Shown: positions 1-64,000 of the stretch, in pieces
Numbering within the stretch: the first letter of the stretch is position 1
Layout: the number at the start of each line of letters is the position of its first letter
NCBI GenBank assembly: GCA_965248055.1
Contig: CBDFIJ010000004.1
Location: 3,232,001-3,296,000 of the forward strand
Direction: 5' to 3'
DNA length: 64,000 nt
DNA from: Candidatus Multivoradales bacterium
GTDB lineage: Bacteria; Acidobacteriota; Thermoanaerobaculia; Multivoradales; JAHEKO01
The notes under the pieces: generated by a model
Told to the model about the DNA's origin: nothing
What the model saw: only the letters and a program-made list of their open reading frames with translations
Database searches by the model: none
Translations under genes and position numbers: made by a program

Positions 1-414
1 GAGCATGGCGTGCAAAACGGGCCGACCGGGGATCTGTTCGTCGAGCTGACGGTTGCCGACCACGAACGGCTGGTTCGCCATGGCAAAGATCTCTACAGCC
101 TTGAGGAGATTTCCTACAGCCAAGCAGTGCTCGGTGCGGTGAAGTCGGTGGAAACCATTCATGGTGCTGAGGAGTTGGAGGTGCCCGAGGGCACCCGAGG
201 GGGGAGCGAGCTTCGGATCCGCGGCAAGGGGATGCCGAGGCTGGACGGTCGCGGAACCGGGGATCACATCGTCAAGATCGAGGTCAAGATCCCCAATCCA
301 AAATGGCTCTCGGAAGAGCAAATCGAGCTGCTGGAGAAGATGGCAGACCTGGATGGGGATGATGTCGCTGAACCAAGAGGAGTCGTTGACCGCGTCCGCG
401 ACCTGTTCAACTGA
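1..414 (+). CDS. dnaJ: Chaperone DnaJ, C-terminal part (5' end outside window)
   Basis: GPTGDLFV...SYSQAVLG...LRIRGKGMPRL..GTGDHIV matches the DnaJ C-terminal domain; followed by prmA-rsmE as in the usual operon. Confidence 0.9.
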   Translation, partial: EHGVQNGPTGDLFVELTVADHERLVRHGKDLYSLEEISYSQAVLGAVKSVETIHGAEELEVPEGTRGGSELRIRGKGMPRLDGRGTGDHIVKIEVKIPNPKWLSEEQIELLEKMADLDGDDVAEPRGVVDRVRDLFN

Positions 415-428
415 CCTTACAACGCTAC

Positions 429-1268
429 TTGGCGATCACCTTTGACGCCGCACCGGAACTTCAAGAAATCCTGGTTGCCGACGCCTGGCAAACTGGCATG
501 CTGGGCGCCCAGGTTGATTCGACGGTCACCGACCGCATTACGGTTTTCTTTTCGGCGGACAACTCAGAGAGCTTTTCTAAGCTAGCTCTCCCCGCTGGCG
601 CGGTCGAAGTTTCTCGCCGCTGGGTCGATGAGCAGGACTGGCTTCGTTGCTATCGAGAGTCGGTGGCGGCGATAGAGGTTGGTAACACTTGGTTGATTGA
701 TCCTCGTGACCCGACATCAGACCAGACAACCGCTGACTTTGCAGAACGCCGACGGATTCGGGTACCGGCGAGAAGGGCTTTCGGCACCGGAGGCCATGAG
801 AGCACGCGCCTCACCTTGAGGCTTATGGAGGGAGTGCAAGTAGAGGGACGGCGAGTCCTCGACTTTGGCTACGGCTCCGGCGTATTGAGCTTCGCCGCAC
901 TCCACGCCGGTGCCCGGCTTTGCGTCGGACTGGAGTCCGACCCCAGCGCCGGACTTGTGGGGGCGCAAAACCGGAGCCTCAACACCCAAGTGGCTGCACC
1001 GGCTCTGGTAGTTGCCACCGCCACCGCATTGAGAGCGCGGCGTTGGATCGACCTACTCTTGGTCAACGTTCGACCGGAACATTGGCTTGCCCACCTGCCG
1101 CAGCTATCGGATCGGCTCGCCGACAACGCTGAGATTCTCTGCTCGGGGTTTCTGTCAGACGAGTTGGCGCCGTTGATCGAGCGCTTGGGGTCGTGTGGTT
1201 GGGCAGTGGAGCAGTCGATGGTGGAAAATGAATGGATGGCAGTCAGACTTTATTCTGGAGCATCATGA
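429..1268 (+). CDS. prmA: Ribosomal protein L11 methyltransferase
   Basis: AFGTGGHESTRL and VLDFGYGSGVL SAM motif; dnaJ-prmA-rsmE order. Confidence 0.88.
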   Translation: MAITFDAAPELQEILVADAWQTGMLGAQVDSTVTDRITVFFSADNSESFSKLALPAGAVEVSRRWVDEQDWLRCYRESVAAIEVGNTWLIDPRDPTSDQTTADFAERRRIRVPARRAFGTGGHESTRLTLRLMEGVQVEGRRVLDFGYGSGVLSFAALHAGARLCVGLESDPSAGLVGAQNRSLNTQVAAPALVVATATALRARRWIDLLLVNVRPEHWLAHLPQLSDRLADNAEILCSGFLSDELAPLIERLGSCGWAVEQSMVENEWMAVRLYSGAS

Positions 1269-1966
1269 AGGCTACGGTACTGGTTACATCTGAAGAAATC
1301 AGCCAGGACTTGGTGGTCTTGGATGGCCGAGCGTATCGTCATCTATTCCGCGCCCGCCGGGCGTCGCCAGAGAGCCAATTTCGCTTGACCGACGGCCAGG
1401 GGTCGGTTCGCGCCGCAAAAGTAGCTGAGGTCGGGTCGACTTCGGCACGGTTGACTCCACTGGGAGAGATCGAACGCGTCGCTCAGCTTCCCTGGCTCAG
1501 CCTGATGGTTCCGGTCTTGAAGTCGGAGAGGACCGCTTGGATGGTTGAGAAGAGTGTTGAGCTGGGAATCAGCGAGATCCGGTTCTACAACGGACCACGG
1601 GCGCCCCGACAGCTGACCGGAGCGGCTGTCACGCGCTTGGAGCGCGTGGCTGCCTCTGCCTTGATCCAGAGTCACGGCAGTTGGCTTCCTCGCATCATGC
1701 CACCCGAGACACTAGAGCGGACGATCGAGAAAATCCCATACAACGCTGCGCGTTTGATGTGTGACGTGGGGGGGGAACCTTCCAAGCCGCGACCCTCATC
1801 GGCCATCTGGGCGATTGGCGCGGAAGGCGGCTGGGCCGATGAAGAGCGAAGCCTGCTGATGGAGTCGGGGTTCGTCGTGGCGGGGTTTGGTCCAACCGTG
1901 TTGCGTGCCGAGACTTGCGCCCTTGTGGCGGTCATTTGCAGCCGTATCTGTGGGCAGATCGATTGA
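1265..1966 (+). CDS. rsmE: 16S rRNA m3U1498 methyltransferase
   Basis: VEKSVELG, IGAEGGW, GPTVLRAET SPOUT motifs; ATG at 1265 overlaps the prmA stop. Confidence 0.88.
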   Translation: MKATVLVTSEEISQDLVVLDGRAYRHLFRARRASPESQFRLTDGQGSVRAAKVAEVGSTSARLTPLGEIERVAQLPWLSLMVPVLKSERTAWMVEKSVELGISEIRFYNGPRAPRQLTGAAVTRLERVAASALIQSHGSWLPRIMPPETLERTIEKIPYNAARLMCDVGGEPSKPRPSSAIWAIGAEGGWADEERSLLMESGFVVAGFGPTVLRAETCALVAVICSRICGQID

Positions 1967-2136
1967 CACTTCCAGGGGGTCGAACTAGCCTTTCTCAAAA
2001 GTGCGGGCCTTCGAAAAAAGGGGAATGTGCCTGCGGAAATACTAGCCAGGGGGCGGCGTGGAAAGTAGGCGTTTGAGCGGTGGGTTTGGACCGTCGGTCG
2101 GAAAAAGGTGATCTATCGATGAGGAGTTAGGGTTCA

Positions 2137-3267
2137 ATGCAGATCAATGATCTTCTAAGAGTCGCTGTCGAACGCAAGGCGTCGGATCTTCACCTCAAGG
2201 CGGGCAACCACCCGGTGGTGAGAATCGACGGCGATCTGGTATTTTTAGATCAGTATCCGTTGCTGACCGGGGACCTGACCACGGAGATGGCCCTGTCCCT
2301 TATGAACCCGCGGCAAAAGGAGCGATTCAAGGAGGAGTTGGGGGTCGATTTGTCCTACGCGGTGCCAGGGCTCGGGCGATTCCGTTGCAACGCCTTCCAC
2401 CAGAGGGGAACCGTGAGCATCGTTTCTCGGGTGATTCACAGCGATGTGCCGGCGCTTGACGACTTGAACCTGCCCGAAGTCGTTAAGATAATTGCTGACG
2501 AACCGCGTGGCCTAGTGCTGTGCACCGGAACCACCGGTTCCGGTAAATCGACCACCCTGGCGGCGATGATCGATTACATTAACCAGGGCCGTTCGGAGCA
2601 CATTGTCACCGTCGAAGATCCGATTGAGTTCGTACATCGAGATCGCAAGGCGGTGATCAATCAGCGTGAGATCGACGTTGATGCGATCAGCTTCAGTCAT
2701 GCATTGCGGTCGGCCATGCGGCAAGACCCTGACGTCATATTGGTCGGTGAAATGCGTGATCCAGAGACGATTGAGACAGCACTGCTGGCGGCGGAAACCG
2801 GCCATTTGGTGCTGTCGACGCTGCATACTTTGGACGCCGCGGAGACGGTGCATCGCATTGTCACGATGTTTCCCATTGAGCAGCATCAACAGATCCGCAT
2901 TCAATTGGCGCAGGTTCTTCGGGCGGTGATCTCGATGCGGCTGATCCCCAAAGCCAGTGGTAAGGGGCGGGTCCCGGCGGTCGAGGTCATGAGGGCAACC
3001 CCGTACATTCGGGAATGCATTGAAAACCCGGGAAAAACCAAGTTCATTAGTGACCAGATCGCGCGCGGCACCAGCCAGTACCATATGCAAACCTTCGACC
3101 AGTCCCTGCATCAGCTGTATGAAGACGACCACATCACCCTGGAAGAAGCCCTGCGCAGGGCCAGCAACGCTGACGAATTCCGGCTGCGCCTGCAGGGAGT
3201 TCAGTCGACCGCGGATATGGCTTTGGAAGAAATGGAAGAGACCCTGGGAGGGGTCGAACCGATCTAG
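2137..3267 (+). CDS. pilT: Type IV pilus retraction ATPase PilT family
   Basis: ASDLHL, GTTGSGKSTT, TVEDPIE, MRQDPDVILVGEMRD, AETGHLVLSTLHT; GAGGAG RBS upstream. Confidence 0.92.
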   Translation: MQINDLLRVAVERKASDLHLKAGNHPVVRIDGDLVFLDQYPLLTGDLTTEMALSLMNPRQKERFKEELGVDLSYAVPGLGRFRCNAFHQRGTVSIVSRVIHSDVPALDDLNLPEVVKIIADEPRGLVLCTGTTGSGKSTTLAAMIDYINQGRSEHIVTVEDPIEFVHRDRKAVINQREIDVDAISFSHALRSAMRQDPDVILVGEMRDPETIETALLAAETGHLVLSTLHTLDAAETVHRIVTMFPIEQHQQIRIQLAQVLRAVISMRLIPKASGKGRVPAVEVMRATPYIRECIENPGKTKFISDQIARGTSQYHMQTFDQSLHQLYEDDHITLEEALRRASNADEFRLRLQGVQSTADMALEEMEETLGGVEPI

Positions 3268-3354
3268 ACTTGGAACGATCGCTCGGCGCCAATTGGCCTT
3301 TCGCCGCGCCTGCAGGCGGGTCGAGGCCGACGCGGCGCGTGGCCGACCAACAGC

Positions 3355-3795
3355 ATGATTGAGAACCCCCAAGATCCCGCCGAGTGTCGAAACCGAGCGC
3401 TGCGTCTGTTGAGTTTGCGCACCCATTTTTCCGCTGAGTTGCGACGCAAGCTATCGACCCGAGGGTTCGAAGAGGCGACCATCGAATCGGTGTTAGAGCG
3501 CTTGACGCAAGAGAAATGGCTAGATGACTACGCGGCCGGGCTCGAGTTCGTCGAAGCCAAGTTGCGACGCAAAGCGATGGGGCGGTTTGGCGTCTTGGCG
3601 GAGTTGTCTCGCCGCGGCGTGGAACGGGACTTGGCTGACAAGATCGTCGCCAATTCCTACCCAGACGATGAAATGGAAATGATCCGGCGGGCGGTGTCTG
3701 CCGCCCCAACGGGCAAGCCCGAAGCGCTCGCTCGGCGTTTGCAGCGGTTGGGCTTTAGCCCATCAGCAATTCGTTCGGTGCTCGCGCAAGCGTAG
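3355..3795 (+). CDS. recX: Regulatory protein RecX
   Basis: ALRLLSLR..ELRRKL..WLDD..ELSRRGV..LQRLGFS pattern; directly upstream of alaS. Confidence 0.85.
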   Translation: MIENPQDPAECRNRALRLLSLRTHFSAELRRKLSTRGFEEATIESVLERLTQEKWLDDYAAGLEFVEAKLRRKAMGRFGVLAELSRRGVERDLADKIVANSYPDDEMEMIRRAVSAAPTGKPEALARRLQRLGFSPSAIRSVLAQA

Positions 3796-3961
3796 GGGCG
3801 CCCTTCACGGGGCCTGAAACTGGCCACACAATGCTGTCTTAATGATAATCAACAAACCGGTGAGAACGACCGGTCGTTTGGCGGTGGTAGGGCCAGCCAA
3901 TGGTATCGTCTCGACCCCAGATATGGGCTGACGCTACCCTGAACGACGAGCGATCAATTCG

Positions 3962-6667
3962 ATGAATAGCAGCGCAATTCGCACATCATTTCGTGAGTTT
4001 TTTGAGACTCGTGGGCATCGTGGCGTTTCGAGTTCGCCGCTGGTACCCCATGGCGATCCAACGTTGATGTTTACCAACGCCGGGATGGTGCAGTTCAAGG
4101 ATATTTTTCTCGGGACTGCGACTCCTCCCGCCGCTAGAGCGGTCACGGTGCAAAAATGTCTGCGCGTTTCGGGAAAGCACAACGACCTTGAAAACGTCGG
4201 CCCGAGCCCTCGTCACCATACCTTCTTCGAGATGCTGGGAAACTTCTCGTTTGGCGACTACTTCAAAGAAGAAGCGATTCGCTTCGCTTGGGACCTAGTC
4301 ACAGAAGTTTGGCAGATCCCGGAGCAGCGTTTGTTCGCCACCGTATTTGAGCAGGACGACGAAGCCCACGGGTTGTGGCAGAAAATCTCGACTCTGCCCG
4401 ACAGCAAGGTTTTGCGTTGTGGAGAGAAGGACAATTTCTGGGCTATGGGCGACACCGGCCCCTGTGGACCGTGCAGCGAGATCTTTGTCGACACCGATCC
4501 TGACGCGCCCGCGGTCGATTTCCTGACCGGATCGGACAATGGTCGCTACTTGGAAATCTGGAACTTGGTTTTCATGCAGTATGACCGCTCTGTTAAAGGA
4601 GACCTGCGGCCTCTGCCCAATCCTTCGATCGACACCGGGGCCGGGCTGGAAAGACTGAGTGCGGTACTCCAGGGGGTGCAGTCGAACTATGACAGTGACT
4701 TGTTTCAACCGATCCTCAAGGCGGCTGCGGCGTTGGCCGACACGCACTACGGAGCGGATCCAAAACAAGACCTTTCGTTGCGCGTGGTCGCTGACCACCT
4801 GCGGGCCGTGACCTTCTTGCTTTCCGATGGCGTGGTCCCAGCGAGTGAGGGGCGTGGCTATGTTCTACGGCGAATTTTGCGCAGAGCGGTGCGCCACGGC
4901 ATGACCCTCGGTTTCGAAGAACCGTTTCTACACCGTTTGATTCCGGTGGTGGATCAGATTGCCAGCGCGGAATACCCGGACCTGCTCAAAACCGAATCTG
5001 GTTCGATGGCTACGGTTGAGGCGGAGGAAAAGAAGTTCTTGACCACCTTGGCGGTCGGCTCTCGACAGGTGCAACATTCAATCGACGAGGTAAAAGAACG
5101 TGGTGAAAGCGTAGTTCCTGGCCGGGACGTCTTTCGTCTCTATGACACCTTCGGTTTACCGCTTGAAGTAATTCGTGAAATTGCCCAGGAAGAGCAAATA
5201 GGAATTGATGAAGCGGGATTTGAGACCGAGCTCTCCGGCCAACGACAACGGTCAAGGTCCGCGACCAGTAGTACCAATCAGTTGCGCCAGTCGGTGCGCG
5301 AAGTCCTGCGAGCAATCGAGAACCTGCCATCCACTCAGTTCATCGGCTATAGCCAGCTGGCGGAGTCGGCACGAGTCTTGGCTGTGATCGCTGCTGACGG
5401 AGCACAAGCTCGACCGGTGGAACGACTGGAAGCGGGGGAGTCGGGCGTGTTGGTTCTGGATGTAACTCCGTTTTATGCCCAGGCTGGAGGGCAAGTGGGG
5501 GATACCGGGTCGATCGTGGTGTCGGCGCAGGGCGCCTCTACTGGCGAGGCTCGGGTGGGCGACACAGCCCGCGAATCCAGCTGGTGGCTGCACATGGTTG
5601 AGGTGACCGACGGCTCAATCGGGCTTGGCGATCCGGTCGCGGTGCGGGTCGACGAGGCACGTCGACGTGCCGTAGAGCGGAACCATACGGCCACCCATCT
5701 ATTGCACGCTGCCCTACGCCGAGTGCTGGGCGACGGTGTTCGACAGGCGGGTTCTTTGGTTGCCCCGGATCGCTTACGCTTTGATTTCACCGCCCCGGCT
5801 GCACTCGATGAGGAGCAATTGGCCGAAGTCGAAGGGTTGGTCAATCAGTGGGTCCTGGTTGCCGGACCGACTCAGATCGAAGAAGGGCGTAGCTTGGACG
5901 AAGCGCGCACTGCTGGGGCCATGGCCTTGTTTGGCGAAAAATACGGCGACACCGTACGCACTGTCGAATTGCCGGCCCTGACCAGGATCGGTCCTGGCGA
6001 CGGCGAGTCTCTCACCAGTCTGGAACTTTGCGGTGGCTGCCACGTGCGCAATATTGGCGAAATAGGGCCCGTCGTCATCGTCTCCGAGAAAGGGGTGGCT
6101 TCTGGAGTTCGACGCATCGAGGCGTTGACCGGCACCGAGGCCTATCACTGGCAACGTCAACTGCGCACTGCGGTGGATCGAGTTTCGACGCTCCTGGGTG
6201 GGGCGTCGCCAGACAACCTAGTCGACGAGCTACAACGTTTGCAGGTGAGTCGCCGCGACTTGGAAAAAGAGATTTCCGACCTGCGCATCGGCAAACACGC
6301 TGAGGTTGATGATGACGGAATTGTTGAAGTAGCAGGAATCAAAGTCCTGTCCAGGGAGGTTCCGCCAGCCAAGGCCGGTGACTTGCGGTCCTTGGCCGAT
6401 GTATTGCGCTCCCGACTGGGGAGCGGAGTCGTTCTGTTGGCCAGCCGCGATGAAACTAAGGTGAGCTTCTTGGTCGCGGTGTCGGAGGATCTCACCGGCA
6501 GGGTAGACGCCGGTGGAATCGCACGCGGGGTCGCCGAAGTGGTCGGTGGCAAGGGCGGAGGTCGACCTGATTTCGCCCAAGCGGGGGGCCGCCAGCCGGA
6601 GAAGCTGCCCGAGGCTTTGGCCGCGGTGGCCGGTCTGGTCGAACAGCAACTGGGGGCCGATTCTTGA
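3962..6667 (+). CDS. alaS: Alanine--tRNA ligase
   Basis: DPTLMFTNAGMVQFK, HHTFFEMLGNFSFGDYFK, HTATHLLH, ELCGGCH, GGGRPDFAQAGG. Confidence 0.98.
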   Translation: MNSSAIRTSFREFFETRGHRGVSSSPLVPHGDPTLMFTNAGMVQFKDIFLGTATPPAARAVTVQKCLRVSGKHNDLENVGPSPRHHTFFEMLGNFSFGDYFKEEAIRFAWDLVTEVWQIPEQRLFATVFEQDDEAHGLWQKISTLPDSKVLRCGEKDNFWAMGDTGPCGPCSEIFVDTDPDAPAVDFLTGSDNGRYLEIWNLVFMQYDRSVKGDLRPLPNPSIDTGAGLERLSAVLQGVQSNYDSDLFQPILKAAAALADTHYGADPKQDLSLRVVADHLRAVTFLLSDGVVPASEGRGYVLRRILRRAVRHGMTLGFEEPFLHRLIPVVDQIASAEYPDLLKTESGSMATVEAEEKKFLTTLAVGSRQVQHSIDEVKERGESVVPGRDVFRLYDTFGLPLEVIREIAQEEQIGIDEAGFETELSGQRQRSRSATSSTNQLRQSVREVLRAIENLPSTQFIGYSQLAESARVLAVIAADGAQARPVERLEAGESGVLVLDVTPFYAQAGGQVGDTGSIVVSAQGASTGEARVGDTARESSWWLHMVEVTDGSIGLGDPVAVRVDEARRRAVERNHTATHLLHAALRRVLGDGVRQAGSLVAPDRLRFDFTAPAALDEEQLAEVEGLVNQWVLVAGPTQIEEGRSLDEARTAGAMALFGEKYGDTVRTVELPALTRIGPGDGESLTSLELCGGCHVRNIGEIGPVVIVSEKGVASGVRRIEALTGTEAYHWQRQLRTAVDRVSTLLGGASPDNLVDELQRLQVSRRDLEKEISDLRIGKHAEVDDDGIVEVAGIKVLSREVPPAKAGDLRSLADVLRSRLGSGVVLLASRDETKVSFLVAVSEDLTGRVDAGGIARGVAEVVGGKGGGRPDFAQAGGRQPEKLPEALAAVAGLVEQQLGADS

Positions 6668-7374
6668 GAAAAGGGCCTATTGTTCGAGTGGTGATCCTGG
6701 CCTGGAGCGTGTTCGCGGCAGCAGCTTCGGCGCAAACCGAATGGGTCACGCGCCCCGATGGCAGCAAGCTGTTGCGCGGTAAAGGACGACCGATCAGTCG
6801 ATCGCAGCGATTGTTGGAACCCGGAGGGGACTTGCAGGAGAAAATCGACCATTACGCTCGGGCCGTCGACCTGGAGCCGAAATTGGTGCAGTCGATGATC
6901 CAGGTTGAGTCGGCGTTTGATCCTTGGGCACTGTCGCGCAAGGGAGCACAGGGGCTCTTGCAACTGATGCCGGCTACGGCGACCGACTTGGGTGTTGAGG
7001 ACCCTTTCGACGTCGATCAGAACTTACAGGCTGGAACCAGCTATCTGCGTAACATGCTCGATTTGTACAACGGTGACTTACTACTGGCCCTGGCTGCTTA
7101 TAATGCCGGTCCTCGGGCGGTTGAACGCTACGCCGGCGTGCCGCCGTTTCGTGAGACCAGAGACTACCTGCAGCGGGTGATGACACTGTTTCGCGGCGAA
7201 GCACCGGTGCTGCCTCCGAGCGGATCTCTGCGCGGTCGTCCGGCATACTTAGTGAAAGTGGATGGTCGTTGGCTGCTGACCTCGGACCGTCGGGCCGCGG
7301 CCGCTCAGCAAACGGAAACCGCGTCACCACGAAATCGACCAGAAAACGAAGCTATCGAAGCCGCCACCAACTGA
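6664..7374 (+). CDS. Secreted SLT-domain lytic transglycosylase
   Basis: Signal peptide; IQVESAF, GAQGLLQLMP, LAAYNAGP motifs. Confidence 0.9.
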   Translation: MRKGPIVRVVILAWSVFAAAASAQTEWVTRPDGSKLLRGKGRPISRSQRLLEPGGDLQEKIDHYARAVDLEPKLVQSMIQVESAFDPWALSRKGAQGLLQLMPATATDLGVEDPFDVDQNLQAGTSYLRNMLDLYNGDLLLALAAYNAGPRAVERYAGVPPFRETRDYLQRVMTLFRGEAPVLPPSGSLRGRPAYLVKVDGRWLLTSDRRAAAAQQTETASPRNRPENEAIEAATN

Positions 7375-7949
7375 TGTTAAACACTCCCAACGTTCTCTCG
7401 ATCATACGCATCATGCTGGTGCCGGTGCTGGTGGTGGTTTTGCTCACCCAGGGAGAAGGCAAGGAACTGATCGGTTTGGGGATTTTCCTGGTCGCCGCCT
7501 CAACCGACTTTCTCGACGGCTATCTGGCCCGCCGTCGAGAACAGGTGACCCCACTGGGCCAGCTACTGGATCCAGCCGCCGACAAAATCTTGATGTCGGC
7601 AGCGCTGATCGCCCTGGTCGAGCTTGGATTGGCCCCAGCCTGGATGGTGGTGGTCATCGTCGCCCGTGAATTTGCGGTATCGACGTTGAGGGCGGTTGCA
7701 GCAACCGAAGGACAGGTGATCTCTGCGGCCTGGTCAGGCAAGGTTAAGACTGTGGTGCAGATCATCGCGGTCTCAGCCCTACTGTTGGGGGAGCGTTTGG
7801 GGCCGTTGCAAGAGTTGGCGCCGCTGCTGCTGTGGCTGGCGACCATCTTGGCGGTCTACTCAGGCCTGGATTACTTTGTACGCCAAACTCCGCCTCTGAT
7901 TCGCACTTGGAAGCAGCGCCAAGCGGCGGAAGAAAACTCAGATAGTTAG
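7374..7949 (+). CDS. pgsA: CDP-diacylglycerol--glycerol-3-phosphate 3-phosphatidyltransferase
   Basis: TDFLDGYLAR...GQLLDPAADK CDP-alcohol phosphatidyltransferase motif; ATG at 7374 overlaps the upstream stop. Confidence 0.9.
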   Translation: MLNTPNVLSIIRIMLVPVLVVVLLTQGEGKELIGLGIFLVAASTDFLDGYLARRREQVTPLGQLLDPAADKILMSAALIALVELGLAPAWMVVVIVAREFAVSTLRAVAATEGQVISAAWSGKVKTVVQIIAVSALLLGERLGPLQELAPLLLWLATILAVYSGLDYFVRQTPPLIRTWKQRQAAEENSDS

Positions 7950-7959
7950 TTGAATAGGC

Positions 7960-10512
7960 GTGCGCAGATTTCTTCCTAAGCTAGCTCGTTTTGCAGCTCG
8001 TCACCACAAATGGGTATTCGCGGCTGCGCTGATTACCGCCCTGTTGTCCGCCTATTCGGCCTCCAAGCTTCGCTTTGACACCGATGTTCTCGGTCTCTTG
8101 CCCAAAAACGAACCTGCGGTCAACGCTTTGCGTGACACTCTTGAGGAGTTCGGCAGCCTCGACTATTTGTTGGTTGCGGTGCGCATTCCAGAGCAGGAGT
8201 CGACCGACCCCTACATCGACTACGTACGCATTCTCGGCGAGCGACTGGAGCAGGTGGAATCCTTGGCTGAGGTCGAGTACAGCTTGGGCGAGCTGGAGTC
8301 GCTGCTCGCAGAATTCATTCCCAATGCCTTGGCGTTCCTGTCGCCGGAAGAAGTGCGGGAGGTAACCCAAAGGACCCAGCTAGAGAGAATCGGTGGTCGG
8401 GTCACGGAATTGAAGAAACAACTGTCGATGCCCCAGGCCCTGGCCTTCAAATCATTGCTGCTGTTGGACCCGGTTGGCGTGGGAGATATTTTTCTCAGCC
8501 AAGCCAAGACTTCCACCGCGGGCATGTCAATCGATTGGACCAGTGGCTATTTCCTCTCCAAAGACCAGCGCATGTTGTTGATCTTGGCCAAACCGGTGGG
8601 CCCGCCTCAAGACGTTTCGTTTTCTCGGGCGATGGTCGCAGACGTGCGTGCGGCGGCAGAGCAAGCGAAGGTGGAGTGGCAGCGCTGGATGGAAGACGAC
8701 AGCGCCGAGGTCGAGGTGGTGCTGGGGGGTCGCTACATGATCGGACTTTCGGATGAGGCGACCATTCGCAACGACTTCATCGTCAACGTCGCGACCTCGC
8801 TGATCGGCGTCCTGGTGCTGTTTGTCTTTGCATTTCGCAGATTCGGCCCCTTGGCCTATGCCTTCTTGCCTCTGGTGTTTGGACTCTTGATGACGTTTGG
8901 ATTCTCGTCAGTGCTGTATGGACGGTTGAGCGCGGCCACCAGCGGAGTCGCGGCTTTGCTGATCGGCTTGGGGATCGACTTCATCATCGTTTCCTATGGA
9001 CGGTTTGTCGAAGAGAGAAAACGTGGTGCCGGTCTCTATGAAGCCCTGGAAACGATGAACGGTTCATCGGGGAGGGCTGTGGTCATTGGTGCGATTACCA
9101 GTGCTGCTACCTTTTTCGCATTCTTGGTGACCGATTTCACCGGATTGCGACAGATGGGCATTCTCACCGGTACCGGAATCTTGCTATGTATGACCGCGGT
9201 TCTGTTGTTGCTCCCGGCTCTGTTGGCCTGGCACGAGAATCATCAGAGTCGCCGGCACCGGCAACCGCGGATGTACCTCCACAGCTTCGGCAGCGAACAC
9301 TTGATGGAGATGGCGATGCGCCGACCACGGACGGTGCTTGCCGCGGCAGCCGTGCTGAGTGTTTTGGCGTTGGGTGTGGCTAGCCAAATACGTTTCGAAG
9401 ACAGCGTTCAATCGATGCGACCCAAGGGCAACGAAGAGGTCGCTTTTCGCGAGGAGCTGTCCCAGCGGTTCGGATCTAGTTTTGAGCAGATGATGCTGGT
9501 GTTTGAGGGGGATTCTGCTGATCAAGTGGTCGAGCGGGTGCATCAGGCCCTGCCCCAGCTTCGTCAGTTGGTGGATGACAAAAATCTAATTGGCTTGGAT
9601 TCGCTCTCTTCGTTGATCCCACCCCGTTCGGACCAAGAGCAAGCGCTGGCGGTATTGGGAGCTGCTCGTCAAGACGGCCTGGATCCGCAGCAATTTGGCG
9701 CAGCGTTTCTTGCCGCTCTTGAGCTGGAAGGCTTGCGCGCCGAGCCCTTTCGCGGTGGCGTCGACTTGTTGGTCGAGGCGCTGGAAAGGGAGTCGGTGCT
9801 GACTCTGGAAGACTTTGACGCCAGCAGCAACGGTCGCCGGCTGATTCGACGGTTCGTTCGCCACGGAGAAGACGGGCTCTGGCGGGCGGTGGTCTATCTG
9901 TTCCCCCCCGCCAAAGTATGGCGCCGCGAACCGCCGCCGCCGTTGGCTCAACTCGCCGAGGACCTAGGTCCACAGACCACCTTGGTGGGCGCCAACGTGG
10001 TCAGCCAAGTGATGCGCAAGGGAGTTCTGCGGGACGCTGGCGTTGCCACCGCAGTCGGCTTTATGGTGGTGGCGTTTATCTTGTGGTTGGATTTTCGCAA
10101 GTTCTCCGACACCGCGTTGTCGCTGGCTCCTTTGTTGATTGGGGTGATTTGGATGGTGGCGGCGATGGTCCTTTTGGACTTGCCGATGAACTTCATGAAC
10201 ATCTTCGTCACCACCATGATTATCGGCATCGGTGTGGACTACGGGGTCCACGTGATTCATCGCTACCGCGAAGTCGAGCGCTTTGGACTCGACCGATTGG
10301 AGGCCGATGTTTCCGAGACCGGCAAGGCGATCACCATGGCCGCATTGTCGACCATCGTCGGTTTTGGCTCGCTTTCGCTGTCCCACTATCCCGGACTGCG
10401 GTCGATGGGCTTGGTGGCGATTCTGGGCGCGGTGTTCACCTGTCTGGTCTCTTTGACCGTGCTCCCGGCCTACCTGTGTCTGCGCAGAGACCGCCGCAGA
10501 AATTCCAGCTGA
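7960..10512 (+). CDS. MMPL/RND-family membrane transporter
   Basis: Duplicated membrane architecture with IGLGIDF and IGIGVDY motifs and two large extracytoplasmic loops. Confidence 0.85.
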   Translation: MRRFLPKLARFAARHHKWVFAAALITALLSAYSASKLRFDTDVLGLLPKNEPAVNALRDTLEEFGSLDYLLVAVRIPEQESTDPYIDYVRILGERLEQVESLAEVEYSLGELESLLAEFIPNALAFLSPEEVREVTQRTQLERIGGRVTELKKQLSMPQALAFKSLLLLDPVGVGDIFLSQAKTSTAGMSIDWTSGYFLSKDQRMLLILAKPVGPPQDVSFSRAMVADVRAAAEQAKVEWQRWMEDDSAEVEVVLGGRYMIGLSDEATIRNDFIVNVATSLIGVLVLFVFAFRRFGPLAYAFLPLVFGLLMTFGFSSVLYGRLSAATSGVAALLIGLGIDFIIVSYGRFVEERKRGAGLYEALETMNGSSGRAVVIGAITSAATFFAFLVTDFTGLRQMGILTGTGILLCMTAVLLLLPALLAWHENHQSRRHRQPRMYLHSFGSEHLMEMAMRRPRTVLAAAAVLSVLALGVASQIRFEDSVQSMRPKGNEEVAFREELSQRFGSSFEQMMLVFEGDSADQVVERVHQALPQLRQLVDDKNLIGLDSLSSLIPPRSDQEQALAVLGAARQDGLDPQQFGAAFLAALELEGLRAEPFRGGVDLLVEALERESVLTLEDFDASSNGRRLIRRFVRHGEDGLWRAVVYLFPPAKVWRREPPPPLAQLAEDLGPQTTLVGANVVSQVMRKGVLRDAGVATAVGFMVVAFILWLDFRKFSDTALSLAPLLIGVIWMVAAMVLLDLPMNFMNIFVTTMIIGIGVDYGVHVIHRYREVERFGLDRLEADVSETGKAITMAALSTIVGFGSLSLSHYPGLRSMGLVAILGAVFTCLVSLTVLPAYLCLRRDRRRNSS

Positions 10513-11825
10513 TGTTCGACGCACTTCAAGATCGACTGCAGACGACTTTCAAGCGTTTGCGCGGCGAGGGTACGATCTCGGAAGAGGTCCTGAAGTCGGC
10601 GCTGCGCGAGATTCGGCTGGCATTGCTCGAGGCCGACGTTCACTTCTCGGTGACCAAAGATCTGCTCGCCTCGGTCGAGAGTGCGGCCCGGGATCAAAAG
10701 GTGTTCGACAGCCTGACCCCGGCTCAGCAGGTGGTCAAAATTGTGCGCGACCAATTGGCGACCGTCTTGGGCGAGGTCGGCACCGAACTGGTGCTCAAAG
10801 GACGCCCGGCAGTGATCGTCCTGTGTGGTCTGCAGGGGTCTGGAAAAACCACTACCAGCGGCAAACTGGCAGCGCGATTGGTGGCAGCGGGTCGTTATCC
10901 GCTCTTAGTCGCCGGTGACCTGCAGCGCGCGGCGGCAACCGAACAACTGCGCCAGGTCGCCGAGTCAGCCGAAGTCCCTGCGGTTCTCCCGGATTCTGGA
11001 GATGACCTCCTGGCAGTGGCCACGCGGGGTATCGAGCGGGCCAAGAACTCCGGACGCGACACCGTAATTATTGATACTGCAGGGCGCTTGCACGTGGACG
11101 ACGAATTGATGGCTGAAATCAGTCAACTGGTGGCTGCCGTTGAACCTTGTGAATGCCTGTTCGTGGCCGACGCCATGACCGGCCAGGACGCGGTCAAGAG
11201 CGCCAGCGCATTTGCAACCTCGCTGCCGCTCACCGGCATCGTACTTTCCAAGCTCGATGGGGACTCAAGAGGAGGAGCGGCGATTTCCATCCGTGCGGTG
11301 ACCGGAATCCCGATCCGTTTTGTCGGTACCGGCGAAAAGCAAGCCGACATAGAACTCTTTGACCCACAACGACTTGCATCCAGGATCACCGGCCTCGGCG
11401 ACGTCATGGCGCTGATCGAGAAGGCCGAAAAGGGACTGGATCGTGAGGACAGTCGTAAGCTGGCAGAAAAGATCTCCAAAGCCGAGTTCGATTTTGAGGA
11501 TCTACGCAGTCAGCTACGCCAGATGCGCAAGTTAGGGCCTCTCTCCCAGGTTCTAGAGATGCTGCCGCGACAGGCGATGGGCAAACTTGATCCCAGCTCC
11601 GTCGACGAGTCACGGCTCAACCTCGTCGAGGCGATCATCGACTCGATGACCCCGCTCGAACGCCGCACCCCGCGGCTGTTAAACGCTAGCCGAAAAAAAC
11701 GCATCGCCCGTGGTTCAGGAACCTCGGTGCAGGAAATCAATCAACTGGTCAAACAACTTCGTGAGACCAAGAAAATGATGAAAAGCATGCGCGGCAATTG
11801 GCTCAAACGTTTCGCACCGCGTTGA
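10512..11825 (+). CDS. ffh: Signal recognition particle protein
   Basis: Real start is MFDALQDRL at 10512; GLQGSGKTTT, DTAGR, KLDGD; the longer ORF from 9918 is an artefact. Confidence 0.96.
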   Translation: MFDALQDRLQTTFKRLRGEGTISEEVLKSALREIRLALLEADVHFSVTKDLLASVESAARDQKVFDSLTPAQQVVKIVRDQLATVLGEVGTELVLKGRPAVIVLCGLQGSGKTTTSGKLAARLVAAGRYPLLVAGDLQRAAATEQLRQVAESAEVPAVLPDSGDDLLAVATRGIERAKNSGRDTVIIDTAGRLHVDDELMAEISQLVAAVEPCECLFVADAMTGQDAVKSASAFATSLPLTGIVLSKLDGDSRGGAAISIRAVTGIPIRFVGTGEKQADIELFDPQRLASRITGLGDVMALIEKAEKGLDREDSRKLAEKISKAEFDFEDLRSQLRQMRKLGPLSQVLEMLPRQAMGKLDPSSVDESRLNLVEAIIDSMTPLERRTPRLLNASRKKRIARGSGTSVQEINQLVKQLRETKKMMKSMRGNWLKRFAPR

Positions 11826-11957
11826 CCGGTTCATCGTTCCACTTGGGCGATTCTTGATTTTCGTAGAGATTATGCTCGCGGGTTGTTACAATGCCGCGTT
11901 CCTGAGGCGCGAGTCATGTTGTTGCGCGGTTTCGGGATAAGACGGAGGACAGAACGA

Positions 11958-12200
11958 ATGTTGAAGATCCGGCTCCGCCGCATGGGATCGCGGCACAGGC
12001 CTTTTTATCGCGTAGTAGTTTCGGAATCACGAAATACTCCGACCGCCAGTGCGGTTGAGGAGATCGGTTTCTACGACCCAAGACAGAAACCGCCGTTGTT
12101 TAACGTCGATGGTGACCGGGTTGACTACTGGGTCAGCAAGGGCGCGCAGATGTCAGACACCGTTGGCCGCCTGGTGCGTGCCGGCTGCAAGGCCTCATAG
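11958..12200 (+). CDS. rpsP: 30S ribosomal protein S16
   Basis: MLKIRLRRMG..RPFYRVVV..GAQMSDTV; GGAGG RBS. Confidence 0.96.
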   Translation: MLKIRLRRMGSRHRPFYRVVVSESRNTPTASAVEEIGFYDPRQKPPLFNVDGDRVDYWVSKGAQMSDTVGRLVRAGCKAS

Positions 12201-12206
12201 GGATCT

Positions 12207-12452
12207 ATGGTGAGCACGGTACGGGAAGATCTTGCTGCTGTGGTGCGCGGCATTGTAGAAGACCGCGATGCGGTCTTGGTGGACGAACTGGAGGGTTCGG
12301 ACTCCACGGTTCTAGAGTTGCGCGTCGCCAATGATGATCTTGGCAAGGTGATTGGTCGTCAGGGGCGGATCGTGCGAGCCCTGCGCTCCCTGCTTAAGGT
12401 CCGGTCGGAGTCCGACCAGCGCATGTATGAACTCGAAATTGTCGAAGACTGA
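12207..12452 (+). CDS. khpA: KH-domain RNA-binding protein KhpA
   Basis: DLGKVIGRQGR GxxG motif; lies between rpsP and rimM. Confidence 0.88.
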   Translation: MVSTVREDLAAVVRGIVEDRDAVLVDELEGSDSTVLELRVANDDLGKVIGRQGRIVRALRSLLKVRSESDQRMYELEIVED

Positions 12453-13134
12453 CCGGTCTTCGATTTCTCTCGATAGCGAAACAGTGATGGTCGGGCGCAT
12501 TCGGCGCCCCCACGGCCTGGGTGGAGAAGTGATGGTCGAGTCGATGACCGACTCACCAGACCGCTATGCCAGTGGCGCGCAGATGCACGCCGTGCACGCT
12601 AACTCAGGCAAACGACTTACGTTGACGGTGGGTCAAGCTCGGCCTCATCGTGGGGCCTTGCGGGTAGCCTTTGAGGGCATTGCCGACCGCGATCAGGCGG
12701 AGACATTGCGCGACTTGTTGTTGGTCGTCGATCGTGCTCAGGTGCCTCCGGCGCCGGAGGGCGCGCACTACTATTTTGATTTGATTGGCTGCCAGTGTAC
12801 TGACCGCCAGTTGGGGCTGATCGGCGAAGTGGTGAAGGTGGTTGAAGACGGCGGTGGTATTTTGCTCTCGATTGCAGCACCGCCGATAACAGAGCCTTCG
12901 ATAGCACGGCCTTCAATGGCACCGTCCGGAGATGCGGACTCAGACACTGCACCAGGGTCTGCACCAGGGGCTGCACTATGGACTGGGGCCAGGACTGTGC
13001 CAAGGACTGCGCCAGGGAGCGCGATCTTGATCCCCTTCGTCGACGCCTACCTAATATCGGTCGACACCGAAAACAAGTCTATCGAGGTCGATCTGCCCTC
13101 GGGACTGGTCGAAATATGCACTTCCAAGTCGTAA
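12439..13134 (+). CDS. rimM: Ribosome maturation factor RimM with a low-complexity insertion (start uncertain, 12439 or 12487)
   Basis: VGRIRRPHGLGGEV, YYFDLIGC, LIPFV..IEVDLP; operon position. Confidence 0.88.
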   Translation: MSKTDRSSISLDSETVMVGRIRRPHGLGGEVMVESMTDSPDRYASGAQMHAVHANSGKRLTLTVGQARPHRGALRVAFEGIADRDQAETLRDLLLVVDRAQVPPAPEGAHYYFDLIGCQCTDRQLGLIGEVVKVVEDGGGILLSIAAPPITEPSIARPSMAPSGDADSDTAPGSAPGAALWTGARTVPRTAPGSAILIPFVDAYLISVDTENKSIEVDLPSGLVEICTSKS

Positions 13135-13847
13135 GTATTTTTCCGGAGTTATTCCAGCCGTTTCTCTCCACCAGCTTGGTGGGGCGGGCGATTGATTCCG
13201 GCAAGATGTCGGTTGCGGTGCATGATCTCAGATCATTTACTACTGACCGGCATCGTGAGGTTGACGACGAGTCCTATGGCGGTGGTGGTGGCATGGTGAT
13301 GAAGGCTGAGCCGTGGCTGGCCGCGGCAGATCGGTTGGCCGGCGAATTTCGACGGGTGTTGTTATCGCCGCAGGGGGCGCGCCTGAACGAGGCAGGAGTT
13401 CGGCGCCTTGCCGACTACCCCGGTTTATTCCTGATGTGCGGCCGCTATGAGGCGATCGACGAACGCGTCTTGGAGAGTGTGGTTGACGAAGAGGTTTCGA
13501 TCGGTGATTTTGTACTCTCGGGCGGAGAGTTGGCGGCAATGGTCCTGATCGAGGCGATCTCACGCCAGATCCCCGGGGTGGTTGGACTCGCGGAATCGGT
13601 CGAAAACGACAGTTTTCGCGACGGACGTCTGGATCACCCGCACTACACTCGACCTCGCGAGATTCAGGGCATGGGCATTCCCGATGTCTTGCTCTCTGGG
13701 GACCACGCGGCGATCGAGCAGTGGCGCCGAGAACAGAGCCTACTGGCGACCGCTCGAAAGCGCCCTGATCTGTTGGCGAGAATGGAGTTGAGCGCCGATG
13801 AGGTCGGGGTTCTTCGGCGTGCCGGAGTCGATCTGGGTGATGGCTAG
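13116..13847 (+). CDS. trmD: tRNA (guanine37-N1)-methyltransferase
   Basis: VDDESYGGGGGMVMK, LSPQG, CGRYEAIDER, SIGDFVLSGGE, HYTRP. Confidence 0.96.
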   Translation: MHFQVVSIFPELFQPFLSTSLVGRAIDSGKMSVAVHDLRSFTTDRHREVDDESYGGGGGMVMKAEPWLAAADRLAGEFRRVLLSPQGARLNEAGVRRLADYPGLFLMCGRYEAIDERVLESVVDEEVSIGDFVLSGGELAAMVLIEAISRQIPGVVGLAESVENDSFRDGRLDHPHYTRPREIQGMGIPDVLLSGDHAAIEQWRREQSLLATARKRPDLLARMELSADEVGVLRRAGVDLGDG

Positions 13848-13921
13848 TTCGGATGACCTCAGCTCTGTTATGATTTGCGGCTCGGTCTGCCCGTGGCAGG
13901 CTGACTGACTTTCAAACAGGA

Positions 13922-14293
13922 ATGACAGCGATGAACGATCTGCAACGAGTAGAACAGGAATATTTGCGCGACGATCTCCCCGAGTTTCGTGCTGGCGATA
14001 CGGTTAAGGTCCACGTCCGAGTCCGCGAGGGCGGTAAGGAGAGGATTCAGATGTTCGAGGGAGTTGTTATCTCTCGCCGTGGTGGTGGGACTCGGGCTAG
14101 CTTTACCGTCCGCAAGATGTCCTCAGGGATCGGAGTTGAGCGCGTCTTTCCTCTGCACTCGCCCAGTGTTTCCAAGATTGAGGTGGTCAGGAAGGGCAAG
14201 GTTCGGCGAGCCAAGTTGTACTATCTTCGAGGTCTCCGCGGTAAAGCGGCCCGTATCGAAGAGCGCCGAGACGACCTGAATAAGCCTTCGTAG
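13922..14293 (+). CDS. rplS: 50S ribosomal protein L19
   Basis: [34 protein letters not shown]. Confidence 0.98.
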
Positions 14294-14322
14294 CGTCGGC
14301 TCGCCACTCCGCGACCAGCACC

Positions 14323-14967
14323 ATGCCTTGGTCGCCTTTTTTTTCTGAGTTAGCTCGCCAAACCTGGTATCGCGGGATCGATGACCGCGTTCGCCACACC
14401 TATGGCCCACTGGTGGCGGGTGTTGATGAGGTTGGGCGCGGTTGCTTGGCCGGCCCTGTAGTGGTCGGTGCGGTGGTATTACAGCCGGGCGCGACCGTGC
14501 CCGGAATCGACGACAGTAAACAGTTGACTGCCCGACGCCGGACTGTGGTCGCACGGATAATCCGCGGGCAAGCTTTAGCTTGGAAGGTTGAATTTCGCAG
14601 TTCTGCTCGCATCGATTCAATCAACATTTTGCAGGCGACGCGGGAGGCGGCAACCGCGGCAGTTCAAGGCCTGGACCGCCAACCACACGCGGTGGTAACT
14701 GACGCACTGCGCCTCGACGGGCTGTCGATGCCGGTGGTACCGGTGGTGCGCGGAGACAGCTTGTCAATGTCGGTGGCGGCGGCCTCGGTGTTGGCGAAAG
14801 TGGAACGAGATGCCTGGATGAGCAATCTAGACCGTGACTTTCCGCACTACCGATTCGGCGATCACAAAGGTTATGCTTCGCCGGTGCATCTAGACGCATT
14901 GCGTCGTTTTGGACCTTGTCCGGCGCATCGCTTGACCTTTGCGTCGGTCGTGCCGAGAACGGACTAA
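14323..14967 (+). CDS. rnhB: Ribonuclease HII
   Basis: AGVDEVGRGCLAGPV, DSK, AAASVLAKVERD, HKGY. Confidence 0.95.
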   Translation: MPWSPFFSELARQTWYRGIDDRVRHTYGPLVAGVDEVGRGCLAGPVVVGAVVLQPGATVPGIDDSKQLTARRRTVVARIIRGQALAWKVEFRSSARIDSINILQATREAATAAVQGLDRQPHAVVTDALRLDGLSMPVVPVVRGDSLSMSVAAASVLAKVERDAWMSNLDRDFPHYRFGDHKGYASPVHLDALRRFGPCPAHRLTFASVVPRTD

Positions 14968-14974
14968 CATCGTT

Positions 14975-16864
14975 TTGAGTCAATCAATCAAGAACTCCGT
15001 TGAGCTGGCCGATCAATTGGTCAATCAAGGAAGAATTCGTGACGCTATAGAGGTGTTGCGCGAGATATTGGAATCCAACCCGGATGATCGGCGAGTGCTC
15101 AATCGGCTGGGCGATCTGTACGTGGCAGCTAAGGAGCCCGGACGTGCGATCGAACTGTATCGGCGGGTTGCCCAAGGGTTTGAACGCGACGGCATGGCGA
15201 CCAAGGCGATCTCGTTGCTCAGGAAAGTGGTGCGTATCGACGACAGTCAATGGGATGTCTATGAGCGGCTGGGAGATCTTTACCGCGACCAGCAACTGCC
15301 TTTTGAAGCCGCGGCGCAGTACCAGACTGTGGCTGAAGGCCTGCATCAATCGAAGGACTACCGATCTGCCATTCGGGTGCAACGCGAAGTTGTCGCCTTG
15401 CGGCCGAAGGACGCTGCAGCCCATGCTCGCTTGGCTGATTTCTGTTCCCAGATCGAGGACAGCGAGGGCTCGCGCCAGGCTTATTCTGAGATCGGAAAAT
15501 TGATGCTTGAGGCTGGGCAACCAGAGCAGGCGCTACGGGTCTACTCTAAGGTGCTCGAAGCGGACTTCGATGCCCAGTTTGCCGAGCGCTCGGTGGAGCA
15601 ACTCAAGAAATCCGATCAGAACGGACTTGCCGCCAGATTGGCAATGCGGGCACAGCAACTGAGCGGCGAAGCCGTTCCTGAGGATAATGATGAAAGCCGC
15701 GCACAGGTGGTGCCGTCGCGATCGACCACGGCGAGAAAGGAAGTTGACCTAGCCAGCGACGGGTTAGAAACGGTCGAGTTGGAAGCGGTCGGTCCAGAAG
15801 CGGTTGACCTGGAGGTAGCACAGCCTGAACAGGCGCCGCAGAGTTCGGTTGATGTCTCCTTGGACGATGCTTTAGCGGTGGCTGGCACTGCAGAGGGTGA
15901 CCCTGCTGAGGGCGCGAACCCTGCTGAAGAGGGAATGATTTTTGACATCGATTTGGCCGAGCTGGGTCAGGATACGCGCGGCGATGTGTCGTCGGTTGAA
16001 GCCGAGCCAACCGTGTTCGAGCTGACCGATGGGCCGGCGCCCGAGCCCGATATCGAGACTCAAAGCGGTGAGCTCGATGCCGAGTTGCAAGCGTTGATGG
16101 ACGACGCCGAGCGAGAGATTGTTGCAGGGAATCTAGACCGCGCACTATCCCGGCTGACCACGATTCGCGGTAGCGCTGGCAACAATCCCCGGTTTAGGGG
16201 CCTTTGGCATCGAGTTAACCATCCCGATGATCCGGTAATCCCCACAGAGCCTCCAGTGCAGCCGTTGGTTGAACAGCCACGGGTTGAGATGCCGTCAGTT
16301 GAAACGCATCCCATCGAGGCGCCGCTGCTGTCGGCCGACCTCGCGTCACCCGGCAGCCAAGCCCAAGATCTTCGCGTGATCGGCGCCGAGGTGGATCGCG
16401 GGATTGCCGATGCTGGTTCAGGCATCGAAACTGAGCCCGAGTCAATTGAAGACATCGTTACTGGTTTCACCAAGGGATTGGCCGAGGCGCTGTCGCCGGA
16501 GGACTACGATACCCACTACAACCTGGGTATCGCCTACCAAGAGATGGGATTGGTGGATGAGTCGATTGGCGAATTTCAAATTTCCGCCAAGTCCCCGGAG
16601 CACTTGGTTGAGTCGGCCGCAATGTTGGGGTTGGCCTTTCGCCAGCGCGGGCTCCACGATCTGGCCTTCGAGTGGTACCAACGGGCTCGTTCCTGTGAAG
16701 TCGCGACCGATGAGCAGCAGTTGGCGATGCGCTACGAACAGGCTGAGACCCAGCTTGAAGCCGAAGAAGTGGAGCAGGCGTACCAACTATACCGAGAGAT
16801 CTACGGGATCGATTCGACCTATCGCGATGTTGCCCAGCGGATTGACGATCTACGCACCGCATAG
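14975..16864 (+). CDS. TPR protein with acidic central linker (start uncertain)
   Basis: N-terminal TPRs, D/E/P-rich linker, C-terminal TPRs (EDYDTHYNLGIAYQEMG). Confidence 0.8.
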   Translation: MSQSIKNSVELADQLVNQGRIRDAIEVLREILESNPDDRRVLNRLGDLYVAAKEPGRAIELYRRVAQGFERDGMATKAISLLRKVVRIDDSQWDVYERLGDLYRDQQLPFEAAAQYQTVAEGLHQSKDYRSAIRVQREVVALRPKDAAAHARLADFCSQIEDSEGSRQAYSEIGKLMLEAGQPEQALRVYSKVLEADFDAQFAERSVEQLKKSDQNGLAARLAMRAQQLSGEAVPEDNDESRAQVVPSRSTTARKEVDLASDGLETVELEAVGPEAVDLEVAQPEQAPQSSVDVSLDDALAVAGTAEGDPAEGANPAEEGMIFDIDLAELGQDTRGDVSSVEAEPTVFELTDGPAPEPDIETQSGELDAELQALMDDAEREIVAGNLDRALSRLTTIRGSAGNNPRFRGLWHRVNHPDDPVIPTEPPVQPLVEQPRVEMPSVETHPIEAPLLSADLASPGSQAQDLRVIGAEVDRGIADAGSGIETEPESIEDIVTGFTKGLAEALSPEDYDTHYNLGIAYQEMGLVDESIGEFQISAKSPEHLVESAAMLGLAFRQRGLHDLAFEWYQRARSCEVATDEQQLAMRYEQAETQLEAEEVEQAYQLYREIYGIDSTYRDVAQRIDDLRTA

Positions 16865-16961
16865 CCCTGACACCGCATAGCCCCAGTACTGCACAGCCCA
16901 GGAACTGAACATCGAGGTCTCGCGTCATTACGATTGGTGTCTCGGGCGATAGAGCAACGGC

Positions 16962-18218
16962 TTGAGGGTGCTTATCCTCGCCCGCCGTGTTGGGCACCTC
17001 GGTCCGACCGAGGGCCGGATAGACTGGGTAACGATGACGACCCGCTGCTACAACGACCAGACAAATCCGGTACGCCAAACTACCTCGGTAAGCCAGACTA
17101 ACCCTGGGCGGCGAACAGGTTTTTCTGTGGGGCTAGCCCGTTGGGGACTCGCGGTTTGTGCCGCCGGTGTGCTGTTTGCGTGCAGCGACGGAAGTCGACT
17201 TCGGGGATTTGAACCGCTCGCCGCCCTGGTAGCGATCCAACCGGAAGGCGAGAGCGTTGCTTCGGTTCGGATGCACCAACTTCCAAGTGGTCACAAATTT
17301 TCTCTGCATGCCGTTGTTCGAGCACAGCGAGATGGGGAGATTGTCTATTTCACCGATGCTCCGGCGCTCGAAATCGAAGGAAACACGCTGACCGCACCCC
17401 AGGTGCGACCCTGGCCCGACAGTCGCACCACCCGAGTGCGCTGGTTCACCATCGAAGGGTCGCCACCCTTTATCGAGTGGGAGAAAGGGCGGCGTTTCCC
17501 ACGTCATCAAGTGGTCTTTCGTCCTGACTGGGGCAGCGGGTGGAGAATTCCGGGAGACGTTCGTCCCGGTAACTCCAACCTGGCGTTCGGGGCAGAGGGT
17601 TTTGGCCCTACTTCCTTCGGCACTGCCCGCTACTACGTAAGGGTTGAGACCTACGCGCGCGGCAACAGGTTGGCGCCTGAGGCTCGATTCGAGTCGCCGT
17701 CGCTGGTTGCGGGTGAGTTTGAGATCGATCCAGCGGTCCCTGGCGTTGTCATAAACCTTGCGGCCCCGCTAACTGTTCCGTCTCAGGTGTTTGGCTTGGC
17801 GCAAGTCGAGGGGCTACCGCCGGAACCGCAGATTCTGAAGGAATTCCAAATCCAAGCGAAGAATCGGATGACCTTCTCCAGCGCGTGGGTGTTGAACGGA
17901 TTTTTGTCGTCAATTGGCCATAACTGGGAAGACCTTGAGTGGTCGCCGCTGGACTTGTCTGGCGAAGAGCGCCAAGTCCCGTGGGGAACAGAAGTGAATC
18001 CGGGCGACTTATTGCGGGCTGGGGGCAGGGTGGTCTTCGTCTTCCAGGATGTCTCGCAGGCGAGATCGACAGACCAGGGTCTCGAACCTGCGAAGCCTGG
18101 GGTGGTTGATTACGGTGACTTGTGTTTGGACTTTTCGCGTGGCGCCTCCGTACGCCGCTTAGATGAAGTCTTCAGTGGTGGTGGGCAAGTCGAGTGGGCG
18201 CGGGTCGCGCAACGGTAG
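16962..18218 (+). CDS. Hypothetical protein, possible lipoprotein (start uncertain)
   Basis: 418-aa ORF filling the gap; hydrophobic stretch ending in LFAC resembles a lipobox. Confidence 0.55.
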   Translation: MRVLILARRVGHLGPTEGRIDWVTMTTRCYNDQTNPVRQTTSVSQTNPGRRTGFSVGLARWGLAVCAAGVLFACSDGSRLRGFEPLAALVAIQPEGESVASVRMHQLPSGHKFSLHAVVRAQRDGEIVYFTDAPALEIEGNTLTAPQVRPWPDSRTTRVRWFTIEGSPPFIEWEKGRRFPRHQVVFRPDWGSGWRIPGDVRPGNSNLAFGAEGFGPTSFGTARYYVRVETYARGNRLAPEARFESPSLVAGEFEIDPAVPGVVINLAAPLTVPSQVFGLAQVEGLPPEPQILKEFQIQAKNRMTFSSAWVLNGFLSSIGHNWEDLEWSPLDLSGEERQVPWGTEVNPGDLLRAGGRVVFVFQDVSQARSTDQGLEPAKPGVVDYGDLCLDFSRGASVRRLDEVFSGGGQVEWARVAQR

Positions 18219-18310
18219 AATTGCAGCGCAGGGATCGACGGAACATTCAGAACAATAAATTGCAAGCGACGAGCCTGCGTGTATTAAGCGATTCAGAAGA
18301 GGGAACACAG

Positions 18311-19318
18311 ATGGCGAAGACAATAACTTTGATCGAGGGTGATGGTATCGGCCCGGAGGTGGTTGCTGCGGCGATTCGCATTTTGCAGGCTGCCGGAGCG
18401 GAGTTTGACTGGGACCGACAGGTTGCCGGTCAACTGGCGGTCGACAAGGGGCTCAAACCGCTACCCGACGAGTTGATTGACTCGATCAAGAGCACCGGCA
18501 TCGGTTTCAAAGGGCCAGTGACCACTCCGGTCGGTGGTGGTTTTCGCTCGGTTAACGTCGAACTTCGTAAAACGCTCGACCTTTACGCCAACCTGCGCCC
18601 GGTCCGGTCGTTACCGGGCATCGCCGAGAGGTTCACCGGGGTTGACTTGGTGGTGGTGCGGGAAAACACCGAGGGCTTGTATTCGGGTATAGAGCATCAA
18701 GTAGTTGAAGGAGTTGTCGAAAGCCTCAAGATCATTACCCGGAAGGCCTCGACCCGGATTGCTAAGTTTGCTTTTGAACATGCCCGGAAACATGGCCGGC
18801 GACGGGTCACTGCGGTGCACAAAGCGAACATCATGAAGCTCTCGGATGGTCTGTTCTTGCAGTGTGTGCGGGAGGTCGCCGAGGACTACCCGGAGATCGA
18901 ATGCGACGATCGCATCGTCGATGCGATGTCGATGCATTTGGTAATTCGGCCCGAAACCTATGACGTCTTGGTATTACCTAACTTATATGGAGACATTGTT
19001 TCCGACTTGGCTGCCGGACTGGTGGGAGGTCTGGGGATCGTTCCCGGGGCCAATATTGGCGAGCTGGAGTCGGTGTTCGAAGCGGTGCACGGCAGTGCTC
19101 CCGATATCGCCGGGCAAGATATCGCCAACCCAACGGCGGTGCTCCGTTCTGGGGTGCTGATGCTGCGCCATCTCGGAATGAACCAGGAGGCGGAGAGAAT
19201 TTCTACTGCGACCCTTCGTTTATTCAAGCGCCGAGAGCATCTCACCCGCGATGTGGGCGGCAATGCCAGCACTACCGAGTTCACCGACGCGGTAATTCGA
19301 GAGATGGAAGCGGCCTAG
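18311..19318 (+). CDS. Isocitrate/isopropylmalate dehydrogenase family, NAD-IDH-like
   Basis: [52 protein letters not shown]. Confidence 0.88.
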
Positions 19319-21156
19319 GATTCGAGCTTCTCGATCAACGCGTCTTGGGTCAGCAGTTCGGAAAACAGAAAGGGTTCCTGTCCCGGTAGGTAGAGGACAT
19401 AAGTGGGGACCGAGTAGCGGCCATGACGAGCCAGGTAGTCGGCGATGGTGTCGTCTCGGCTAGTCCAGTCGGCTTTCATCGCCACCACGCCACGCTCGGC
19501 AAAGACCGCGGCCATGGTTTCGGTTTCCAGAACTAGCCGTTCGTTGACCTTACAAGTGAAGCACCAGTCGGCGGTGACATCGACAAACACTGGTTGGTGT
19601 TGCTCCAGCAAGGTGTCGATCCGCGTTTCATCGAAGGTTTCCCAGGTAAGGTGATGCTGGGTTTCAGAGGCCGCCACTGGCGCTTGGGCTCCGCCAGTAA
19701 CCATCAAGCCGATCGCACCGGCAATCACCGCCGCTGCCCAAGGCAGCATGCGAGCCTTGCCGCGTACCCGGCTGGCGGCCCAAATCGCTCCGGCCACCCC
19801 AAGCAACGCCAGTTGAAACGCCGCCAGGGATGCCCGGGGGATCTGATTGGCGAGTACGTAGAACAGCCACACTGCCGCTGCGGCGAGCAAGAATCCCATG
19901 GCGATCTTGAGCTGTTCCATCCAAGCACCGGGCTTGGGTAAAAAGCGCGCCAGGCCGGGGGCGATTAACAGCGCCAGATATGGCAAGGCCATGCCCAGCC
20001 CGACCGCCGTGAAGATGGTCAAGATGATGGCTGATGGCTGAGCGAGCGCGAAACCGACTGCGGTGCCGAGAAACGGCGCTGAACAAGGGGTTGCCATCAA
20101 GGTGGTGAACAACCCAGAGGCGAAGTGCCCCCCGAGCCCGTGCTTGGATTCAGTGGAGCCCATTTTGGTCACCAGTGAGGACGGCAAGATGATCTCAAAC
20201 AGGCCCCATAGGTTGAGGCAGAAAAGAATCACCACCAAAGCCAATGCGGCGACGAACAACGGTTCTTGAAACTGCACCCCCCAGCCGACCGCCCGCCCGG
20301 CCGATCGGGCCATGATCGCGACCAACGCGAGCGCCCAAAATGAGATCAAGATGCCTCCGGCGGTAGCGAAACTGCCGCGCCGAACAACCGAACTTCCCTG
20401 ATCGCTATCGCGAATCAGAGAAAAAATCTTCAGTGACAGGACCGGCAAGACGCACGGCATAGCGTTAAGGATCAGGCCTCCGAGCAGGCCGAATAGAAAC
20501 ATCCAAGCTACCGATGGCCCGGACTTGCTTGCTGATGACGCTGGCGCCATCTCTGCTTTGTTGTCAAAAAAGGCTTGATTCTGAGCCTCGCCCTTCGCGC
20601 CCACCTTCAGACGGACGATCGATTCGGTGGTAACCGGTGCTAGGCAACTGCGGTCGTCGCACGCTTGATAGGTAAGCATGAACGGAATCGTGACCTCGCC
20701 GCTAACCCCCTCGGGCACGGCAATGTCGGCATAAATCAGTGCCTCACCTTGGTAGACCGAGAGCGGTTCGTCGGCGAAGGCAAAAGAGGACATGTGGCCC
20801 TCGGGGAAATGTAGCTCGGCCGGCTCCCAGTCGGCCAAAACTCCGACACTGAGGTCGGTGCCAATCAGGTAGTCATAGGTTGGGGTGTGGCTGTTGGTGT
20901 GCCAGTCCGGGTGGATGGTCATCAACGCTGCGGCCTGCACCGTCGATCCGGCCTGGTAGCTGTCTCGATCCAGTAGGACCTCAAGATAGGCACGTTCGGT
21001 CGCCGAAAAGGTCAGCTCAAGTTCACTTTCTTGAGCCGCCCCGCTGCCAGCGAACCAGGCCATCCAAGCCGCCAAGAAAAAACGTTTGACGATCGTTGTC
21101 GAAGAAGTTTGCCGCCACAATCGGCTGTATTTAGGATTTGGCTTGGCTGGTTTCAT
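19315..21156 (-). CDS. dsbD: DsbD-family thiol:disulfide interchange protein (start uncertain)
   Basis: QACDDRSCLAP N-domain, MPCVLP and ATPCSAP membrane cysteines, TADWCFTCK thioredoxin domain. Confidence 0.88.
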   Translation of the reverse strand: MKPAKPNPKYSRLWRQTSSTTIVKRFFLAAWMAWFAGSGAAQESELELTFSATERAYLEVLLDRDSYQAGSTVQAAALMTIHPDWHTNSHTPTYDYLIGTDLSVGVLADWEPAELHFPEGHMSSFAFADEPLSVYQGEALIYADIAVPEGVSGEVTIPFMLTYQACDDRSCLAPVTTESIVRLKVGAKGEAQNQAFFDNKAEMAPASSASKSGPSVAWMFLFGLLGGLILNAMPCVLPVLSLKIFSLIRDSDQGSSVVRRGSFATAGGILISFWALALVAIMARSAGRAVGWGVQFQEPLFVAALALVVILFCLNLWGLFEIILPSSLVTKMGSTESKHGLGGHFASGLFTTLMATPCSAPFLGTAVGFALAQPSAIILTIFTAVGLGMALPYLALLIAPGLARFLPKPGAWMEQLKIAMGFLLAAAAVWLFYVLANQIPRASLAAFQLALLGVAGAIWAASRVRGKARMLPWAAAVIAGAIGLMVTGGAQAPVAASETQHHLTWETFDETRIDTLLEQHQPVFVDVTADWCFTCKVNERLVLETETMAAVFAERGVVAMKADWTSRDDTIADYLARHGRYSVPTYVLYLPGQEPFLFSELLTQDALIEKLES

Positions 21157-21211
21157 TAATATCTCCGAAACTGCATTCCCGCAACGACCGTTTGTCGATA
21201 TCCTTTGCCGC

Positions 21212-22384
21212 ATGCCGCTATCAACCCGGGCCAACCGCATTCACGAGAGCGCGACTTTCAAGGTCGCCGCTAGGGCTGCACAACTGCGCTCTGAAGGCCG
21301 ACAAATTTTGAGCCTCGGGGTCGGAGAGCCCGATTTTTCCTCACCGGATGTCGCCATCCAAGCAGCCCAACAAGCGCTGCAAGAGGGGCACACCCGGTAC
21401 GCTCCGACCGCCGGCCTGCCACAACTGCGACAGGCTATCGCGACCCGCATCGGAAAAGTATACGGCGGCCCGTGGACCGCGGATCATGTAACGGTAACCG
21501 TCGGCGGCAAAGCCGCTCTTTTTGAATTGGCATTGGCTCTGTTTGGCTCTGGCGACGAAGTCATCCTCCCGTCACCCTATTGGGTCAGCTTTCCAGAGCA
21601 AATTAGATTTTGTGGCGCGCGAATGATTCCGGTGCGCACCGATCCATCGGAGCGATTTGAGGTCACCGCTGAGCAGATCCTCGGGGCGATGAGCGAGTCG
21701 ACTCGAGCGGTGATCCTCAACAGTCCCAGTAACCCGACCGGTGCGGTGGTCGCTGCACACGTTTTGCAGCAGGTTGTTGCCGAGTGCGCCCAGCGCGGAA
21801 TCGTGGTGATAGCAGACGAGACTTATGATCGGTTTGTCTACGACGGACCGTTTTCAAGCATTGCACCCTTGGCGCACGAATTTCCTGAGACCGTGGTCTT
21901 GGTGGGGTCGTTTTCCAAAACCTATGCGATGACCGGCTGGAGGCTTGGCTATCTCTTGGCCAACGCGGAGATCAGTGGTGCGGTACGCAAGATCCAGGGG
22001 CACGCGACCTCGGCTCCCACCACCTTCGCGATGCACGGCGCGCTGGCCGCCTTGGAGTCTGGTGAGCAACGGGTTGCCAAGATGGTCGAGGTCTTCCGCA
22101 GCCGTAGAGACCTGTTGATTCGGAGGATGGCGGCGATGGAAGGATTCTCCTGCGCCGCTCCGGCGGGGGCTTTCTATTGCTTCCCGCATGTTCGACGTTT
22201 GTTCAGCCCATCGATTCCCGACTCGAGTGCGTTCTGCACCTATCTGCTTGAAGAGGCAGGAGTTGCGACCGTGCCAGGGATCGCGTTTGGCGCTGATGAC
22301 CACATTCGCATCTCTTTTGCATGTTCCGAAGAGATGCTGAATGAGGGGCTCGACTTAGTCGCCCAAGCTATTCAGCGCCTGTGA
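21212..22384 (+). CDS. Class I PLP aminotransferase (aspartate aminotransferase-like)
   Basis: GEPDF, NSPSNPTG, DETY, SFSKTYAMTGWRLGY. Confidence 0.92.
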   Translation: MPLSTRANRIHESATFKVAARAAQLRSEGRQILSLGVGEPDFSSPDVAIQAAQQALQEGHTRYAPTAGLPQLRQAIATRIGKVYGGPWTADHVTVTVGGKAALFELALALFGSGDEVILPSPYWVSFPEQIRFCGARMIPVRTDPSERFEVTAEQILGAMSESTRAVILNSPSNPTGAVVAAHVLQQVVAECAQRGIVVIADETYDRFVYDGPFSSIAPLAHEFPETVVLVGSFSKTYAMTGWRLGYLLANAEISGAVRKIQGHATSAPTTFAMHGALAALESGEQRVAKMVEVFRSRRDLLIRRMAAMEGFSCAAPAGAFYCFPHVRRLFSPSIPDSSAFCTYLLEEAGVATVPGIAFGADDHIRISFACSEEMLNEGLDLVAQAIQRL

Positions 22385-22480
22385 AGTTAGCTCTCTGAAG
22401 TTGGCTCTCTGAAGAGGACACTGTGAAATCATAAGCCCGGGCCTCGGTGTCGAGGGCGAGCAATCATCTGGGAGGACACA

Positions 22481-23761
22481 ATGCACACCAATCAACCAAA
22501 TTTGACCGCTTTTCCTTGGCGGAGAAACCTCTCCATAGGCAGTTCATCGCTCCTAATGCTGACGATGTCTTTCTTGCTGGCCACAGCTCCTCTGACCGCA
22601 GCAGGCCGAGACGCCAGAGTCTTGGGCACGGTGGTCGATGAAGCGGGAGAGCGCTTGGAAGGGGTGGCGGTTTCGATTCGCGATGAAGAAGGCGAGACCG
22701 TGGCGACCACCAATCGCAAGGGTCGATTCTCAGTGATCCTGGCTGATGGCACCAAGCCCTACATCATCCGTCTGGAGAAAGAAGGCTACCGGATGTTGGA
22801 AGAGCCGATGTACCCCAAGGTCGGACAGGCGATAGCCAAGACCTGGACTCTGATCGAGGGAACCGACGGTCCGCGTACCAACGCCGAAGCCGCGGAGGCC
22901 TATTCGACCGGTATCGAAGCGCTGCGAGCTGGGGACGCGGATGTGGCGCTCGAAGCCTTGGAGCGCAGCGTGGCGGCCGATCCCACGTTCGTGCCTGGAC
23001 GGCAAGGTCTGGTCCTGGCGCTGTTGAGTGCCTCCCAGTGGCAGCGCGCTCAACTAGTTGCAGACCAGATACTGGCTGAAAACCCAGAAGACACCTTGGC
23101 GCTTAAGGGCGCCTATGATGCCGCCCACCAGATCGCGGCGCATGACGCGGCGGGCTCCTATCTCGAACGCTTGCTGGCCTTGGAGCAGAGCACTGAAGCC
23201 GCCGAGAGAATTTTCAATCAAGCGGTTTACTATGCACAAAGTGGCGACTTGGAAAAAGGGCGAACGATGCTGGAATCAGCAATCGAGATGGATCCGGTGC
23301 TCGGTCAGGCCTACCTTGCTTTGGCGACCTTGCACTTGGATGACGACCAATTTGATGAAGCCTTGGCGGTCTCCGATCGATTGCTGGCGATAGAAGCAGA
23401 CAACGTGGACGCCTTGAGTATTCGCTACGAGGTGTTTCGCCGCAGCGGGGACAAAGAAAATCTAGACCTAGCTCTTCGAGCGTTGCAATACGCTGATCCG
23501 CAGAAAATTGCCGACGCCTTCTTTCAACAGGGCTCGGCGCTGTTCGAGGAAAATAGTCTGGAGGCAGCTGCGGACGCCTTTGAGCGGGTATTGGCCGCGG
23601 TCCCCGACGATCCGAGAACCCATTACATGCTCGGCAAAGTACTGACCAGCAAGGGTGACTACGAGCAAGCGGTGACCCATCTCAAGCGTTTCGTCGAACT
23701 GGCGCCCGAGGATCCAGACGTCGCCGAGGCGCAAGAAATCATCGGCTATCTGGACAACTAG
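22481..23761 (+). CDS. Secreted TPR protein with an N-terminal carboxypeptidase-regulatory-like beta domain
   Basis: Signal peptide, GTVVDEAGERLEGV..TNRKGRF, multiple TPRs; GGAGG RBS. Confidence 0.8.
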   Translation: MHTNQPNLTAFPWRRNLSIGSSSLLMLTMSFLLATAPLTAAGRDARVLGTVVDEAGERLEGVAVSIRDEEGETVATTNRKGRFSVILADGTKPYIIRLEKEGYRMLEEPMYPKVGQAIAKTWTLIEGTDGPRTNAEAAEAYSTGIEALRAGDADVALEALERSVAADPTFVPGRQGLVLALLSASQWQRAQLVADQILAENPEDTLALKGAYDAAHQIAAHDAAGSYLERLLALEQSTEAAERIFNQAVYYAQSGDLEKGRTMLESAIEMDPVLGQAYLALATLHLDDDQFDEALAVSDRLLAIEADNVDALSIRYEVFRRSGDKENLDLALRALQYADPQKIADAFFQQGSALFEENSLEAAADAFERVLAAVPDDPRTHYMLGKVLTSKGDYEQAVTHLKRFVELAPEDPDVAEAQEIIGYLDN

Positions 23762-23793
23762 AAGACGGTACTAGCCGTCGCTGCTACCCGGAG

Positions 23794-25083
23794 CTATCTG
23801 GAATAGACTTTCTTGCCGCCAACCCAGGTTGCTGCCACGACCTCGTCACCAGCAGAGAAAGCCAGCATTGAGGCTAGGTTCTCTGGGGTCCAACCTGACA
23901 GCACCGGATGGCCGAGATTGAGCGCACAAAAGTCCGCCCATAGGCCGCTCCGAATCGCCCCGCTGGCAACCCCCAAGGATCGTGCGCCGCCAATCGTTGC
24001 TGCTTGCAAGAGCGCCGGAGCCGGTTCGTTGTGCTTCCGAACCACGCCGCGTTGTCCAGAGCGCAGCCGCTGGCCGTACTCCAGCCAGCGTAGTTCCTGG
24101 AGCATCGAGATGTGGACGTTGGAGTCGCTGCCCAGGCACAGACTGTCGGTGGCCGTAGCTAGATCCCAGGTGGGAATCCCATCGCCCAGGTTGGCTTCGG
24201 TGATCGGGCAAATGCAAGCTCGGCCGCCGCGAGCAAAGAATTCCTGAGCCTCGTCGTTTTGCGAATGGGTCAGATGAACCGCGGTGAAGCGATCGTTCAC
24301 CGCACCGCGGTCCAGCAATAGAGTCAAGGGACCGATCCCATATTGAGCCTTGCAGTCGCTGATCTCGAGTGGCTGTTCTTCGAGATGCATATGGCAGACC
24401 AGACCGCGCTGTTTCGCTTCCTGCGCGATCTCGATGACCTCCTCAGCGGCGGCAGCACGAATGCTATGGATCGCGGCTCCCAAATGGATCGTTGTCTCGT
24501 CAAACTCTTTGGCCAGCGCATCCTGATGTGCCCAGTAGAGCTCGGGGTTGGGAGTCGAGAAGCGCAGTTGAGAGGGCTCCAGAGGACGGTCGATCCCTCC
24601 GCTCTGGTAGTAGGTCACCAGCGGCGCGATGCGAATTCCTGCCTGGCGGGCCGCTGCCAACAACCTGCGATCAAGGGCAAAGTCGATGTCCTGCAAGTGG
24701 TGCAGATAGTGAAATTCTCCGACGGTAGTAATGCCAGCCGCCAGCATTTCGCGAAATGCTCGCAGGCACAGAGCCTCGAAACGATCTCCGGTTAGGTCGT
24801 CTACCAGGGCATACATTGCTTGGCGCCAACTCCAGAAGTCGCCGCCTGGATCCGAATAGCTTTCGCCGAGTCCACGCAGACCGATCTGAAAGGCGTGCGA
24901 GTGAGCGTTGACAAATCCGGGAATCAACGCGGTATTGGCCAGGGTCACTGTTTCTCGTTTTGAGTGCGACAGGTCGAGCTGATCGGCTATCCGTCCAATC
25001 TTGCCCTGGTGGTCGATATCGATCGCGACTCCTGTTTGAAAGGCGCCGTCAATCCAAGCGACCGTAGGTTGTAACCAGGTCAT
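23794..25083 (-). CDS. hutF: Formimidoylglutamate deiminase
   Basis: NAHSHAFQ, FWSWRQAMY, GEFHYLHH, CPITEANLGDG, LGSDSN, ELRWLEYGQRL. Confidence 0.9.
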   Translation of the reverse strand: MTWLQPTVAWIDGAFQTGVAIDIDHQGKIGRIADQLDLSHSKRETVTLANTALIPGFVNAHSHAFQIGLRGLGESYSDPGGDFWSWRQAMYALVDDLTGDRFEALCLRAFREMLAAGITTVGEFHYLHHLQDIDFALDRRLLAAARQAGIRIAPLVTYYQSGGIDRPLEPSQLRFSTPNPELYWAHQDALAKEFDETTIHLGAAIHSIRAAAAEEVIEIAQEAKQRGLVCHMHLEEQPLEISDCKAQYGIGPLTLLLDRGAVNDRFTAVHLTHSQNDEAQEFFARGGRACICPITEANLGDGIPTWDLATATDSLCLGSDSNVHISMLQELRWLEYGQRLRSGQRGVVRKHNEPAPALLQAATIGGARSLGVASGAIRSGLWADFCALNLGHPVLSGWTPENLASMLAFSAGDEVVAATWVGGKKVYSR

Positions 25084-26267
25084 GGGGAGGTTCTATTAAC
25101 GGAGCCAACATTATCAACGCAAAGATCTTGGATCACCGCGTCCAAGATCGACCTTGCGCGCGCGACGTCTTTCTTGGGTAGAAACTCGTTGGCCCGGTGC
25201 GCCACCTGGATAGATCCAGGTCCAAACAAGGCGCAGTCGTATCCCGCTTGACTCAGGAATCCGCCGTCACTGGAGAACTGAACCGCCGACGCTTGGTTCG
25301 TTCCGCTAGCCCGTTTTAAGGCTTCTATCAACGAGGCGTCGTCGTCGGTCGCCATCGGCGGGCTCAAACGGCCGAGCTCCAGCCGATAGCGACACGAAGT
25401 GGCTGCTTTGGTGGCCGCGTCAATCCGCTCGACGATCTCTTCGGGCTGGGTCCCGGGCAACAGACGCACGCCGATCTGAATCCGACATTGCTCGGGGATC
25501 ACGTTGACCGCGTCGCCTCCGGCAACCGACGCGACGTGTAAAACGGTGTAGGGGACACTGCCAAATTGATTGCTCAGAGCCGTGCGCTCCTGCCGCAGGG
25601 AATGGGCGAGTTGCTCCAATGCAATCATCACCTGAGCTGCCGCGGTCACCGCATTCACTCCCTGTTTGGGATAGGCGCTGTGCCCAGCCGCGCCAAAAAC
25701 AGTCAGCGTCAGCCGTAAGTGTCCTTTGTGCAACCGATGGATCTGCAGGTCGGTAGGCTCGCCGATCAGCATCGACTTTGGGGCCCTGTGGGTCGGGGCG
25801 CTGTGCGCCGCATTGGTAGTGAAATGCTCAGCGCCGTACGAGCCGATCTCTTCATCGTAGGTCACCAGCAGCGCCAGGGGGGCTCGCAGGGAGCGCTTGC
25901 TCCAAGCGACCAGCCGTTCACAGGCAAGAGCGAGAAATCCCTTCATGTCGGCGGTGCCGCGACCAACCCAGCGATCCTCGGTTGAGGTCAAGAAAAACGG
26001 AGCTGAATTCCAGTCCGGCTCCTCAGCGGGGACCGTGTCGCTGTGACCGCACAACGTCAAACCATGGGCAGCGTCTTCTCTGCCCGGCCCAGTGATCGCG
26101 AATAAGTTGGCTTTGCCTGCGTCGTTGGGTTCGACGTGGCACTTGATCTCTTTGCTCGCGAGGAAATCGGCAATGGTCTCGATCGCCCGGAGATTACTCT
26201 TAGAACTGGTGGTATCGATCGCCACCAACTGGGCAAACAATTCTTCAAACTGGAGGTGAGCTTTCAC
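25080..26267 (-). CDS. argE: M20 acetylornithine deacetylase (ArgE) family
   Basis: GHSDTVP, GRGTADMKGF, DEEIG, GEPT, HKG, GPGSIQVAHRANE. Confidence 0.8.
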   Translation of the reverse strand: MKAHLQFEELFAQLVAIDTTSSKSNLRAIETIADFLASKEIKCHVEPNDAGKANLFAITGPGREDAAHGLTLCGHSDTVPAEEPDWNSAPFFLTSTEDRWVGRGTADMKGFLALACERLVAWSKRSLRAPLALLVTYDEEIGSYGAEHFTTNAAHSAPTHRAPKSMLIGEPTDLQIHRLHKGHLRLTLTVFGAAGHSAYPKQGVNAVTAAAQVMIALEQLAHSLRQERTALSNQFGSVPYTVLHVASVAGGDAVNVIPEQCRIQIGVRLLPGTQPEEIVERIDAATKAATSCRYRLELGRLSPPMATDDDASLIEALKRASGTNQASAVQFSSDGGFLSQAGYDCALFGPGSIQVAHRANEFLPKKDVARARSILDAVIQDLCVDNVGSVNRTSP

Positions 26268-26352
26268 CTTGAGATGCTATCTGACCGCCGCTCGATTAGG
26301 TGCCTTAACTGAGTCGCCAAAGTAGCTTGAGGGAGCAGGGTAGAATGGGCTG

Positions 26353-28392
26353 GTGGACACGGAACCCTTGAATCCATCGACCTCGGCAGCCAACGGCTCC
26401 GGGGGTGCTTCCAACGACGTAAGCCTGACCCCAGGCAAACGCGTCCTTTTTCTCACCAAAGACCCTGATCTGATTCGGCGACAGCTCGCCGGAGAACTCG
26501 ACCTAACGATGGATGACCTCAATCCAGATGAACTTCTGGACGACATCAATACCGACGCCATGACGCCGGCTTGGGTGTGTTTCAGTCATCGTCCTGAGGA
26601 TCTGGCTAAGGACGCTTATGCCGGATTGGTCGTCGATGGGGAACGCTTGTTTCCTCATCGCGCGCTGATCGATGGTGGCTTCGAGGTCATCGTTTCGGGA
26701 CAGCGCAAGGGGGTTGGCAGTTCACGCGAGACCGCGGTCCAAGCAGAGAAGTGGAGCGGCATCAAGATCGCAATCGCTGACTCGTTCGCTCCGATTCACG
26801 CCGCCAACAACATCAATCAGGGCGTCCTGATGGCTGGATACCAGGTTCTAGCCCGCTTGCAGGGCGGCGAGTCGGTGCCGTTCTCGGCCTTTACCGAGGG
26901 TCGAGATCCGATCTCGCAGCGAGTCATCGAACACGGTGGGCTGTTTAACTTTGCCCGTGCGATCGCCACTGGGGAATTGGAGATTCCTACTCCGACCCAT
27001 GCGGTCGGTCCGATGACCATGGCGGAAAAAATCCTTGTGCAGCACTGCTTGGGAGAGGTGGAAACCGTACGTCCAGGCGACTCGGTGATGGTGCGAGTGG
27101 ACGCCGGATATTCGCATGAGTTCACCACCGCGCAAGTCGACTACTTTCTGCGTCAGGAATACGGTGATCAATACCAAATCCACGACGCGTCCCATTTTGC
27201 AGTTTTCGAGGATCACCTGATCTACGCCGAGCAGGTACCGAAGCTGCAGCCGTTTTTGCCAAAGATTCAGATCTTGCGCGACCTGCAACAGGAGTTCCAG
27301 AGTCATACCAAGGTCCAAGACTTCTCGGCCCAGGATGGAGTTTCCCCCGGGATCTGCCACGAAGTGGCGCGGCAAAAGTTGATCTCTCCCGGACAGTTCG
27401 TCCAGGCAACCGACAGCCACACCTGCATGGGCGGCTGCAACAACGCCTTGGCCTGGGGGGTTGGAGCCACCGAATACGCCAACCTGATTCATGCGGGTTT
27501 CACCCAGGTCGAAGTGCCGGAGTCGATCCGCTTTGAGCTTTCCGGCAGCCTGTCCGAAGGGGTGACCGCCAAAGACCTGATGCTGCACCTGTTGCTGCAT
27601 TTCGCCAAACCCCAAGCCACTCTCAAACGGGTGATTGAGTTCACCGGTCCGGGATTGGCGTCTCTGTCAATGGACGAACGCGCCACGTTGACCAATATGG
27701 CGACCGAATGTTCGGCGCGCACCGCGATTGTCGGAGCCGACGAAACCACCTTTACCTGGTTGGCCGAGCATAGACCTGAAGTCGACCTGGCTACCGCCCG
27801 TTCTTCCGCAGTAGCTCCTGACCCCGGTGCGCAATACGCTGGCGGTGTGCATTCCATTGACTTGTCCGAACTCCAGCCGATGCTGGCCCATCCCGGTGAT
27901 CCAGACCGCGGTATTCCTTCGGACCCGACCAACGGGGTTTCGGTGGCCGATGTTGGCCAAGTTGCCATCGATATCGCCTATGGCGGTAGCTGCACCGCGG
28001 GCAAGGTTGACGACCTACGCTTTTACCACCAAGTGGTGCGGGAGGCGGTCAACGCAGGGCGTCAGGTCGCTGACGGTGTGCGTTTTTATATTCAGTGCGG
28101 CTCCCAAGAGGTGGAGGACTTTTGCCGCCAAGAGGGATTTCTTGAGACCTTTGATCTGGCTGGGGTTCAATTGATCAAGCCGGGGTGCGGTGCTTGTATC
28201 GGTTGCGGCCCGGGAGTTTCCGACCGACCGGACCAAGTCACCGTGTCGGCGATCAACCGTAACTACAAAGGCCGTTCCGGCCCTGGACGGCTGTACCTCG
28301 CTTCGCCCTATACCGTCGCTGCCTCAGCCTTCACCGGCACCATCAGTGCCTATCGTCCCGGAATGTTTACCGAGACGGAGGCGATCAATTGA
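26353..28392 (+). CDS. Aconitase-family hydratase, single chain with N-terminal swivel domain
   Basis: N-terminal DINTD and GVGSSRE (LeuD-like); C-terminal DH, ICH, TDSHT, GSCT, CGACIG, NRNY (LeuC-like, three Fe-S Cys). Confidence 0.85.
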   Translation: MDTEPLNPSTSAANGSGGASNDVSLTPGKRVLFLTKDPDLIRRQLAGELDLTMDDLNPDELLDDINTDAMTPAWVCFSHRPEDLAKDAYAGLVVDGERLFPHRALIDGGFEVIVSGQRKGVGSSRETAVQAEKWSGIKIAIADSFAPIHAANNINQGVLMAGYQVLARLQGGESVPFSAFTEGRDPISQRVIEHGGLFNFARAIATGELEIPTPTHAVGPMTMAEKILVQHCLGEVETVRPGDSVMVRVDAGYSHEFTTAQVDYFLRQEYGDQYQIHDASHFAVFEDHLIYAEQVPKLQPFLPKIQILRDLQQEFQSHTKVQDFSAQDGVSPGICHEVARQKLISPGQFVQATDSHTCMGGCNNALAWGVGATEYANLIHAGFTQVEVPESIRFELSGSLSEGVTAKDLMLHLLLHFAKPQATLKRVIEFTGPGLASLSMDERATLTNMATECSARTAIVGADETTFTWLAEHRPEVDLATARSSAVAPDPGAQYAGGVHSIDLSELQPMLAHPGDPDRGIPSDPTNGVSVADVGQVAIDIAYGGSCTAGKVDDLRFYHQVVREAVNAGRQVADGVRFYIQCGSQEVEDFCRQEGFLETFDLAGVQLIKPGCGACIGCGPGVSDRPDQVTVSAINRNYKGRSGPGRLYLASPYTVAASAFTGTISAYRPGMFTETEAIN

Positions 28393-29414
28393 CACGCACC
28401 GTCAAACTCGGCCGGGTGCTACGCGGCGGGATGGAGGACTATGAGTTCGTCGGCGCATTGTGCGCGACCGACCTAGAGGGCAAGGTCGTCGCCGCAGTCG
28501 GAAAACCTAACCACCAAGCGTTCACTCGCTCTGCGGCCAAACCGGTGCAAGCTCTCCCTCTGGCGCTTGCCGCCGATGACGCCGGCCTGGATATCCCTTT
28601 GGATCTCATGGCGTTAGCCTGCGCTTCTCACTCTGGACGCCCCGAGCACGTGGATGGGGTTCGGCGACTGTTGCAACTCGGCGACCTGAACCCGGAAGAC
28701 TTGCAATGTGGAGTGCATCCGCCGTTCGACGCCGAATCGCGCAATCGCCTCAGCGCTGCGGGCCAGGTGCCGACTCTGTTGCACAACAATTGCTCTGGCA
28801 AGCACGCTGGCATGCTGCTGGCTTGCCGCTTGTTGGAGCTGCCGACTAAAACCTACTTGGATCAGCAACACCCACTACAGCGATTGATCTTCGGCCACTT
28901 TCTCGAAGTCGGTCAGTTTTCCGAGGACCAGGTCGGAGTGGCGGTCGATGGGTGTGGCGTTCCTTGCTACCGGGTGCCGTTGAGTGATGCCGCGGCCATC
29001 TATGCTCGGCTGGCCAATCAGGCATGGCCGAAACTGACCGAGAGTCGAGGTCAAGCCTTGGCCAAACTTTCCCAGGCGATGCTCAAGCACCCAGAAATGG
29101 TGGCCGGTCCTGGGCGGTTTACCACCGAATTGATGCTCGCCACTCAAGGCCGAATTCTCGCCAAAGAAGGGACTTCGGGGTTCTACGCAGTCGGCGTCCG
29201 GGGATCGAGTCCGATGGGCTTGGCTCTCAAAGTGACCCCAGGATCTGAAGAGATTCGCGCGGCGGTGGTGATCGAGGCGCTTTTCCAACTGGGCTGTTTG
29301 GACACAGCCGAACGCCAGCAGCTCAGCGCATTCGACTGCGCTCCAGTCGCCAACCATGCGGGGACTGTGGTGGGTGCGGTGGAAGTGAATCTACCTAATT
29401 TCCGATTTCTCTGA
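28389..29414 (+). CDS. L-asparaginase, Rhizobium etli type (asparaginase II family)
   Basis: RSAAKPVQA, CASHSG, NNCSGKHAGM, DGCG motifs. Confidence 0.85.
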   Translation: MTRTVKLGRVLRGGMEDYEFVGALCATDLEGKVVAAVGKPNHQAFTRSAAKPVQALPLALAADDAGLDIPLDLMALACASHSGRPEHVDGVRRLLQLGDLNPEDLQCGVHPPFDAESRNRLSAAGQVPTLLHNNCSGKHAGMLLACRLLELPTKTYLDQQHPLQRLIFGHFLEVGQFSEDQVGVAVDGCGVPCYRVPLSDAAAIYARLANQAWPKLTESRGQALAKLSQAMLKHPEMVAGPGRFTTELMLATQGRILAKEGTSGFYAVGVRGSSPMGLALKVTPGSEEIRAAVVIEALFQLGCLDTAERQQLSAFDCAPVANHAGTVVGAVEVNLPNFRFL

Positions 29415-29739
29415 TCGGCATCAGTTCTGCCCTAGGACGTCTTTCACCGGTTACCTCCAGCCCCGATAGGCTCTTTGTCTCTGGCGCTTGAACTCTCTTG
29501 GGACGCTATGTCGCATCCCAAGAAGCCCTCATTTGATCGCGCTGGCCAAGGGTGCGACTCGTCCATGTCCTCGCTCCAAGCCTAAACAAGCTGTCCGCAT
29601 TGGGATCTACACAGATAGCCATTGAGTCTTTCGACCTGTTTGACCCATTTCGCGCTGGTGGACTCCGAAAGGAAACAACTGACTCTTTGGTCACACGGAG
29701 AGCCGCTGGCCGAGCAACGACCTAAAGGAGAACATTCCC

Positions 29740-30162
29740 ATGGCAAAGCAAGAATTCGCAACCCCCGTTGAAAAACTTTCGGCCGCCAAGGTCAAAGCGA
29801 TCAAAGGAAAGAGACTCAATCTCACGGCATTGCTCGGCCGCTGGCACAATTGCGACAAGGATACCCGCGGATTGGTCGAGGTACGGCTTGGCCGACGAGC
29901 AGGGGTACTGGTGGTTCATCCTTTCGGCGCCTGTCACCCCACGCCTTGTGATTGGGGTCGCCGCAGAGGCCTTGCCTATTCCGAGAGCGTCAGTTCCGTC
30001 GATACCATTGCCTTTACCGCGACCTTCAAGTTCAGCTTCAAAGAGACCATCGTTACCGGTCATCTGTGCAAGGGCTGCTTGGTTGTAGAGACCTACAATC
30101 ACTTCACCGACGGAAGCGGGCGCTGCGACTATCACTCCCGTAACTGCTTCTGCCGCAAGTAG
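29740..30162 (+). CDS. Small Cys-rich beta-strand hypothetical protein
   Basis: AAGGAG RBS; GRWHN, GACHPTPCDWG, FTDGSGR motifs. Confidence 0.7.
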   Translation: MAKQEFATPVEKLSAAKVKAIKGKRLNLTALLGRWHNCDKDTRGLVEVRLGRRAGVLVVHPFGACHPTPCDWGRRRGLAYSESVSSVDTIAFTATFKFSFKETIVTGHLCKGCLVVETYNHFTDGSGRCDYHSRNCFCRK

Positions 30163-30330
30163 AAACGGTCCTTTGACCGGCAAATTGAGCCACCTCAATA
30201 GATCGCGACATGGTTTCAGGGAATGACCCGTTCTTGGGGTTATCCGGCGCGAGACGTGGAAATCACTCAATGTCTATCCGTCAATATCTGCGCGTCTTAA
30301 GAAACCTTGCTGGTGTGATTAGGAGAGTTT

Positions 30331-32208
30331 ATGACTAAGGACGCGGAAGCAATTAGGGTCAAGTTGGAGAATCAATTTGAGCGTGTCAATGGTTACTTGC
30401 TCAACGCGGTTGAGGACGCTCCTGACTTCCGTGACTTCCCCTACCAGCCCGCACTATTGAAAATGCAGGATGCGGTTGAAGCAGCTACAACCAGTCGGGT
30501 ACTCGATCAGGGCCAAGAGGGCGCTTGCACCGGATTCGGGTTGGCCACGGTGATCAACATATTGCTTGCTGGTCGCGGGAGTAATCGTCGGGTGAGTCCG
30601 CGGATGCTCTACGAAATGGCAAAAAAATATGACGAGTGGAAGGGAGAAGAGTATTCCGGTTCGAGCTGTCGAGGGGCCATCAGGGGTTGGCACAGCATGG
30701 GCGCTTGTTCGGACCAACTGGCACCCTACGTGGCGTCTCAGAAGGATTGGGCGTTGACTGTGAAACAAGCGAAGGACGCCCGCGCCACCACGATTGGAGC
30801 CTATTATCGCGTTAACAAACGCTTGTCGGACTACCATGCTGCTCTTAATGAAGCTGGGGCACTCTACGCGAGTGCTCAGGTGCATAAAGGCTGGCAACGG
30901 GGATCAGCTAAGAAAGGCAAAATTCCATATAAATCGGAATCCATTGGTGGTCACGCTTTCGCCATAGTCGGCTACAACAGTGATGGATTTTGGGTGCAGA
31001 ATTCCTGGGGTCCCAATTGGGGTGACAACGGGGTCGCGTTGTGGACCTACGAGGATTGGTTGGAAAACATCCGCGATGCTTGGGTGGTTCGCCTGGCGCT
31101 CTCGACGCCGCAGATATGGCACCTCACGCCGCCCGCCTCGACACAACAGGGGTTTGAGGAAGGATTATTCAAGCGCAGTCCGAAACGGTCGGAGATCGTT
31201 GGCCATTTCGTACACATTGACGACGGCGACTTTGACGAAGAAGGCAAGTACTGGGCTGATCTAACGACTGTTCAGCAAACAGCCGAACTGGTCGCCAGGA
31301 GTAATAAATATGACCACCTTTTGTTGTACGCGCATGGAGGCTTAAACAGCACCACGGCCTCGGCTCGCCGCATCGTCGCTATGAAGGAAGTATTCAAAGA
31401 GAATCGTATCTATCCCTTCCACTTCATGTATGACACAGGACTTCTGGAGGAGATCAAGGATCTGGTAATCGGCAAGAGGCGAGAAGTAGAGGAGCGAGCG
31501 GGCGGCTTTACCGACTTTACAGACAAGCTAATCGAGAAGGCGACTCGGCATGCGGGTCGTGCGATTTGGCGAGAGATGAAGTTCGGTGCTCAAAAACCGT
31601 TCGACAAGGATCGGGCCGGCCGAAAAACGATCGCTGCCTTTGTCGAAGCACTGGCTCAACCGCAAGCTATCGCTAAGAAACTACACATGGTCGGGTACAG
31701 TACCGGCTCAATCCTGCTTGCTCGTTTGCTTGAAGCGCTTGAAGACTTGGAAGTTCCGCCACGGGTCCACACTTGCCAACTCTTGGCCCCGGCGTGTGAC
31801 CACGACACCTTCAACGAGGTATATCGTCGATTGCTCAAACAGCGAGATAGTAAGAAGTTTGGCATTGGTCAATTGAAGATCTACAACCTCAGTGCCGATC
31901 TGGAACTCAATGACACAGTTACTCCGCTCTATCGCAAATCATTGCTTTATCTGGTTTCCAATGCGTTCGAGGAAAAACGTGGTGAAAGGATCCTTGGCAT
32001 GCAGAAATTCCGTGGCCAGTTGGGCATGGCTGACAATCTTCGGATATTCCAAGTTCATCTCAGCGATGGCACTAGCGCTTCAACCAAAACCGCGAGCAAG
32101 ACCCATGGTGGGTTCGACAACGACGTCGTCACCATGAATCACGCGCTGCGCTCGATTCTCGGGAAAGACCCAGTGCGCGAGTTCACCAACAATGATCTTA
32201 AGTACTGA
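30331..32208 (+). CDS. C1 (papain-like) peptidase fused to an alpha/beta-hydrolase domain
   Basis: QGQEGACTGF (Cys), GGHAF (His), QNSWG (Asn); C-half YAHGG, GYSTG, HGGFDND; AGGAG RBS. Confidence 0.85.
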   Translation: MTKDAEAIRVKLENQFERVNGYLLNAVEDAPDFRDFPYQPALLKMQDAVEAATTSRVLDQGQEGACTGFGLATVINILLAGRGSNRRVSPRMLYEMAKKYDEWKGEEYSGSSCRGAIRGWHSMGACSDQLAPYVASQKDWALTVKQAKDARATTIGAYYRVNKRLSDYHAALNEAGALYASAQVHKGWQRGSAKKGKIPYKSESIGGHAFAIVGYNSDGFWVQNSWGPNWGDNGVALWTYEDWLENIRDAWVVRLALSTPQIWHLTPPASTQQGFEEGLFKRSPKRSEIVGHFVHIDDGDFDEEGKYWADLTTVQQTAELVARSNKYDHLLLYAHGGLNSTTASARRIVAMKEVFKENRIYPFHFMYDTGLLEEIKDLVIGKRREVEERAGGFTDFTDKLIEKATRHAGRAIWREMKFGAQKPFDKDRAGRKTIAAFVEALAQPQAIAKKLHMVGYSTGSILLARLLEALEDLEVPPRVHTCQLLAPACDHDTFNEVYRRLLKQRDSKKFGIGQLKIYNLSADLELNDTVTPLYRKSLLYLVSNAFEEKRGERILGMQKFRGQLGMADNLRIFQVHLSDGTSASTKTASKTHGGFDNDVVTMNHALRSILGKDPVREFTNNDLKY

Positions 32209-32287
32209 AGGTGACCAATGCTCCTGCTGCCCTTGTTGACCACGCACGGCAACCACAAACCAACTGGCGAAAGATAGGGGCGCACAA

Positions 32288-33418
32288 ATGTCGAACATAG
32301 ATTTCAGCATCGTCGATTCGGTCGGTGGTCTATTGGACAAGCATAAGGACCGGCTAGGTCCGTTTCACCAGCCGCTTTCCATTCTCTTAGGGGCGGTAAT
32401 TTTCATGCTTATCTTTGCAGCTCTGATTGGCATGCCGCTGCTCCTGGATACTAGCTTTCGTAATATCGCATTGGTGCAGTTCACCCTTGTCGCTGTCTAT
32501 TTCATGCTATTGGTGACCATTAAGCAGAGCGTGTCCGACCGCTTTGTATTCTGTTTAGTGCTGTTTGTCGTGGCAGCAGCCGGCCCAGTCTTGATTACCA
32601 ACGAGAGCTTCCTCAATGTCATTCGTGAAGACAATGGGAGCGCGGCACCACTGGTCGTCAAGCTTCTCAAGGATCTTCCCAAGCAAGAGGTATTTCTATA
32701 CGCGTTCTTACGTGGGCTTGGAAACGTGCTGTGGAGTATTCCTTTGTTGTTTATGTTCTACACCTTTTATCCCTTATACGAGAAGGTGGGCAAAGATCGA
32801 ATCCGGGTGCAAGCTAGAAATGCCGCAGCGATTGCCCTATTTCTGCAGGCTGCTGCTGCGGTCATGGTGCCGTGGTTGGGTGGCGCGGCAAAGGGCTTTG
32901 CAGAGTTATCGCCTGGGTTGGGCAACCTTGGGGGCAAGATCCAGCAATACCAAACGGCGTATTTGGTTTTCTTCGGGCTGTATCTCGCCGTTGGTTTCCT
33001 GACTGTACTGGCTGCCAGGTTTGGCTTCGGCGGCGATGATCGGCGCTGGCTAGCGATCGTGGCGGCAGGATTGGTAATTTGTCAGACGTTGTATGTGATA
33101 TCGAGTTACAACGGACAGCAGGTCAACCGGCGATTTCCCGGTGCGGTGACGACGGCTAACGCCGTAGATATTTATCGTTTGGAGTCCGAGGCAAAAGTGA
33201 TTGTATTTACCAACTCTCGGCTGCGCAAGATTAGCTCAAAGACATTCAACTCATATGTCACGTATGCGGTGTGCGAAGGGTGTGATGGGGAGTTTTCCTT
33301 CAAGGTCATGGATCAAGACGTTTTTTATGAGAGGTTTATGTCTGTCGATGAGGATGCGATCTCGGATCCCGAGTTCTTCTTTTGCCCATCGGACGCGCCC
33401 AAGTGTTCCTCCATGTGA
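32288..33418 (+). CDS. Hypothetical multi-pass membrane protein
   Basis: About 7 hydrophobic segments and a soluble C-terminal tail with 4 Cys. Confidence 0.65.
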   Translation: MSNIDFSIVDSVGGLLDKHKDRLGPFHQPLSILLGAVIFMLIFAALIGMPLLLDTSFRNIALVQFTLVAVYFMLLVTIKQSVSDRFVFCLVLFVVAAAGPVLITNESFLNVIREDNGSAAPLVVKLLKDLPKQEVFLYAFLRGLGNVLWSIPLLFMFYTFYPLYEKVGKDRIRVQARNAAAIALFLQAAAAVMVPWLGGAAKGFAELSPGLGNLGGKIQQYQTAYLVFFGLYLAVGFLTVLAARFGFGGDDRRWLAIVAAGLVICQTLYVISSYNGQQVNRRFPGAVTTANAVDIYRLESEAKVIVFTNSRLRKISSKTFNSYVTYAVCEGCDGEFSFKVMDQDVFYERFMSVDEDAISDPEFFFCPSDAPKCSSM

Positions 33419-33578
33419 GTTCGGCCGAGCAAAGTGGACCCTCGGACCCGTCGAAAAACTATCGCCCAGTCGATTTCGTCTTTCTGATCATTTTCCCTCT
33501 AGGCGGTCTAATGAAGAGGCAGTGGTGTCTCCGTTTGTTTTGGTTCGCGCGGGAGGGCGGGCGCGTAGAATTGCCCAA

Positions 33579-34742
33579 ATGAGTGCTCCGTTGCATGTCT
33601 TAGCCCTTGAACCCTACTACGGGGGCAGCCATCGTGCGTTCCTAGATGGATGGAGTCAGCGTTCACAGCATCAATTCACGTTATTGACGCTGCCGCCGCA
33701 TAAATGGAAATGGCGAATGCGTCAGTCTGCGCCGTTGTTCTCGGCTGAGGTCTCTCAGCGCCACGATCAAGGAGAGAGTTGGGATGTGGTTTGGGCCAGT
33801 GACATGGTTTCGCTGGCGGAGTTTCGTGGCTTGGCGCCTCGGCCGGTGGCAAATCTGCCGACCGTGCTCTACTTCCACGAGAATCAGTTGACCTATCCGG
33901 TGCGGTTCGAGAAGGAGCGGGACTGGCATTTTGGTCTCACCAATTTGGTTTCGGCGTTGGCCGCCGACGAGATTTGGTTCAACTCAGATTTTCATCGCAA
34001 TGATTTGATCGCGGCGATTCTCGATTTTGTTTCCAAGATGCCCGACTTTGAACCGGTCTCTTGGGCATCCCAGATTGAGGTCAAATCACAGGTCCAGCCG
34101 CCCGGCGTTGAGGTGGAGACCGAGCCGCAGCAATCTTCGGGACCGTTGCGCATCGCCTGGGCCGCGCGCTGGGAACACGACAAAGGACCGGAGCTACTGT
34201 TCGCCGCGTTGGATCGTTTGATGGATGACGGTGTCGAGTTTGAAATTGCGGTGATGGGCGAGACCTTTCGCGAAAGCCCGGCGATTTTCGAGCAAGCCCG
34301 CGAACGTCTGGGCTCGCGGGTTACTGCTTGGGGTTTTCAGGCTGAGCGGGCTGACTACCAGCGAAGGCTGGCAGCCTCGGATGTCTTTGTTTCTACCGCA
34401 GAGCATGAGTTTTTTGGCATTGCCGCGGTGGAAGCGGCGCTGCTGGGGGGGCTGCCTGTATTGCCAAGCGCGCTCAGCTACCCTGAGGTGTTTGCCGACC
34501 AGGCGGCCGATCAGAAGGCATCTCGGAAGACCGGAGAAGGAGTGGTTTTTCACGACAACACCAGCCAAGGGATCGCTGAGGCACTACAGCGGCTGGCGGA
34601 CAAAAAACGCGCAGCGGGCACTCTCGTGACTGGGGCAAAGACCACCGCCGCAAAGACCCTGGCCAGGTACACCTGGCAACAGAGAGCCCCAGAGATGGAT
34701 CGCAGATTGGCCGACATGGTCTGCCCCACAAGGCGATGCTAG
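33579..34742 (+). CDS. DUF3524 + GT-B glycosyltransferase (GTDC1-like)
   Basis: LEPYYGGSH, LPPHKWKWRMR, YFHENQLTYP, FNSDFH, RWEHDKGP, STAEHEFFG. Confidence 0.85.
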   Translation: MSAPLHVLALEPYYGGSHRAFLDGWSQRSQHQFTLLTLPPHKWKWRMRQSAPLFSAEVSQRHDQGESWDVVWASDMVSLAEFRGLAPRPVANLPTVLYFHENQLTYPVRFEKERDWHFGLTNLVSALAADEIWFNSDFHRNDLIAAILDFVSKMPDFEPVSWASQIEVKSQVQPPGVEVETEPQQSSGPLRIAWAARWEHDKGPELLFAALDRLMDDGVEFEIAVMGETFRESPAIFEQARERLGSRVTAWGFQAERADYQRRLAASDVFVSTAEHEFFGIAAVEAALLGGLPVLPSALSYPEVFADQAADQKASRKTGEGVVFHDNTSQGIAEALQRLADKKRAAGTLVTGAKTTAAKTLARYTWQQRAPEMDRRLADMVCPTRRC

Positions 34743-34855
34743 AGTCCGCATCGCACCAACCCGACTCCAACGCCGGGTGGTCCACCAAGCATTACCAGCA
34801 TCAACTTTCTCAAGCGATAGTCCGGATTGACAAATTCCATATCGCAAGGATTTCT

Positions 34856-35713
34856 ATGACCACCGAAAACAGCTCTTCCGATCGATTGATCAAGATCGCC
34901 CACAGTCCAGACTCTGATGACGCGTTCATGTTCTACGCCTTGACCCAAGATGTCCTGGACACCAGTGGGTTGCGGATTGAGCACGTACTCGCGGATATCG
35001 AGTCGCTGAACCAGGCGGCTCGGGAAGGCACTTACGAGATCAGTGCTATTTCGATCCACGGATACGCATACCTTGCCGATCAATACGACCTGATGCCTTC
35101 AGGTGCCAGTTTCGGCGACGGCTATGGTCCGGTAGTGGTGACTCAGCAGGCGACGACCCGCGAGCAATTGGCAGGAAAACGCGTCGCTATTCCTGGCGAT
35201 TGGACCACCGCTCACTTGGCACTGCGCCTGTGGCAACCGGAAGTGGAGACCGTGGTGGTGCCGTTTGACCAGATCATGGATCGAGTGACCGACGGATCGG
35301 TCGACGCCGGGGTGGTGATTCACGAAGGTCAGCTGACCTATGGTGATGAAGGGCTGCAACTGGTCGAAGACTTGGGTGCATGGTGGGGGCGGGAACAGGG
35401 TGGACCGTTGCCGCTGGGAGCAAACGGAATTCGTCGCGATCTCGACCCGGACCTCAAACAACGGCTGTGTACTTTGCTGCGCCAAAGCATTGACTACGCG
35501 TTGGAGAATCGAGCGGAAGGTCTAGAGTACGCCAGCCGCTACGCTCGGGGGATCGAAGACGATCCGGTGCGTTCCGATCGATTTGTCGGCATGTACGTTA
35601 ACCATTGGACTCAGGACTATGGCCCAGAGGGCCGTCGTGCGGTGCAGTTGTTGTTGGATCGCGCCGCCGACGCTGGGTTGATTCCGCAGCGGATTGAAGC
35701 GACGTTTCTCTAG
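34856..35713 (+). CDS. mqnD: MqnA/MqnD-family protein, probably 1,4-dihydroxy-6-naphthoate synthase (futalosine pathway)
   Basis: HSPDSDDAFMFY, DIESLN, GDGYGP, IHEGQLTY, PLPLG, MYVN. Confidence 0.8.
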   Translation: MTTENSSSDRLIKIAHSPDSDDAFMFYALTQDVLDTSGLRIEHVLADIESLNQAAREGTYEISAISIHGYAYLADQYDLMPSGASFGDGYGPVVVTQQATTREQLAGKRVAIPGDWTTAHLALRLWQPEVETVVVPFDQIMDRVTDGSVDAGVVIHEGQLTYGDEGLQLVEDLGAWWGREQGGPLPLGANGIRRDLDPDLKQRLCTLLRQSIDYALENRAEGLEYASRYARGIEDDPVRSDRFVGMYVNHWTQDYGPEGRRAVQLLLDRAADAGLIPQRIEATFL

Positions 35714-35804
35714 TCGGTAGCGACAGCTTGTGTCTGGTGCCCTGTTATCGGCGCCCGCTGGGCCCATCTCAAGGGGCACAGCTTGATCGTACTGTGGCGT
35801 CGAT

Positions 35805-36200
35805 TCAGGAATGGCCGGGAAGCACAAACCGGTGTGGCAGCAATTCACTCAACGAATATTCGACGCTGTTCCCAGCTAGGTTGATCAAGCGAATTTCAAG
35901 TTCATCGGCGAACTCGGCCAGAACCTGACGACAGGCACCGCAAGGTGGCGCTGGGGGACTGACGTCGGTGATCACCACAATCCTACGCATCGACAGATGA
36001 CCTGCGCTGACCGCGGCTTGAATCGCTGATCGCTCGGCGCACACTGTGAGTGGAAAGCTGCGGTTCTCGACGTTGGCGCCAGAGAACACCTCACCGGACG
36101 CCGTCTCGACTGCCGCGCCGACTGGAAATTGACTGTAAGGACAGTGGGCGTTTTGCCGAGCTTGGGTGGCTGCCAATTCGAGTTGTTGCCAATTCGCCAT
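35805..36200 (-). CDS. cdd: Cytidine deaminase
   Basis: PYSQFPVGAA, GANVEN, CAERSA, PCGACRQ. Confidence 0.94.
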   Translation of the reverse strand: MANWQQLELAATQARQNAHCPYSQFPVGAAVETASGEVFSGANVENRSFPLTVCAERSAIQAAVSAGHLSMRRIVVITDVSPPAPPCGACRQVLAEFADELEIRLINLAGNSVEYSLSELLPHRFVLPGHS

Positions 36201-36315
36201 CAGGTATGCTCCGAAACCGCCAGCAATCTAACACGGCTGTGATATTTTGCCGGTTCACCGCGAGTGGGCAGTCGGGATTACGACTGGCTTTTGCGTGGAA
36301 TCTAAGGAGGATAAG

Positions 36316-37566
36316 TTGTCGAGTTCCGTTCCCAATCCGACCCCACCGAGCGACGGTCAAGAGATCGAGTGGTACGACCAGATTCTGAAGGTACCCGATC
36401 GCCCGATCATTCCGTTTATCGAGGGAGACGGGATTGGCCCCGATATTTGGCGCGCCACCCAAAGGGTCGTCGACGCTGCGGTGGAGAAGAGCTATGGCGG
36501 TGCCAAGTCGATCGCCTGGATGGAGATCCTCGCCGGCGCCAAGGCGAAAGAAATGACCGATGAATGGCTTCCCGCGGTAACTGTGGACGCTATCCGCCAC
36601 TACCGAGCGGCGATCAAGGGCCCATTGACCACCCCAGTTGGTGGTGGCATTCGCAGCCTTAACGTCAGCCTGCGTCAGACCCTGGATCTCTATGCCTGCG
36701 TGCGGCCGGTGCGCTATATCCCTGGGGTTCCGTCCCCGGTTCGAGAACCCAAGAAAGTGGACATGGTGATCTTTCGCGAGAACACCGAGGACGTCTACGC
36801 GGGAATCGAGTGGGAGGAGGGTTCTCGCGGCGCTGAAGAAGTGATCGAGTTCTTGCGCAACAAGCTGGGCAAACGCGTACGGGCCGACAGCGGCATCGGC
36901 ATCAAGCCGATTTCCAAAACCGGCTCACAGCGTTTGGTGCGCAAAGCGATTCAACACGCCCTTGACCAGAGCCGCGACAGCGTTACGCTGATGCACAAGG
37001 GCAACATCATGAAGTTCACAGAGGGAGCATTCAAGCAGTGGGGTTACGATTTGGCCGCTAGCGAATATGCCGACCAGACGGTGAGTGAAACAGAACTGTG
37101 GGAAAACCACGAAGGAGTACAGCCCGAAGGCAAAGTGCTGATCAAGGACCGGATCGCCGACGCCATGTTCCAGCAGATTTTGCTCCGTCCTTCGGAGTAC
37201 CAGGTGATCGCCACTACCAATCTCAATGGTGACTATCTGTCCGACGCTTTGGCCGCCCAGGTCGGTGGATTGGGTATGGCCCCGGGGAGCAATGAAGGTG
37301 ACGGTCTGGCACTGTTTGAGGCCACGCACGGCACCGCGCCGAAGTACGCCGGTCAAGACAAAGTCAATCCTGGGTCGCTGATCCTTTCCGCGGTGATGAT
37401 GTTGCGCTGGCTGGGTTGGCATGAGCCTGCGGTTTCGGTCGAGGCGGCGTTGGAGCGCACCGTAGGCGAGAAGCGCGTCACCTACGACCTTGAGCGACAG
37501 ATGAAAGGTGCCACCTTGCTCAAGACCTCGGAATTTGCCGATGCCATCATCGGCAATCTAAGCTAG
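36316..37566 (+). CDS. icd: NADP-dependent isocitrate dehydrogenase
   Basis: [52 protein letters not shown]; TTG start after AAGGAGG. Confidence 0.95.
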
Positions 37567-37683
37567 CGCGACGTAGCCGATACTACGTCTCGATTTTGAT
37601 CAGCGTCTCGATTTCGAGCGGGGAGGAAACTCCACCAACTTCTGACCGTATATCCGGTAGTTGCTCGGGCAACGGAGGAATCA

Positions 37684-40104
37684 ATGAAAAAGTTACATTG
37701 GGCTACTTGGCTGGCCGTGGGGATCGTCGGTCTGGTGGCGTTGGTTGGCTTGTATCCCAGGCTGTTTCCGCTGGCTCCCACCGATTGGACCATCTCTCGA
37801 CCCGAAGCGATCAATATCGCCCTGGAGCGGTTCTATGACCTGGGAGAGCCGGTCGAGGATCCCTATGTTGTGGTTCAACTCGCCGGTTCCAGCGCTTTCG
37901 AGTGGTATGCGCTAGAGACCGCCACCCCGGAACATCTGGCCGAGTGGCGCCGGAGTCGTCCGGCTCAGGACGTGACCTTTTGGCGCGTCCGCGTCTACGC
38001 CCCGCAATCCAAGCCCGGAGAGTGGACCTATCAAGCGGCGATTGGTCTCGATGGGCGAGTCTTGGAACTTGCTCACCAATTGGATGAAGACAATGAGGCC
38101 GATGAGGACGGCTCGATCGATCTGGCGACCGCAGAAGCACTGGGCGAAGAGTTCTTACTACGCCAAGGCTTTGATTTGACCAAGCTTGGAGTACCGATCG
38201 AACGGTTGCAGACCGTTGTTAACCGGTTAGAAAGAACCCTGCGCTACGAGTCGCTTGAGTCCACCAACGGGGAAGCGTCTCCGTATGGAGTGGAAGTCAC
38301 CCTGGCGGACGAACGTGTCCTCGGAGTTCGAACTTGGTTTGATAACCCTCTGCAAGACGAATTTGCCGCAAGGGTGCAACCCGCGGTACTTCTGGGCAAC
38401 GCGAAGTTCTTGTTTACCATCTTGTCTTTGGTGCTGGTCGCGCCGCTGTTCATTCGTCGCTACCACCTGGGTGAGATTGGTGTCGGCCGCGGGCTGCGAA
38501 TTATGCTGGTTCTGGGAGGGATGCTGTTCACCCTGGCCCTGATGACGCTGGGTGCCTCCTCTGAAGGAACAAGCTTCGGCAACGTCCTCAGCCGGCGGTG
38601 GACAACGTGGCTGGTCGCCTTGCAGTTCATGATCATTTTCTACCTACCCATCGCAGTGGCGACATTTCTAAGTTGGGGAGTCGGCGAATCGATTTGCCGT
38701 GAGCGTTGGGGTCACAAACTGGCGGCGTTCGATTCGATGATGAAAGGGATGTGGGCCAATCGGACGGTGGCATCATCTATGTTTCGTGGAACCATGGCCG
38801 GACTGGGTCTGATTGGGCTGCTCTTCTTGGGTCAGCTCGGCGTGGTTGCGGTCGGGGGCAAAACACTTTTCAATTTCAATATGGGTCCGTTTTATGAAGG
38901 ATCCTTCTTTCCTGGGATCGCGATAGTTCTGCTGATTGTTGGATTTGCATTACAAATGGAACTGTATGGCCGACTATTGGCGGTAGCCATTCTGAGTAGA
39001 CCTCTGGGCAAAGTGTTTGGTGCTGTGGCTGCGGCTCTATTCGCCACGGTCTTTTTCTTTTCCAGCGGCGTCGGAGTGGTGCCGTTGCTGCCGTCGCTTG
39101 CACTCGCGTTTGTTATTCAGTTGGCGTTGGTGTGCCTGTTTCTACGCTTCGATTTGCTCACCAGCCTCCTGGCCTCGGTGGTGAGCGGTCTGGTGTTGTC
39201 GGCTTACCCATGGCTGCTTGCCGAAGATGTCTGGGTCCAGGTGCAGGGCGTGATCCCTGCACTCCTGGCCTTTGTACCGATGCTCGCGACCGTACGTTAC
39301 TTGGGAAGTGAGCGCCGGTTTGAGTATCGCTACGACGACATTCCACCGCATGTTCGGCGCATTGCCGATCGTGAGCGCCAACGGGTGGAACTCGACACAG
39401 CGCGCAATATTCAGGCCTCGATTCTTCCCCAGCTTCCTCCCCGCTTAAACGGCGTGGATCTCTCGCACGCTTACATACCAGCAACCGAGGTCGGTGGCGA
39501 CTTCTACGACGTTTTGGCGCTTGAGGATGGTCGTTTGGCGATGGCGGTGGGCGACGTCGCCGGGCACGGGGTTTCCTCCGGTTTGGTGATGTCGATGGCC
39601 AAGTCCGCGCTGGCGGTGCAGGTCACCTTTGACCCTCGAGTGCGCTCGGTCTTCGGCACCCTCAATCGCATGGTTTATCAAAGCGCTCGCAAACGTATGT
39701 TGACCACCTTGGTCTACGCGGTGATGGATCCCCAGACCGGGGAAACCGAGTACGCATCCGCCGGCCATCTATTTCCCTACCGCATCAAAGGCAACGGCGA
39801 CGTGATTGCACTTGAGTCAGTGGCTTATCCACTCGGAGTGAGAGAGGTGATTGATGTCACCGTTCGCTCCGAAAAGCTCGATCCCGGCGACATCCTGTTT
39901 CTTTACAGCGACGGAGTGGTTGAAGGCCGAGCCGAAGGCAGCGATGATCTATTTGGCTTTGAGCGTTTACAGGAGAGCCTCAAGAGGCACGCTGGCGGCG
40001 GCGTTGACGCCTTGCGCAATGGCGTTTTGGAGGACTTGCGTGAGTTCACCAAGAACGGTCCTCAGGAAGATGACGTCACCATCTTGGTGGCTAAAGTCGC
40101 CTAG
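37684..40104 (+). CDS. Membrane-bound PP2C/SpoIIE-family phosphatase
   Basis: Multi-pass N-terminal half; VGGDFYD, GDVAGHG, YSDGV, EDDVT. Confidence 0.88.
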   Translation: MKKLHWATWLAVGIVGLVALVGLYPRLFPLAPTDWTISRPEAINIALERFYDLGEPVEDPYVVVQLAGSSAFEWYALETATPEHLAEWRRSRPAQDVTFWRVRVYAPQSKPGEWTYQAAIGLDGRVLELAHQLDEDNEADEDGSIDLATAEALGEEFLLRQGFDLTKLGVPIERLQTVVNRLERTLRYESLESTNGEASPYGVEVTLADERVLGVRTWFDNPLQDEFAARVQPAVLLGNAKFLFTILSLVLVAPLFIRRYHLGEIGVGRGLRIMLVLGGMLFTLALMTLGASSEGTSFGNVLSRRWTTWLVALQFMIIFYLPIAVATFLSWGVGESICRERWGHKLAAFDSMMKGMWANRTVASSMFRGTMAGLGLIGLLFLGQLGVVAVGGKTLFNFNMGPFYEGSFFPGIAIVLLIVGFALQMELYGRLLAVAILSRPLGKVFGAVAAALFATVFFFSSGVGVVPLLPSLALAFVIQLALVCLFLRFDLLTSLLASVVSGLVLSAYPWLLAEDVWVQVQGVIPALLAFVPMLATVRYLGSERRFEYRYDDIPPHVRRIADRERQRVELDTARNIQASILPQLPPRLNGVDLSHAYIPATEVGGDFYDVLALEDGRLAMAVGDVAGHGVSSGLVMSMAKSALAVQVTFDPRVRSVFGTLNRMVYQSARKRMLTTLVYAVMDPQTGETEYASAGHLFPYRIKGNGDVIALESVAYPLGVREVIDVTVRSEKLDPGDILFLYSDGVVEGRAEGSDDLFGFERLQESLKRHAGGGVDALRNGVLEDLREFTKNGPQEDDVTILVAKVA

Positions 40105-40264
40105 CCAGAGCTACGCTATCCCGGGTGAGCTAGCGAGCGAAAGGAGACGAGAGATCTGAGAGGTGACGACTGGTAGGGGAGGGGCTTCCGCCTTTCGCTG
40201 CCTCCGTCCTCTCGGGTGACGTGGCCCTCTCTGGCTGCTACAGTCGATCTGAAAAGGATAAGCC

Positions 40265-42139
40265 GTGAGGCAAAGCGATAGTCACATGCGTGGGAACCCT
40301 TCGGGAATCGCGGGCGCGTACTGCGGGTTTGCGCTACTTGTACTGATTGCCGCTTGCCCTGATGGCCTTGCAGCGAGCAATCCTGTTCCTAATATCCCCC
40401 CTGCTGACCCCTGGGGTGATTGGGCAAAGGTCCGGCAATCGCTGAAGCTAGAGCAGGTCCACCTGCCGTCTGTACCTCTGCGTTGGCGCTTTGGTGAGAA
40501 AAGTCGAAAGTTCGACATGCGAGCGGGCGTGGTTTACACCCTGAGCACAGAGCAAAAGCTGACCGCGATCGACGGCAGTAGCGGCGAGGTGATCTGGCAG
40601 CGCGAGGGGATTGTTGATTTCGTTGTAGCCGATGGTGCAATTGTCGCCCACTTATTGGCTTCCAACGCAGCTCCGACGTTCCAACGTCGCAATGATGCTC
40701 GCGCCAAGATTGCGTTCCTGGACTTCGCGGATGGTCGTGAATTTGAAGTGGTAGAGCTGCGACGGGGCCCTCGCAGGCTCGTTTTCCTGTCCGGATCGCC
40801 ACTGGCCATTGTCTTGGCGCCACACCGAGGTGACTGCGGGCCTCCGATCCTGGTGTTGATGGACTCCAGCTCCGGCGTGGTCACGAAGCGCCGCCGGCTC
40901 CGGCTGGACCGCCTCCGCGACACTGTGACCTTGGGCGGGCTCTTTGTGGCAAACGGAGGAAGAGATCAGCCCACCACCGCATTTTCCCTTTCGAATGCGA
41001 AAACCCAATGGACATCCGGCAAAGTTTGGGCGCATGGAGTGACGCCATTTCTCCAGCACGATCAACTGATCCTGACGCAGGACTATGGGCATGCTGGGGT
41101 ACCCACGGTGGCAATCAGTGTCGCGACTGGTGCTCATACGGAGTTACCACCTATTGAAGCGGCGAAGAAATACTCTGGTTTCAGAGTTCTGCGTAGTGGC
41201 CTGGGCCTTGCAGTCGGTGGCGAGAATTCGCAAATCCGCTTGGTTCGGTTCGACTCGAGTGCTGGGACAACTTTTTGGGATACGACTATCCCCTTGTATC
41301 CGGCGGGAGTGTTGTTAGATGGTAACGACCTCCACCTCTTCAGAGGCCGGCTGCTGGCGAGCCTGGACTGGTCTACTGGCCGCCATCGGAGACTGCGCTG
41401 GGGATATGGACATGACTTCCCAAGTATCGATGTTGATGCCCCCCAGGATTGCCGTTTGGTTGGCGAATCTCTTGCCGTGTGCCGCGTCGCGGAGACCTTG
41501 GCGGCTGTAGAACTAACGGCTGCATCTCCGCCAGTTTTTGCGCTTCAGTCCGCGGCCGATCTCTTGCGTGGAGCAGCTCGCAGTTTGGAAAATACTAGGC
41601 GGGATCTCATGCTGCGCTGGAAAGATGATGAGTACCTTGCGGCTGGATTAGTCAGGCGCCTAGAGCTGGATAGCCGAACCAAAGAAGAATTCCGTTATGC
41701 GGTGGATTCTTTGCATCAGCTTTCGTTGGAGGCGCCCATCTCCGCGCTCGTGAAGTGGCGCCTAGCCGAGAGCATACTCCCAAGCGAAGTGCCTGGAGTC
41801 GGTCCTTTGCCGATCAGGACCGCCATCGCAAGAAAGGCGAGAATCGAGGGGTTCGTCATTCTCACTGCGGACGTGGATCCGGAAAGCGGCGAACCCGTAG
41901 ATATTGTCGTAGCAAAGACCCTACCCCTGGGGCTGGACAACATGGCACGCAACGCTTTTCTAAAGTGGCGCTTTGAGCCAACGCGCGAGTTGAATCGGGT
42001 GTTTGCTGCGTTCTACTTCGGCCGCGATGATCCTGAAGAAGCTGCAGGTGTGGCTCTACTTGGGTGCGGTACGGAGATTAGTAGGGAGTATTGCAACAAA
42101 GTACATGAGTTCTTTGCTGGTACCGGGAGCTCGCGTTGA
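40265..42139 (+). CDS. Secreted PQQ-like beta-propeller protein with a C-terminal TonB-like domain
   Basis: AIDGSSGEVIW-type repeats; ARKARIEGFVIL..GLDNMARNAFLKWRFEP resembles TonB_C. Confidence 0.6.
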   Translation: MRQSDSHMRGNPSGIAGAYCGFALLVLIAACPDGLAASNPVPNIPPADPWGDWAKVRQSLKLEQVHLPSVPLRWRFGEKSRKFDMRAGVVYTLSTEQKLTAIDGSSGEVIWQREGIVDFVVADGAIVAHLLASNAAPTFQRRNDARAKIAFLDFADGREFEVVELRRGPRRLVFLSGSPLAIVLAPHRGDCGPPILVLMDSSSGVVTKRRRLRLDRLRDTVTLGGLFVANGGRDQPTTAFSLSNAKTQWTSGKVWAHGVTPFLQHDQLILTQDYGHAGVPTVAISVATGAHTELPPIEAAKKYSGFRVLRSGLGLAVGGENSQIRLVRFDSSAGTTFWDTTIPLYPAGVLLDGNDLHLFRGRLLASLDWSTGRHRRLRWGYGHDFPSIDVDAPQDCRLVGESLAVCRVAETLAAVELTAASPPVFALQSAADLLRGAARSLENTRRDLMLRWKDDEYLAAGLVRRLELDSRTKEEFRYAVDSLHQLSLEAPISALVKWRLAESILPSEVPGVGPLPIRTAIARKARIEGFVILTADVDPESGEPVDIVVAKTLPLGLDNMARNAFLKWRFEPTRELNRVFAAFYFGRDDPEEAAGVALLGCGTEISREYCNKVHEFFAGTGSSR

Positions 42140-42300
42140 TAACGCCGCGCGACCGTAGTCAAGAAGATCCCGTCACCTCTTAAGCCCTTTATACCCTCTC
42201 AGCCGCTTGATAAGCTGACGTTGCCGGAAGCAGCCATGCTCGCACGCTTGCGGCGTTTCATATCAGCAGCCCGATTCGAGTTCGGGATCAGGAGAACAAG

Positions 42301-43482
42301 TTGAAGATTCACGAATACCAAGCGAAATCCATCCTGCGCCAATTTGGGGTCGAAACACCCCGTGGCGAGGTGGCTGAGAGCGCTGATCGAGCCGCTGAGA
42401 TCTGTCAAGAGCTAGGCGGGCGTTGTGTCATCAAGGCGCAGATTCACGCCGGTGGCCGGGGCAAGGGCGGAGGCGTCAAGCTAGCCGCCAACCCGGAAGA
42501 AGCGAAGACCATTGCCGGAGAAATCCTGGGGATGCAGTTGGTGACCCACCAGACTGGACCCGGAGGCCAATTGGTGCGTCAGGTGCTGGTTGAAGAGGCC
42601 CTGGAAATCGCCCAAGAACTGTACGTCGCCGTGACCTTGGACCGGGCCAGCGGCAAGCCGGTGGTCATGGCCTCGTCCGCCGGCGGCATGGATATCGAAG
42701 AAGTTGCTGCTGAAACCCCCGAGGCGATCACCCGCGAACCGATCGACCCTCACTTGGGTCTGCAACCTTTTCAAGCTCGCGGCATTGCCAACTTTCTCGG
42801 GCTCAAAGGCAAGACCGCTCGTCAGGCTGCCAAATTGATCAGTTCCCTGGTGCGCGCGTATCTTGAGACCGACTCTTCGCTGGCCGAGATCAACCCTCTA
42901 CTGGTGACTGGCGATGGCGACGTGATGGCGCTGGACGCCAAGATCAACTTCGACGACAACGCACTGTTTCGCCATCCCGATATCAAAAAGATGCGCGATC
43001 TGAACGAAGAAGATCCGTTGGAGGTCGAAGCCTCGAAGTTCGGCCTCAACTACATCAAGCTGGATGGCGAAATTGGTTGCATGGTCAACGGTGCTGGGCT
43101 GGCGATGGCGACCATGGACATCATCAACCTTTACGGTGCCGAGCCCGCCAACTTCCTGGATGTAGGTGGTTCGGCGAGCCAAGAGGCGGTTGAGAATGCC
43201 TTTCGTATTCTGGTTTCCGACCCCAACGTTAAGGCAGTGTTGATTAACATCTTTGGTGGTATCGCGCGTACCGATCGCATCGCTGCTGGAGTGGTCGCAG
43301 CGCTGAAGAGTCTGGGAGACGTCGACATGCCGGTCGTGGTTCGCCTAGAGGGCACCAACGTCGAGCAGGGCCGGGCGATTCTGCATGCTGCGGACTACGA
43401 CTTCATCGTTGCCGCTCACATGGCTGACGCGGCAGAGAAAGTGGTGGCGGGCTCCAAGGCGCGAAACCGCGAAGGAGCCTAA
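42301..43482 (+). CDS. sucC: Succinyl-CoA synthetase beta subunit
   Basis: [44 protein letters not shown]. Confidence 0.97.
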
Positions 43483-43485
43483 GAA

Positions 43486-44355
43486 ATGGCTATTTGGTTG
43501 AATCAAGACACCCGCCTGTTGGTGCAGGGAATCACCGGCAAGGAAGGGGAATTCCATGCCTTGGGATGCCGCGATTATGGCACCCAGGTGGTTGGCGGGG
43601 TCACCCCCGGCAAGGGCGGTCAGGACGTCCAGGGCATCCCGGTTTACGACACCGTGGCCGAGGCCCGGGAGCAGACCGGTTGCAACGCCACCATGATTTT
43701 TGTTCCACCTCCGTTTGCCGCTGACGCGGTGATGGAAGCGGCTGCTGCTGGCGTTGAGTTGGTGGTGTGCATCACTGAGGGCATTCCGGTTGCCGACATG
43801 CTCAAGGTCAAGGCTTTCCTGCGCGACCATCCGACCCGTTTGGTCGGTCCCAACTGCCCGGGCGTGATCAGTCCTGGTTTGGGCAAGATCGGCATCATGC
43901 CGGGACACATTCACAAGCAAGGATCGATCGGCGTCGTCAGTCGTTCTGGCACCTTGACATACGAGGCGGTTTGGCAGTTGACCAACGAGAGTCTTGGTCA
44001 GTCCACCTGTGTTGGCATTGGCGGAGATCCGGTGCAAGGAACCAACTTCATCGACGTGCTCGCAGCCTTTGCCGACGACCCCGACACCGAAGGGGTGGTG
44101 ATGATTGGTGAGATTGGCGGCAGCGCTGAAGAACAAGCAGCGGCCTGGGTGGCGGAAAATTATCACCGCCCGGTGGTCGGTTTTGTCGCCGGTCGGACCG
44201 CACCTCCAGGGCGACGCATGGGCCACGCGGGAGCGATTGTCTCCGGCGGTTCGGGAACTGCATCAGCCAAAATGGAAGCTATGCAACAAGCTGGCATTCA
44301 CGTGGTCGAATCACCCGCCGATCTTGGCTCGAGAATGCGGTCGCTGCTGGGATAG
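43486..44355 (+). CDS. sucD: Succinyl-CoA synthetase alpha subunit
   Basis: [28 protein letters not shown]. Confidence 0.97.
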
Positions 44356-44422
44356 ACCAACACAATTTATGCTGAGGACAATAGTCGAAAGACAATAGCT
44401 ACAACTCGAGGAGAGCAAGAAC

Positions 44423-44848
44423 GTGGATACCACCCTGACGATCATCAAACCCGACGCGGTTGCCGCTGGCAATGCTGGCAACATCCTGGCCCATCTGGAG
44501 CGTGGCGGGTTTCATATTTTGGCGGTCAAGCGCCTGACCCTGAGCAAAGCCCAAGCAGAGGGTTTCTACACAGTGCATAGCGCGCGACCGTTTTTCGATA
44601 GCTTGGTCGAGTTCATGACCAGTGGCCCGGTGATTCCTGCGGTGCTGACCGCTCCCGACGCCGTTCCTAAGCTGCGCCAAGCGATGGGTGCGACCAACCC
44701 TGACGACGCGGACGAGGGCACCATCCGTAAGCTCTACGCCAGCTCAATTGAAAAGAACGCTATTCATGGCAGCGATTCGGCGGAGAACGCAGAGATTGAG
44801 AAGCAATTTTTCTTCTCTCGCGCCGAACTGATCGCAGCGGGGGCATAG
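44423..44848 (+). CDS. ndk: Nucleoside diphosphate kinase
   Basis: IIKPDAV, FMTSGP, MGATNP, NAIHGSDS. Confidence 0.96.
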   Translation: MDTTLTIIKPDAVAAGNAGNILAHLERGGFHILAVKRLTLSKAQAEGFYTVHSARPFFDSLVEFMTSGPVIPAVLTAPDAVPKLRQAMGATNPDDADEGTIRKLYASSIEKNAIHGSDSAENAEIEKQFFFSRAELIAAGA

Positions 44849-44856
44849 CTATTTCA

Positions 44857-46377
44857 GTGCCCTCTCGCTCGCGGACTGGTGGTCGCAGTGGAGGTTCCCA
44901 ATCCGGGGACGGAAGATCCGGAAAAGCGAAGCCTGGAGTGCGGCGACCACACCATTCGCAACCCAACAAGCCGCAGGTTCCTAGTGGGGCAGTCGCCGAG
45001 ACCGTGATGGCGCACCACGCGCATCCGATTACCAGCCGCGACATTCAATCGAACGCCCTGCGCATCCTCCATCGGCTACGCAGTCATGGCTACAAGGCTT
45101 ACGTGGTTGGCGGTGCAGTCCGCGATCTGTTGATTGGCGGCAAGCCCAAAGATTTTGACGTTGGCACCGACGCCACTCCCGGCCAAATTCGTCGCCTATT
45201 TCGCAACTCGCGCATCATCGGGCGACGCTTCAAACTGGTTCACGTCTACTTCAGCGACGGGATTATCGAGGTCTCCACGTTTCGTGGAGTCCCCAATCCC
45301 AAGCATCAAGATGATGACGGCCCGATTACCAATGACAACAGCTACGGTACTCCGGCTGAAGACGCTGTACGCCGCGATTTCACCGTCAATGCCCTGTTTT
45401 ACGACTACGCCAGCGGTGAGGTCATCGATCACGTTAACGGGTTGGCAGACATCGAACGGCAATTGATCCGTTCCATCGGTCCGGCGGTAGAGCGATTTCG
45501 CGAGGACCCGGTGCGCATGCTGCGTGCCTGTGAATTTGCCGCTCGGCTTGGCTTCAGCCTCGACGAAGAAGTTCAGGACGCCATTCAGAGCGAGCGACTG
45601 TGGTTGGAACACGCCGCCCCCGCCCGTCTGACCGAAGAGCTGCTGCAACTGCTGGGTTGTGGCTCCTTCAGCGTTGCATTGCAGTGGATGACCGACCTTG
45701 ACCTAGCTTCGATCTACCTGCCAGGTCTGCGCTTCAGCGCGGCCACGCCTCAGAGCCGGAAAGCGGGGGAGTTCTATCAAGAGCTGGATCGCCGGGTGCA
45801 GGAAAAGGATCGTCCCTCGGACGCAGCATTGCTGGGCGCCCTGCTTCTGCCGGTGGTCGAGGCCGACCTGCGGGCGTGGGAACGAAAGCATCCAAATCAG
45901 CACGGCGGGCAGCAAGCCAATGAGAAAGCCAGTAGGAGAGCCAGTAAGACGGCCAGTGAGAAACGGCCTCCTCAGAAAGACGGTGATAATCGACCGCAGG
46001 GCGCCCCCAGCGAACCCACCGTCGCCCCGCCAGCTGTCGTTCGCCAGACCGTCATCCACCGCCTCAACCTGTTATCGGCCGGCTTCGAGTTCTCCAACGC
46101 GCGCACCCACGACACCGTCTCCGCCTTGGTCGGATTTGGCCGCATGCGTCGTCCCGATCTACCATTCGCCCAGCGCCTCCAACTGGGCCGCAAACCGTAC
46201 TTTCCCGACGCCCTAGAACTGTGGGAACTCTACGCCGCAGTCTCTGGCATCGATCGGAAAGAAATTGACCAATGGCACCGTGCCGCCGGAGAATCCCGTA
46301 GTCGTCGGCCTCCCAAGCGGCCCCAACGCGATGGCATGCCGCGTCGCCGTCGTGGTCGTCCCGCACAGCGTCGTTAG
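44857..46377 (+). CDS. pcnB: Poly(A) polymerase I family nucleotidyltransferase
   Basis: VGGAVRDLL..KDFDV, IIGRRFKLVHV signature, RRDFTVNA, EDPVRMLRA, Arg-rich tail. Confidence 0.88.
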   Translation: MPSRSRTGGRSGGSQSGDGRSGKAKPGVRRPHHSQPNKPQVPSGAVAETVMAHHAHPITSRDIQSNALRILHRLRSHGYKAYVVGGAVRDLLIGGKPKDFDVGTDATPGQIRRLFRNSRIIGRRFKLVHVYFSDGIIEVSTFRGVPNPKHQDDDGPITNDNSYGTPAEDAVRRDFTVNALFYDYASGEVIDHVNGLADIERQLIRSIGPAVERFREDPVRMLRACEFAARLGFSLDEEVQDAIQSERLWLEHAAPARLTEELLQLLGCGSFSVALQWMTDLDLASIYLPGLRFSAATPQSRKAGEFYQELDRRVQEKDRPSDAALLGALLLPVVEADLRAWERKHPNQHGGQQANEKASRRASKTASEKRPPQKDGDNRPQGAPSEPTVAPPAVVRQTVIHRLNLLSAGFEFSNARTHDTVSALVGFGRMRRPDLPFAQRLQLGRKPYFPDALELWELYAAVSGIDRKEIDQWHRAAGESRSRRPPKRPQRDGMPRRRRGRPAQRR

Positions 46378-46531
46378 CCGCATCATCCCCGAAGAGTTTC
46401 AAAGCACGGATGTCATCCCCGTAGGGGGAGCACGGGCGGGGACCTTTCCCAGTCACCACCAGATCCCGGCCCCGCACCCTCCCCCCGCCGGGACGACGAG
46501 CGGATCCCGGCCCCCCTCCCAGCCTCGCGCC

Positions 46532-46641
46532 GGGATGACGTGGACTGTTGTATCCGCCTGGGATGACGTGGACTGGCGTATCCGCCTGGGATGACGTGGA
46601 CTGGCGTATCCGCCTGGGATGACGTGGACTGTTGTATCCGC
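46532..46641. repeat. Four tandem 28-bp units GGGATGACGTGGACTG(TT/GC)GTATCCGCCT
   Basis: Units start at 46532, 46560, 46588, 46616; variant order TT, GC, GC, TT; no spacers. Confidence 0.95.
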
Positions 46642-46761
46642 TTACCGTTTAGCCGTCTCCCTGGGAGGGTTAACCCCTTCGTCATCCCCGTAGGGCAGGA
46701 CAACCGCCATCCGTCCGCTTCGAGGGCATTGTCCAGAAAATCAGCGCCCGCCTTCCATCTT

Positions 46762-46846
46762 TGTCATCCCGAGTGTAGTCGAGGGATCTCGATGTTCGGC
46801 TAATTGAGATCCTTGGACTCGGGCTGTGCCCTCGCTCAGGATGACA
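46762..46846. repeat. REP-like inverted pair TGTCATCC...GGATGACA
   Basis: TGTCATCCCGAG..GAGGGATCTC faces GAGATCCTT..CTCAGGATGACA; related GTCATCCCCGTAGGG at about 46412 and 46681. Confidence 0.8.
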
Positions 46847-46867
46847 ATCCGTGCGGCGAAATCCTCC

Positions 46868-46893
46868 GTAGGAGAGGGGTTTAGCCCCTCCCT
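46868..46893 (+). repeat. GTAG-type REP-like palindrome
   Basis: GTAGGAGAGGGG-TTTAG-CCCCTCCCT; near-identical to the reconstructed IS110 target. Confidence 0.75.
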
Positions 46894-47001
46894 TCTTCTA
46901 GTCCAGCCCCACACCAAGACACCCAACCTACCCAGTAGACTTCGGGGTGGCGTCGGAATCAGTTTATTCAAGGTTGTGCGAGATTGGCATAGAGTTAGTT
47001 C

Positions 47002-47463
47002 ATGTCTTTACCCTGGAGTCTTGAAGGGGAGATCGAGATTGAGAAGGTAGGTAGTCCAGCCCTTGTGGCGCAGCGTCTCGTCGAAGCCCTGCGGAGCGAG
47101 AAAGCGGCTCATGTTGAGCTGGACGGACAGAACATCAACTTCATGGCGGGCGCATTCAGATTTGTTTCAAGTTGGAACATTCTTGTCCCGTTCAGGACTG
47201 GCTCAATTACGGTTGCAGGAAATGAAGCTCGTATCGTTCTTCGCTACAAGGGCTCGTTTCGCGAGATGCTAATAGTGTGTTCTTTGATGGCTTCGGTTGT
47301 CCTGTTTTTCTCTGTGATCTCCGCCGTGCAACATGAAGGATCGGTTCTTGAAGCGCTGTTCCTTGGCGTTGTTGCGTGGCTGTGGTTGTACGGTGGAAAC
47401 GCGGCCATCGCCGCATTTTGTTGGCCCAGGTGGCTTGCTAGGACTGCCCGCGGAGAGCACTAA
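47002..47463 (+). CDS. Hypothetical membrane protein (two C-terminal TM segments)
   Basis: 153-aa ORF between REP-like elements. Confidence 0.6.
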   Translation: MSLPWSLEGEIEIEKVGSPALVAQRLVEALRSEKAAHVELDGQNINFMAGAFRFVSSWNILVPFRTGSITVAGNEARIVLRYKGSFREMLIVCSLMASVVLFFSVISAVQHEGSVLEALFLGVVAWLWLYGGNAAIAAFCWPRWLARTARGEH

Positions 47464-47521
47464 GGTGACGTTCCACAGAGCAAGGTGATGCTTCTTCGCT
47501 TCGTAGATTCTCTGTTCGGGG

Positions 47522-48526
47522 TCAATGGTTAATAACGACATTTGGGAAGAGCTTTGTAGCGTCAAAGTCAGTGGCGTGTGTCCAGATTCCATGAATGGCG
47601 TGGAGTAGTTTTCTCATGATGGCGACAATCGCTTGCATGGGTTTTAGTCCTCGTTGTTGGAGACTGAGATAGAAACTTCGACAGTGAGGATTGGCCCTCG
47701 CAGCCGAGAGAGCGGGCATGTAGAGAGCCTGTCTAAGGCGTGAGTTTCCGGTCTTGGAGATTCTTCGTGGTTTGTTGACAGAGGAGCCGGATTCGACCGG
47801 TTTCGGATCGAGTCCGGCATGAGCGACCCATTGCCTAGGGGTGAGCTCTTTGGGCAGCACTGCGAGTTCGGCAAGAATCCGAGATGCGCTCTTGGGTCCG
47901 ATTCCCGGGATACTCAGCAGGAATTGATAACGTATCTTGAGTTTGGTCTGGTTGTTGATGAGTTTGAGTGCCTGTTTGTCGAGCCGATCGATTTCCCGAT
48001 TCAGTACAACGATTTGGCGATTAAGACTTTGGCTTACAGCTGCCGGAATCGTTCTAGAGGCAGATGCAGCATGGAGTCGGTTCTTCTCCTCTGTTCGTTG
48101 TTGAGTCAATGCCAGGATGCGGCGGGTGATGGACCTTAGGGCCAGTTCTTGGTCACCAGGTGGCTGGAACTCTTCAAACGGCATGCGTTGAGCAAACTGA
48201 CAAAGCATTTCCGCGTCGATGCGGTCGGTCTTGGCTCTTTTCATCAAAGCTTCAGCGAAACGGCGAGCAGCACGAGGGTTGGCAACCATGACCTCAACAC
48301 CTGTGGTTTTGCACAGAGTGAAGGTCAGATCTTGACCGTACACTCCGGTGGCTTCCAGGACCGCTTGAACGGGCCGTTCTTGTCTCTTGAGCCAAGCGGC
48401 CAGCTGGCGAATACCGGACGCAGTATTTGCAAACTGTCGCCTCTCAAGCTTGCCTGAGGCAAGCTTGAGACATAGCTCAAAGGACTTGGCGCTGACTTCG
48501 ATTCCGCAGGGCAGTGGCTTCTTCAT
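47522..48526 (-). CDS. IS110 DEDD recombinase
   Basis: GIEVS, LEATG, AKTDRIDA, SIPGIG, ESGSS, ISKTGNSRLRQALY, AIMRKLL; AAGGAG RBS before ATG at 48526. Confidence 0.93.
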   Translation of the reverse strand: MKKPLPCGIEVSAKSFELCLKLASGKLERRQFANTASGIRQLAAWLKRQERPVQAVLEATGVYGQDLTFTLCKTTGVEVMVANPRAARRFAEALMKRAKTDRIDAEMLCQFAQRMPFEEFQPPGDQELALRSITRRILALTQQRTEEKNRLHAASASRTIPAAVSQSLNRQIVVLNREIDRLDKQALKLINNQTKLKIRYQFLLSIPGIGPKSASRILAELAVLPKELTPRQWVAHAGLDPKPVESGSSVNKPRRISKTGNSRLRQALYMPALSAARANPHCRSFYLSLQQRGLKPMQAIVAIMRKLLHAIHGIWTHATDFDATKLFPNVVINH

Positions 48527-48539
48527 CGTTTTCTCCTTT

Positions 48540-48720
48540 CGGTTACACTGTCCCTTCGGCTCCCTGACCTTGGGTAACTCTCGCACCGACCTTGTGAATG
48601 CAGGCTCTAGGGCCTCAGATTCTCTCCGGCGTTCGAGAGGTAAGGCAGGGAGCTGATCTACGTACAGGCTCAGGGCCTAAGGGGCGGGACAGCTTCCCTG
48701 CCGAAGAGACTCATCTCCAC
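48540..48720 (-). ncRNA. Predicted bridge RNA with target- and donor-binding loops
   Basis: Two stem-loops with internal loops; guides CCCGCCCCT/CGTAG match the target and AGAGAATCT/ACAAG match the element's circle junction. Confidence 0.85.
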
Positions 48721-48865
48721 AAACATACAAGGGGAGGGGTTTACCCCCTCCCGTCTTGGGATTCAGGCACACGCCAAAATGCTCCACCTACCCTGGTGAA
48801 ACATCACCTCCAACTGCGATAAGCTGAACCGGCCCGAAAGGGGCCCCGAGACGGGCGAAAGACCT

Positions 48866-49543
48866 ATGCGATCACCACTCAGTTTCTTCCAATCAGCAGT
48901 CGGCAAGAAGACCGTCATGGCGGTTACCGGCATCATGTTGTTCGGCTTTGTGCTCGGCCATATGGTGGGCAATCTCAAGCTCTACTTGGGCGCGGAAAGC
49001 CTCAACCACTACGCGGAATTCCTGCGTGAATTTGGCTATCCGCTGTTGCCGCACATGGCCTTTCTGTGGATTGCCCGTATTGGATTGTTGGCCGCGGTAG
49101 GACTGCACATTTGGTCCGCCTGGGCGGTGACCCGAATGAGCCGCGCCGCACGACCTCACAAATACCTGAAGCGCGAATCGGTGGCCGCGACCTATGCCTC
49201 GCGCACTATGCGCTGGGGTGGGGTGATCCTGATTCTTTTCATCATCTACCACCTGCTGCACTTGACGGTGGGCAACGTCCACCCGGATTTCGTCCACGGC
49301 GAGGTCTACCGCAATCTGATTACCAGCTTGAGCGTTCCTTGGGTGGCGGGCTTCTACATCTTGGCCAATATCTTCCTCGGCATGCACCTATACCACGGCC
49401 TGTGGAGCATGTTTCAGACTCTCGGCTGGTCCGTCGACAAGAACAATGACTGGCGCCGTAAATTTGCCGGTGCTTTCGCCCTACTGGTCACTCTTGGCAA
49501 CCTTTCATTTCCCATCGCGATTCTCACCGGACTGGTTTCATAA
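48866..49543 (+). CDS. sdhC: Succinate dehydrogenase cytochrome b subunit
   Basis: [27 protein letters not shown] heme histidines. Confidence 0.92.
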
Positions 49544-51471
49544 TGGCTTTCAACGGCACACTCGACCCGCAGGTACCCGACTATCCGATAGAGGAGATGT
49601 GGCGCCGCACTCGCTTTGACCTCAAGCTGGTCAACCCCGCCAACAAACGCAAGTTCAACATCATCGTCGTCGGCTCTGGCTTGGCCGGCGCTGCCGCCTC
49701 GGCGACCTTGGCGGAACTCGGCTATAACGTGCAGTGCTTCTGCTACCAAGACTCGCCACGCCGGGCTCATTCGATCGCCGCCCAAGGCGGCATCAATGCC
49801 TCCAAGAACTATCAAAACGATGGCGACTCGGTATGGCGGCTGTTCTACGACACCGTCAAAGGCGGTGACTTCCGCTCCCGCGAGGCCAACGTCTATCGCT
49901 TGGCTGAAGTCTCCGGCAACATCATTGACCAAGCGGTGGCCCAAGGCGTCCCCTTCGCTCGTGAATATGGCGGCGCGCTTGATAACCGCTCCTTCGGCGG
50001 CGCCCAGGTGTCGCGCACCTTCTACGCCCGCGGCCAAACCGGGCAACAACTGTTGCTCGGCGCCTATCAAGCTCTGGCACGGCAGATCGGCTTGGGCAAA
50101 GTCGAGATGCACACCCGCACCGAGATGCTCGACGTTATTACTCATGAAGGCCAAGCCTGCGGCATCGTCACCCGCGACATGGTGGGCGGCGAGATCCGTT
50201 CTTGGACCGCCGACGCGGTGGTGCTGGCCACCGGTGGCTACGCCAACGTTTTCTATCTCTCGACCAACGCCAAGGGCTGCAACGTCACCGCGGCTTGGCG
50301 CGCGCACCGTCGCGGCGCCCTGTTTGCCAACCCTTGTTATACCCAGATTCATCCCACCTGCATTCCCCAGGCGGGCGACTACCAGTCCAAGCTCACCTTG
50401 ATGAGTGAATCTTTAAGAAACGACGGTCGCATTTGGGTACCCAAGAACAAGGACGAAGACCGCAAACCAGTCGATATTCCGGAAGACCAGCGCGACTACT
50501 TCCTCGAACGCCGCTATCCGGCCTTCGGCAACCTGGTGCCCCGCGACGTCGCCTCCCGCGCCGCCAAGACCATCTGCGATGAAGGTCACGGTGTCGGCGC
50601 CAGTGGCCGCGGCGTCTACTTGGACTTTGCCGATGCCACCAACCGGCTCGGGCGCGACGCCATCGAAGATCGTTACGGCAACCTGTTTGACATGTACCAC
50701 GACATCACCGGTGAGGACCCGTACAGCTCGCCGATGCGCATCTACCCGGCACCGCACTACACCATGGGCGGCCTGTGGGTGGACTACAACCTGATGACCA
50801 CCGTGCCCGGCCTCTACGCCATCGGCGAATGCAACTTCTCAGATCACGGTGCCAATCGTCTGGGGGCTTCAGCACTGATGCAGGGGCTGGCCGACGGCTA
50901 CTTCGTACTGCCCAACACCATCGGCAACTATCTCTCTGAGCGCATGGGCGAAGAAGTGATCTCAACCGACCACGACGCCTGCAAGGCGGTCGAGGCCGAC
51001 GTCCGTGAACGCACCGAGCGCTTGCTCTCGGTCAACGGCAGCCGCTCGGTGGATTCCTTCCACCGCGAGCTGGGCAAGATCTGCTGGGACTTGATCGGCA
51101 TGTCCCGTGACAGTGAAGGCCTCAGAGAAGCCTTGGAAAAGATCCCCACTCTGCGCGAGGAGTACTGGCAAAACGTCAAAGTGCTGGGCAACAACCAGTC
51201 GTTCAACCAGGCCCTAGAAAATGCTGGACGCGTCGCCGACTTCTTTGAACTTGCCGAACTCATGGCACGCGACGCCTTAGACCGCGACGAATCCTGTGGC
51301 GCCCACCTGCGGTTGGAACACCAGACCCCCGGAGGCGAGGCTGAGCGCAACGACCAGGACTACTCCTACTCAGCCGCCTGGGAATACACCGGCCCCGGCA
51401 ACGAACCCAACCTGCACAAAGAACAGCTCGAATTCGAGAACGTACATCTGGCTAGCAGGAGCTACAAGTGA
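49543..51471 (+). CDS. sdhA: Succinate dehydrogenase/fumarate reductase flavoprotein
   Basis: [38 protein letters not shown]. Confidence 0.96.
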
Positions 51472-51493
51472 CTGTCGCTTGGGTCAAGCGACA

Positions 51494-51788
51494 GTCATCC
51501 CGAGCGGAGGCCCGAAGGGCCGTAGTCGAGGGATCTAGACTTTGCCCATCCACCGATAACCCCGTTGTCACCCAGAGCGGAGCCGCGAAGCGGCGCAGTC
51601 GAAGGATCTCGGTATTGCTCAACCTCATCATTTTGAGCGAGTCACCCCCTCCGTTATTCTCGCATAGGCGTGCCAGTAGAGCCTGCCCCGGCGGGGGGGG
51701 GGGTGTGAGTAGAGCCGGGGTTATCCTGAGCTCGCGCCCCTTTTGTCATCCCGAGCGTAGGTCCGTAGGACCGCAGTCGAGGGATCTC
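51494..51788 (+). repeat. Cluster of GTCATCC-hairpin-GYAGTCGARGGATCT direct repeats
   Basis: Copies at 51494-51536, 51567-51610, 51745-51788, plus degenerate half-copies. Confidence 0.85.
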
Positions 51789-51829
51789 AAAAGACCGATG
51801 CACCCCAGACCAGCCTTCATGAGAACCCC

Positions 51830-52558
51830 ATGCGCCTAACCCTCGAAATCTGGAGACAACAAAACGCTGACGCCCAGGGCGGCATCGTCCAGTACCAACT
51901 CAACGACGTCTCATCCGACATGTCGTTTCTGGAAATGCTGGACGTCCTAAACGAGCAACTCACCGAACGCGGCGAAGACCCGGTCGCCTTTGACCACGAC
52001 TGCCGCGAAGGCATCTGCGGCATGTGCGGCGTGATGATCAACGGCCAGGCCCACGGCCCGCTGCCCGAAATGACCACCTGCCAACTACATATGCGCCATT
52101 TCTCCGACGGCGACACCATCCGCATCGAGCCCTGGCGCTCCGCCGCCTTCCCGGTCGTGCGCGATCTAGTGGTCGATCGCGGTCCCTTTGATCGGATCAT
52201 CGAATCCGGCGGCTACATCTCCATCGGCACCGGTGCTGCCCCCGACGCCAACTTGATCCCGGTCCCCAAAGACATCGCCGACCAAGCCATGGACGCCGCC
52301 GAATGCATCGGCTGCGGCGCCTGCGTCGCCCAGTGCCCCAATGGCGCCGCCCAGCTCTTCACTGCTGCCAAGGTCTCCCATCTCGGCCTGCTACCCCAAG
52401 GCCAGCCCGAACGCTCTCGCCGAGTGCAGAGCATGGTCGAAACTATGGAGGAGTACTTCGGCTCGTGCTCGAATTACGGGGAGTGCGAGGCAGTGTGTCC
52501 GAAGGGGATTTCGCTGGAGTTTATTGCCAGGATGAATCGGGATTGGGTGCGGGGGTAG
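51830..52558 (+). CDS. sdhB: Succinate dehydrogenase iron-sulfur subunit
   Basis: [38 protein letters not shown]. Confidence 0.96.
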
Positions 52559-52755
52559 GTCGGAACCTGACTCGGAAGCGTGGAATGTCGGGCTACTTCC
52601 GAGCACCGCAAATCAGTCAGAAATACTTCCCCTCCGCTTGATAGCAGTATTCAACTGCGCCATACCTCGACGCGCTGCCTGTCGCGATCAGGCACCCACC
52701 TGTTTCGATGCGATACGATTGAAGCATCCGGGGACGGTGTTAAGAGGCTTTTCCA

Positions 52756-53070
52756 ATGTCACATGCCAAGACCAAGCAGGATGTCCTGCAACGACTTCGC
52801 GCGAATACACCGCGCATTCGTGCGTTGGGCGTGCTGCGCATCGGGCTTTTTGGTTCCTTCACGCGCGATCAACAGAATGAAGGAAGCGACGTCGACCTGA
52901 TCGTGGAATTCGAGCCGGAGCGCAAGAGTTTCGACTCGTTTATTCAACTTTCGTTTTTCCTGGAAGAGCTTCTTGGTAGACGGGTCGACCTCGTGACCAC
53001 TCAAGCGCTTAGCCCCTACATTGGTCCCCATATTCTTGCCGAGGCGGTCTATGCTGACCTCGCCGCTTGA
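52756..53070 (+). CDS. Minimal nucleotidyltransferase (MNT) antitoxin
   Basis: FGS-x10-DVD motif; [13 protein letters not shown]. Confidence 0.9.
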
Positions 53071-53422
53071 CTACCTACGCCATATCCGTGATGAGGCGAG
53101 TTATCTGCTGGATCGCTCCGGTAGCATGGGTAAGGAAGAGTTCTTGCGCGACGAGACGGTGAAACGCGCTTTCGTTCGGAGCATCGAAGTCATTGGCGAG
53201 GCCGCCAAGAAAGTTCCGGCAGAACTGAGAGAGCGGCACACCCAGATCGACTGGCGCGCCATGTCCGGCATGCGGGACCGTCTAATTCACGGCTATTTCG
53301 GTGTCGACTACGAGATCGTCTGGGACGTAGTGGCGAACAAGGTGCCGGAGCTTCATGAGTACATCAACACCATCCTGGAGGAAGGCTCGGACCTGCCGTC
53401 GGGGGAGGAGCGAGCGCCCTGA
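53051..53422 (+). CDS. HEPN (DUF86) ribonuclease toxin
   Basis: [19 protein letters not shown] (Rx4H), VWDVV; overlaps the MNT gene. Confidence 0.9.
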
Positions 53423-53425
53423 GAT

Positions 53426-53550
53426 TGGTCGAGACCATAGAGGAGTACTTCGGCTCCTGCACAAACTACGGCGAGTGCGACGCGGTGTGTCCGAAGGGGA
53501 TTGCTTTGGAGTTTATTGCCAGGATGAATCGGGATTGGGTGCGGGGGTAG
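53426..53550 (+). repeat. Orphan copy of the sdhB 3' end (125 bp)
   Basis: Aligns ungapped to 52434-52558; 13 substitutions by hand count. Confidence 0.95.
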
Positions 53551-53558
53551 GGGGTTAG

Positions 53559-53798
53559 GTGTCTCCCACCGTTCGGCGCATCGGACCGTACCGTTTCTTT
53601 TTCTACAGCAACGAAGGCACCGAGCCTTCACATATCCATGTTCAGCGCGATCATCGCGTGGCTAAGTTTCGGCTAGATCCGGTGCGATTGGCGCGTACCG
53701 GGCACTTTCCAGATCACGAAATTCGTGAGGCCGAGGCGTTAGTGCGAGATAATGAAGCCGAACTATTGGAGGCATGGCATGAGTTCTTCGGTCGTTGA
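53559..53798 (+). CDS. DUF4160-family protein
   Basis: MSPTV..GPYRFFFYSNE..EPSHIHV..AKF.L..AWHEFF. Confidence 0.85.
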   Translation: MSPTVRRIGPYRFFFYSNEGTEPSHIHVQRDHRVAKFRLDPVRLARTGHFPDHEIREAEALVRDNEAELLEAWHEFFGR

Positions 53799-54033
53799 GA
53801 AAATTGCCCTGGCGAGCAGGGTAGAAGTTACCGCAACCGATTTGCGGGTGAACTTGGTCGATGGGCGGCAGATTGTGGTGCCCCTCTCGTGGTTCCCACG
53901 ATTGGAGCAGGCGACGCCGGAAGCCAGGAAGAACTGGGAGTTGCTTGGCGGTGGCGAGGGAATTCACTGGCCGGATGCTGATGAGGATTTGAGTGTGGCA
54001 GGGTTGTTGGGTGGGTCGGTGGTTGCTGGATGA
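53779..54033 (+). CDS. DUF2442-family protein
   Basis: LVDGRQIVVPLSWFPRL..AT..GIHWPDADEDLSVAGLL; overlaps DUF4160. Confidence 0.85.
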   Translation: MSSSVVEKIALASRVEVTATDLRVNLVDGRQIVVPLSWFPRLEQATPEARKNWELLGGGEGIHWPDADEDLSVAGLLGGSVVAG

Positions 54034-54043
54034 GCCTAGCGAT

Positions 54044-54206
54044 CCAAGGCCAACCTGAACGCACTCGCCGGGTGCAAAACATGGTCGACACCATGGAGGA
54101 GTACTTCGGCTCCTGCTCGAACTACGGTGAGTGTGAGGCGGTGTGTCCGAAGGGGATTTCGCTGGAGTCTATTGCCCGGATGAATCGGGATTGGGTGCGG
54201 GGGTAG
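54044..54206 (+). repeat. Second orphan copy of the sdhB 3' end (163 bp)
   Basis: Aligns ungapped to 52396-52558; 15 substitutions, 11 synonymous by hand count. Confidence 0.95.
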
Positions 54207-54212
54207 GGGTAG

Positions 54213-54899
54213 ATGGCGGTCGCGTTCGACCGTGAGTTGGCGAGGCCAGTGTATGAAGATCTTGCCCACCTGCAAGAGAATTGGAACCAGCAGGCTACTG
54301 ACGCAGTTCTGCGTCGCGAGAGTACAGTTCTGCGGCGCTTGCTTGTTGACGGGCATTTGTCTCGCGTCGCGAGTAGCATCGGCATCAAGTATCGCCTCCA
54401 AGTAGGCTGTCTTTGTGAGTTCTATACAACGGAGCGGTTAAAGGGCTATGAATATTGGATGGCCCCTTATGTAAAGTACAAGGGCGCGGCAGTTCAAATG
54501 GCGTCTATACGGAACCGGGCGGTAACTGAAAATGAGCTCAAAATCGAGCATGAGGCTCGAAAGGCGTTGGCTGATAAGTCGAAGGCGATCAGCGTACCGA
54601 AGTACCTGCAGTTGCCAGCCATGGTTGTTGAGGGAATCATAGTTAGGCATCAAGGTGTAATTCAGTTTGTATGCAACAAGCTGGGCGGGGCACACTACGA
54701 TCGGAGTCGTAAGAGGCAACGAGATCAACAATTTGTTCTTCTGGACAAGGTTCGGTCCGGCGATTTTCAGGTGCTGGGAAAGGATGCAGTGTACTTACAG
54801 TTGTTAGGTGTCGGCCAGGCAATCGCTACGAATCAAATCACTTATCGGGTGATGTCCCGGCTGAGGAGTATGGGAATCGAACAACCTAGCAAGGATTGA
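54213..54899 (+). CDS. Hypothetical protein (lower GC)
   Basis: 228-aa ORF starting 6 nt after the sdhB-end copy; contains NKLGGAHYD. Confidence 0.65.
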   Translation: MAVAFDRELARPVYEDLAHLQENWNQQATDAVLRRESTVLRRLLVDGHLSRVASSIGIKYRLQVGCLCEFYTTERLKGYEYWMAPYVKYKGAAVQMASIRNRAVTENELKIEHEARKALADKSKAISVPKYLQLPAMVVEGIIVRHQGVIQFVCNKLGGAHYDRSRKRQRDQQFVLLDKVRSGDFQVLGKDAVYLQLLGVGQAIATNQITYRVMSRLRSMGIEQPSKD

Positions 54900-55005
54900 C
54901 TATATCGAGTAGATGTCAGCCGAAATTAGGTGCCACCCGAATAAATGAGATTTGAACGGTTGTACAAAGCATCGTGAAACTCGGACCTCTGGGAATAGGT
55001 GCCAC

Positions 55006-55395
55006 TTATTAGGCGGCGTTATGTCAAGGGGTACATCTTTTCTTTCCGGGTGGGGGGCGTCCCGGTATTGAGTGATCAAAGAAAGGCAGCGCTAGTTTTT
55101 TGGGTCTCATTAAGTAGGAGTCGATGACGCTCCAGCCACTCATCAGGATCTAGGTAGTCGAGTTATCAGTCCTCGGTACCCCAGGCAGTATCGTGCCCCA
55201 GAAACCCGTTGGTCTCGATTCCGTTTCCATGAGAAGGGATTCAGTCGCATGGTTTTCGAGCTAGTAGCTCGATCCAGCCCCTGGTTGGTTGACGGAGTCG
55301 TGCGCCACCGGTGCAAGTAAGAGAGATCGAGGCCGCTTCCACTCAGATGATTGGTTATTAACACAGCATCTTTCTGGTTGGCGGCCTCGATCTCA
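55006..55395 (-). ncRNA. Structured downstream non-coding end of IS110, candidate seek/bridge RNA
   Basis: Stem GAGATCGAGGCCGC...GCGGCCTCGATCTC right after the stop; outward-facing TTGACA near 55022-55027. Confidence 0.5.
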
Positions 55396-56412
55396 TTAGC
55401 CAAACAGCCTTTCGGGCTGGTAAGGCGCTTGATCCCTCATCATGAAGTAAGCAGCGCGTGCGAGCTTGTGGGCAAGAGCCCTGGTGGCGAGAAGGGAGCC
55501 GGATCGAGATCGTTTCTTGTCATGCCATTTGCGTGCTTTGGGCTGCCAACGGACGGCAAAGTGTGCGGCTTCGTGAAATGCCCAGGACAGGTAGGGGTTG
55601 CCGTTCTTGCGCAGTCCATGTCCTTTGATCCGTTGATTGGAGTTTCTCTCGGCTTTGACCAGTCGGCAGTAGGAGACGTAGTTACCCACTTTGGGGAAGC
55701 GATTGATATCTCCGGTCTCATATTGGATGGTCGCAGCAAGAGTCGCTCCGATGCCAGGGATGGAGGTGAGCAAGCGGTAGCTGTCTTCCAGAACTGCCTG
55801 CTCGCTAATGGTCTTTTCGATTATCTCGATTTGTTCATCGAAGGCCTCGATCATCGCCAGCGAAGCGATCATCGAGAGTTGGTCATTTGGATCGTCGATC
55901 CAGTTGCTGATGTCTTTGACGGTGACCTTGTTCAAGGCGTTGGCAGACAGTCGCTTGGCTGTGGTGCGTTCAAGGACATTGCGCAGGCTGAGTTTATTGG
56001 CCGAGCGCTGGCGAACCAGCTGAGTGCGTCGACGCAGAAGATCCCGTACCGCTCGTTTTTCCGGTGGGTAGATCCACCCCGTGGGCAAGATCCCGAGTCT
56101 CAGCATGTGGGCCAGCCACCGGGCGTCGGTTTTGTCGTCGGTATGCTTGAGACCTTGATACTGCTGGGCTGCCAGAGTGTTGACCAAATGCACCTTGTAG
56201 CCCGAGTCCTTAAGACCATCGACCAGCCAATACCAGTTGAAGGTCGATTCAACCGCAATGCCCTCCATCTTTCCAGCATAAGGTTCCAGGCCCGAGCGGA
56301 TGGATTCAAGGTCGTTGCGGTAACGCTTTGCCTTAACCATTTGGTCAGACTCGTCAATAACCGCCAAATAGCTGTTGTTTGCGTGAAGGTCGATCCCGGC
56401 GTACAGTCCCAT
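55396..56412 (-). CDS. IS110-family transposase (IS1111-like layout)
   Basis: GIDLH, VESTFNWYW, HTDDKTDA, SIPGIG, KNGNPYLSWAF, ALAHKLARA. Confidence 0.93.
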   Translation of the reverse strand: MGLYAGIDLHANNSYLAVIDESDQMVKAKRYRNDLESIRSGLEPYAGKMEGIAVESTFNWYWLVDGLKDSGYKVHLVNTLAAQQYQGLKHTDDKTDARWLAHMLRLGILPTGWIYPPEKRAVRDLLRRRTQLVRQRSANKLSLRNVLERTTAKRLSANALNKVTVKDISNWIDDPNDQLSMIASLAMIEAFDEQIEIIEKTISEQAVLEDSYRLLTSIPGIGATLAATIQYETGDINRFPKVGNYVSYCRLVKAERNSNQRIKGHGLRKNGNPYLSWAFHEAAHFAVRWQPKARKWHDKKRSRSGSLLATRALAHKLARAAYFMMRDQAPYQPERLFG

Positions 56413-56430
56413 TGGGTGCTCCTTTGTGGT

Positions 56431-57794
56431 GGATGTGTCCCGAATCTTGTGGAAATTGGTATTTGGCGTAGCGTCTCCCGCGGTCAGGTTTAGTTGATTC
56501 TAGTCCTACGCGGCTGCTTGACGGTCAAGCATCCGGTACAAGTCTTGGTAGCCGTTGATGCGGTGCATCCTGATCTGACCGAAAGCGACGAGTCCCCAGA
56601 GCAAGGTAACACCCGCTGCCTCAGTCGAGAATGAGCCTTGGGTCTTGGTACGGCGCCGAAACTCACGGTTGAGATTCTCCAGCGCGTTGGTGGTCCTTGT
56701 GGATCGCCACAATGATCTCGGTAAATCGTCGAAAGTGATCAGTTCCATCCCAGCCTCTTGGAAGCTCCTGGCTACTGCGGGCACCAGCTTGGACCACTTG
56801 GTAACAAAGATTGAATAACTCTCTCGGGCCTCCAGGGCATCTTGGGCTCGCAGCACTTGATCCCAGTCTCGCTTGAGCTCACCATGAGCATGCTTAGGGC
56901 AATGCTTCTTCAGGTTTTCCCACTTGTGCTGGATACAACGCTGGACTTTGGCCTCTGGCCAAGCCCTGACTCCTACCGCCAAACCCTTGTGGCCGTCTGA
57001 GACCAGGAGATGCGGTGCTTTCAAGCCCCTGCGTTTAAGATCTTCAATCAACCACTTCCAGTGACTGCCTGCCTCACTGGCTGCTAACCGTAGAGCTACC
57101 AGGACTTTGGTGCCATCTTCTCTTACCCCCAGAGCAGCCAACACCGGAGCTGACACCACGCGCCGAGCAAGCCGCACTTTCAAGTGAAAGCCATCAAGAA
57201 ACAAGATCGGGTAGCTTTCCTCAGACAGGCCTCGCTCACTCCAACGGGCAAAGTGCTCCTTCAAACGCGATACCACCCGAGACACAGCGCTCTTGGATAG
57301 ATGCTCCCTGCCCAGCAGTGGAGTCAAGGCCTTCTTGATCCGACGGCTGTTGGCCCCTGCTAGGTAGCAGCCGAGAATCGCTTCATCCACCTCTCGGGTG
57401 CGCCGCTGGTAGCGCTCAACAAGATGGCTTTGAAACTCCTCAGTGGATCCATCTTGGCCTACTACCCGACCACGAGGAATTCGCAGTTGCCGGGATCCGT
57501 ATCGGGTCGTGATCGTCCGCTCTTGTTTGCCGTTGCGATAGCCCGAGCGCTCACCTGAACGCTCGTACGCAACACAACCCAATGCGTCAGCAAGCTCTCC
57601 TTCTAGAACTATTTCGATTGCTTCCCGGATACGGTGCTGAAGCTTTGACTGGATATCTTGCTGGAAACGAGATGATTCCGGTCTCTGATTGGTACTCTTG
57701 TCCATGGCGTAGCCTCCTTTCGCCTACTCGGCGATGGGTTTTGACTACCGGAGGTTACGCCTTTCTCAATTTCCACAACAATCGGGACGGATCC
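56431..57794 (-). mobile_element. IS256-family element with 8-bp target duplication
   Basis: 28-bp imperfect IRs (24/28) at 56431 and ending 57794; TTTGTGGT duplicated at 56423-30 and 57795-802. Confidence 0.93.
56506..57705 (-). CDS. IS256 (Mutator-type) transposase
   Basis: YRNG, LFLDG, LVSDGHKGL, QRCIQH, TTNALENLNREFRRRTK. Confidence 0.93.
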   Translation of the reverse strand: MDKSTNQRPESSRFQQDIQSKLQHRIREAIEIVLEGELADALGCVAYERSGERSGYRNGKQERTITTRYGSRQLRIPRGRVVGQDGSTEEFQSHLVERYQRRTREVDEAILGCYLAGANSRRIKKALTPLLGREHLSKSAVSRVVSRLKEHFARWSERGLSEESYPILFLDGFHLKVRLARRVVSAPVLAALGVREDGTKVLVALRLAASEAGSHWKWLIEDLKRRGLKAPHLLVSDGHKGLAVGVRAWPEAKVQRCIQHKWENLKKHCPKHAHGELKRDWDQVLRAQDALEARESYSIFVTKWSKLVPAVARSFQEAGMELITFDDLPRSLWRSTRTTNALENLNREFRRRTKTQGSFSTEAAGVTLLWGLVAFGQIRMHRINGYQDLYRMLDRQAAA

Positions 57795-57934
57795 TTTGTG
57801 GTTGGCAGTGGATACTTCGGTAAGCCAAAGCTTGTCACTGCGGAGGAGCACCTATCTGAGGACTCCCCTTTCTGCCAACATGAGTGAGACACTTCCCCGT
57901 TCAACAATTAATGTAGGGCGGACGGAGGTAAATC

Positions 57935-58420
57935 ATGTTGAAGATAGATACAAATCGAAGTCTGGTTGGTTCGAGGGAGAGATCCTCGGCCTTACCGGAG
58001 GGGATCGAGGAGCGTAGCGACGAGAGCCCGGTAGGTGAGGCCGTCGCGCTCGACCCGGAGACCCTGGAGAAGCCCTATCGACGGCGTTTTAGCGCCGCGT
58101 ACAAGCTTGGCATTCTGGAGCAGGTTGATGCCTGCACCGCAGCGGGTGAAGTAGGAAGGTTGCTGCGTCGCGAAGGGCTTTACTCCTCACATTTGGCAAG
58201 CTGGCGCAAAGCGCGGCGCGAAGGCTCCCTGGCTGGACTTTCCAAGCGTCGCGGGCGCAAGGCAAAGCCGGTCAATCCCCTGGCCAAGAAAGTCCAGCAG
58301 CTTGAGCGAGAGAATGCGCGCCTTAGCGGTGAGCTTGAGAAAGCTCACTTGATTCTATATGTCCAGGGAAAAGTTGCCGGGCTGCTGGGATTGAGCTTCG
58401 ACGACGGGAAAAGTTCCTGA
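57935..58420 (+). CDS. IS3-family OrfA (HTH plus leucine zipper)
   Basis: RRRFSAAYKL..LLRREGLYSSHLASWR..LERENARL. Confidence 0.85.
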   Translation: MLKIDTNRSLVGSRERSSALPEGIEERSDESPVGEAVALDPETLEKPYRRRFSAAYKLGILEQVDACTAAGEVGRLLRREGLYSSHLASWRKARREGSLAGLSKRRGRKAKPVNPLAKKVQQLERENARLSGELEKAHLILYVQGKVAGLLGLSFDDGKSS

Positions 58421-59424
58421 TGGCCGCAGTAGAGCTATCGAGCACGGTCGGTGTGAAGCCGGCGTGGCAAGCTCTCGGGGTTGCACGGGCCACTTACTAC
58501 CGTCGCCAGAAGCCATCCAATGGGCGAAAGCAGCCCCGACCAACTCCCGCCCGAGCGCTATCGAGCTATGAACGCGACCGAGTACGCGGACTTCTATGCT
58601 CGCCACGATTCGTCGATCGAGCCCCCGCTGAGGTGGTTGCCACCTTGCTCGATGAAGGCACTTATCATTGCTCTGAACGCACGATGTATCGCATTCTGGC
58701 TGCCGACAAAGCAACCAAGGAGCGACGCAACCAATTGCGCCGTCCACGCTATGCCAAGCCGGAGCTGGTGGCGACAGAGCCCAATCAAGTTTGGTCCTGG
58801 GATATCACTAAACTCAAAGGCCCAAAGACTTGGACTTGGTATTACCTCTACGTCTTACTCGATATCTTCAGCCGCTATGTGGTGGGCTGGATGGTGGCAT
58901 CAAGAGAAAGCAGTGCCCTGGCCAAGCGATTGATTCAAGATAGTTGTATCAAGCAGGGCACTGCCCCAGGAGAGCTCATCCTGCATAGTGACCGAGGGTC
59001 ACCAATGACCGCCAAAGGCACTGCCCAGCTCCTGGCTCAGCTCGGCGTCACTCGATCACTTTCCCGACCCAAGGTCCCGGACGACAATCCCTTTTCAGAA
59101 GCCCAGTTTAAGACCCTGAAATACCATCCGGGATTCCCCAGTCGTTTCGGCTCCATCGAAGACGCGCTCAGCTTTTGCCGACCTTTCTTTACTTGGTACA
59201 ACACCGAGCATCGCCACAGCGGGCTCTCGATGATGACCCCGGAAGATGTCCACTACGGACGCACTGTGCAGGTCCTCGACCACAGAACCAGTGTTCTGGC
59301 TGATGTTTTTCTCAATAAACCCGAGCGCTTCGTACGCGGCTGCCCGAAGCCAAAACCATTACCCGACGCTGTCTGGATCAACCCACCAGATCGGGATCGA
59401 TCATCGCTTGGCGATGCTCACTAA
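58420..59424 (+). CDS. IS3-family OrfB DDE integrase
   Basis: PNQVWSWDIT, HSDRG, DNPFSEAQFKTLK, YNTEHRHS. Confidence 0.9.
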   Translation: MAAVELSSTVGVKPAWQALGVARATYYRRQKPSNGRKQPRPTPARALSSYERDRVRGLLCSPRFVDRAPAEVVATLLDEGTYHCSERTMYRILAADKATKERRNQLRRPRYAKPELVATEPNQVWSWDITKLKGPKTWTWYYLYVLLDIFSRYVVGWMVASRESSALAKRLIQDSCIKQGTAPGELILHSDRGSPMTAKGTAQLLAQLGVTRSLSRPKVPDDNPFSEAQFKTLKYHPGFPSRFGSIEDALSFCRPFFTWYNTEHRHSGLSMMTPEDVHYGRTVQVLDHRTSVLADVFLNKPERFVRGCPKPKPLPDAVWINPPDRDRSSLGDAH

Positions 59425-59464
59425 TTAAAGATGACGTGTGTCTCATTATCGTTGGCAGGTTCCG

Positions 59465-59760
59465 CTATCGCCTTCTGCCGCTCGTTTTTCCGCTGGTACA
59501 ACACCCAGCACCGTCACGCCGGCATCGCCATGCTGACACCCGAAGATGTCCACTACGGCAAGGCCGACCACAAGCTCAAGATCCGTCAACTGGCCCTTGA
59601 CCAAGCTTGGCGAAACAACCCACAGCGATTTGTCCGTGGAAGACCGACCGTTCAGCTATTACCGAGGGCCGTCTGGATCAACCCACCCAAACATCAGCGC
59701 ACCAAGGAGGTTGTCCCGATTCACTAATTAATTCTGCCAACTGTCTCAAAGTTGTTGACA
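59465..59760 (+). pseudogene. 3' remnant of a related IS3 element with its right end
   Basis: FCRSFFRWYNTQHRHAGIAMLTPEDVHYG..VWINPP paralogous to the OrfB end; ends TGTCTCAAAGTTGTTGACA. Confidence 0.85.
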
Positions 59761-59767
59761 GGTTCCG

Positions 59768-60839
59768 CTTTTGGACGCTGACTTGGGCCCGTCTGATCTT
59801 TGGATCGTCGTCACGAAGCCATCGGTGAGGGTGAACTCGGGTTCGGGCAGGCCCGCGGCAACGCATTTCCGGATCATGTCGCGAGTGCCGGTGCCCATGC
59901 GCTCGATGTATTTGGTGAGGTAGAGCGGTTCGGCGAGCAGCGGGTTACCGGGAATGGAACTGTGAGGCTGGCGCAGCTTGTCTAGGGTGAGCGCTGCGGG
60001 GAGAGTGCCGGGATTCCAGACCTCCAGCCGGTCTGTGAAGAGCATGACCTGGACGCTGCCATTGCTGTTGTAGTCGCGGTGGGCGACGGCGTTGACAATG
60101 GCTTCGGCGACCACATCACGCGGAATTTCGTATTCGACGGGCGCCTGCGGTCCTTGCACCCGGGTGCCGACGCTGAGGTTGATCTTGGACATCACGAAGT
60201 CGATAGCCTGATCCACCAGCTCGAAGGCAGTGCCCTTGTAGACCTGGTGGGAGGGAATGGGCTTGGCGGAAGGGGAAAGTTGCGCGCCTTGCGGGCGCGG
60301 GGCACGAAGCGGGCGATGTGCTCTGGATCGAGGTCGTCGAGGGAGGCCTTGCGAGCCGCGCGGGCGTCCCAAGGGGCACGGTTGAGACTACCGGTTTCCT
60401 CAAGGTAGTCGACGAGACTGGCATAGACGTCGGGCAGCAGGTCCGTGGATTGCTGGAAGCGTCGGCGCACGAGTTGGTTGCCAACTTCACGAACCAGCGT
60501 CTGCATTTCCGGGTGCTTGTTTTCGTCACTAGCGCCTTTGACGAAGATCAGTCGGGTCTTGCCGAGGTCGGTGGCATGGTTGAACTCTCGGTGGGTAGGC
60601 GAGAGCCCGTCCGGGTTCTCCCATCCATACTCATCGCCGAACAGGCCGAGGTAAACATCGCACTTTGCGACTTGATCGAGGTAGACCTCGTCTGGCTGAC
60701 GGTCTGAAGCCGGAACATCGCGCTCAAACAAGAATGCCTCGAAGAAACGTCGTAGCAACGGATCGTTGGAGAGATACTCTGCCAGTGCTTTCCGCTCTTC
60801 GGCGAACTCCTTCTGCACACTGCTGATGAAGATCTTCAT
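59768..60839 (-). pseudogene. DUF4062 + HATPase/RecG-C-like protein, split and 3'-truncated
   Basis: MKIFISSVQKEF (DUF4062-like); frame change near 60270; EAIVNAVAHRDY, IERMGTG; runs into the IS3 remnant. Confidence 0.75.
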
Positions 60840-62400
60840 GCGGTGATACCGATCTTTTCCAGAATCTTCCGCAGGTCCTTGTCGGTCTTCTGGGCCTCGC
60901 CCTCAATCGCATTCAGTTCCGCGACGATCTCCACAATCGGCCGATAGGTCTCGGCGTCGGCTGTGTGGATGTAGCGGCTGGGGGATATGTTGTAGTCGGT
61001 TTTTTTCAGCTTTGCATGATCGACGATGCGGCTGAGTTTTTCTTCTTCCTTCCAGTTGGCGAGGACATCGGCGATGCGGTCGATCCCCTCGGGCGGGAGG
61101 AAGTTCTTGGGGTCTCCCTTTTTGAAGACCTGACTGGCGTTGACGAGCAGGACCTTACCTGCCCGAGTCTTGGGCTTGTCCCGGTTGAGAAAGAGGACGA
61201 TGCCCGGGGCGGGAGTGTTGTAGAACAGGTTCTCGGGCAGGTAGAGGACGCTCTCGATGAGGTCGTGGTCGACGAACCACTGGCGGACGGTTTTTCCTTG
61301 TCGGTATTCGCATTACCCGAACCGCGGGAGGCGGCGCCGGTGTCGAGCACCACGGCGGCGCGGCCCTCGGGCTTGAGGCTGGCGTGTATGTGTTGCACCC
61401 ATCCCCAGTCGGCCGAGGATTTACCAGGGAAGCCGGCCCCGGCGGGGAAGCGGTCTAGTTCGTCAGCGTCGTAGTCTTTCTCAGAGTACTCCTTCTGGTT
61501 CCACATCGGGTTGGCGACTACGCGGTCGAAGGTGCGCAGTTTGCCGCGCCTGCGGAACTTGGGATTCTTGAAGGTGTCGCCGATCTCGATCTGACCCTCC
61601 ATGTCGTGGATGATCATGTTCATGTTGGCCATGGCCCAGGTTTCGGGGATGTATTCTTGCCCGTAGAGTTTGAGCGGGGCGAAAGTACGCTTCTTCTGGC
61701 CCTTGGTCTTCGATTCCATGGCGATCTCGCACTTGATAAGCAGACCGCCGGAACCGCAGCATGGGTCGTAGATATCCATGCCGGGCTCGGGAGCCAGCAC
61801 CTTAGCCATGATCTCGCCGACTTCGGGTGGGGTATAGAACTCGCCGGCGCTCCTGCCGCTGCCTTCAGCAAATTTGCGGATCAAGTATTCGTAGCTCTTG
61901 CCGATGATGTCGGCTTCCACGTCGTCGAGTCCCAGGCGCTTGGTGCTGATGGCCTCGATGAGGTTGGAGAGGCGGTCGTCGTCGAGATCACGCTGGCCGT
62001 GGGTAGTGGCGTTGAAGTCAACGCGGTCGATGATGCCCTGCAGCAGCGGGTTTTGCTTGGCAATCGCCCGCATGTGGCTGGTGACGCCTTCGCCGATCTT
62101 GTCTGAGAGCTTACGGATGACCGACCAAACGGGCTGCTCAGGGTCCTTCGGTACCAGTGGCAGATAAAAGCGGACCAGCTTGTGGTCGGCTTTGGCGAGT
62201 AGGAAGGCCTTGTCGCGCGAACCGACCTCGGCGGCGATGCGGTTTATCTCGTCGTCAAAAACGTCGCACAGGCGCTTGGTGAAGACAAGCGGCAGGATGT
62301 AGTCCTTGTACTTGGGCGCGTCCTTAGCCCCGCGGATAGAGCAGGCGGCATCCCAGATCCAGGATTCGAGGGATTTGACCTTGTCGCTGCTCTTGCCCAT
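60836..62400 (-). pseudogene. hsdM: Type I restriction-modification methyltransferase with one frameshift
   Basis: AGEFYTP, YDPCCGSGG, VANPMW; after KEK at the A-run near 61290 the HsdM tail (LPENLFYNT..YNISPSRYI) continues in another frame to a stop at 60836. Confidence 0.85.
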
Positions 62401-62470
62401 TTCTTTGTTCGCGCTCAGTTGGCCAATTATCTACGCTTTGGCAGTTTGAGATGTGAAGTGGTGCGTCTGC

Positions 62471-63298
62471 TTAGGCTACCGGAGGAGCGTCAGCTTCTTC
62501 CAGCGCCTTGCCGAATCTGGGTCTCCACCAGAGTTCGATCGGTCCCAGCAGGACATACGCCGAGCCAATCACGAACAGGGTGACGGAGGGTTTGGCGAGA
62601 ATGGCGACGAAGCAGATTGCTGCGAAGGTGAGGAAGCGATTGCTGGATTGGAGCGAGATCTCTTTTCCGGTGCGATAGGGGATGCCGCTGACCATCAGCA
62701 GGGCCAGGGTGACCAGGCCGAGACCGATGACATAGGCGGGTACGTTGGTTTCGATTCCCGACTCTTGCAGGGTGCCAGCAAACCAAGCGGTGGTGGCAAC
62801 CATTCCGGCTGCGGCTGGGCTGGGGAGTCCTTGAAAGCGATTCTTGTAGCGACCGGCGGAGACGTTGAAGCGCGCCAAGCGCAGGCCGGCGCAGACCACG
62901 TAGGCAAACGCCACCACCCAGCCGCTCCAGCCCAAGTCGCTCAGCCTGCCGAAGTGAAAGGTAAGCAAGGCAGGGGCAACGCCGAAGGACACGGTGTCGG
63001 CGACTGAGTCGTACTCCGCTCCGAAGCGGGTTGCGACTCCCTGGGCCCGCGCCACTCGGCCATCCAGCAGGTCACAAGCCATAGCGAGCCAAATCGCGAT
63101 CACCGCCTGATCGAGGTCGCCCTGGGCTGAACGCACGACGGCAAAGAATCCCGCCGCCAGATTGGTGGTGGTTAATATGTGGGGGATCAGCGTCGCTGGG
63201 TTACGTCGTGGGTGTTCGGATCGATCATGAGGCGTTGCGGGTTTGATATCAGCTCGCTTGGTGCCCTCAGTACCAGCCCGGTGCGAAATCAAAGTCAT
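62471..63298 (-). CDS. pssA: CDP-diacylglycerol--serine O-phosphatidyltransferase
   Basis: DLLDGRVAR..FGAEYDSVADTVSFGVAP, LRLARFN, FQGLPSP. Confidence 0.92.
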   Translation of the reverse strand: MTLISHRAGTEGTKRADIKPATPHDRSEHPRRNPATLIPHILTTTNLAAGFFAVVRSAQGDLDQAVIAIWLAMACDLLDGRVARAQGVATRFGAEYDSVADTVSFGVAPALLTFHFGRLSDLGWSGWVVAFAYVVCAGLRLARFNVSAGRYKNRFQGLPSPAAAGMVATTAWFAGTLQESGIETNVPAYVIGLGLVTLALLMVSGIPYRTGKEISLQSSNRFLTFAAICFVAILAKPSVTLFVIGSAYVLLGPIELWWRPRFGKALEEADAPPVA

Positions 63299-63996
63299 GA
63301 ATCTTGCGCAGGCATTTTCGCCAAAATTGTGCTGCCACCGCGTACCCGTCGTCCTGGGGTGACCAGCGGCTCGGCTTCAGTCGGCAACACCACGTCGGTT
63401 CGCGAGCCAAAGCGAATCAGGCCGTAGCGTTGGCCGCGCTCTAGCCACTCTCCTACCTGGGGATGGCAGACGATGCGCCGGGCGATCAGTCCGGTAATCT
63501 GCACCACCTGAAAGCGCACTCCAGTGTCGGTGGTCAAAGTCATCGCGCAGCGCACATTGTCGGTCAGCGCTCGACGATCGAACGCTGGACGTTTGCGAGT
63601 ACCGGCTCTCTGGATCGATTCCACCCGACCGCTCAAGGGCACGCGGTTGACGTGGACATTGAAGACCGAAAGGAAGATACCGATGCGCAGCCCCGGGGTA
63701 CCGTTTTCGTCAACCGTCTCGCTGACCTCGATGATGCGGCCATCGGCTGGGGCGATCACGTCTTTTGGGTCGCCCGGAATGGTTCGCTGCGGGTTGCGAA
63801 AAAAGGCTAGAAAGAAGACCGCCAATCCACCGATTATTAGGGCAGGCCAGGTCCATCCAGCCCAGGCAGCCAGTGTGGCCAGCAAAGCGGCCGCGGCTGC
63901 CGGAATCCAGGCGTCCGGCACGATTCGCGCGGTCGGCCGTTCGCGAAAATGAGGGTTGCCAGGAGAGGCCGGCCGTGAGTCAAGGGTTTGCGACAT
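63295..63996 (-). CDS. psd: Phosphatidylserine decarboxylase proenzyme
   Basis: FFRNPQR, APADG, FLSVFNVHVNR, GLIARRI, RFGSR. Confidence 0.93.
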   Translation of the reverse strand: MSQTLDSRPASPGNPHFRERPTARIVPDAWIPAAAAALLATLAAWAGWTWPALIIGGLAVFFLAFFRNPQRTIPGDPKDVIAPADGRIIEVSETVDENGTPGLRIGIFLSVFNVHVNRVPLSGRVESIQRAGTRKRPAFDRRALTDNVRCAMTLTTDTGVRFQVVQITGLIARRIVCHPQVGEWLERGQRYGLIRFGSRTDVVLPTEAEPLVTPGRRVRGGSTILAKMPAQDS

Positions 63997-64000
63997 GGTC

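What the first reader, a model, noticed from the sequence alone, without database searches (positions are those of the whole stretch)
48540..48720. Bridge RNA with all four guide segments readable
On the minus strand, stem GGCAGGGAAGCTG/CAGCTCCCTGCC encloses CCCGCCCCT (48680-88; 8/9 to the target left arm CCCTCCCCT) and CGTAG (48658-62; complementary to target CTACG). A second stem encloses AGAGAATCT (48617-25; 9/9 to the element right end) and ACAAG (48591-95; complementary to left-end CTTGT). Both loops share an inner AGGCCCT..GAGCCTG hairpin. The mechanism is known from IS621; this is a candidate new programmable orthologue, and it shows a tolerated guide-target mismatch.
Basis: partly seen in the sequence, partly recalled or inferred. 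Interest (0 to 1): 0.72.

Follow-up and report, generated by a model that had tools for sequence, protein, structure and literature searches.

The report
Bridge RNA of an IS110 element
This is the guide ("bridge") RNA of a small jumping gene of the IS110 family, whose two loops spell out both the element's own ends and its chromosomal landing site; it is a genuine but ordinary new member of a kind of system described in 2024.

Summary
All four guide segments lie at the stated coordinates on the minus strand. They sit in the 203-nt left end of a 1,225-bp IS110-family element (48729..47505) whose recombinase (48526..47522) matches both IS110 Pfam domains and the solved IS621 and ISCro4 enzymes. 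A second, 100% identical copy, a truncated 96% copy and three empty sites fix the ends. The target is CCC(G/T)CCC-CT-ACG, at the foot of a REP-like hairpin; the donor is AGAGAAT-CT-TGTATG. A covariance model built from 55 relatives, without the window, hits 48558..48717 at 104 bits (E 1e-26). Across relatives the flanks match each element's own guides far better than swapped guides. The circle junction would rebuild a TTGACC-17-TATGTT promoter.

The "tolerated mismatch" is not established. The guide matches the other copy's site 9/9, and guide drift after insertion or a second guide variant in the genome explain the window copy equally well.

Verdict: new member of a known kind. No RNA data were available.

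The parts
48732..48752 (-). REP-like GC-rich hairpin GGGAGGGGG-TAAA-CCCCTCCC in the left flank. Its 3' arm is the left target (LT, 48738..48732).
   Evidence: 8-pair stem; 16 strict hairpin loci in the genome.
48730..48731 (-). Left copy of the CT core dinucleotide.
   Evidence: Flank comparison of copies A and B with empty sites L006, L009, L010.
48527..48729 (-). Left end (LE), 203 nt non-coding, starting TGTATG. It encodes the bridge RNA.
   Evidence: one search printed 204 because it counted the A of the ATG.
48722..48727 (-). TATGTT, the -10 half of the promoter that would be completed only in the excised circle.
   Evidence: TTGACC-17-TATGTT, 9 of 12; no sigma-70-like site in the integrated state.
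48705..48718 (-). Possible short 5' hairpin GGAGA-UGAG-UCUCU. It may be cut by the transcription start.
   Evidence: Read. Not conserved in sequence across relatives.
48644..48702 (-). Target-binding loop module: stem GGCAGGG-A-AGCUG / CAGCU-CCCUGCC around the internal loop.
48680..48688 (-). Left target guide (LTG) CCCGCCCCU. 8/9 to the window's site, 9/9 to copy B's site.
48666..48678 (-). Inner hairpin of the target loop, AGGC-CCUGA-GCCU.
   Evidence: pairs 88-120 AU 32 / GC 21; 90-118 CG 40 / GC 13.
48656..48662 (-). Right target guide CGUAG (48662..48658) plus the dinucleotide AU (48657..48656) in the handshake-guide position.
   Evidence: Position by analogy with PMC11208158.
48578..48639 (-). 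Donor-binding loop module: stem CUCUCG-AA-CGCCGG / UCGGUG-CGAGAG around the internal loop.
48617..48625 (-). Left donor guide (LDG) AGAGAAUCU, 9/9 to the right end including the core.
48602..48615 (-). Inner hairpin of the donor loop, AGGC-CCUAGA-GCCU.
   Evidence: pair 179-203 GC 39 / AU 16 / CG 2.
48589..48600 (-). Right donor guide, discontiguous: CAU (48600..48598), bulge UC, ACAAG (48595..48591), complementary to CTTGT+ATG of the left end. Then GU (48590..48589) in the handshake-guide position.
   Evidence: Discontiguous RDG pairing is described for IS621 in PMC11208160 section 7.
48642..48649 (-). 5' strand (CCUGCCUU) of the conserved long-range helix. It overlaps the 3' strand of the target-loop stem.
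48563..48571 (-). 3' strand (AAGG-U-CAGG) of the long-range helix, between the donor loop and the ribosome-binding site.
48533..48537 (-). Shine-Dalgarno AGGAG, 6 nt before the ATG.
47522..48526 (-). IS110-family recombinase, 334 aa: RuvC-like domain plus Tnp domain. Catalytic positions E10, E58, D101, D104, S246.
47520..47525 (-). TTGACC, the -35 half of the circle-junction promoter. It overlaps the stop codon.
47505..47521 (-). Right end (RE), 17 nt, ending AGAGAAT-CT (left donor plus core).
47502..47504 (-). Right target ACG, immediately after the core.

Best explanation
The interval encodes the bridge RNA of a 1,225-bp IS110-group insertion sequence (minus strand, 48729..47505).

Inferred life cycle, by homology with IS621:

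1. The element excises as a circle.
2. Joining the right end to the left end across the single CT core creates a sigma-70 promoter (TTGACC-17-TATGTT).
3. That promoter transcribes the left end and the recombinase gene.
4. The RNA folds into two internal-loop modules.
5. [quoted passage not shown]
6. In the second module, LDG AGAGAAUCU and the discontiguous RDG CAU..ACAAG pair with the circle junction AGAGAAT-CT-TGTATG.
7. The recombinase holds both modules and exchanges strands at the CT core through a serine (S246 by alignment). The dinucleotides AU and GU after the right guides assist as handshake guides.

Shown here:
- the anatomy;
- the ends and the target;
- family-wide conservation and covariation;
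- guide-flank concordance;
- two identical copies in the genome.

Inferred only: transcription, protein binding and recombination activity.
For: Recombinase. It matches PF01548 (2.3e-27) and PF02371 (9.1e-22). It also matches the PDB chains ISCro4 transposase (8.9e-49) and IS621 transposase (1.4e-45) over residues 8-327. Catalytic positions are conserved in 26 aligned relatives: E58, D101, D104 and S246 are invariant; position 10 is E in 21 and D in 5.

Ends. A 100% identical copy lies at G000:C4:3129128-3130385. A 96% copy holding only the left end is L003. Three empty sites (L006, L009, L010) read GGGAGGGGGTAAACCCCTCCC-CT-ACGAAG.

Guides. LTG is 9/9 to copy B's site and 8/9 to the window's. 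The relic L003 has LTG CCCTCCCCT, 9/9 to its own flank. RTG is 5/5, LDG 9/9, and RDG 5/5 plus 3. None of 20,000 shuffles reproduce all four.

Family model. Covariance model R1, built from 55 relatives without the window, hits 48558..48717 at 104.3 bits, E 1.2e-26, over model positions 1-159. The next window hit scores 7.6 bits. The whole genome gives exactly three hits: copies A and B and the relic.

Structure. 19 pairs show double-sided changes, and 0 of 500 shuffles reach the observed values. Slid controls pair at 56% or less.

Programmability across relatives. The right flank matches the element's own RTG 5/5 in 24 of 46 loci and at least 4/5 in 36 of 46. The mean is 4.13, against 2.01 for swapped guides (maximum 2.54 in 2000 permutations). 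The left flank matches the own LTG with mean 4.53/7 (n=36), against 2.34 (maximum 3.11).

Promoter. The circle junction scores 9/12. No sigma-70-like site is found in the integrated state over 47400..48850.

Architecture. The LE is 203 nt and the RE 17 nt, as described for the IS110 group (PMC11208160, passages).

Copy number. In DNA-run contigs the IS body has about twice the flank depth (for example 47.4 against 29.8/27.7), consistent with two copies. These runs may be the source of the assembly, so this is not independent.
Against: No expression data. No RNA run holds the stretch, so transcription, RNA ends and processing are unknown.

Rfam 15 has no matching family, even at E up to 10. This only shows that bridge RNAs of this kind are not in that library.

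The first catalytic acidic residue is E where IS621 has D. This is conservative and shared by 21 of 26 close relatives.

The space between the -10 hexamer and the first stem is only about 20 nt. A 5' stem-loop like that of IS621 is therefore doubtful here.

When the 3' segment is included, the thermodynamic minimum switches to a long-range helix that unfolds the target-loop stem. In the window's RNA the two are nearly isoenergetic (-63.1 against -63.7 kcal/mol).

Left-flank agreement across relatives is only moderate: 9 of 36 loci have 3/7 matches or fewer.

The family test used 55 of 80 fetched loci and does not correct for relatedness.
Confidence: 0.92

Rival explanations
1. The conserved structure is only a cis-regulatory 5' leader of the recombinase mRNA (translation or stability control). 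On this reading it does not guide DNA recognition, and the matches to the ends are incidental.
For: The RNA lies in the 5' UTR of the recombinase gene. A conserved long-range helix between the two-loop region and a segment 40 nt before the start codon exists. No RNA data separate a short RNA from the mRNA.
Against: Guide positions vary between relatives and track each element's own flanks. None of 20,000 shuffles give the four matches. The relic L003 changed its LTG together with its flank. The architecture matches the experimentally defined IS621 RNA point by point. A test for Shine-Dalgarno sequestration in the family was negative: unpaired probability was 0.52 against 0.37 in shuffles, and lower than shuffles in only 12 of 39.
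Confidence: 0.03
2. The 8/9 guide-target match of the window copy does not record a mismatch tolerated at insertion. There are three alternatives:

(a) The window copy inserted with a T-type guide, as the relic L003 still has. Its LTG then mutated T to G, and that reprogrammed element later produced copy B at a G-type site.

(b) A T-type bridge RNA from another copy supplied the target loop in trans.

(c) The insertion was a donor-only 'half-match' event.
For: Copies A and B are 100% identical over 1,258 bp, and B sits in a 9/9 site. The relic L003, 96% identical, carries LTG CCCTCCCCT, 9/9 to T-type sites such as the window's. In IS621 the target and donor loops of one synaptic complex come from two RNA molecules (PMC11208158, passages). 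Half-match insertion is reported in a preprint (10.64898/2026.08.31.748434, abstract only).
Against: Single mismatches are tolerated at reduced efficiency in IS621, and natural targets show 0-2 mismatches (PMC11208160, sections 7-8). Direct tolerance is therefore equally possible. The order of events cannot be read from two identical copies.
Confidence: 0.5
3. In the native transcript the reader's first stem is not the dominant fold. The segment CCUGCCUU (48649..48642) instead pairs with AAGG-U-CAGG (48571..48563). This extends the base of the donor-loop module and leaves the target loop unfolded unless the protein or 3' trimming shifts the balance.
For: The long-range helix is paired in 99.1% of cells. 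It has three covarying pairs: CG to UA in 15 sequences, GC to AU in 6, CG to UA in 2. The change at pair 146-240 also occurs in L038, against its close relatives L022, L028 and L057. Forcing the helix gives lower energy than forcing the target-loop stem in 51 of 57 sequences. The unconstrained minimum holds at least 6 of its 8 pairs in 38 of 57, against the full target-loop stem in 7 of 57.
Against: The outer target-loop stem also covaries at the same two columns. The triples are CGC 41 / UAU 6 and GCG 49 / AUA 2, so both pairings appear to be kept. The long-range helix has no G-U pairs, so it cannot be told apart from a DNA-level inverted repeat. The energies are predictions only.
Confidence: 0.3

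Closest known systems
IS621 bridge RNA and recombinase (Escherichia coli; Durrant et al. 2024, PMC11208160; Hiraizumi et al. 2024, PMC11208158)
   Same: - The RNA is encoded in a long left end, upstream of a RuvC-like/Tnp recombinase, with a very short right end.
- It has two stem-loops with internal loops.
- In each loop the 5' side has the sense of the left arm including the core (9 nt). The 3' side is complementary to the core plus the right arm (5 nt).
- The core is CT.
- The right donor guide is discontiguous.
- There are bulged A residues in both stems.
- The dinucleotides after the right guides are AU and GU, the same letters as the wild-type handshake guides A81/U82 and G166/U167 quoted.
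- The promoter is split across the circle junction.
- The target lies next to a REP-type hairpin.
   Different: - The protein is only distantly related (159 bits, E 1.4e-45).
- The first catalytic acidic residue is E, not D.
- The 5' leader before the first stem is only about 13-20 nt, so the 5' stem-loop is doubtful.
- Only 4 nt (UUAC, 48643..48640) separate the two modules, where IS621 has an 11-nt linker (nt 99-109).
- A conserved long-range helix joins the end of the first module to a segment beyond the second. I did not find it mentioned in the passages I read, and I could not examine IS621's own left end.
ISCro4 transposase (PDB 9t56)
   Same: Best solved-structure match (169.9 bits, E 8.9e-49, residues 7-328). 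It has the same two-domain recombinase.
   Different: Only the protein sequence was compared. I did not see its RNA or any paper on it.
ISPpu10 of Pseudomonas putida (preprint 10.64898/2026.03.19.712850; abstract seen)
   Same: The target is a repeated intergenic sequence in which a GC-rich stem-loop lies 5' of the base-paired target. Here the left target arm is the 3' arm of GGGAGGGGG-TAAA-CCCCTCCC.
   Different: Whether the hairpin itself is a specificity determinant here is untested. Relatedness to ISPpu10 was not measured.
IS1111-group elements / seekRNA type (bridge RNA in the right end)
   Same: Same recombinase family and the same general logic.
   Different: In those elements the RNA lies downstream of the gene in a long right end (PMC11208160 section 12). 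Here the right end is 17 nt and the RNA lies upstream.

Membership tests
IS110-group bridge RNA (IS621 type) | Lies in the non-coding left end, directly upstream of an IS110-family (RuvC-like DEDD + Tnp) recombinase. | tested here: met
   Pfam PF01548 2.3e-27 and PF02371 9.1e-22. PDB IS621 transposase 1.4e-45 and ISCro4 8.9e-49. The RNA lies at 48717..48558 and the ATG at 48526.
IS110-group bridge RNA (IS621 type) | Long left end and short right end. | tested here: met
   LE 203 nt, RE 17 nt. The criterion comes from PMC11208160.
IS110-group bridge RNA (IS621 type) | Two consecutive stem-loops, each with a large internal loop closed by a distal hairpin, conserved with covariation. | tested here: met
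   Minimum-free-energy fold of the 139-nt RNA. On 57 sequences, 19 pairs have double-sided changes and 0/500 shuffles reach the observed values.
IS110-group bridge RNA (IS621 type) | 5' stem-loop before the target-binding loop. | tested here: inconclusive
   Only a 5-pair hairpin is present (48718..48705). It overlaps the expected transcription start, 5-9 nt after the -10 hexamer that ends at 48722. This region does not align across relatives.
IS110-group bridge RNA (IS621 type) | 5' side of loop 1 (8-9 nt) has the sense of the left target including the core. The 3' side (4-7 nt) is complementary to the core plus the right target. | tested here: met
   LTG is 8/9 (window site), 9/9 (copy B) and 9/9 (relic L003 with its own variant). 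RTG is 5/5 at both copies.
IS110-group bridge RNA (IS621 type) | Loop 2 matches the RE-core-LE junction in the same way. | tested here: met
   LDG 9/9. RDG ACAAG 5/5, plus CAU to ATG across a 2-nt bulge.
IS110-group bridge RNA (IS621 type) | CT core shared by target and donor. | tested here: met
   CT is present at both junctions of both copies and once in each of three empty sites.
IS110-group bridge RNA (IS621 type) | Guide positions covary with the flanks across orthologues. | tested here: met
   Own against swapped guides: right target 4.13 against 2.01 of 5 (n=46); left target 4.53 against 2.34 of 7 (n=36). No permutation of 2000 reaches the observed means.
IS110-group bridge RNA (IS621 type) | Handshake dinucleotides after the right guides pair with the non-cognate DNA (positions 6-7). 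| tested here: met
   Read from the sequence. AU (48657..48656) is complementary to AT before the donor core (47508..47507). Of GU (48590..48589), only the G can pair, with the C before the target core. The feature is defined in PMC11208158.
IS110-group bridge RNA (IS621 type) | A sigma-70 promoter is reconstituted across the core in the circular form. | tested here: met
   In silico only: TTGACC-17-TATGTT, 9 of 12. None is found in the integrated state.
IS110-group bridge RNA (IS621 type) | Recognised by a structural covariance model of the family. | tested here: met
   Model R1, built without the window: 104.3 bits, E 1.2e-26, full length. It is a model of this subfamily, not of IS621 itself. 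Rfam 15 gave no hit.
IS110-group bridge RNA (IS621 type) | The RNA is expressed, binds the recombinase and is required for recombination. | not testable with these tools
   No RNA run is listed. DNA contigs show no joints.
IS110-group bridge RNA (IS621 type) | Catalytic residues of the recombinase are intact. | tested here: met
   E10 aligns to the D of GID in the IS621 chain. E58, D101 and D104 are present. S246 aligns to the first Ser of ESGSS. E for D at the first position is found in 21 of 26 relatives.
IS1111-group bridge RNA / seekRNA | The RNA is encoded in a long right end, downstream of the recombinase gene. | tested here: not met
   The right end is 17 nt.

The most novel reading that the evidence does not exclude
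In this subfamily the bridge RNA may be a two-state molecule. The 3' strand of the target-loop stem can pair either with its 5' partner or with a conserved segment beyond the donor loop (48571..48563). The first pairing gives a folded, target-competent loop. The second gives a long stem under the donor loop and an unfolded target loop.

Two lineages changed all three positions together, so both pairings appear to be kept by selection.

A conformer that presents only the donor loop could favour donor-donor (excision) complexes, or supply the donor half of a synaptic complex built from two RNA molecules. The other conformer would supply the target half. That would amount to an RNA switch dividing labour between insertion and excision.
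Probability: 0.2. Interest if true: 0.6.

Novelty: new member of a known kind. Interest (0 to 1): 0.3.

Why it matters
This is a clean natural example of a bridge-RNA system. One genome holds two identical full copies, a truncated relic with a different guide, end remnants and several empty target sites. The ends, core, target and all four guides can therefore be read without experiment.

The recombinase is far from IS621, and its relatives are widespread in soil and sediment metagenome-assembled genomes (Acidobacteriota, Myxococcota, Beta- and Deltaproteobacteria). It adds a candidate orthologue for programmable recombination.

Such orthologues have already been predicted by the thousand (PMC11208160), so by itself it changes nothing in the field.

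The only feature that could be of wider interest is the conserved long-range helix that competes with the target-loop stem.

Tried and rejected
- **Rfam.** An Rfam 15 scan of 47000..49500 at E up to 10 gave only a chance match to a plastid intron model (19.1 bits against a threshold of 53) and no bridge-RNA family.
- **First locus search.** The search for related loci with the single protein found no relative. The allowed second scan, with an alignment of 26 proteins, worked.
- **RNA evidence.** No RNA holder is listed for the stretch.
- **DNA contigs.** Contigs of 4 DNA runs from one sample were laid on 47200..49000. They break at the repeat borders and show no joint, meaning no circle junction and no empty site.
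- **Shine-Dalgarno sequestration.** In the window's RNA the 5' leader UCUCUUCGG can pair with CCGAAAGGAGA. Across 39 relatives with a clear start codon, the SD is not more paired than in shuffles (0.52 against 0.37 unpaired; lower in 12 of 39). Rejected as a family feature.
- **Long-range helix in IS621.** The best E. coli plasmid hit (L100, NZ_CP146668.1) is another IS110 element, not IS621 (3.1e-49 to the IS621 chain). The question stays open.
- **Invalid energies.** The constrained energies printed at the end used coordinates one base off and are disregarded. One search repeats the comparison on alignment columns.
- **Chance matches.** A further AGAGAATCT lies at window 1132..1140, and a third AGAGAATCTACG at C4:3312130. 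Both sit in unrelated sequence.
- **Literature on the helix.** One search for an alternative fold or translational role of bridge RNAs returned nothing relevant among the 10 listed of 532. This does not show that the helix is unpublished. Figures and supplements of the papers were not visible to me.
- **Earlier findings.** The search of earlier findings near this place returned nothing.
Full report
**What is there.** On the minus strand, the interval lies in the non-coding stretch directly upstream of a 334-aa open reading frame (ATG 48526, stop 47524..47522). That protein matches both Pfam domains of IS110-family transposases: PF01548 at 2.3e-27 and PF02371 at 9.1e-22. Among solved structures it matches the ISCro4 transposase (8.9e-49) and the IS621 transposase (1.4e-45) over nearly its whole length. 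In an alignment of 26 close relatives, E58, D101, D104 and S246 are invariant. Position 10, which aligns with the aspartate of the GID motif of the IS621 chain, is E in 21 and D in 5.

Every coordinate checks out.
- LTG CCCGCCCCT is at 48688..48680.
- RTG CGTAG is at 48662..48658.
- LDG AGAGAATCT is at 48625..48617.
- RDG ACAAG is at 48595..48591.
- Stem 1 is GGCAGGG-A-AGCUG with CAGCU-CCCUGCC.
- Each loop is closed by an AGGC/GCCU hairpin.

An RNA from 48716 to 48578 folds by minimum free energy into exactly this shape. None of 20,000 dinucleotide shuffles of the interval carries all four matches.

**Ends and target, mapped independently of the guides.** The genome (3.4 Mb, 4 contigs) was searched with the element's DNA. 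It holds the following.
- A second copy, 100% identical over 1,258 bp, at C4:3129128-3130385.
- A 96% identical relic with only the left end and 11 bases of the gene (L003).
- A 72-bp right-end remnant (L004).
- A 17-bp left-end remnant (L005).
- Three unoccupied sites (L006, L009, L010) reading GGGAGGGGGTAAACCCCTCCC-CT-ACGAAG.

Comparing these gives the element as 48729..47505: 1,225 bp, left end 203 nt, right end 17 nt. CT is present on both sides of each copy and once in each empty site. The window copy sits in CCCTCCC-CT...CT-ACGAAG and copy B in CCCGCCC-CT...CT-ACGGAG.

The guide matches follow from this.
- The LTG is 9/9 to copy B's site and 8/9 to the window's.
- The RTG is 5/5 to both.
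- The LDG is 9/9 to the right end.
- The RDG pairs with CTTGT and, across a two-base bulge, with ATG of the left end. This is the discontiguous pattern described for IS621 (PMC11208160 section 7).
- The relic L003 carries LTG CCCTCCCCT, 9/9 to its own flank.

The target's left arm is the 3' arm of a small REP-like hairpin family with 16 strict loci. On one strand these are followed by CTACG in 4 cases, CTACA in 3, CTACC in 1 and CTTGT in 2. Six unoccupied CCCNCCCCTACG sites exist in the genome.

**Relatives.** The closest proteins in the large protein collection are 61-66% identical, on contigs of 1.1-2.8 kb. A scan of species-representative genomes with an alignment of 26 proteins gave 507 confirmed relatives, of which 80 loci (43-52% identity) were kept. 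Most come from metagenome-assembled Acidobacteriota/Terriglobia, Myxococcota and Beta- and Deltaproteobacteria.

Selection of sequences went as follows.
- 73 of the 80 loci had 260 nt upstream.
- 11 of those lacked a simple 3' anchor motif and were left out. These are more divergent left ends, or left ends with large insertions.
- 7 exact duplicates were removed.
- The remaining 55, plus the window and L003, form alignment A2.

The alignment shows the same architecture throughout. Stems and hairpins are conserved, the donor guides are conserved, and the sequence is variable exactly at the LTG and RTG positions.

**Structure statistics.** None of 500 column shuffles reaches the observed pairing or covariation score. 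Sliding the partners by 1-3 columns drops pairing to 33-50%.

**Covariance model.** Model R1 was built from the 55 relatives only. In the window it finds 48558..48717 on the minus strand at 104.3 bits, E 1.2e-26, full length. The next hit scores 7.6 bits. In the whole genome it finds three places: the two copies (104.3 bits) and the relic (90.6 bits). Rfam 15 itself has nothing for this region.

**Programmability across relatives.** Guides were read from the alignment by position; 53 of 56 rows could be parsed. Junctions were located from donor-side motifs only, which succeeded at 36 left and 46 right junctions.

| Matches to the element's own guide | Number of loci |
|---|---|
| Right target, 5 of 5 | 24 |
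| Right target, 4 | 12 |
| Right target, 3 | 5 |
| Right target, 2 | 3 |
| Right target, 1 | 1 |
| Right target, 0 | 1 |
| Left target (non-core), 7 of 7 | 2 |
| Left target, 6 | 10 |
| Left target, 5 | 8 |
| Left target, 4 | 7 |
| Left target, 3 | 5 |
| Left target, 2 | 2 |
| Left target, 1 | 2 |

The right-target mean is 4.13, against 2.01 for guides swapped between loci (2000 permutations, maximum 2.54). The left-target mean is 4.53, against 2.34 (maximum 3.11). Relatedness is not corrected for, and the junction finder is crude. Even so, the signal is what a guide RNA predicts and what a mere leader does not.

**Promoter.** The integrated locus has no sigma-70-like site by the scan's criteria (0 found in 47400..48850). 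Joining the right end to the left end across one core gives TTGACC-17 nt-TATGTT, 9 of 12. The -35 hexamer overlaps the stop codon and the -10 begins two bases into the left end. This is the arrangement reported for IS110 circles (PMC11208160 section 5).

**Comparison with IS621.** I read passages of PMC11208158 and sections 7 and parts of 5, 6, 8, 10 and 12 of PMC11208160. These describe a 5' stem-loop, a target loop module (nt 34-98), a linker and a donor loop module (nt 110-177). They also describe flipped-out A residues in the stems, a 9-nt LTG, a short RTG, and handshake dinucleotides A81/U82 and G166/U167.

The window's RNA has the two modules, bulged A and AA in the stems, a 9-nt LTG and a 5-nt RTG. 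AU and GU sit in the corresponding places. AU is complementary to the AT before the donor core, and the G of GU can pair with the C before the target core.

It differs in having at most a 5-pair 5' hairpin, which the transcription start may cut. It also has only four bases between the modules.

**An addition: a competing long-range helix.** RNAalifold on A2 did not choose the outer half of stem 1. It paired CCUGCCUU (48649..48642) with AAGG-U-CAGG (48571..48563), a segment beyond the donor loop.
- This helix is paired in 99.1% of cells.
- Three of its eight pairs change on both sides, in 15, 6 and 2 sequences. One such change, in L038, goes against its close relatives.
- At the two columns that vary, the 5' partner, the shared strand and the 3' partner change together: CGC in 41 against UAU in 6, and GCG in 49 against AUA in 2, the last being the window and its relic. 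Both pairings therefore seem to be maintained.
- With the 3' segment present, the long-range form is lower in energy in 51 of 57 sequences. It dominates the unconstrained fold in 38 of 57, against 7 for the full target-loop stem. In the window's RNA the two are within 0.6 kcal/mol.

I could not find this described. That rests on one literature search and the passages read; figures and supplements were not visible to me. I also could not inspect IS621's own left end. A family-wide test of ribosome-binding-site sequestration was negative. The helix has no G-U pairs, so an RNA-level reading is likely but not proven.

**The 'tolerated mismatch'.** The window copy's site differs from its guide at one position: guide G, target T, LTG position 4. 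Three histories fit equally well.
- Insertion happened despite the mismatch.
- Insertion happened with a T-type guide, as the relic still has. The guide then mutated T to G, and the element then transposed to the G-type site of copy B.
- A T-type RNA guided the insertion in trans.

Natural 0-2 mismatches are already documented, and half-match insertion is reported in a preprint of which I saw the abstract. The locus therefore does not demonstrate tolerance.

**What is missing.** No RNA run holds the sequence. DNA contigs from one sample show about twofold depth over the element body and no joints; they may be the very data the assembly came from.

**Verdict.** This is a real bridge RNA, correctly read by the first stage. 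It is a new member of a known kind, with a possibly interesting alternative fold.

Noticed in passing
window 48642..48649 with 48563..48571 (minus strand); alignment A2 columns 140-147 with 239-247: A conserved long-range helix links the end of the target-loop module to a segment between the donor loop and the ribosome-binding site. It is paired in 99.1% of cells and has 3 covarying pairs. It is mutually exclusive with the outer half of the target-loop stem, which covaries at the same columns.
   Followed up: partly
L003 = G000:C4:3093616-3093855 (minus strand), outside the window: An orphan bridge-RNA copy, 96% identical, comprising the left end plus 11 bases of the gene and then unrelated sequence. 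Its left target guide has T where the full copies have G, matching its own flank 9/9. It also differs in the donor guides and has one broken stem pair. Model R1 still scores it at 90.6 bits.
   Followed up: partly
L004 = G000:C4:433804-433875 and L005 = G000:C4:2623788-2623827: Solo end remnants beside REP-like hairpins. L004 holds the last 72 bp of the element, joined on its left directly to CCCCGCCC of a hairpin. L005 holds the first 17 bp of the left end, after CCCCTCCC-CT. Both look like products of deletions or aberrant recombination at target-like sites.
   Followed up: no
G000:C4 about 3127495-3131518, around copy B; also L009/L010 at 3063778 and 3064072: The REP-like hairpins cluster. 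Five strict copies lie within 4 kb around copy B. Two identical empty target sites lie 294 bp apart within a duplicated stretch.
   Followed up: no
window 48701..48709 with 48532..48542 (minus strand): In the window's own RNA the leader UCUCUUCGG can pair with CCGAAAGGAGA, which contains the Shine-Dalgarno sequence (fold). The family as a whole shows no such sequestration.
   Followed up: yes
L100 (NZ_CP146668.1 30046-32008), E. coli plasmid IS110 element: A distant relative (34% identity). Its left end also begins CT-TGTATG. By eye, its segment CCUUUCAC, which overlaps the start of the 5' strand of the apparent second (donor-loop) stem, can pair with GUGAAAGG overlapping the Shine-Dalgarno sequence. 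This comes from a single sequence and was not tested.
   Followed up: no
contigs C1-C3 of G000: Three small contigs (14.8, 16.7 and 28.4 kb) have 39-43% G+C, against 57% for the main contig. They may be plasmids, phage or contamination.
   Followed up: no

Follow-up and report, generated by a model that had tools for sequence, protein, structure and literature searches.

The sdhB locus and the genes behind it

The stretch of DNA analysed here (the window, 64,000 nucleotides) contains an array behind the sdh operon, in which pieces of the 3' end of sdhB alternate with cargo genes. The features of the region are as follows.

48866-49543, + strand: sdhC, cytochrome b subunit, an operon gene upstream of sdhB (ORF; Pfam Sdh_cyt)
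49543-51471, + strand: sdhA, flavoprotein (tblastn, 91% identity to sdhA of the sister species G001)
51494-51787, + strand: three 43-nt REP-like repeats (repeat search, 81-88% identity)
51830-52558, + strand: sdhB, Fe-S subunit, intact (Pfam Fer2_3 1.4e-23, Fer4_8 4e-10)
52396-52559, + strand: resident sdhB tail, the reference repeat copy (repeat search, whole-genome DNA search)
52756-53070, + strand: cargo unit 1, MntA-like nucleotidyltransferase antitoxin (Pfam NTP_transf_2 49.2 bits; PADLOC PDC-S09 1e-33)
53021-53422, + strand: cargo unit 1, HepT-like RNase toxin (Pfam HepT-like 98.3 bits)
53426-53551, + strand: displaced sdhB tail, copy 2, 126 nt, 90% identity (repeat and whole-genome DNA search, alignment)
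53559-53798, + strand: cargo unit 2, DUF4160 (Pfam 64.9 bits)
53752-54033, + strand: cargo unit 2, DUF2442 (Pfam 77.8 bits)
54044-54207, + strand: displaced sdhB tail, copy 3, 164 nt, 91% identity (repeat and whole-genome DNA search, alignment)
54213-54899, + strand: orphan ORF of 228 aa, lower G+C (0.48-0.54)
55396-56412, - strand: IS110-type element (Pfam)
56506-57705, - strand: IS256-type element (Pfam)
57935-59424, + strand: IS3-type element (our reading of ORF translations)
59431-59727: IS3 orfB fragment (our reading of ORF translations)
59746-62400, - strand: degraded defence genes, ending at the first housekeeping gene (PADLOC, NCBIfam)
62471-63996: ORFs of pssA and psd (our reading of translations)

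ORFs, the repeat search and Pfam recover the same order as the first-pass annotation of this DNA: sdhB, MntA-HepT, an sdhB end of 126 nt, DUF4160-DUF2442, an sdhB end of 164 nt and the orphan ORF. Measured from start to start, the tail copies lie 992 and 656 nt apart. The sdhB product is 95% identical in amino acids to that of G001, and the excess of C over G at third codon positions (C3-G3) in sdhA is the highest among 1777 long ORFs. The sdhA-sdhB spacer of 358 nt holds the three REP-like repeats, and the 13-nt head of this unit occurs 47 times in the genome at no more than one mismatch.

The junctions had been described as gene-tight, which is true of the displaced copies. Copy 2 starts at 53426, 3 nt after the HepT stop at 53422, and copy 3 at 54044, 10 nt after the DUF2442 stop at 54033. 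Downstream, DUF4160 starts at 53559, 8 nt past the stop of copy 2 at 53550, and the orphan ORF at 54213, 6 nt past the stop of copy 3 at 54206. However, 197 nt separate the resident sdhB stop from MntA, so that one of the three tail-to-cargo junctions is loose and the other two are tight. At these two, where the cargo starts 6-8 nt past the copy, a G-run of the tail is placed like a ribosome-binding site. All cargo genes are on the + strand. Two weak promoter-like sites lie between the units, against 1.8 expected, and no convincing + strand terminator or promoter was found there. The repeat search gives no REP copies between the units, and no known RNA family reaches its gathering score in 48000-58000.

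The cargo families named in the first-pass annotation (MNT-HEPN, DUF4160, DUF2442) are all matched in Pfam. The MntA and HepT genes overlap by 50 nt and both score above the Pfam cut-off; since they fall below the cut-off of the NCBIfam MntA/HepT equivalog models (46.1 and 41.3 against 60), we take the pair as a member of the type VII family and not as an equivalog. DUF4160-DUF2442 is a probable toxin-antitoxin pair; the NCBIfam model DhiT matches weakly, at 24.3 bits where the cut-off is 100. The orphan ORF has no family in Pfam, NCBIfam or PADLOC, and in Atlas it gives weak leads to viral hypothetical proteins, with recognition below threshold. We found no paralogue of the cargo elsewhere in the genome and no donor with MntA-HepT or DUF4160-DUF2442 directly behind sdhB. 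A conserved 20-mer of the tail has no match in the metagenome contigs scanned, so no related populations were found there.

Further downstream, IS110, IS256 and IS3 elements pile up in 55396-59727. The degraded defence stretch behind them includes a fragment with pAgo/SIR2-associated domain matches and a type I methyltransferase whose C-terminus is aberrant. A composite transposon formed by IS110 elements flanking the sdh operon seems unlikely, the two transposases (354 and 338 aa) looking unrelated by eye.

Read evidence comes from Logan contigs of four runs of one sample, probably the source sample of the genome. The unitigs 51800-52544, 52530-53536, 53524-54207 and 54180-55000 together cover every junction at equal depth (in that order, 31.3, 29.8, 30.1 and 28.5 in run X2; 13.4, 12.9, 12.9 and 12.5 in X3; about 68, 70, 70 and 71.5 in X4). 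A 45-mer and a 32-mer common to the tails have double depth. In run X1, of which about 69% was read, four of 30 depth bins, placed between 53619 and 54153, are zero and two others are near zero. Joined forms without a unit do not appear in the contigs, which are blind to rare forms such as circles of 992 or 656 bp. Because the units match sdhB in depth at every junction, the array is not a mix of strain haplotypes, the chimera against which the first-pass annotation had warned.

Divergence of the tails and the search for a recombinase

The repeat search, the whole-genome DNA search and the alignment all bear out that the three tail copies align without gaps at about 90% identity. A 32-nt tail probe gives three matches in the DNA and none in 100 shuffles. 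The longest identical run among the tails is about 45 nt, and the last 29 nt together with the stop codon are identical in all three. In the alignment, copies 2 and 3 both keep the C-x5-C-x3-C-P cysteines of the Fe-S site and the stop codon, as had been claimed, and they are free of indels and in-frame stops.

Between the resident tail and copy 3 we count 11 synonymous and 6 non-synonymous changes over 165 nt, and between the resident tail and copy 2, 9 and 5 over 126 nt; the comparison of the resident tail with G001 gives 11 and 0. The synonymous excess is thus present but weaker than the 11 of 15 given earlier. On the copies' own branches, 8 of 15 changes are synonymous against a neutral expectation of 23% (P = 0.011), these counts being polarised with G001, which may not be a true outgroup. 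Seven changes fall to the resident tail and six to copy 3, with no bias to a pseudogene copy. This excess supports the earlier view that the copies are once-working alleles and not merely decayed duplicates.

Meanwhile, third positions change abruptly within sdhB itself. The body of the gene has C 0.63 and G 0.17, and the last 54 codons have C 0.26 and G 0.48, so that C3-G3 falls from +0.46 to -0.22. The same switch occurs in sdhB of G001 and is absent in 18 other family loci; the codon usage of the resident tail looks foreign. Over the last 126 nt, the resident tail and G001 differ at 11 positions, copy 3 and G001 at 10, and the resident tail and copy 3 at 9. Since the tree of tails is a star with one congener only, donor and arrival order are not inferable from it.

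Between sdhB and the first housekeeping gene, no ORF encodes a recombinase. Genome-wide, seven PF00589 and six PF00239 matches all lie outside the array; none of the PF00589 matches is in the window, the nearest lying at about 81 kb on a circular contig or at about 700 kb on a linear one, and none is an IntI-type tyrosine recombinase beside the array. Inverted repeats in the array do not go beyond weak 20-nt matches. Folded as single-stranded DNA, neither strand of any of the three tails gives an attC-like hairpin (z -1.32 to +0.72 against shuffles). Profile, repeat and fold searches thus agree with the first-pass annotation that integrase, inverted repeats and attC are lacking in the array, and the absent attC-like fold and absent IntI speak against an integron. 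The likeness to an integron that had been drawn holds in part: the additions are stacked behind sdhB, yet integrase and attC-like fold are lacking and the pattern extends beyond sdhB. We notice that the left tail boundaries open with 7-9 identical bases (TGGTCGA, CCAAGGCCA), and that 29-45 nt are identical at the right end. Since 7-9 identical bases suffice for the overlap of a tyrosine recombinase, a lost or trans-acting integrase may have been at work.

Repeated gene ends in this genome and its relatives

The first-pass annotation had proposed a scan for other genes followed by their own repeated 3' ends, and such genes exist in this genome. Self-comparison, limited to genes of at least 150 aa, gives 25 rows. 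They represent about 12 loci, at each of which a gene's 3' end occurs again 0.3-8 kb downstream with foreign genes between. The repeats are 65-500 nt long at 80-96% identity. We inspected six loci by Pfam (24 proteins); their genes encode a TPR protein, an aldo-keto reductase, a Rieske oxygenase, an amidohydrolase, an outer-membrane protein and an aldehyde dehydrogenase. Their cargo includes Fic, an AAA_21 ATPase (Pfam AbiEii-toxin family), DUF6119 and IS fragments. None of the six has a tyrosine integrase, and one has a broken small resolvase. In contrast to the array, the classical islands of this genome at tRNA-Thr and tRNA-SeC keep their integrases, with repeats of 65-68 nt at 98.5% identity.

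At eight loci, the right end of the repeat coincides with a stop codon or terminator and the left ends vary; no motif is common to their repeat boundaries, and no clear microhomology was seen at the joints. The repeat boundaries support the earlier preference for a homology anchor over a fixed crossover. The gaps from cargo stop to copy, calculated from the coordinates, are looser at the other loci than at sdhB (95-229 nt).

The locus of the outer-membrane protein corresponds to an empty site in G001, where the gene directly adjoins the downstream neighbour; the tail accounts for the 420 nt by which the two G001 matches overlap. The 432-aa cargo gene of this locus has a counterpart at another place in G001, and the two are 86% identical, compared with 70-73% in the flanks. 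Close to this counterpart is a pair of 133-nt repeats. Both tail copies are 69% identical to G001, the displaced one with a 4-nt deletion and a stop codon; as they are equidistant from G001, a donor origin and a duplication in place are indistinguishable at this locus. The genome encodes Ku and ComEC.

A fourth stretch of sdhB, 95 kb from the array, is decayed: its identity is 80%, and it has an internal deletion and two frameshifts. It marks one tip of a 3.07-kb insertion at an unrelated site, where G001 has the two convergent flanking genes side by side, and this place at the tip indicates that an sdhB end and its downstream cargo travel as one fragment. We rejected an inversion as the origin of this piece, since the comparison with G001 reveals a plain insertion of 3.07 kb and the GC skew of the region shows no inversion.

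Tail copies of sdhB without integrase are also present in two other Thermoanaerobaculia. G072 has a copy of 233 nt at a distance of 5262 nt downstream, and the interval holds a ParE-type pair plus four further genes. The copy in L090 measures 98 nt and follows at 1.85 kb, after one gene of 505 aa. Neither insertion contains an integrase. G001 has REP-like repeats directly after sdhB, and G020 has sdhB and a 3' fragment on two separate contigs. We collected 80 sdhB loci of relatives, 66 of them with at least 2 kb downstream, and these 66 include one clear tail copy and one of 36 nt. A search for a second tail in 300 genomes of the order gave a match in 234, with two matches in 12 besides G000, the genome studied here. 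Five of the 12 were inspected: G072 has the true downstream copy, the second match is a fragment on another contig in G114 and G290, and it is a second sdhB-like gene in G099 and G077. Across 45 family genomes, an off-frame tail query found extra matches only in G000 and G020. No integrase-bearing element occurs at the same site in G000, G001, G072 or L090, the site being broken by contig ends in G020, G114 and G290. An integron-like system dedicated to sdhB, as the first-pass annotation had it, does not fit these data: about 12 genes share the scar, and at the sdhB of relatives it is sporadic.

Origin of the array and known systems

We lean, with some reserve, towards an integrase-independent and homology-anchored addition of donor fragments, each made of a gene end plus cargo, giving a displacement array like that of Rhs/CDI orphans. 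DNA just behind conserved genes varies between relatives in this lineage, and entering fragments from related genomes would span the sdhB end and whatever lay behind it. Such a fragment may pair with the resident sdhB end by ordinary homologous recombination, and its non-homologous far end may be attached by end-joining; alternatively, the fragment may first circularise and then enter through a single crossover. The product would be sdhB with a partly or wholly donor tail, then donor cargo, then the old resident tail, which would begin at an arbitrary 5' point. Repeated rounds would stack units with displaced tails as punctuation, and the cargo would probably be co-transcribed with sdh. Toxin-antitoxin pairs would be favoured among cargo that persists between direct repeats, because a cell losing them by repeat recombination would pay for it. 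The earlier reading of the units as serial additions behind sdhB is upheld. Its small self-contained mobile modules are not, for the units resemble parts of the variable region behind sdhB in relatives. Several points speak against our explanation. Besides the identical bases at the left boundaries, the lack of a donor and the equidistant copies at the outer-membrane-protein locus, junctions as tight as those at 3 and 10 nt past the cargo stops are unexpected from random fragment ends, and recombination over 125-163 nt at 90% identity is inefficient.

A rather unlikely alternative is that the array consists of decayed tandem islands, whose integrase would have targeted the sdhB 3' end and brought replacement tails before deletions took away the integrases and most of the cargo and left CIME-like stubs. 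A regenerated target with a displaced fragment is the textbook island signature (PMC4383910), and PMC5704250 records tandem accretion and integrase-less CIMEs. The short identical blocks at the left boundaries and the broken resolvase at one other locus would suit such islands, and the IS elements and degraded defence genes just downstream make deletion plausible. On the other hand, none of the three fully assembled sdhB insertions (G000, G072, L090) contains an integrase, and none of the six other inspected loci a tyrosine integrase, whereas both tRNA islands retain theirs. About 12 target genes would require equally many lost specificities. The 992- and 656-bp units, with cargo flush to the repeats, are unlike leftovers of random deletion, and the right repeat boundaries track gene or terminator ends rather than a motif. 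We consider improbable a long target duplication or local rearrangement in place (staggered breaks, template switching or REP-associated events), by which the copies would be identical at birth. The outer-membrane-protein copies, equidistant from G001 with damage to the displaced one (4-nt deletion, stop codon), agree with it, as do the REP-like repeats in the sdhA-sdhB spacer and directly behind sdhB in G001. However, it is opposed by the synonymous share on the branches (8 of 15 against 23%, P = 0.011), the 7:6 split, the lack of indels and stops in copies 2 and 3 and the lack of REP copies between units, and the ectopic sdhB piece cannot be a target duplication.

Very improbable is a dedicated system in which a trans-acting recombinase recognises the last ~30 bases of sdhB and moves tail-plus-cargo cassettes. 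Its attraction lies in the identical last 29 nt and stop codon of all three copies, in cargo set 6-8 nt past two copies behind a G-run placed like a ribosome-binding site, and in co-oriented cargo with no convincing terminators between units. Yet the six strands give no attC-like fold (z -1.3 to +0.7), no integrase is near, the other loci share no motif with sdhB, and the pattern is rare at the sdhB of relatives. We give hardly any credence to an assembly chimera of strain haplotypes differing in what follows sdhB. The genome appears to be metagenome-assembled, judging from its relatives, which are all MAGs, and such repeats can mislead assemblers; but unit depth equals sdhB depth in three runs of different depth, where alternative haplotypes would sum to it, each cargo-to-tail junction lies inside a single unitig, and the pattern recurs in the independent assemblies G072 and L090.

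Homology-anchored addition has several relatives among known systems. In Koskiniemi 2014 (PMC3967940), Rhs/CDI orphan arrays are read as displacement by newly acquired modules, and a homology of 522 bp at 95% between main gene and orphan in Salmonella permits recombination. As there, a conserved gene segment is repeated before each displaced module, in 5'-truncated copies without their own start. The variable part of Rhs/CDI is, however, the gene's own C-terminal toxin domain with an immunity gene, whereas here the sdhB end is conserved and working, and the variable part consists of separate, unrelated genes. The host gene here is a housekeeping gene of respiration, and many unrelated genes show the pattern. 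Integrases of phage 21 and e14 at icd target a gene 3' end, and the element carries a replacement tail. The array resembles target-regenerating islands such as those of tRNA and tmRNA genes (PMC4383910, PMC5704250) in its regenerated end and displaced allelic fragment, which form direct repeats at sdhB, and in serial stacking. It differs in that no assembled case has an integrase, the units are below 1 kb, the repeats are long, diverged and variable in length, and one genome has many target genes. With integron arrays it shares compact, co-oriented and perhaps promoterless units that end in a site-like repeat behind a fixed point, but it has no IntI and no attC fold, and its repeats are pieces of a working gene.

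In homology-facilitated illegitimate recombination, a one-sided homology serves as anchor during natural transformation; it has been described experimentally mainly with loss of recipient DNA. The array would be similar by the proposed route, in which foreign DNA is trapped beside homology with its other end joined illegitimately. Its structure fits such one-sided homology with an illegitimate far joint, and the ectopic fragment supports linked arrival. We know of no stacked natural products with duplicated gene ends from this process, and the literature searches, with the term sets that we used, turned up no earlier account of gene-tail duplication arrays formed without an integrase. Most hotspots of accessory genes that lie between core genes lack an integrase, and entry into them is usually ascribed to double crossovers in both flanks. 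The scar seen here, an allelic and 5'-truncated end of the upstream gene, points to homology on one side and then to either an illegitimate join or a single crossover.

We tentatively speculate that gene 3' ends in these Acidobacteriota may act as portable homology arms for integrase-free capture by RecA and end-joining, stacking the accessory genes of neighbours behind core genes. Successive rounds might whittle favoured cargo, toxin-antitoxin pairs for example, to cassette-like units that pass between relatives along with the gene tail. The tail might thereby evolve in a mobile pool, which would explain why, in both species of the genus, it has foreign codon usage within a gene of strong codon bias. 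For sdhB the effect is modest, as the enzyme is intact and its last 40-55 codons appear exchangeable. If the process is general, the scar would be an easily searchable marker of integrase-free gene gain, which could date or order acquisitions, find donors and test the role of end-joining proteins in horizontal gene gain, and it would explain why toxin-antitoxin pairs pile up behind housekeeping genes.

The sdhB array and its read coverage

In and behind the sdh operon of the genome under study (G000), the 3' end of sdhB is present in three copies, which align without gaps at spacings of 992 and 656 nt. A 32-nt probe taken from the tail finds three matches, and none in shuffles (n = 100).

Features of the sdh operon, the array and its flanks (window positions)
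47522-48586: IS110-type element, upstream of the sdh operon
48866-52558, + strand: sdhC, sdhA and sdhB (ORFs, Pfam)
51494-51787: three REP-like repeats of 43 nt, filling the unusually long sdhA-sdhB spacer
52396-52559, + strand: resident sdhB tail, tail 1 (repeat search, genome DNA search)
53426-53551, + strand: sdhB tail copy 2, 126 nt, 90% identity
54044-54207, + strand: sdhB tail copy 3, 164 nt, 91% identity
55396-59727: another IS110-type element, an IS256-type element, an IS3-type element and an IS3 fragment
59746-62400: degraded defence genes, downstream of the IS pile-up and followed by ORFs read as pssA and psd

Pfam assigns the genes separating the tail copies to a MntA-HepT pair and a DUF4160-DUF2442 pair, and a 228-aa ORF beyond the last copy has no family in Pfam, NCBIfam, PADLOC or Atlas. 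The ORF table and the sequence bear out the junction distances of the first-pass annotation, in which the copies begin 3 and 10 nt after cargo stops and cargo begins 8 and 6 nt after the copies. From the resident sdhB stop to the MntA start, the distance is 197 nt. Allowing at most one mismatch, the 13-nt head of the REP-like unit is found 47 times in the genome, and the sister species G001 has this type of repeat immediately behind its sdhB stop. The closest named relatives of this sdhB belong to uncultured Thermoanaerobaculia (Acidobacteriota) MAGs.

We notice that the operon and the array are flanked on both sides by IS elements. The translations of the two IS110 transposases seem unrelated by eye. 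Among the defence remnants, one of 208 aa matches domains of pAgo/SIR2-associated proteins, and the C-terminal third of a type I methyltransferase remnant seems to be out of frame. The next housekeeping-looking genes begin at 62471.

The first-pass annotation had raised a chimera of strain haplotypes as a threat to its own reading. We compared the array with Logan contigs from four runs of one sample, which is probably the source of the genome and so provides no independent population. The contigs break at shared 31-mers only.

Unitigs across the array
51800-52544: sdhB into tail 1
52530-53536: end of tail 1, MntA-HepT, into copy 2
53524-54207: end of copy 2, DUF4160-DUF2442, whole copy 3
54180-55000 and beyond

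Unitig depth equals that of sdhB in three runs of widely differing depth, and it is doubled at the shared 45-mer and 32-mer. For run X1, read to about 69%, depth is zero in 4 of 30 bins (53619-54153) and near zero in two more. Because the depths of the units do not sum to the sdhB depth, as those of alternative haplotypes would, the same-sample reads rule out a haplotype chimera for practical purposes. An assembly chimera of this kind has no positive support and retains almost no probability. The array itself is a sound observation.

Substitutions and codon usage of the tails

Substitutions between the resident tail and related gene ends
Copy 2: 126 nt, 9 synonymous, 5 non-synonymous
Copy 3: 165 nt, 11 synonymous, 6 non-synonymous
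Sister species G001: last 126 nt, 11 synonymous, 0 non-synonymous

On the own branches of the copies, 8 of 15 changes are synonymous, against 23% expected without selection (P = 0.011, transition bias being outside the model). This excess suggests that the copies mostly evolved as working gene ends. Polarised with G001, perhaps not a true outgroup, the changes that separate the resident tail from copy 3 divide 7 to 6. The substitution counts thus largely uphold the earlier claim that the copies diverged as working sdhB alleles, with some later relaxation that appears clearest in copy 2.

The codon usage of the operon changes near the sdhB stop. With a C3-minus-G3 of +0.32, sdhA is the highest among 1777 long ORFs of the genome, and the body of sdhB lies above it at +0.46. 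The last 54 codons of sdhB drop to -0.22, below the first percentile. Most of the cargo, like copies 2 and 3, is similar to the tail in this respect. The C-ending bias (49543-52393 in the window) breaks off sharply some 140-165 nt short of the sdhB stop, in G000 as well as in G001. The switch is absent in 18 other family loci, a statement that does not depend on the one row among them from G002, another related genome. The + strand at sdh is G-rich by GC skew and presumably leading, so the G-ending tail seems to follow the mutational skew. The extreme C-ending bias of sdhA and the sdhB body occurs despite this G-rich strand. The tail looks like a segment that drifts with mutational skew, without the codon selection of the rest of the operon. 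Such codon usage would fit recurrent replacement of the gene end by displaced or imported copies drawn from a pool.

Gene ends and cargo at other loci

A fourth, decayed piece of sdhB lies outside the window, 95 kb from the array and on the opposite strand.

Loci on the same contig (C4) of G000
G000:C4:3188800-3189015, minus strand: fourth sdhB copy, 80% identical, two frameshifts (L026 8800-9015)
G000:C4:86166-93564: TPR gene locus, three copies of the gene end (L029)
G000:C4:2630959-2635289: outer-membrane-protein locus (L033)
G000:C4:321837-329762: classical island at tRNA-Thr
G000:C4:2576758-2602789: classical island at tRNA-SeC

In the fourth copy, a stretch matching the sdhB body (~52019-52060) is joined directly to the tail, so the copy is what remains of a longer sdhB piece after an internal deletion. 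This copy marks one end of an insertion of 3.07 kb, whose four ORFs include a weakly QueC-like one of 425 aa; the insertion separates genes for peptidase S51 and a short-chain dehydrogenase. In G001 these two genes stand about 190 nt apart, an empty site. The best reading of the piece is a donor fragment, which would have run from inside sdhB into the donor's downstream cargo and was caught at an unrelated site. The ectopic insertion shows that sdhB ends and downstream cargo arrive as a single piece of DNA.

A second empty site is found at the outer-membrane-protein locus, where the left and right matches in G001 overlap by 420 nt, equal to the repeated tail. Here, G000 carries an inserted 432-aa gene without a family and a 447-nt tail duplication. 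Both tail copies are 69% identical to G001, and the displaced one has lost 4 nt and contains a stop codon. The cargo gene is located elsewhere in the sister species (G001:C1:1562247-1563564, L046), with 86% identity versus 70-73% for the flanks. A 133-nt repeat pair lies near that copy. Behind its own sdhB, G001 has one tail and then 11 kb of genes without G000 homologues, including a MazF-like pair read from translations. With different genes downstream in G000 and G001, the position behind sdhB is variable in both species.

The C-terminal part of sdhB has a match in 234 of 300 genomes of the order and two matches in 12 besides G000, five of which were inspected. In G072, from another family, a 233-nt tail copy (80% identity) lies 5262 nt downstream of sdhB. 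Directly after sdhB comes a ParE-type pair; a GT87-type membrane protein, a metallophosphatase and three family-less ORFs also intervene, and no integrase is present between sdhB and the copy. In G020, sdhB stops a few dozen bases short of a contig end, and a second contig carries an sdhB 3' fragment close to its end, next to core genes. We also examined another 80 related loci, 66 of them with at least 2 kb of downstream sequence; L090 has a 98-nt tail copy (92% identity) 1.85 kb downstream, with one 505-aa gene and no integrase between, and L098 only a 36-nt piece. Given this rarity, sdhB is an occasional target rather than a special one.

The first-pass annotation had proposed a scan for other genes followed by their own 3' ends, and within G000 such genes exist. 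Comparing the genome with itself, we obtained 25 rows for ORFs of at least 150 aa whose 3' end recurs within 40 kb downstream. These reduce to about 12 loci, sdhB among them, once a shadow ORF and five genes from tandem or repeat-dense regions are left out. Contig C3 and G000:C4:1380440-1403199 were excluded as very repeat-dense, with many repeats of 150-1000 nt at 70-100% identity. By Pfam, we inspected six loci (24 proteins): the TPR gene and an aldo-keto reductase, a Rieske oxygenase, an amidohydrolase, an outer-membrane protein and an aldehyde dehydrogenase. The TPR locus is a second three-copy array, in which tail copies separate genes for Fic, metallo-beta-lactamase-fold and AAA_21 ATPase proteins. 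Its repeat unit, the gene end and about 130 nt with a terminator-like hairpin, recurs twice downstream; like at sdhB, the right boundary is fixed and the left is variable. In the eight gene-tail loci compared, repeats terminate on the right at the stop codon or where a terminator hairpin ends; on the left they start at arbitrary points, and the boundaries have no common motif.

A proposed homology-anchored route and its alternatives

The genome has 7 tyrosine and 6 serine recombinase matches. None of them falls in the window, in agreement with the earlier statement that the array has no integrase. Single-strand folding of the tails is no better than that of shuffles (z -1.3 to +0.7, six strands), and an Rfam search of 48000-58000 returned no family at gathering score. 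With no fold in the tails and no integrase in the window, the integron-like reading of the first-pass annotation was too strong. A dedicated cassette recombinase acting in trans has no positive support, and we regard it as very improbable. Duplication of the tail in place is also improbable, though less so; the substitution pattern and the ectopic fragment both speak against it.

Decayed integrase islands are the more serious alternative. Integrase islands that regenerate their target are closest to the array in form, and phage 21/e14-icd is a known case of such integration. The left boundaries hold identical blocks of 7-9 nt, which would suffice for a tyrosine recombinase. Targets that are regenerated while a fragment is displaced are well documented (PMC4383910), as is tandem accretion that includes CIMEs lacking an integrase (PMC5704250). 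Against such islands, none of the assembled cases holds an integrase, including a tyrosine integrase in 0 of the 6 inspected loci (one has a broken small resolvase and one has IS fragments), and about a dozen different genes are targeted. Furthermore, the tRNA-Thr and tRNA-SeC islands of the same genome look like a different class from the gene-tail loci: in each, an integrase gene adjoins the att site, and the repeats, 65-68 nt long, share 98.5% identity. A large serine recombinase is encoded in the tRNA-Thr island as well. On balance, we consider decayed islands unlikely, and somewhat favour an integrase-independent, homology-anchored addition of a donor gene end and its downstream cargo, leading to a displacement array.

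The simplest route that accounts for all observations would take three steps. A fragment from a related genome, carrying the gene end and the donor's downstream DNA, would enter the cell and pair by homology with the resident gene end. Its non-homologous far end would then be joined by end-joining at a break, or the fragment would circularise and undergo a single crossover. Either way would yield the gene, a donor-type tail, the cargo, and the old tail, beginning at an arbitrary 5' position. The presence of genes for Ku and ComEC in G000 makes this route plausible. Homology-facilitated illegitimate recombination is the named process for comparison. The main feature that a random-fragment model does not predict is the tightness of the sdhB junctions; as speculation, repeated rounds of transfer could have trimmed the units.

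Among known systems, the Rhs and CDI orphan arrays come closest in the way they work (PMC3967940). Topic searches of the literature found no published description of integrase-free stacks punctuated by gene tails, and our claim reaches no further. The tails of an existing tail-cargo-tail unit could let it spread through an ordinary double crossover. They could also recombine with each other and delete the unit, a risk that would favour cargo with addictive properties, toxin-antitoxin pairs for example. In our best reading, the sdhB array is one well-preserved case of a broader, integrase-free addition of genes behind core genes in this lineage.
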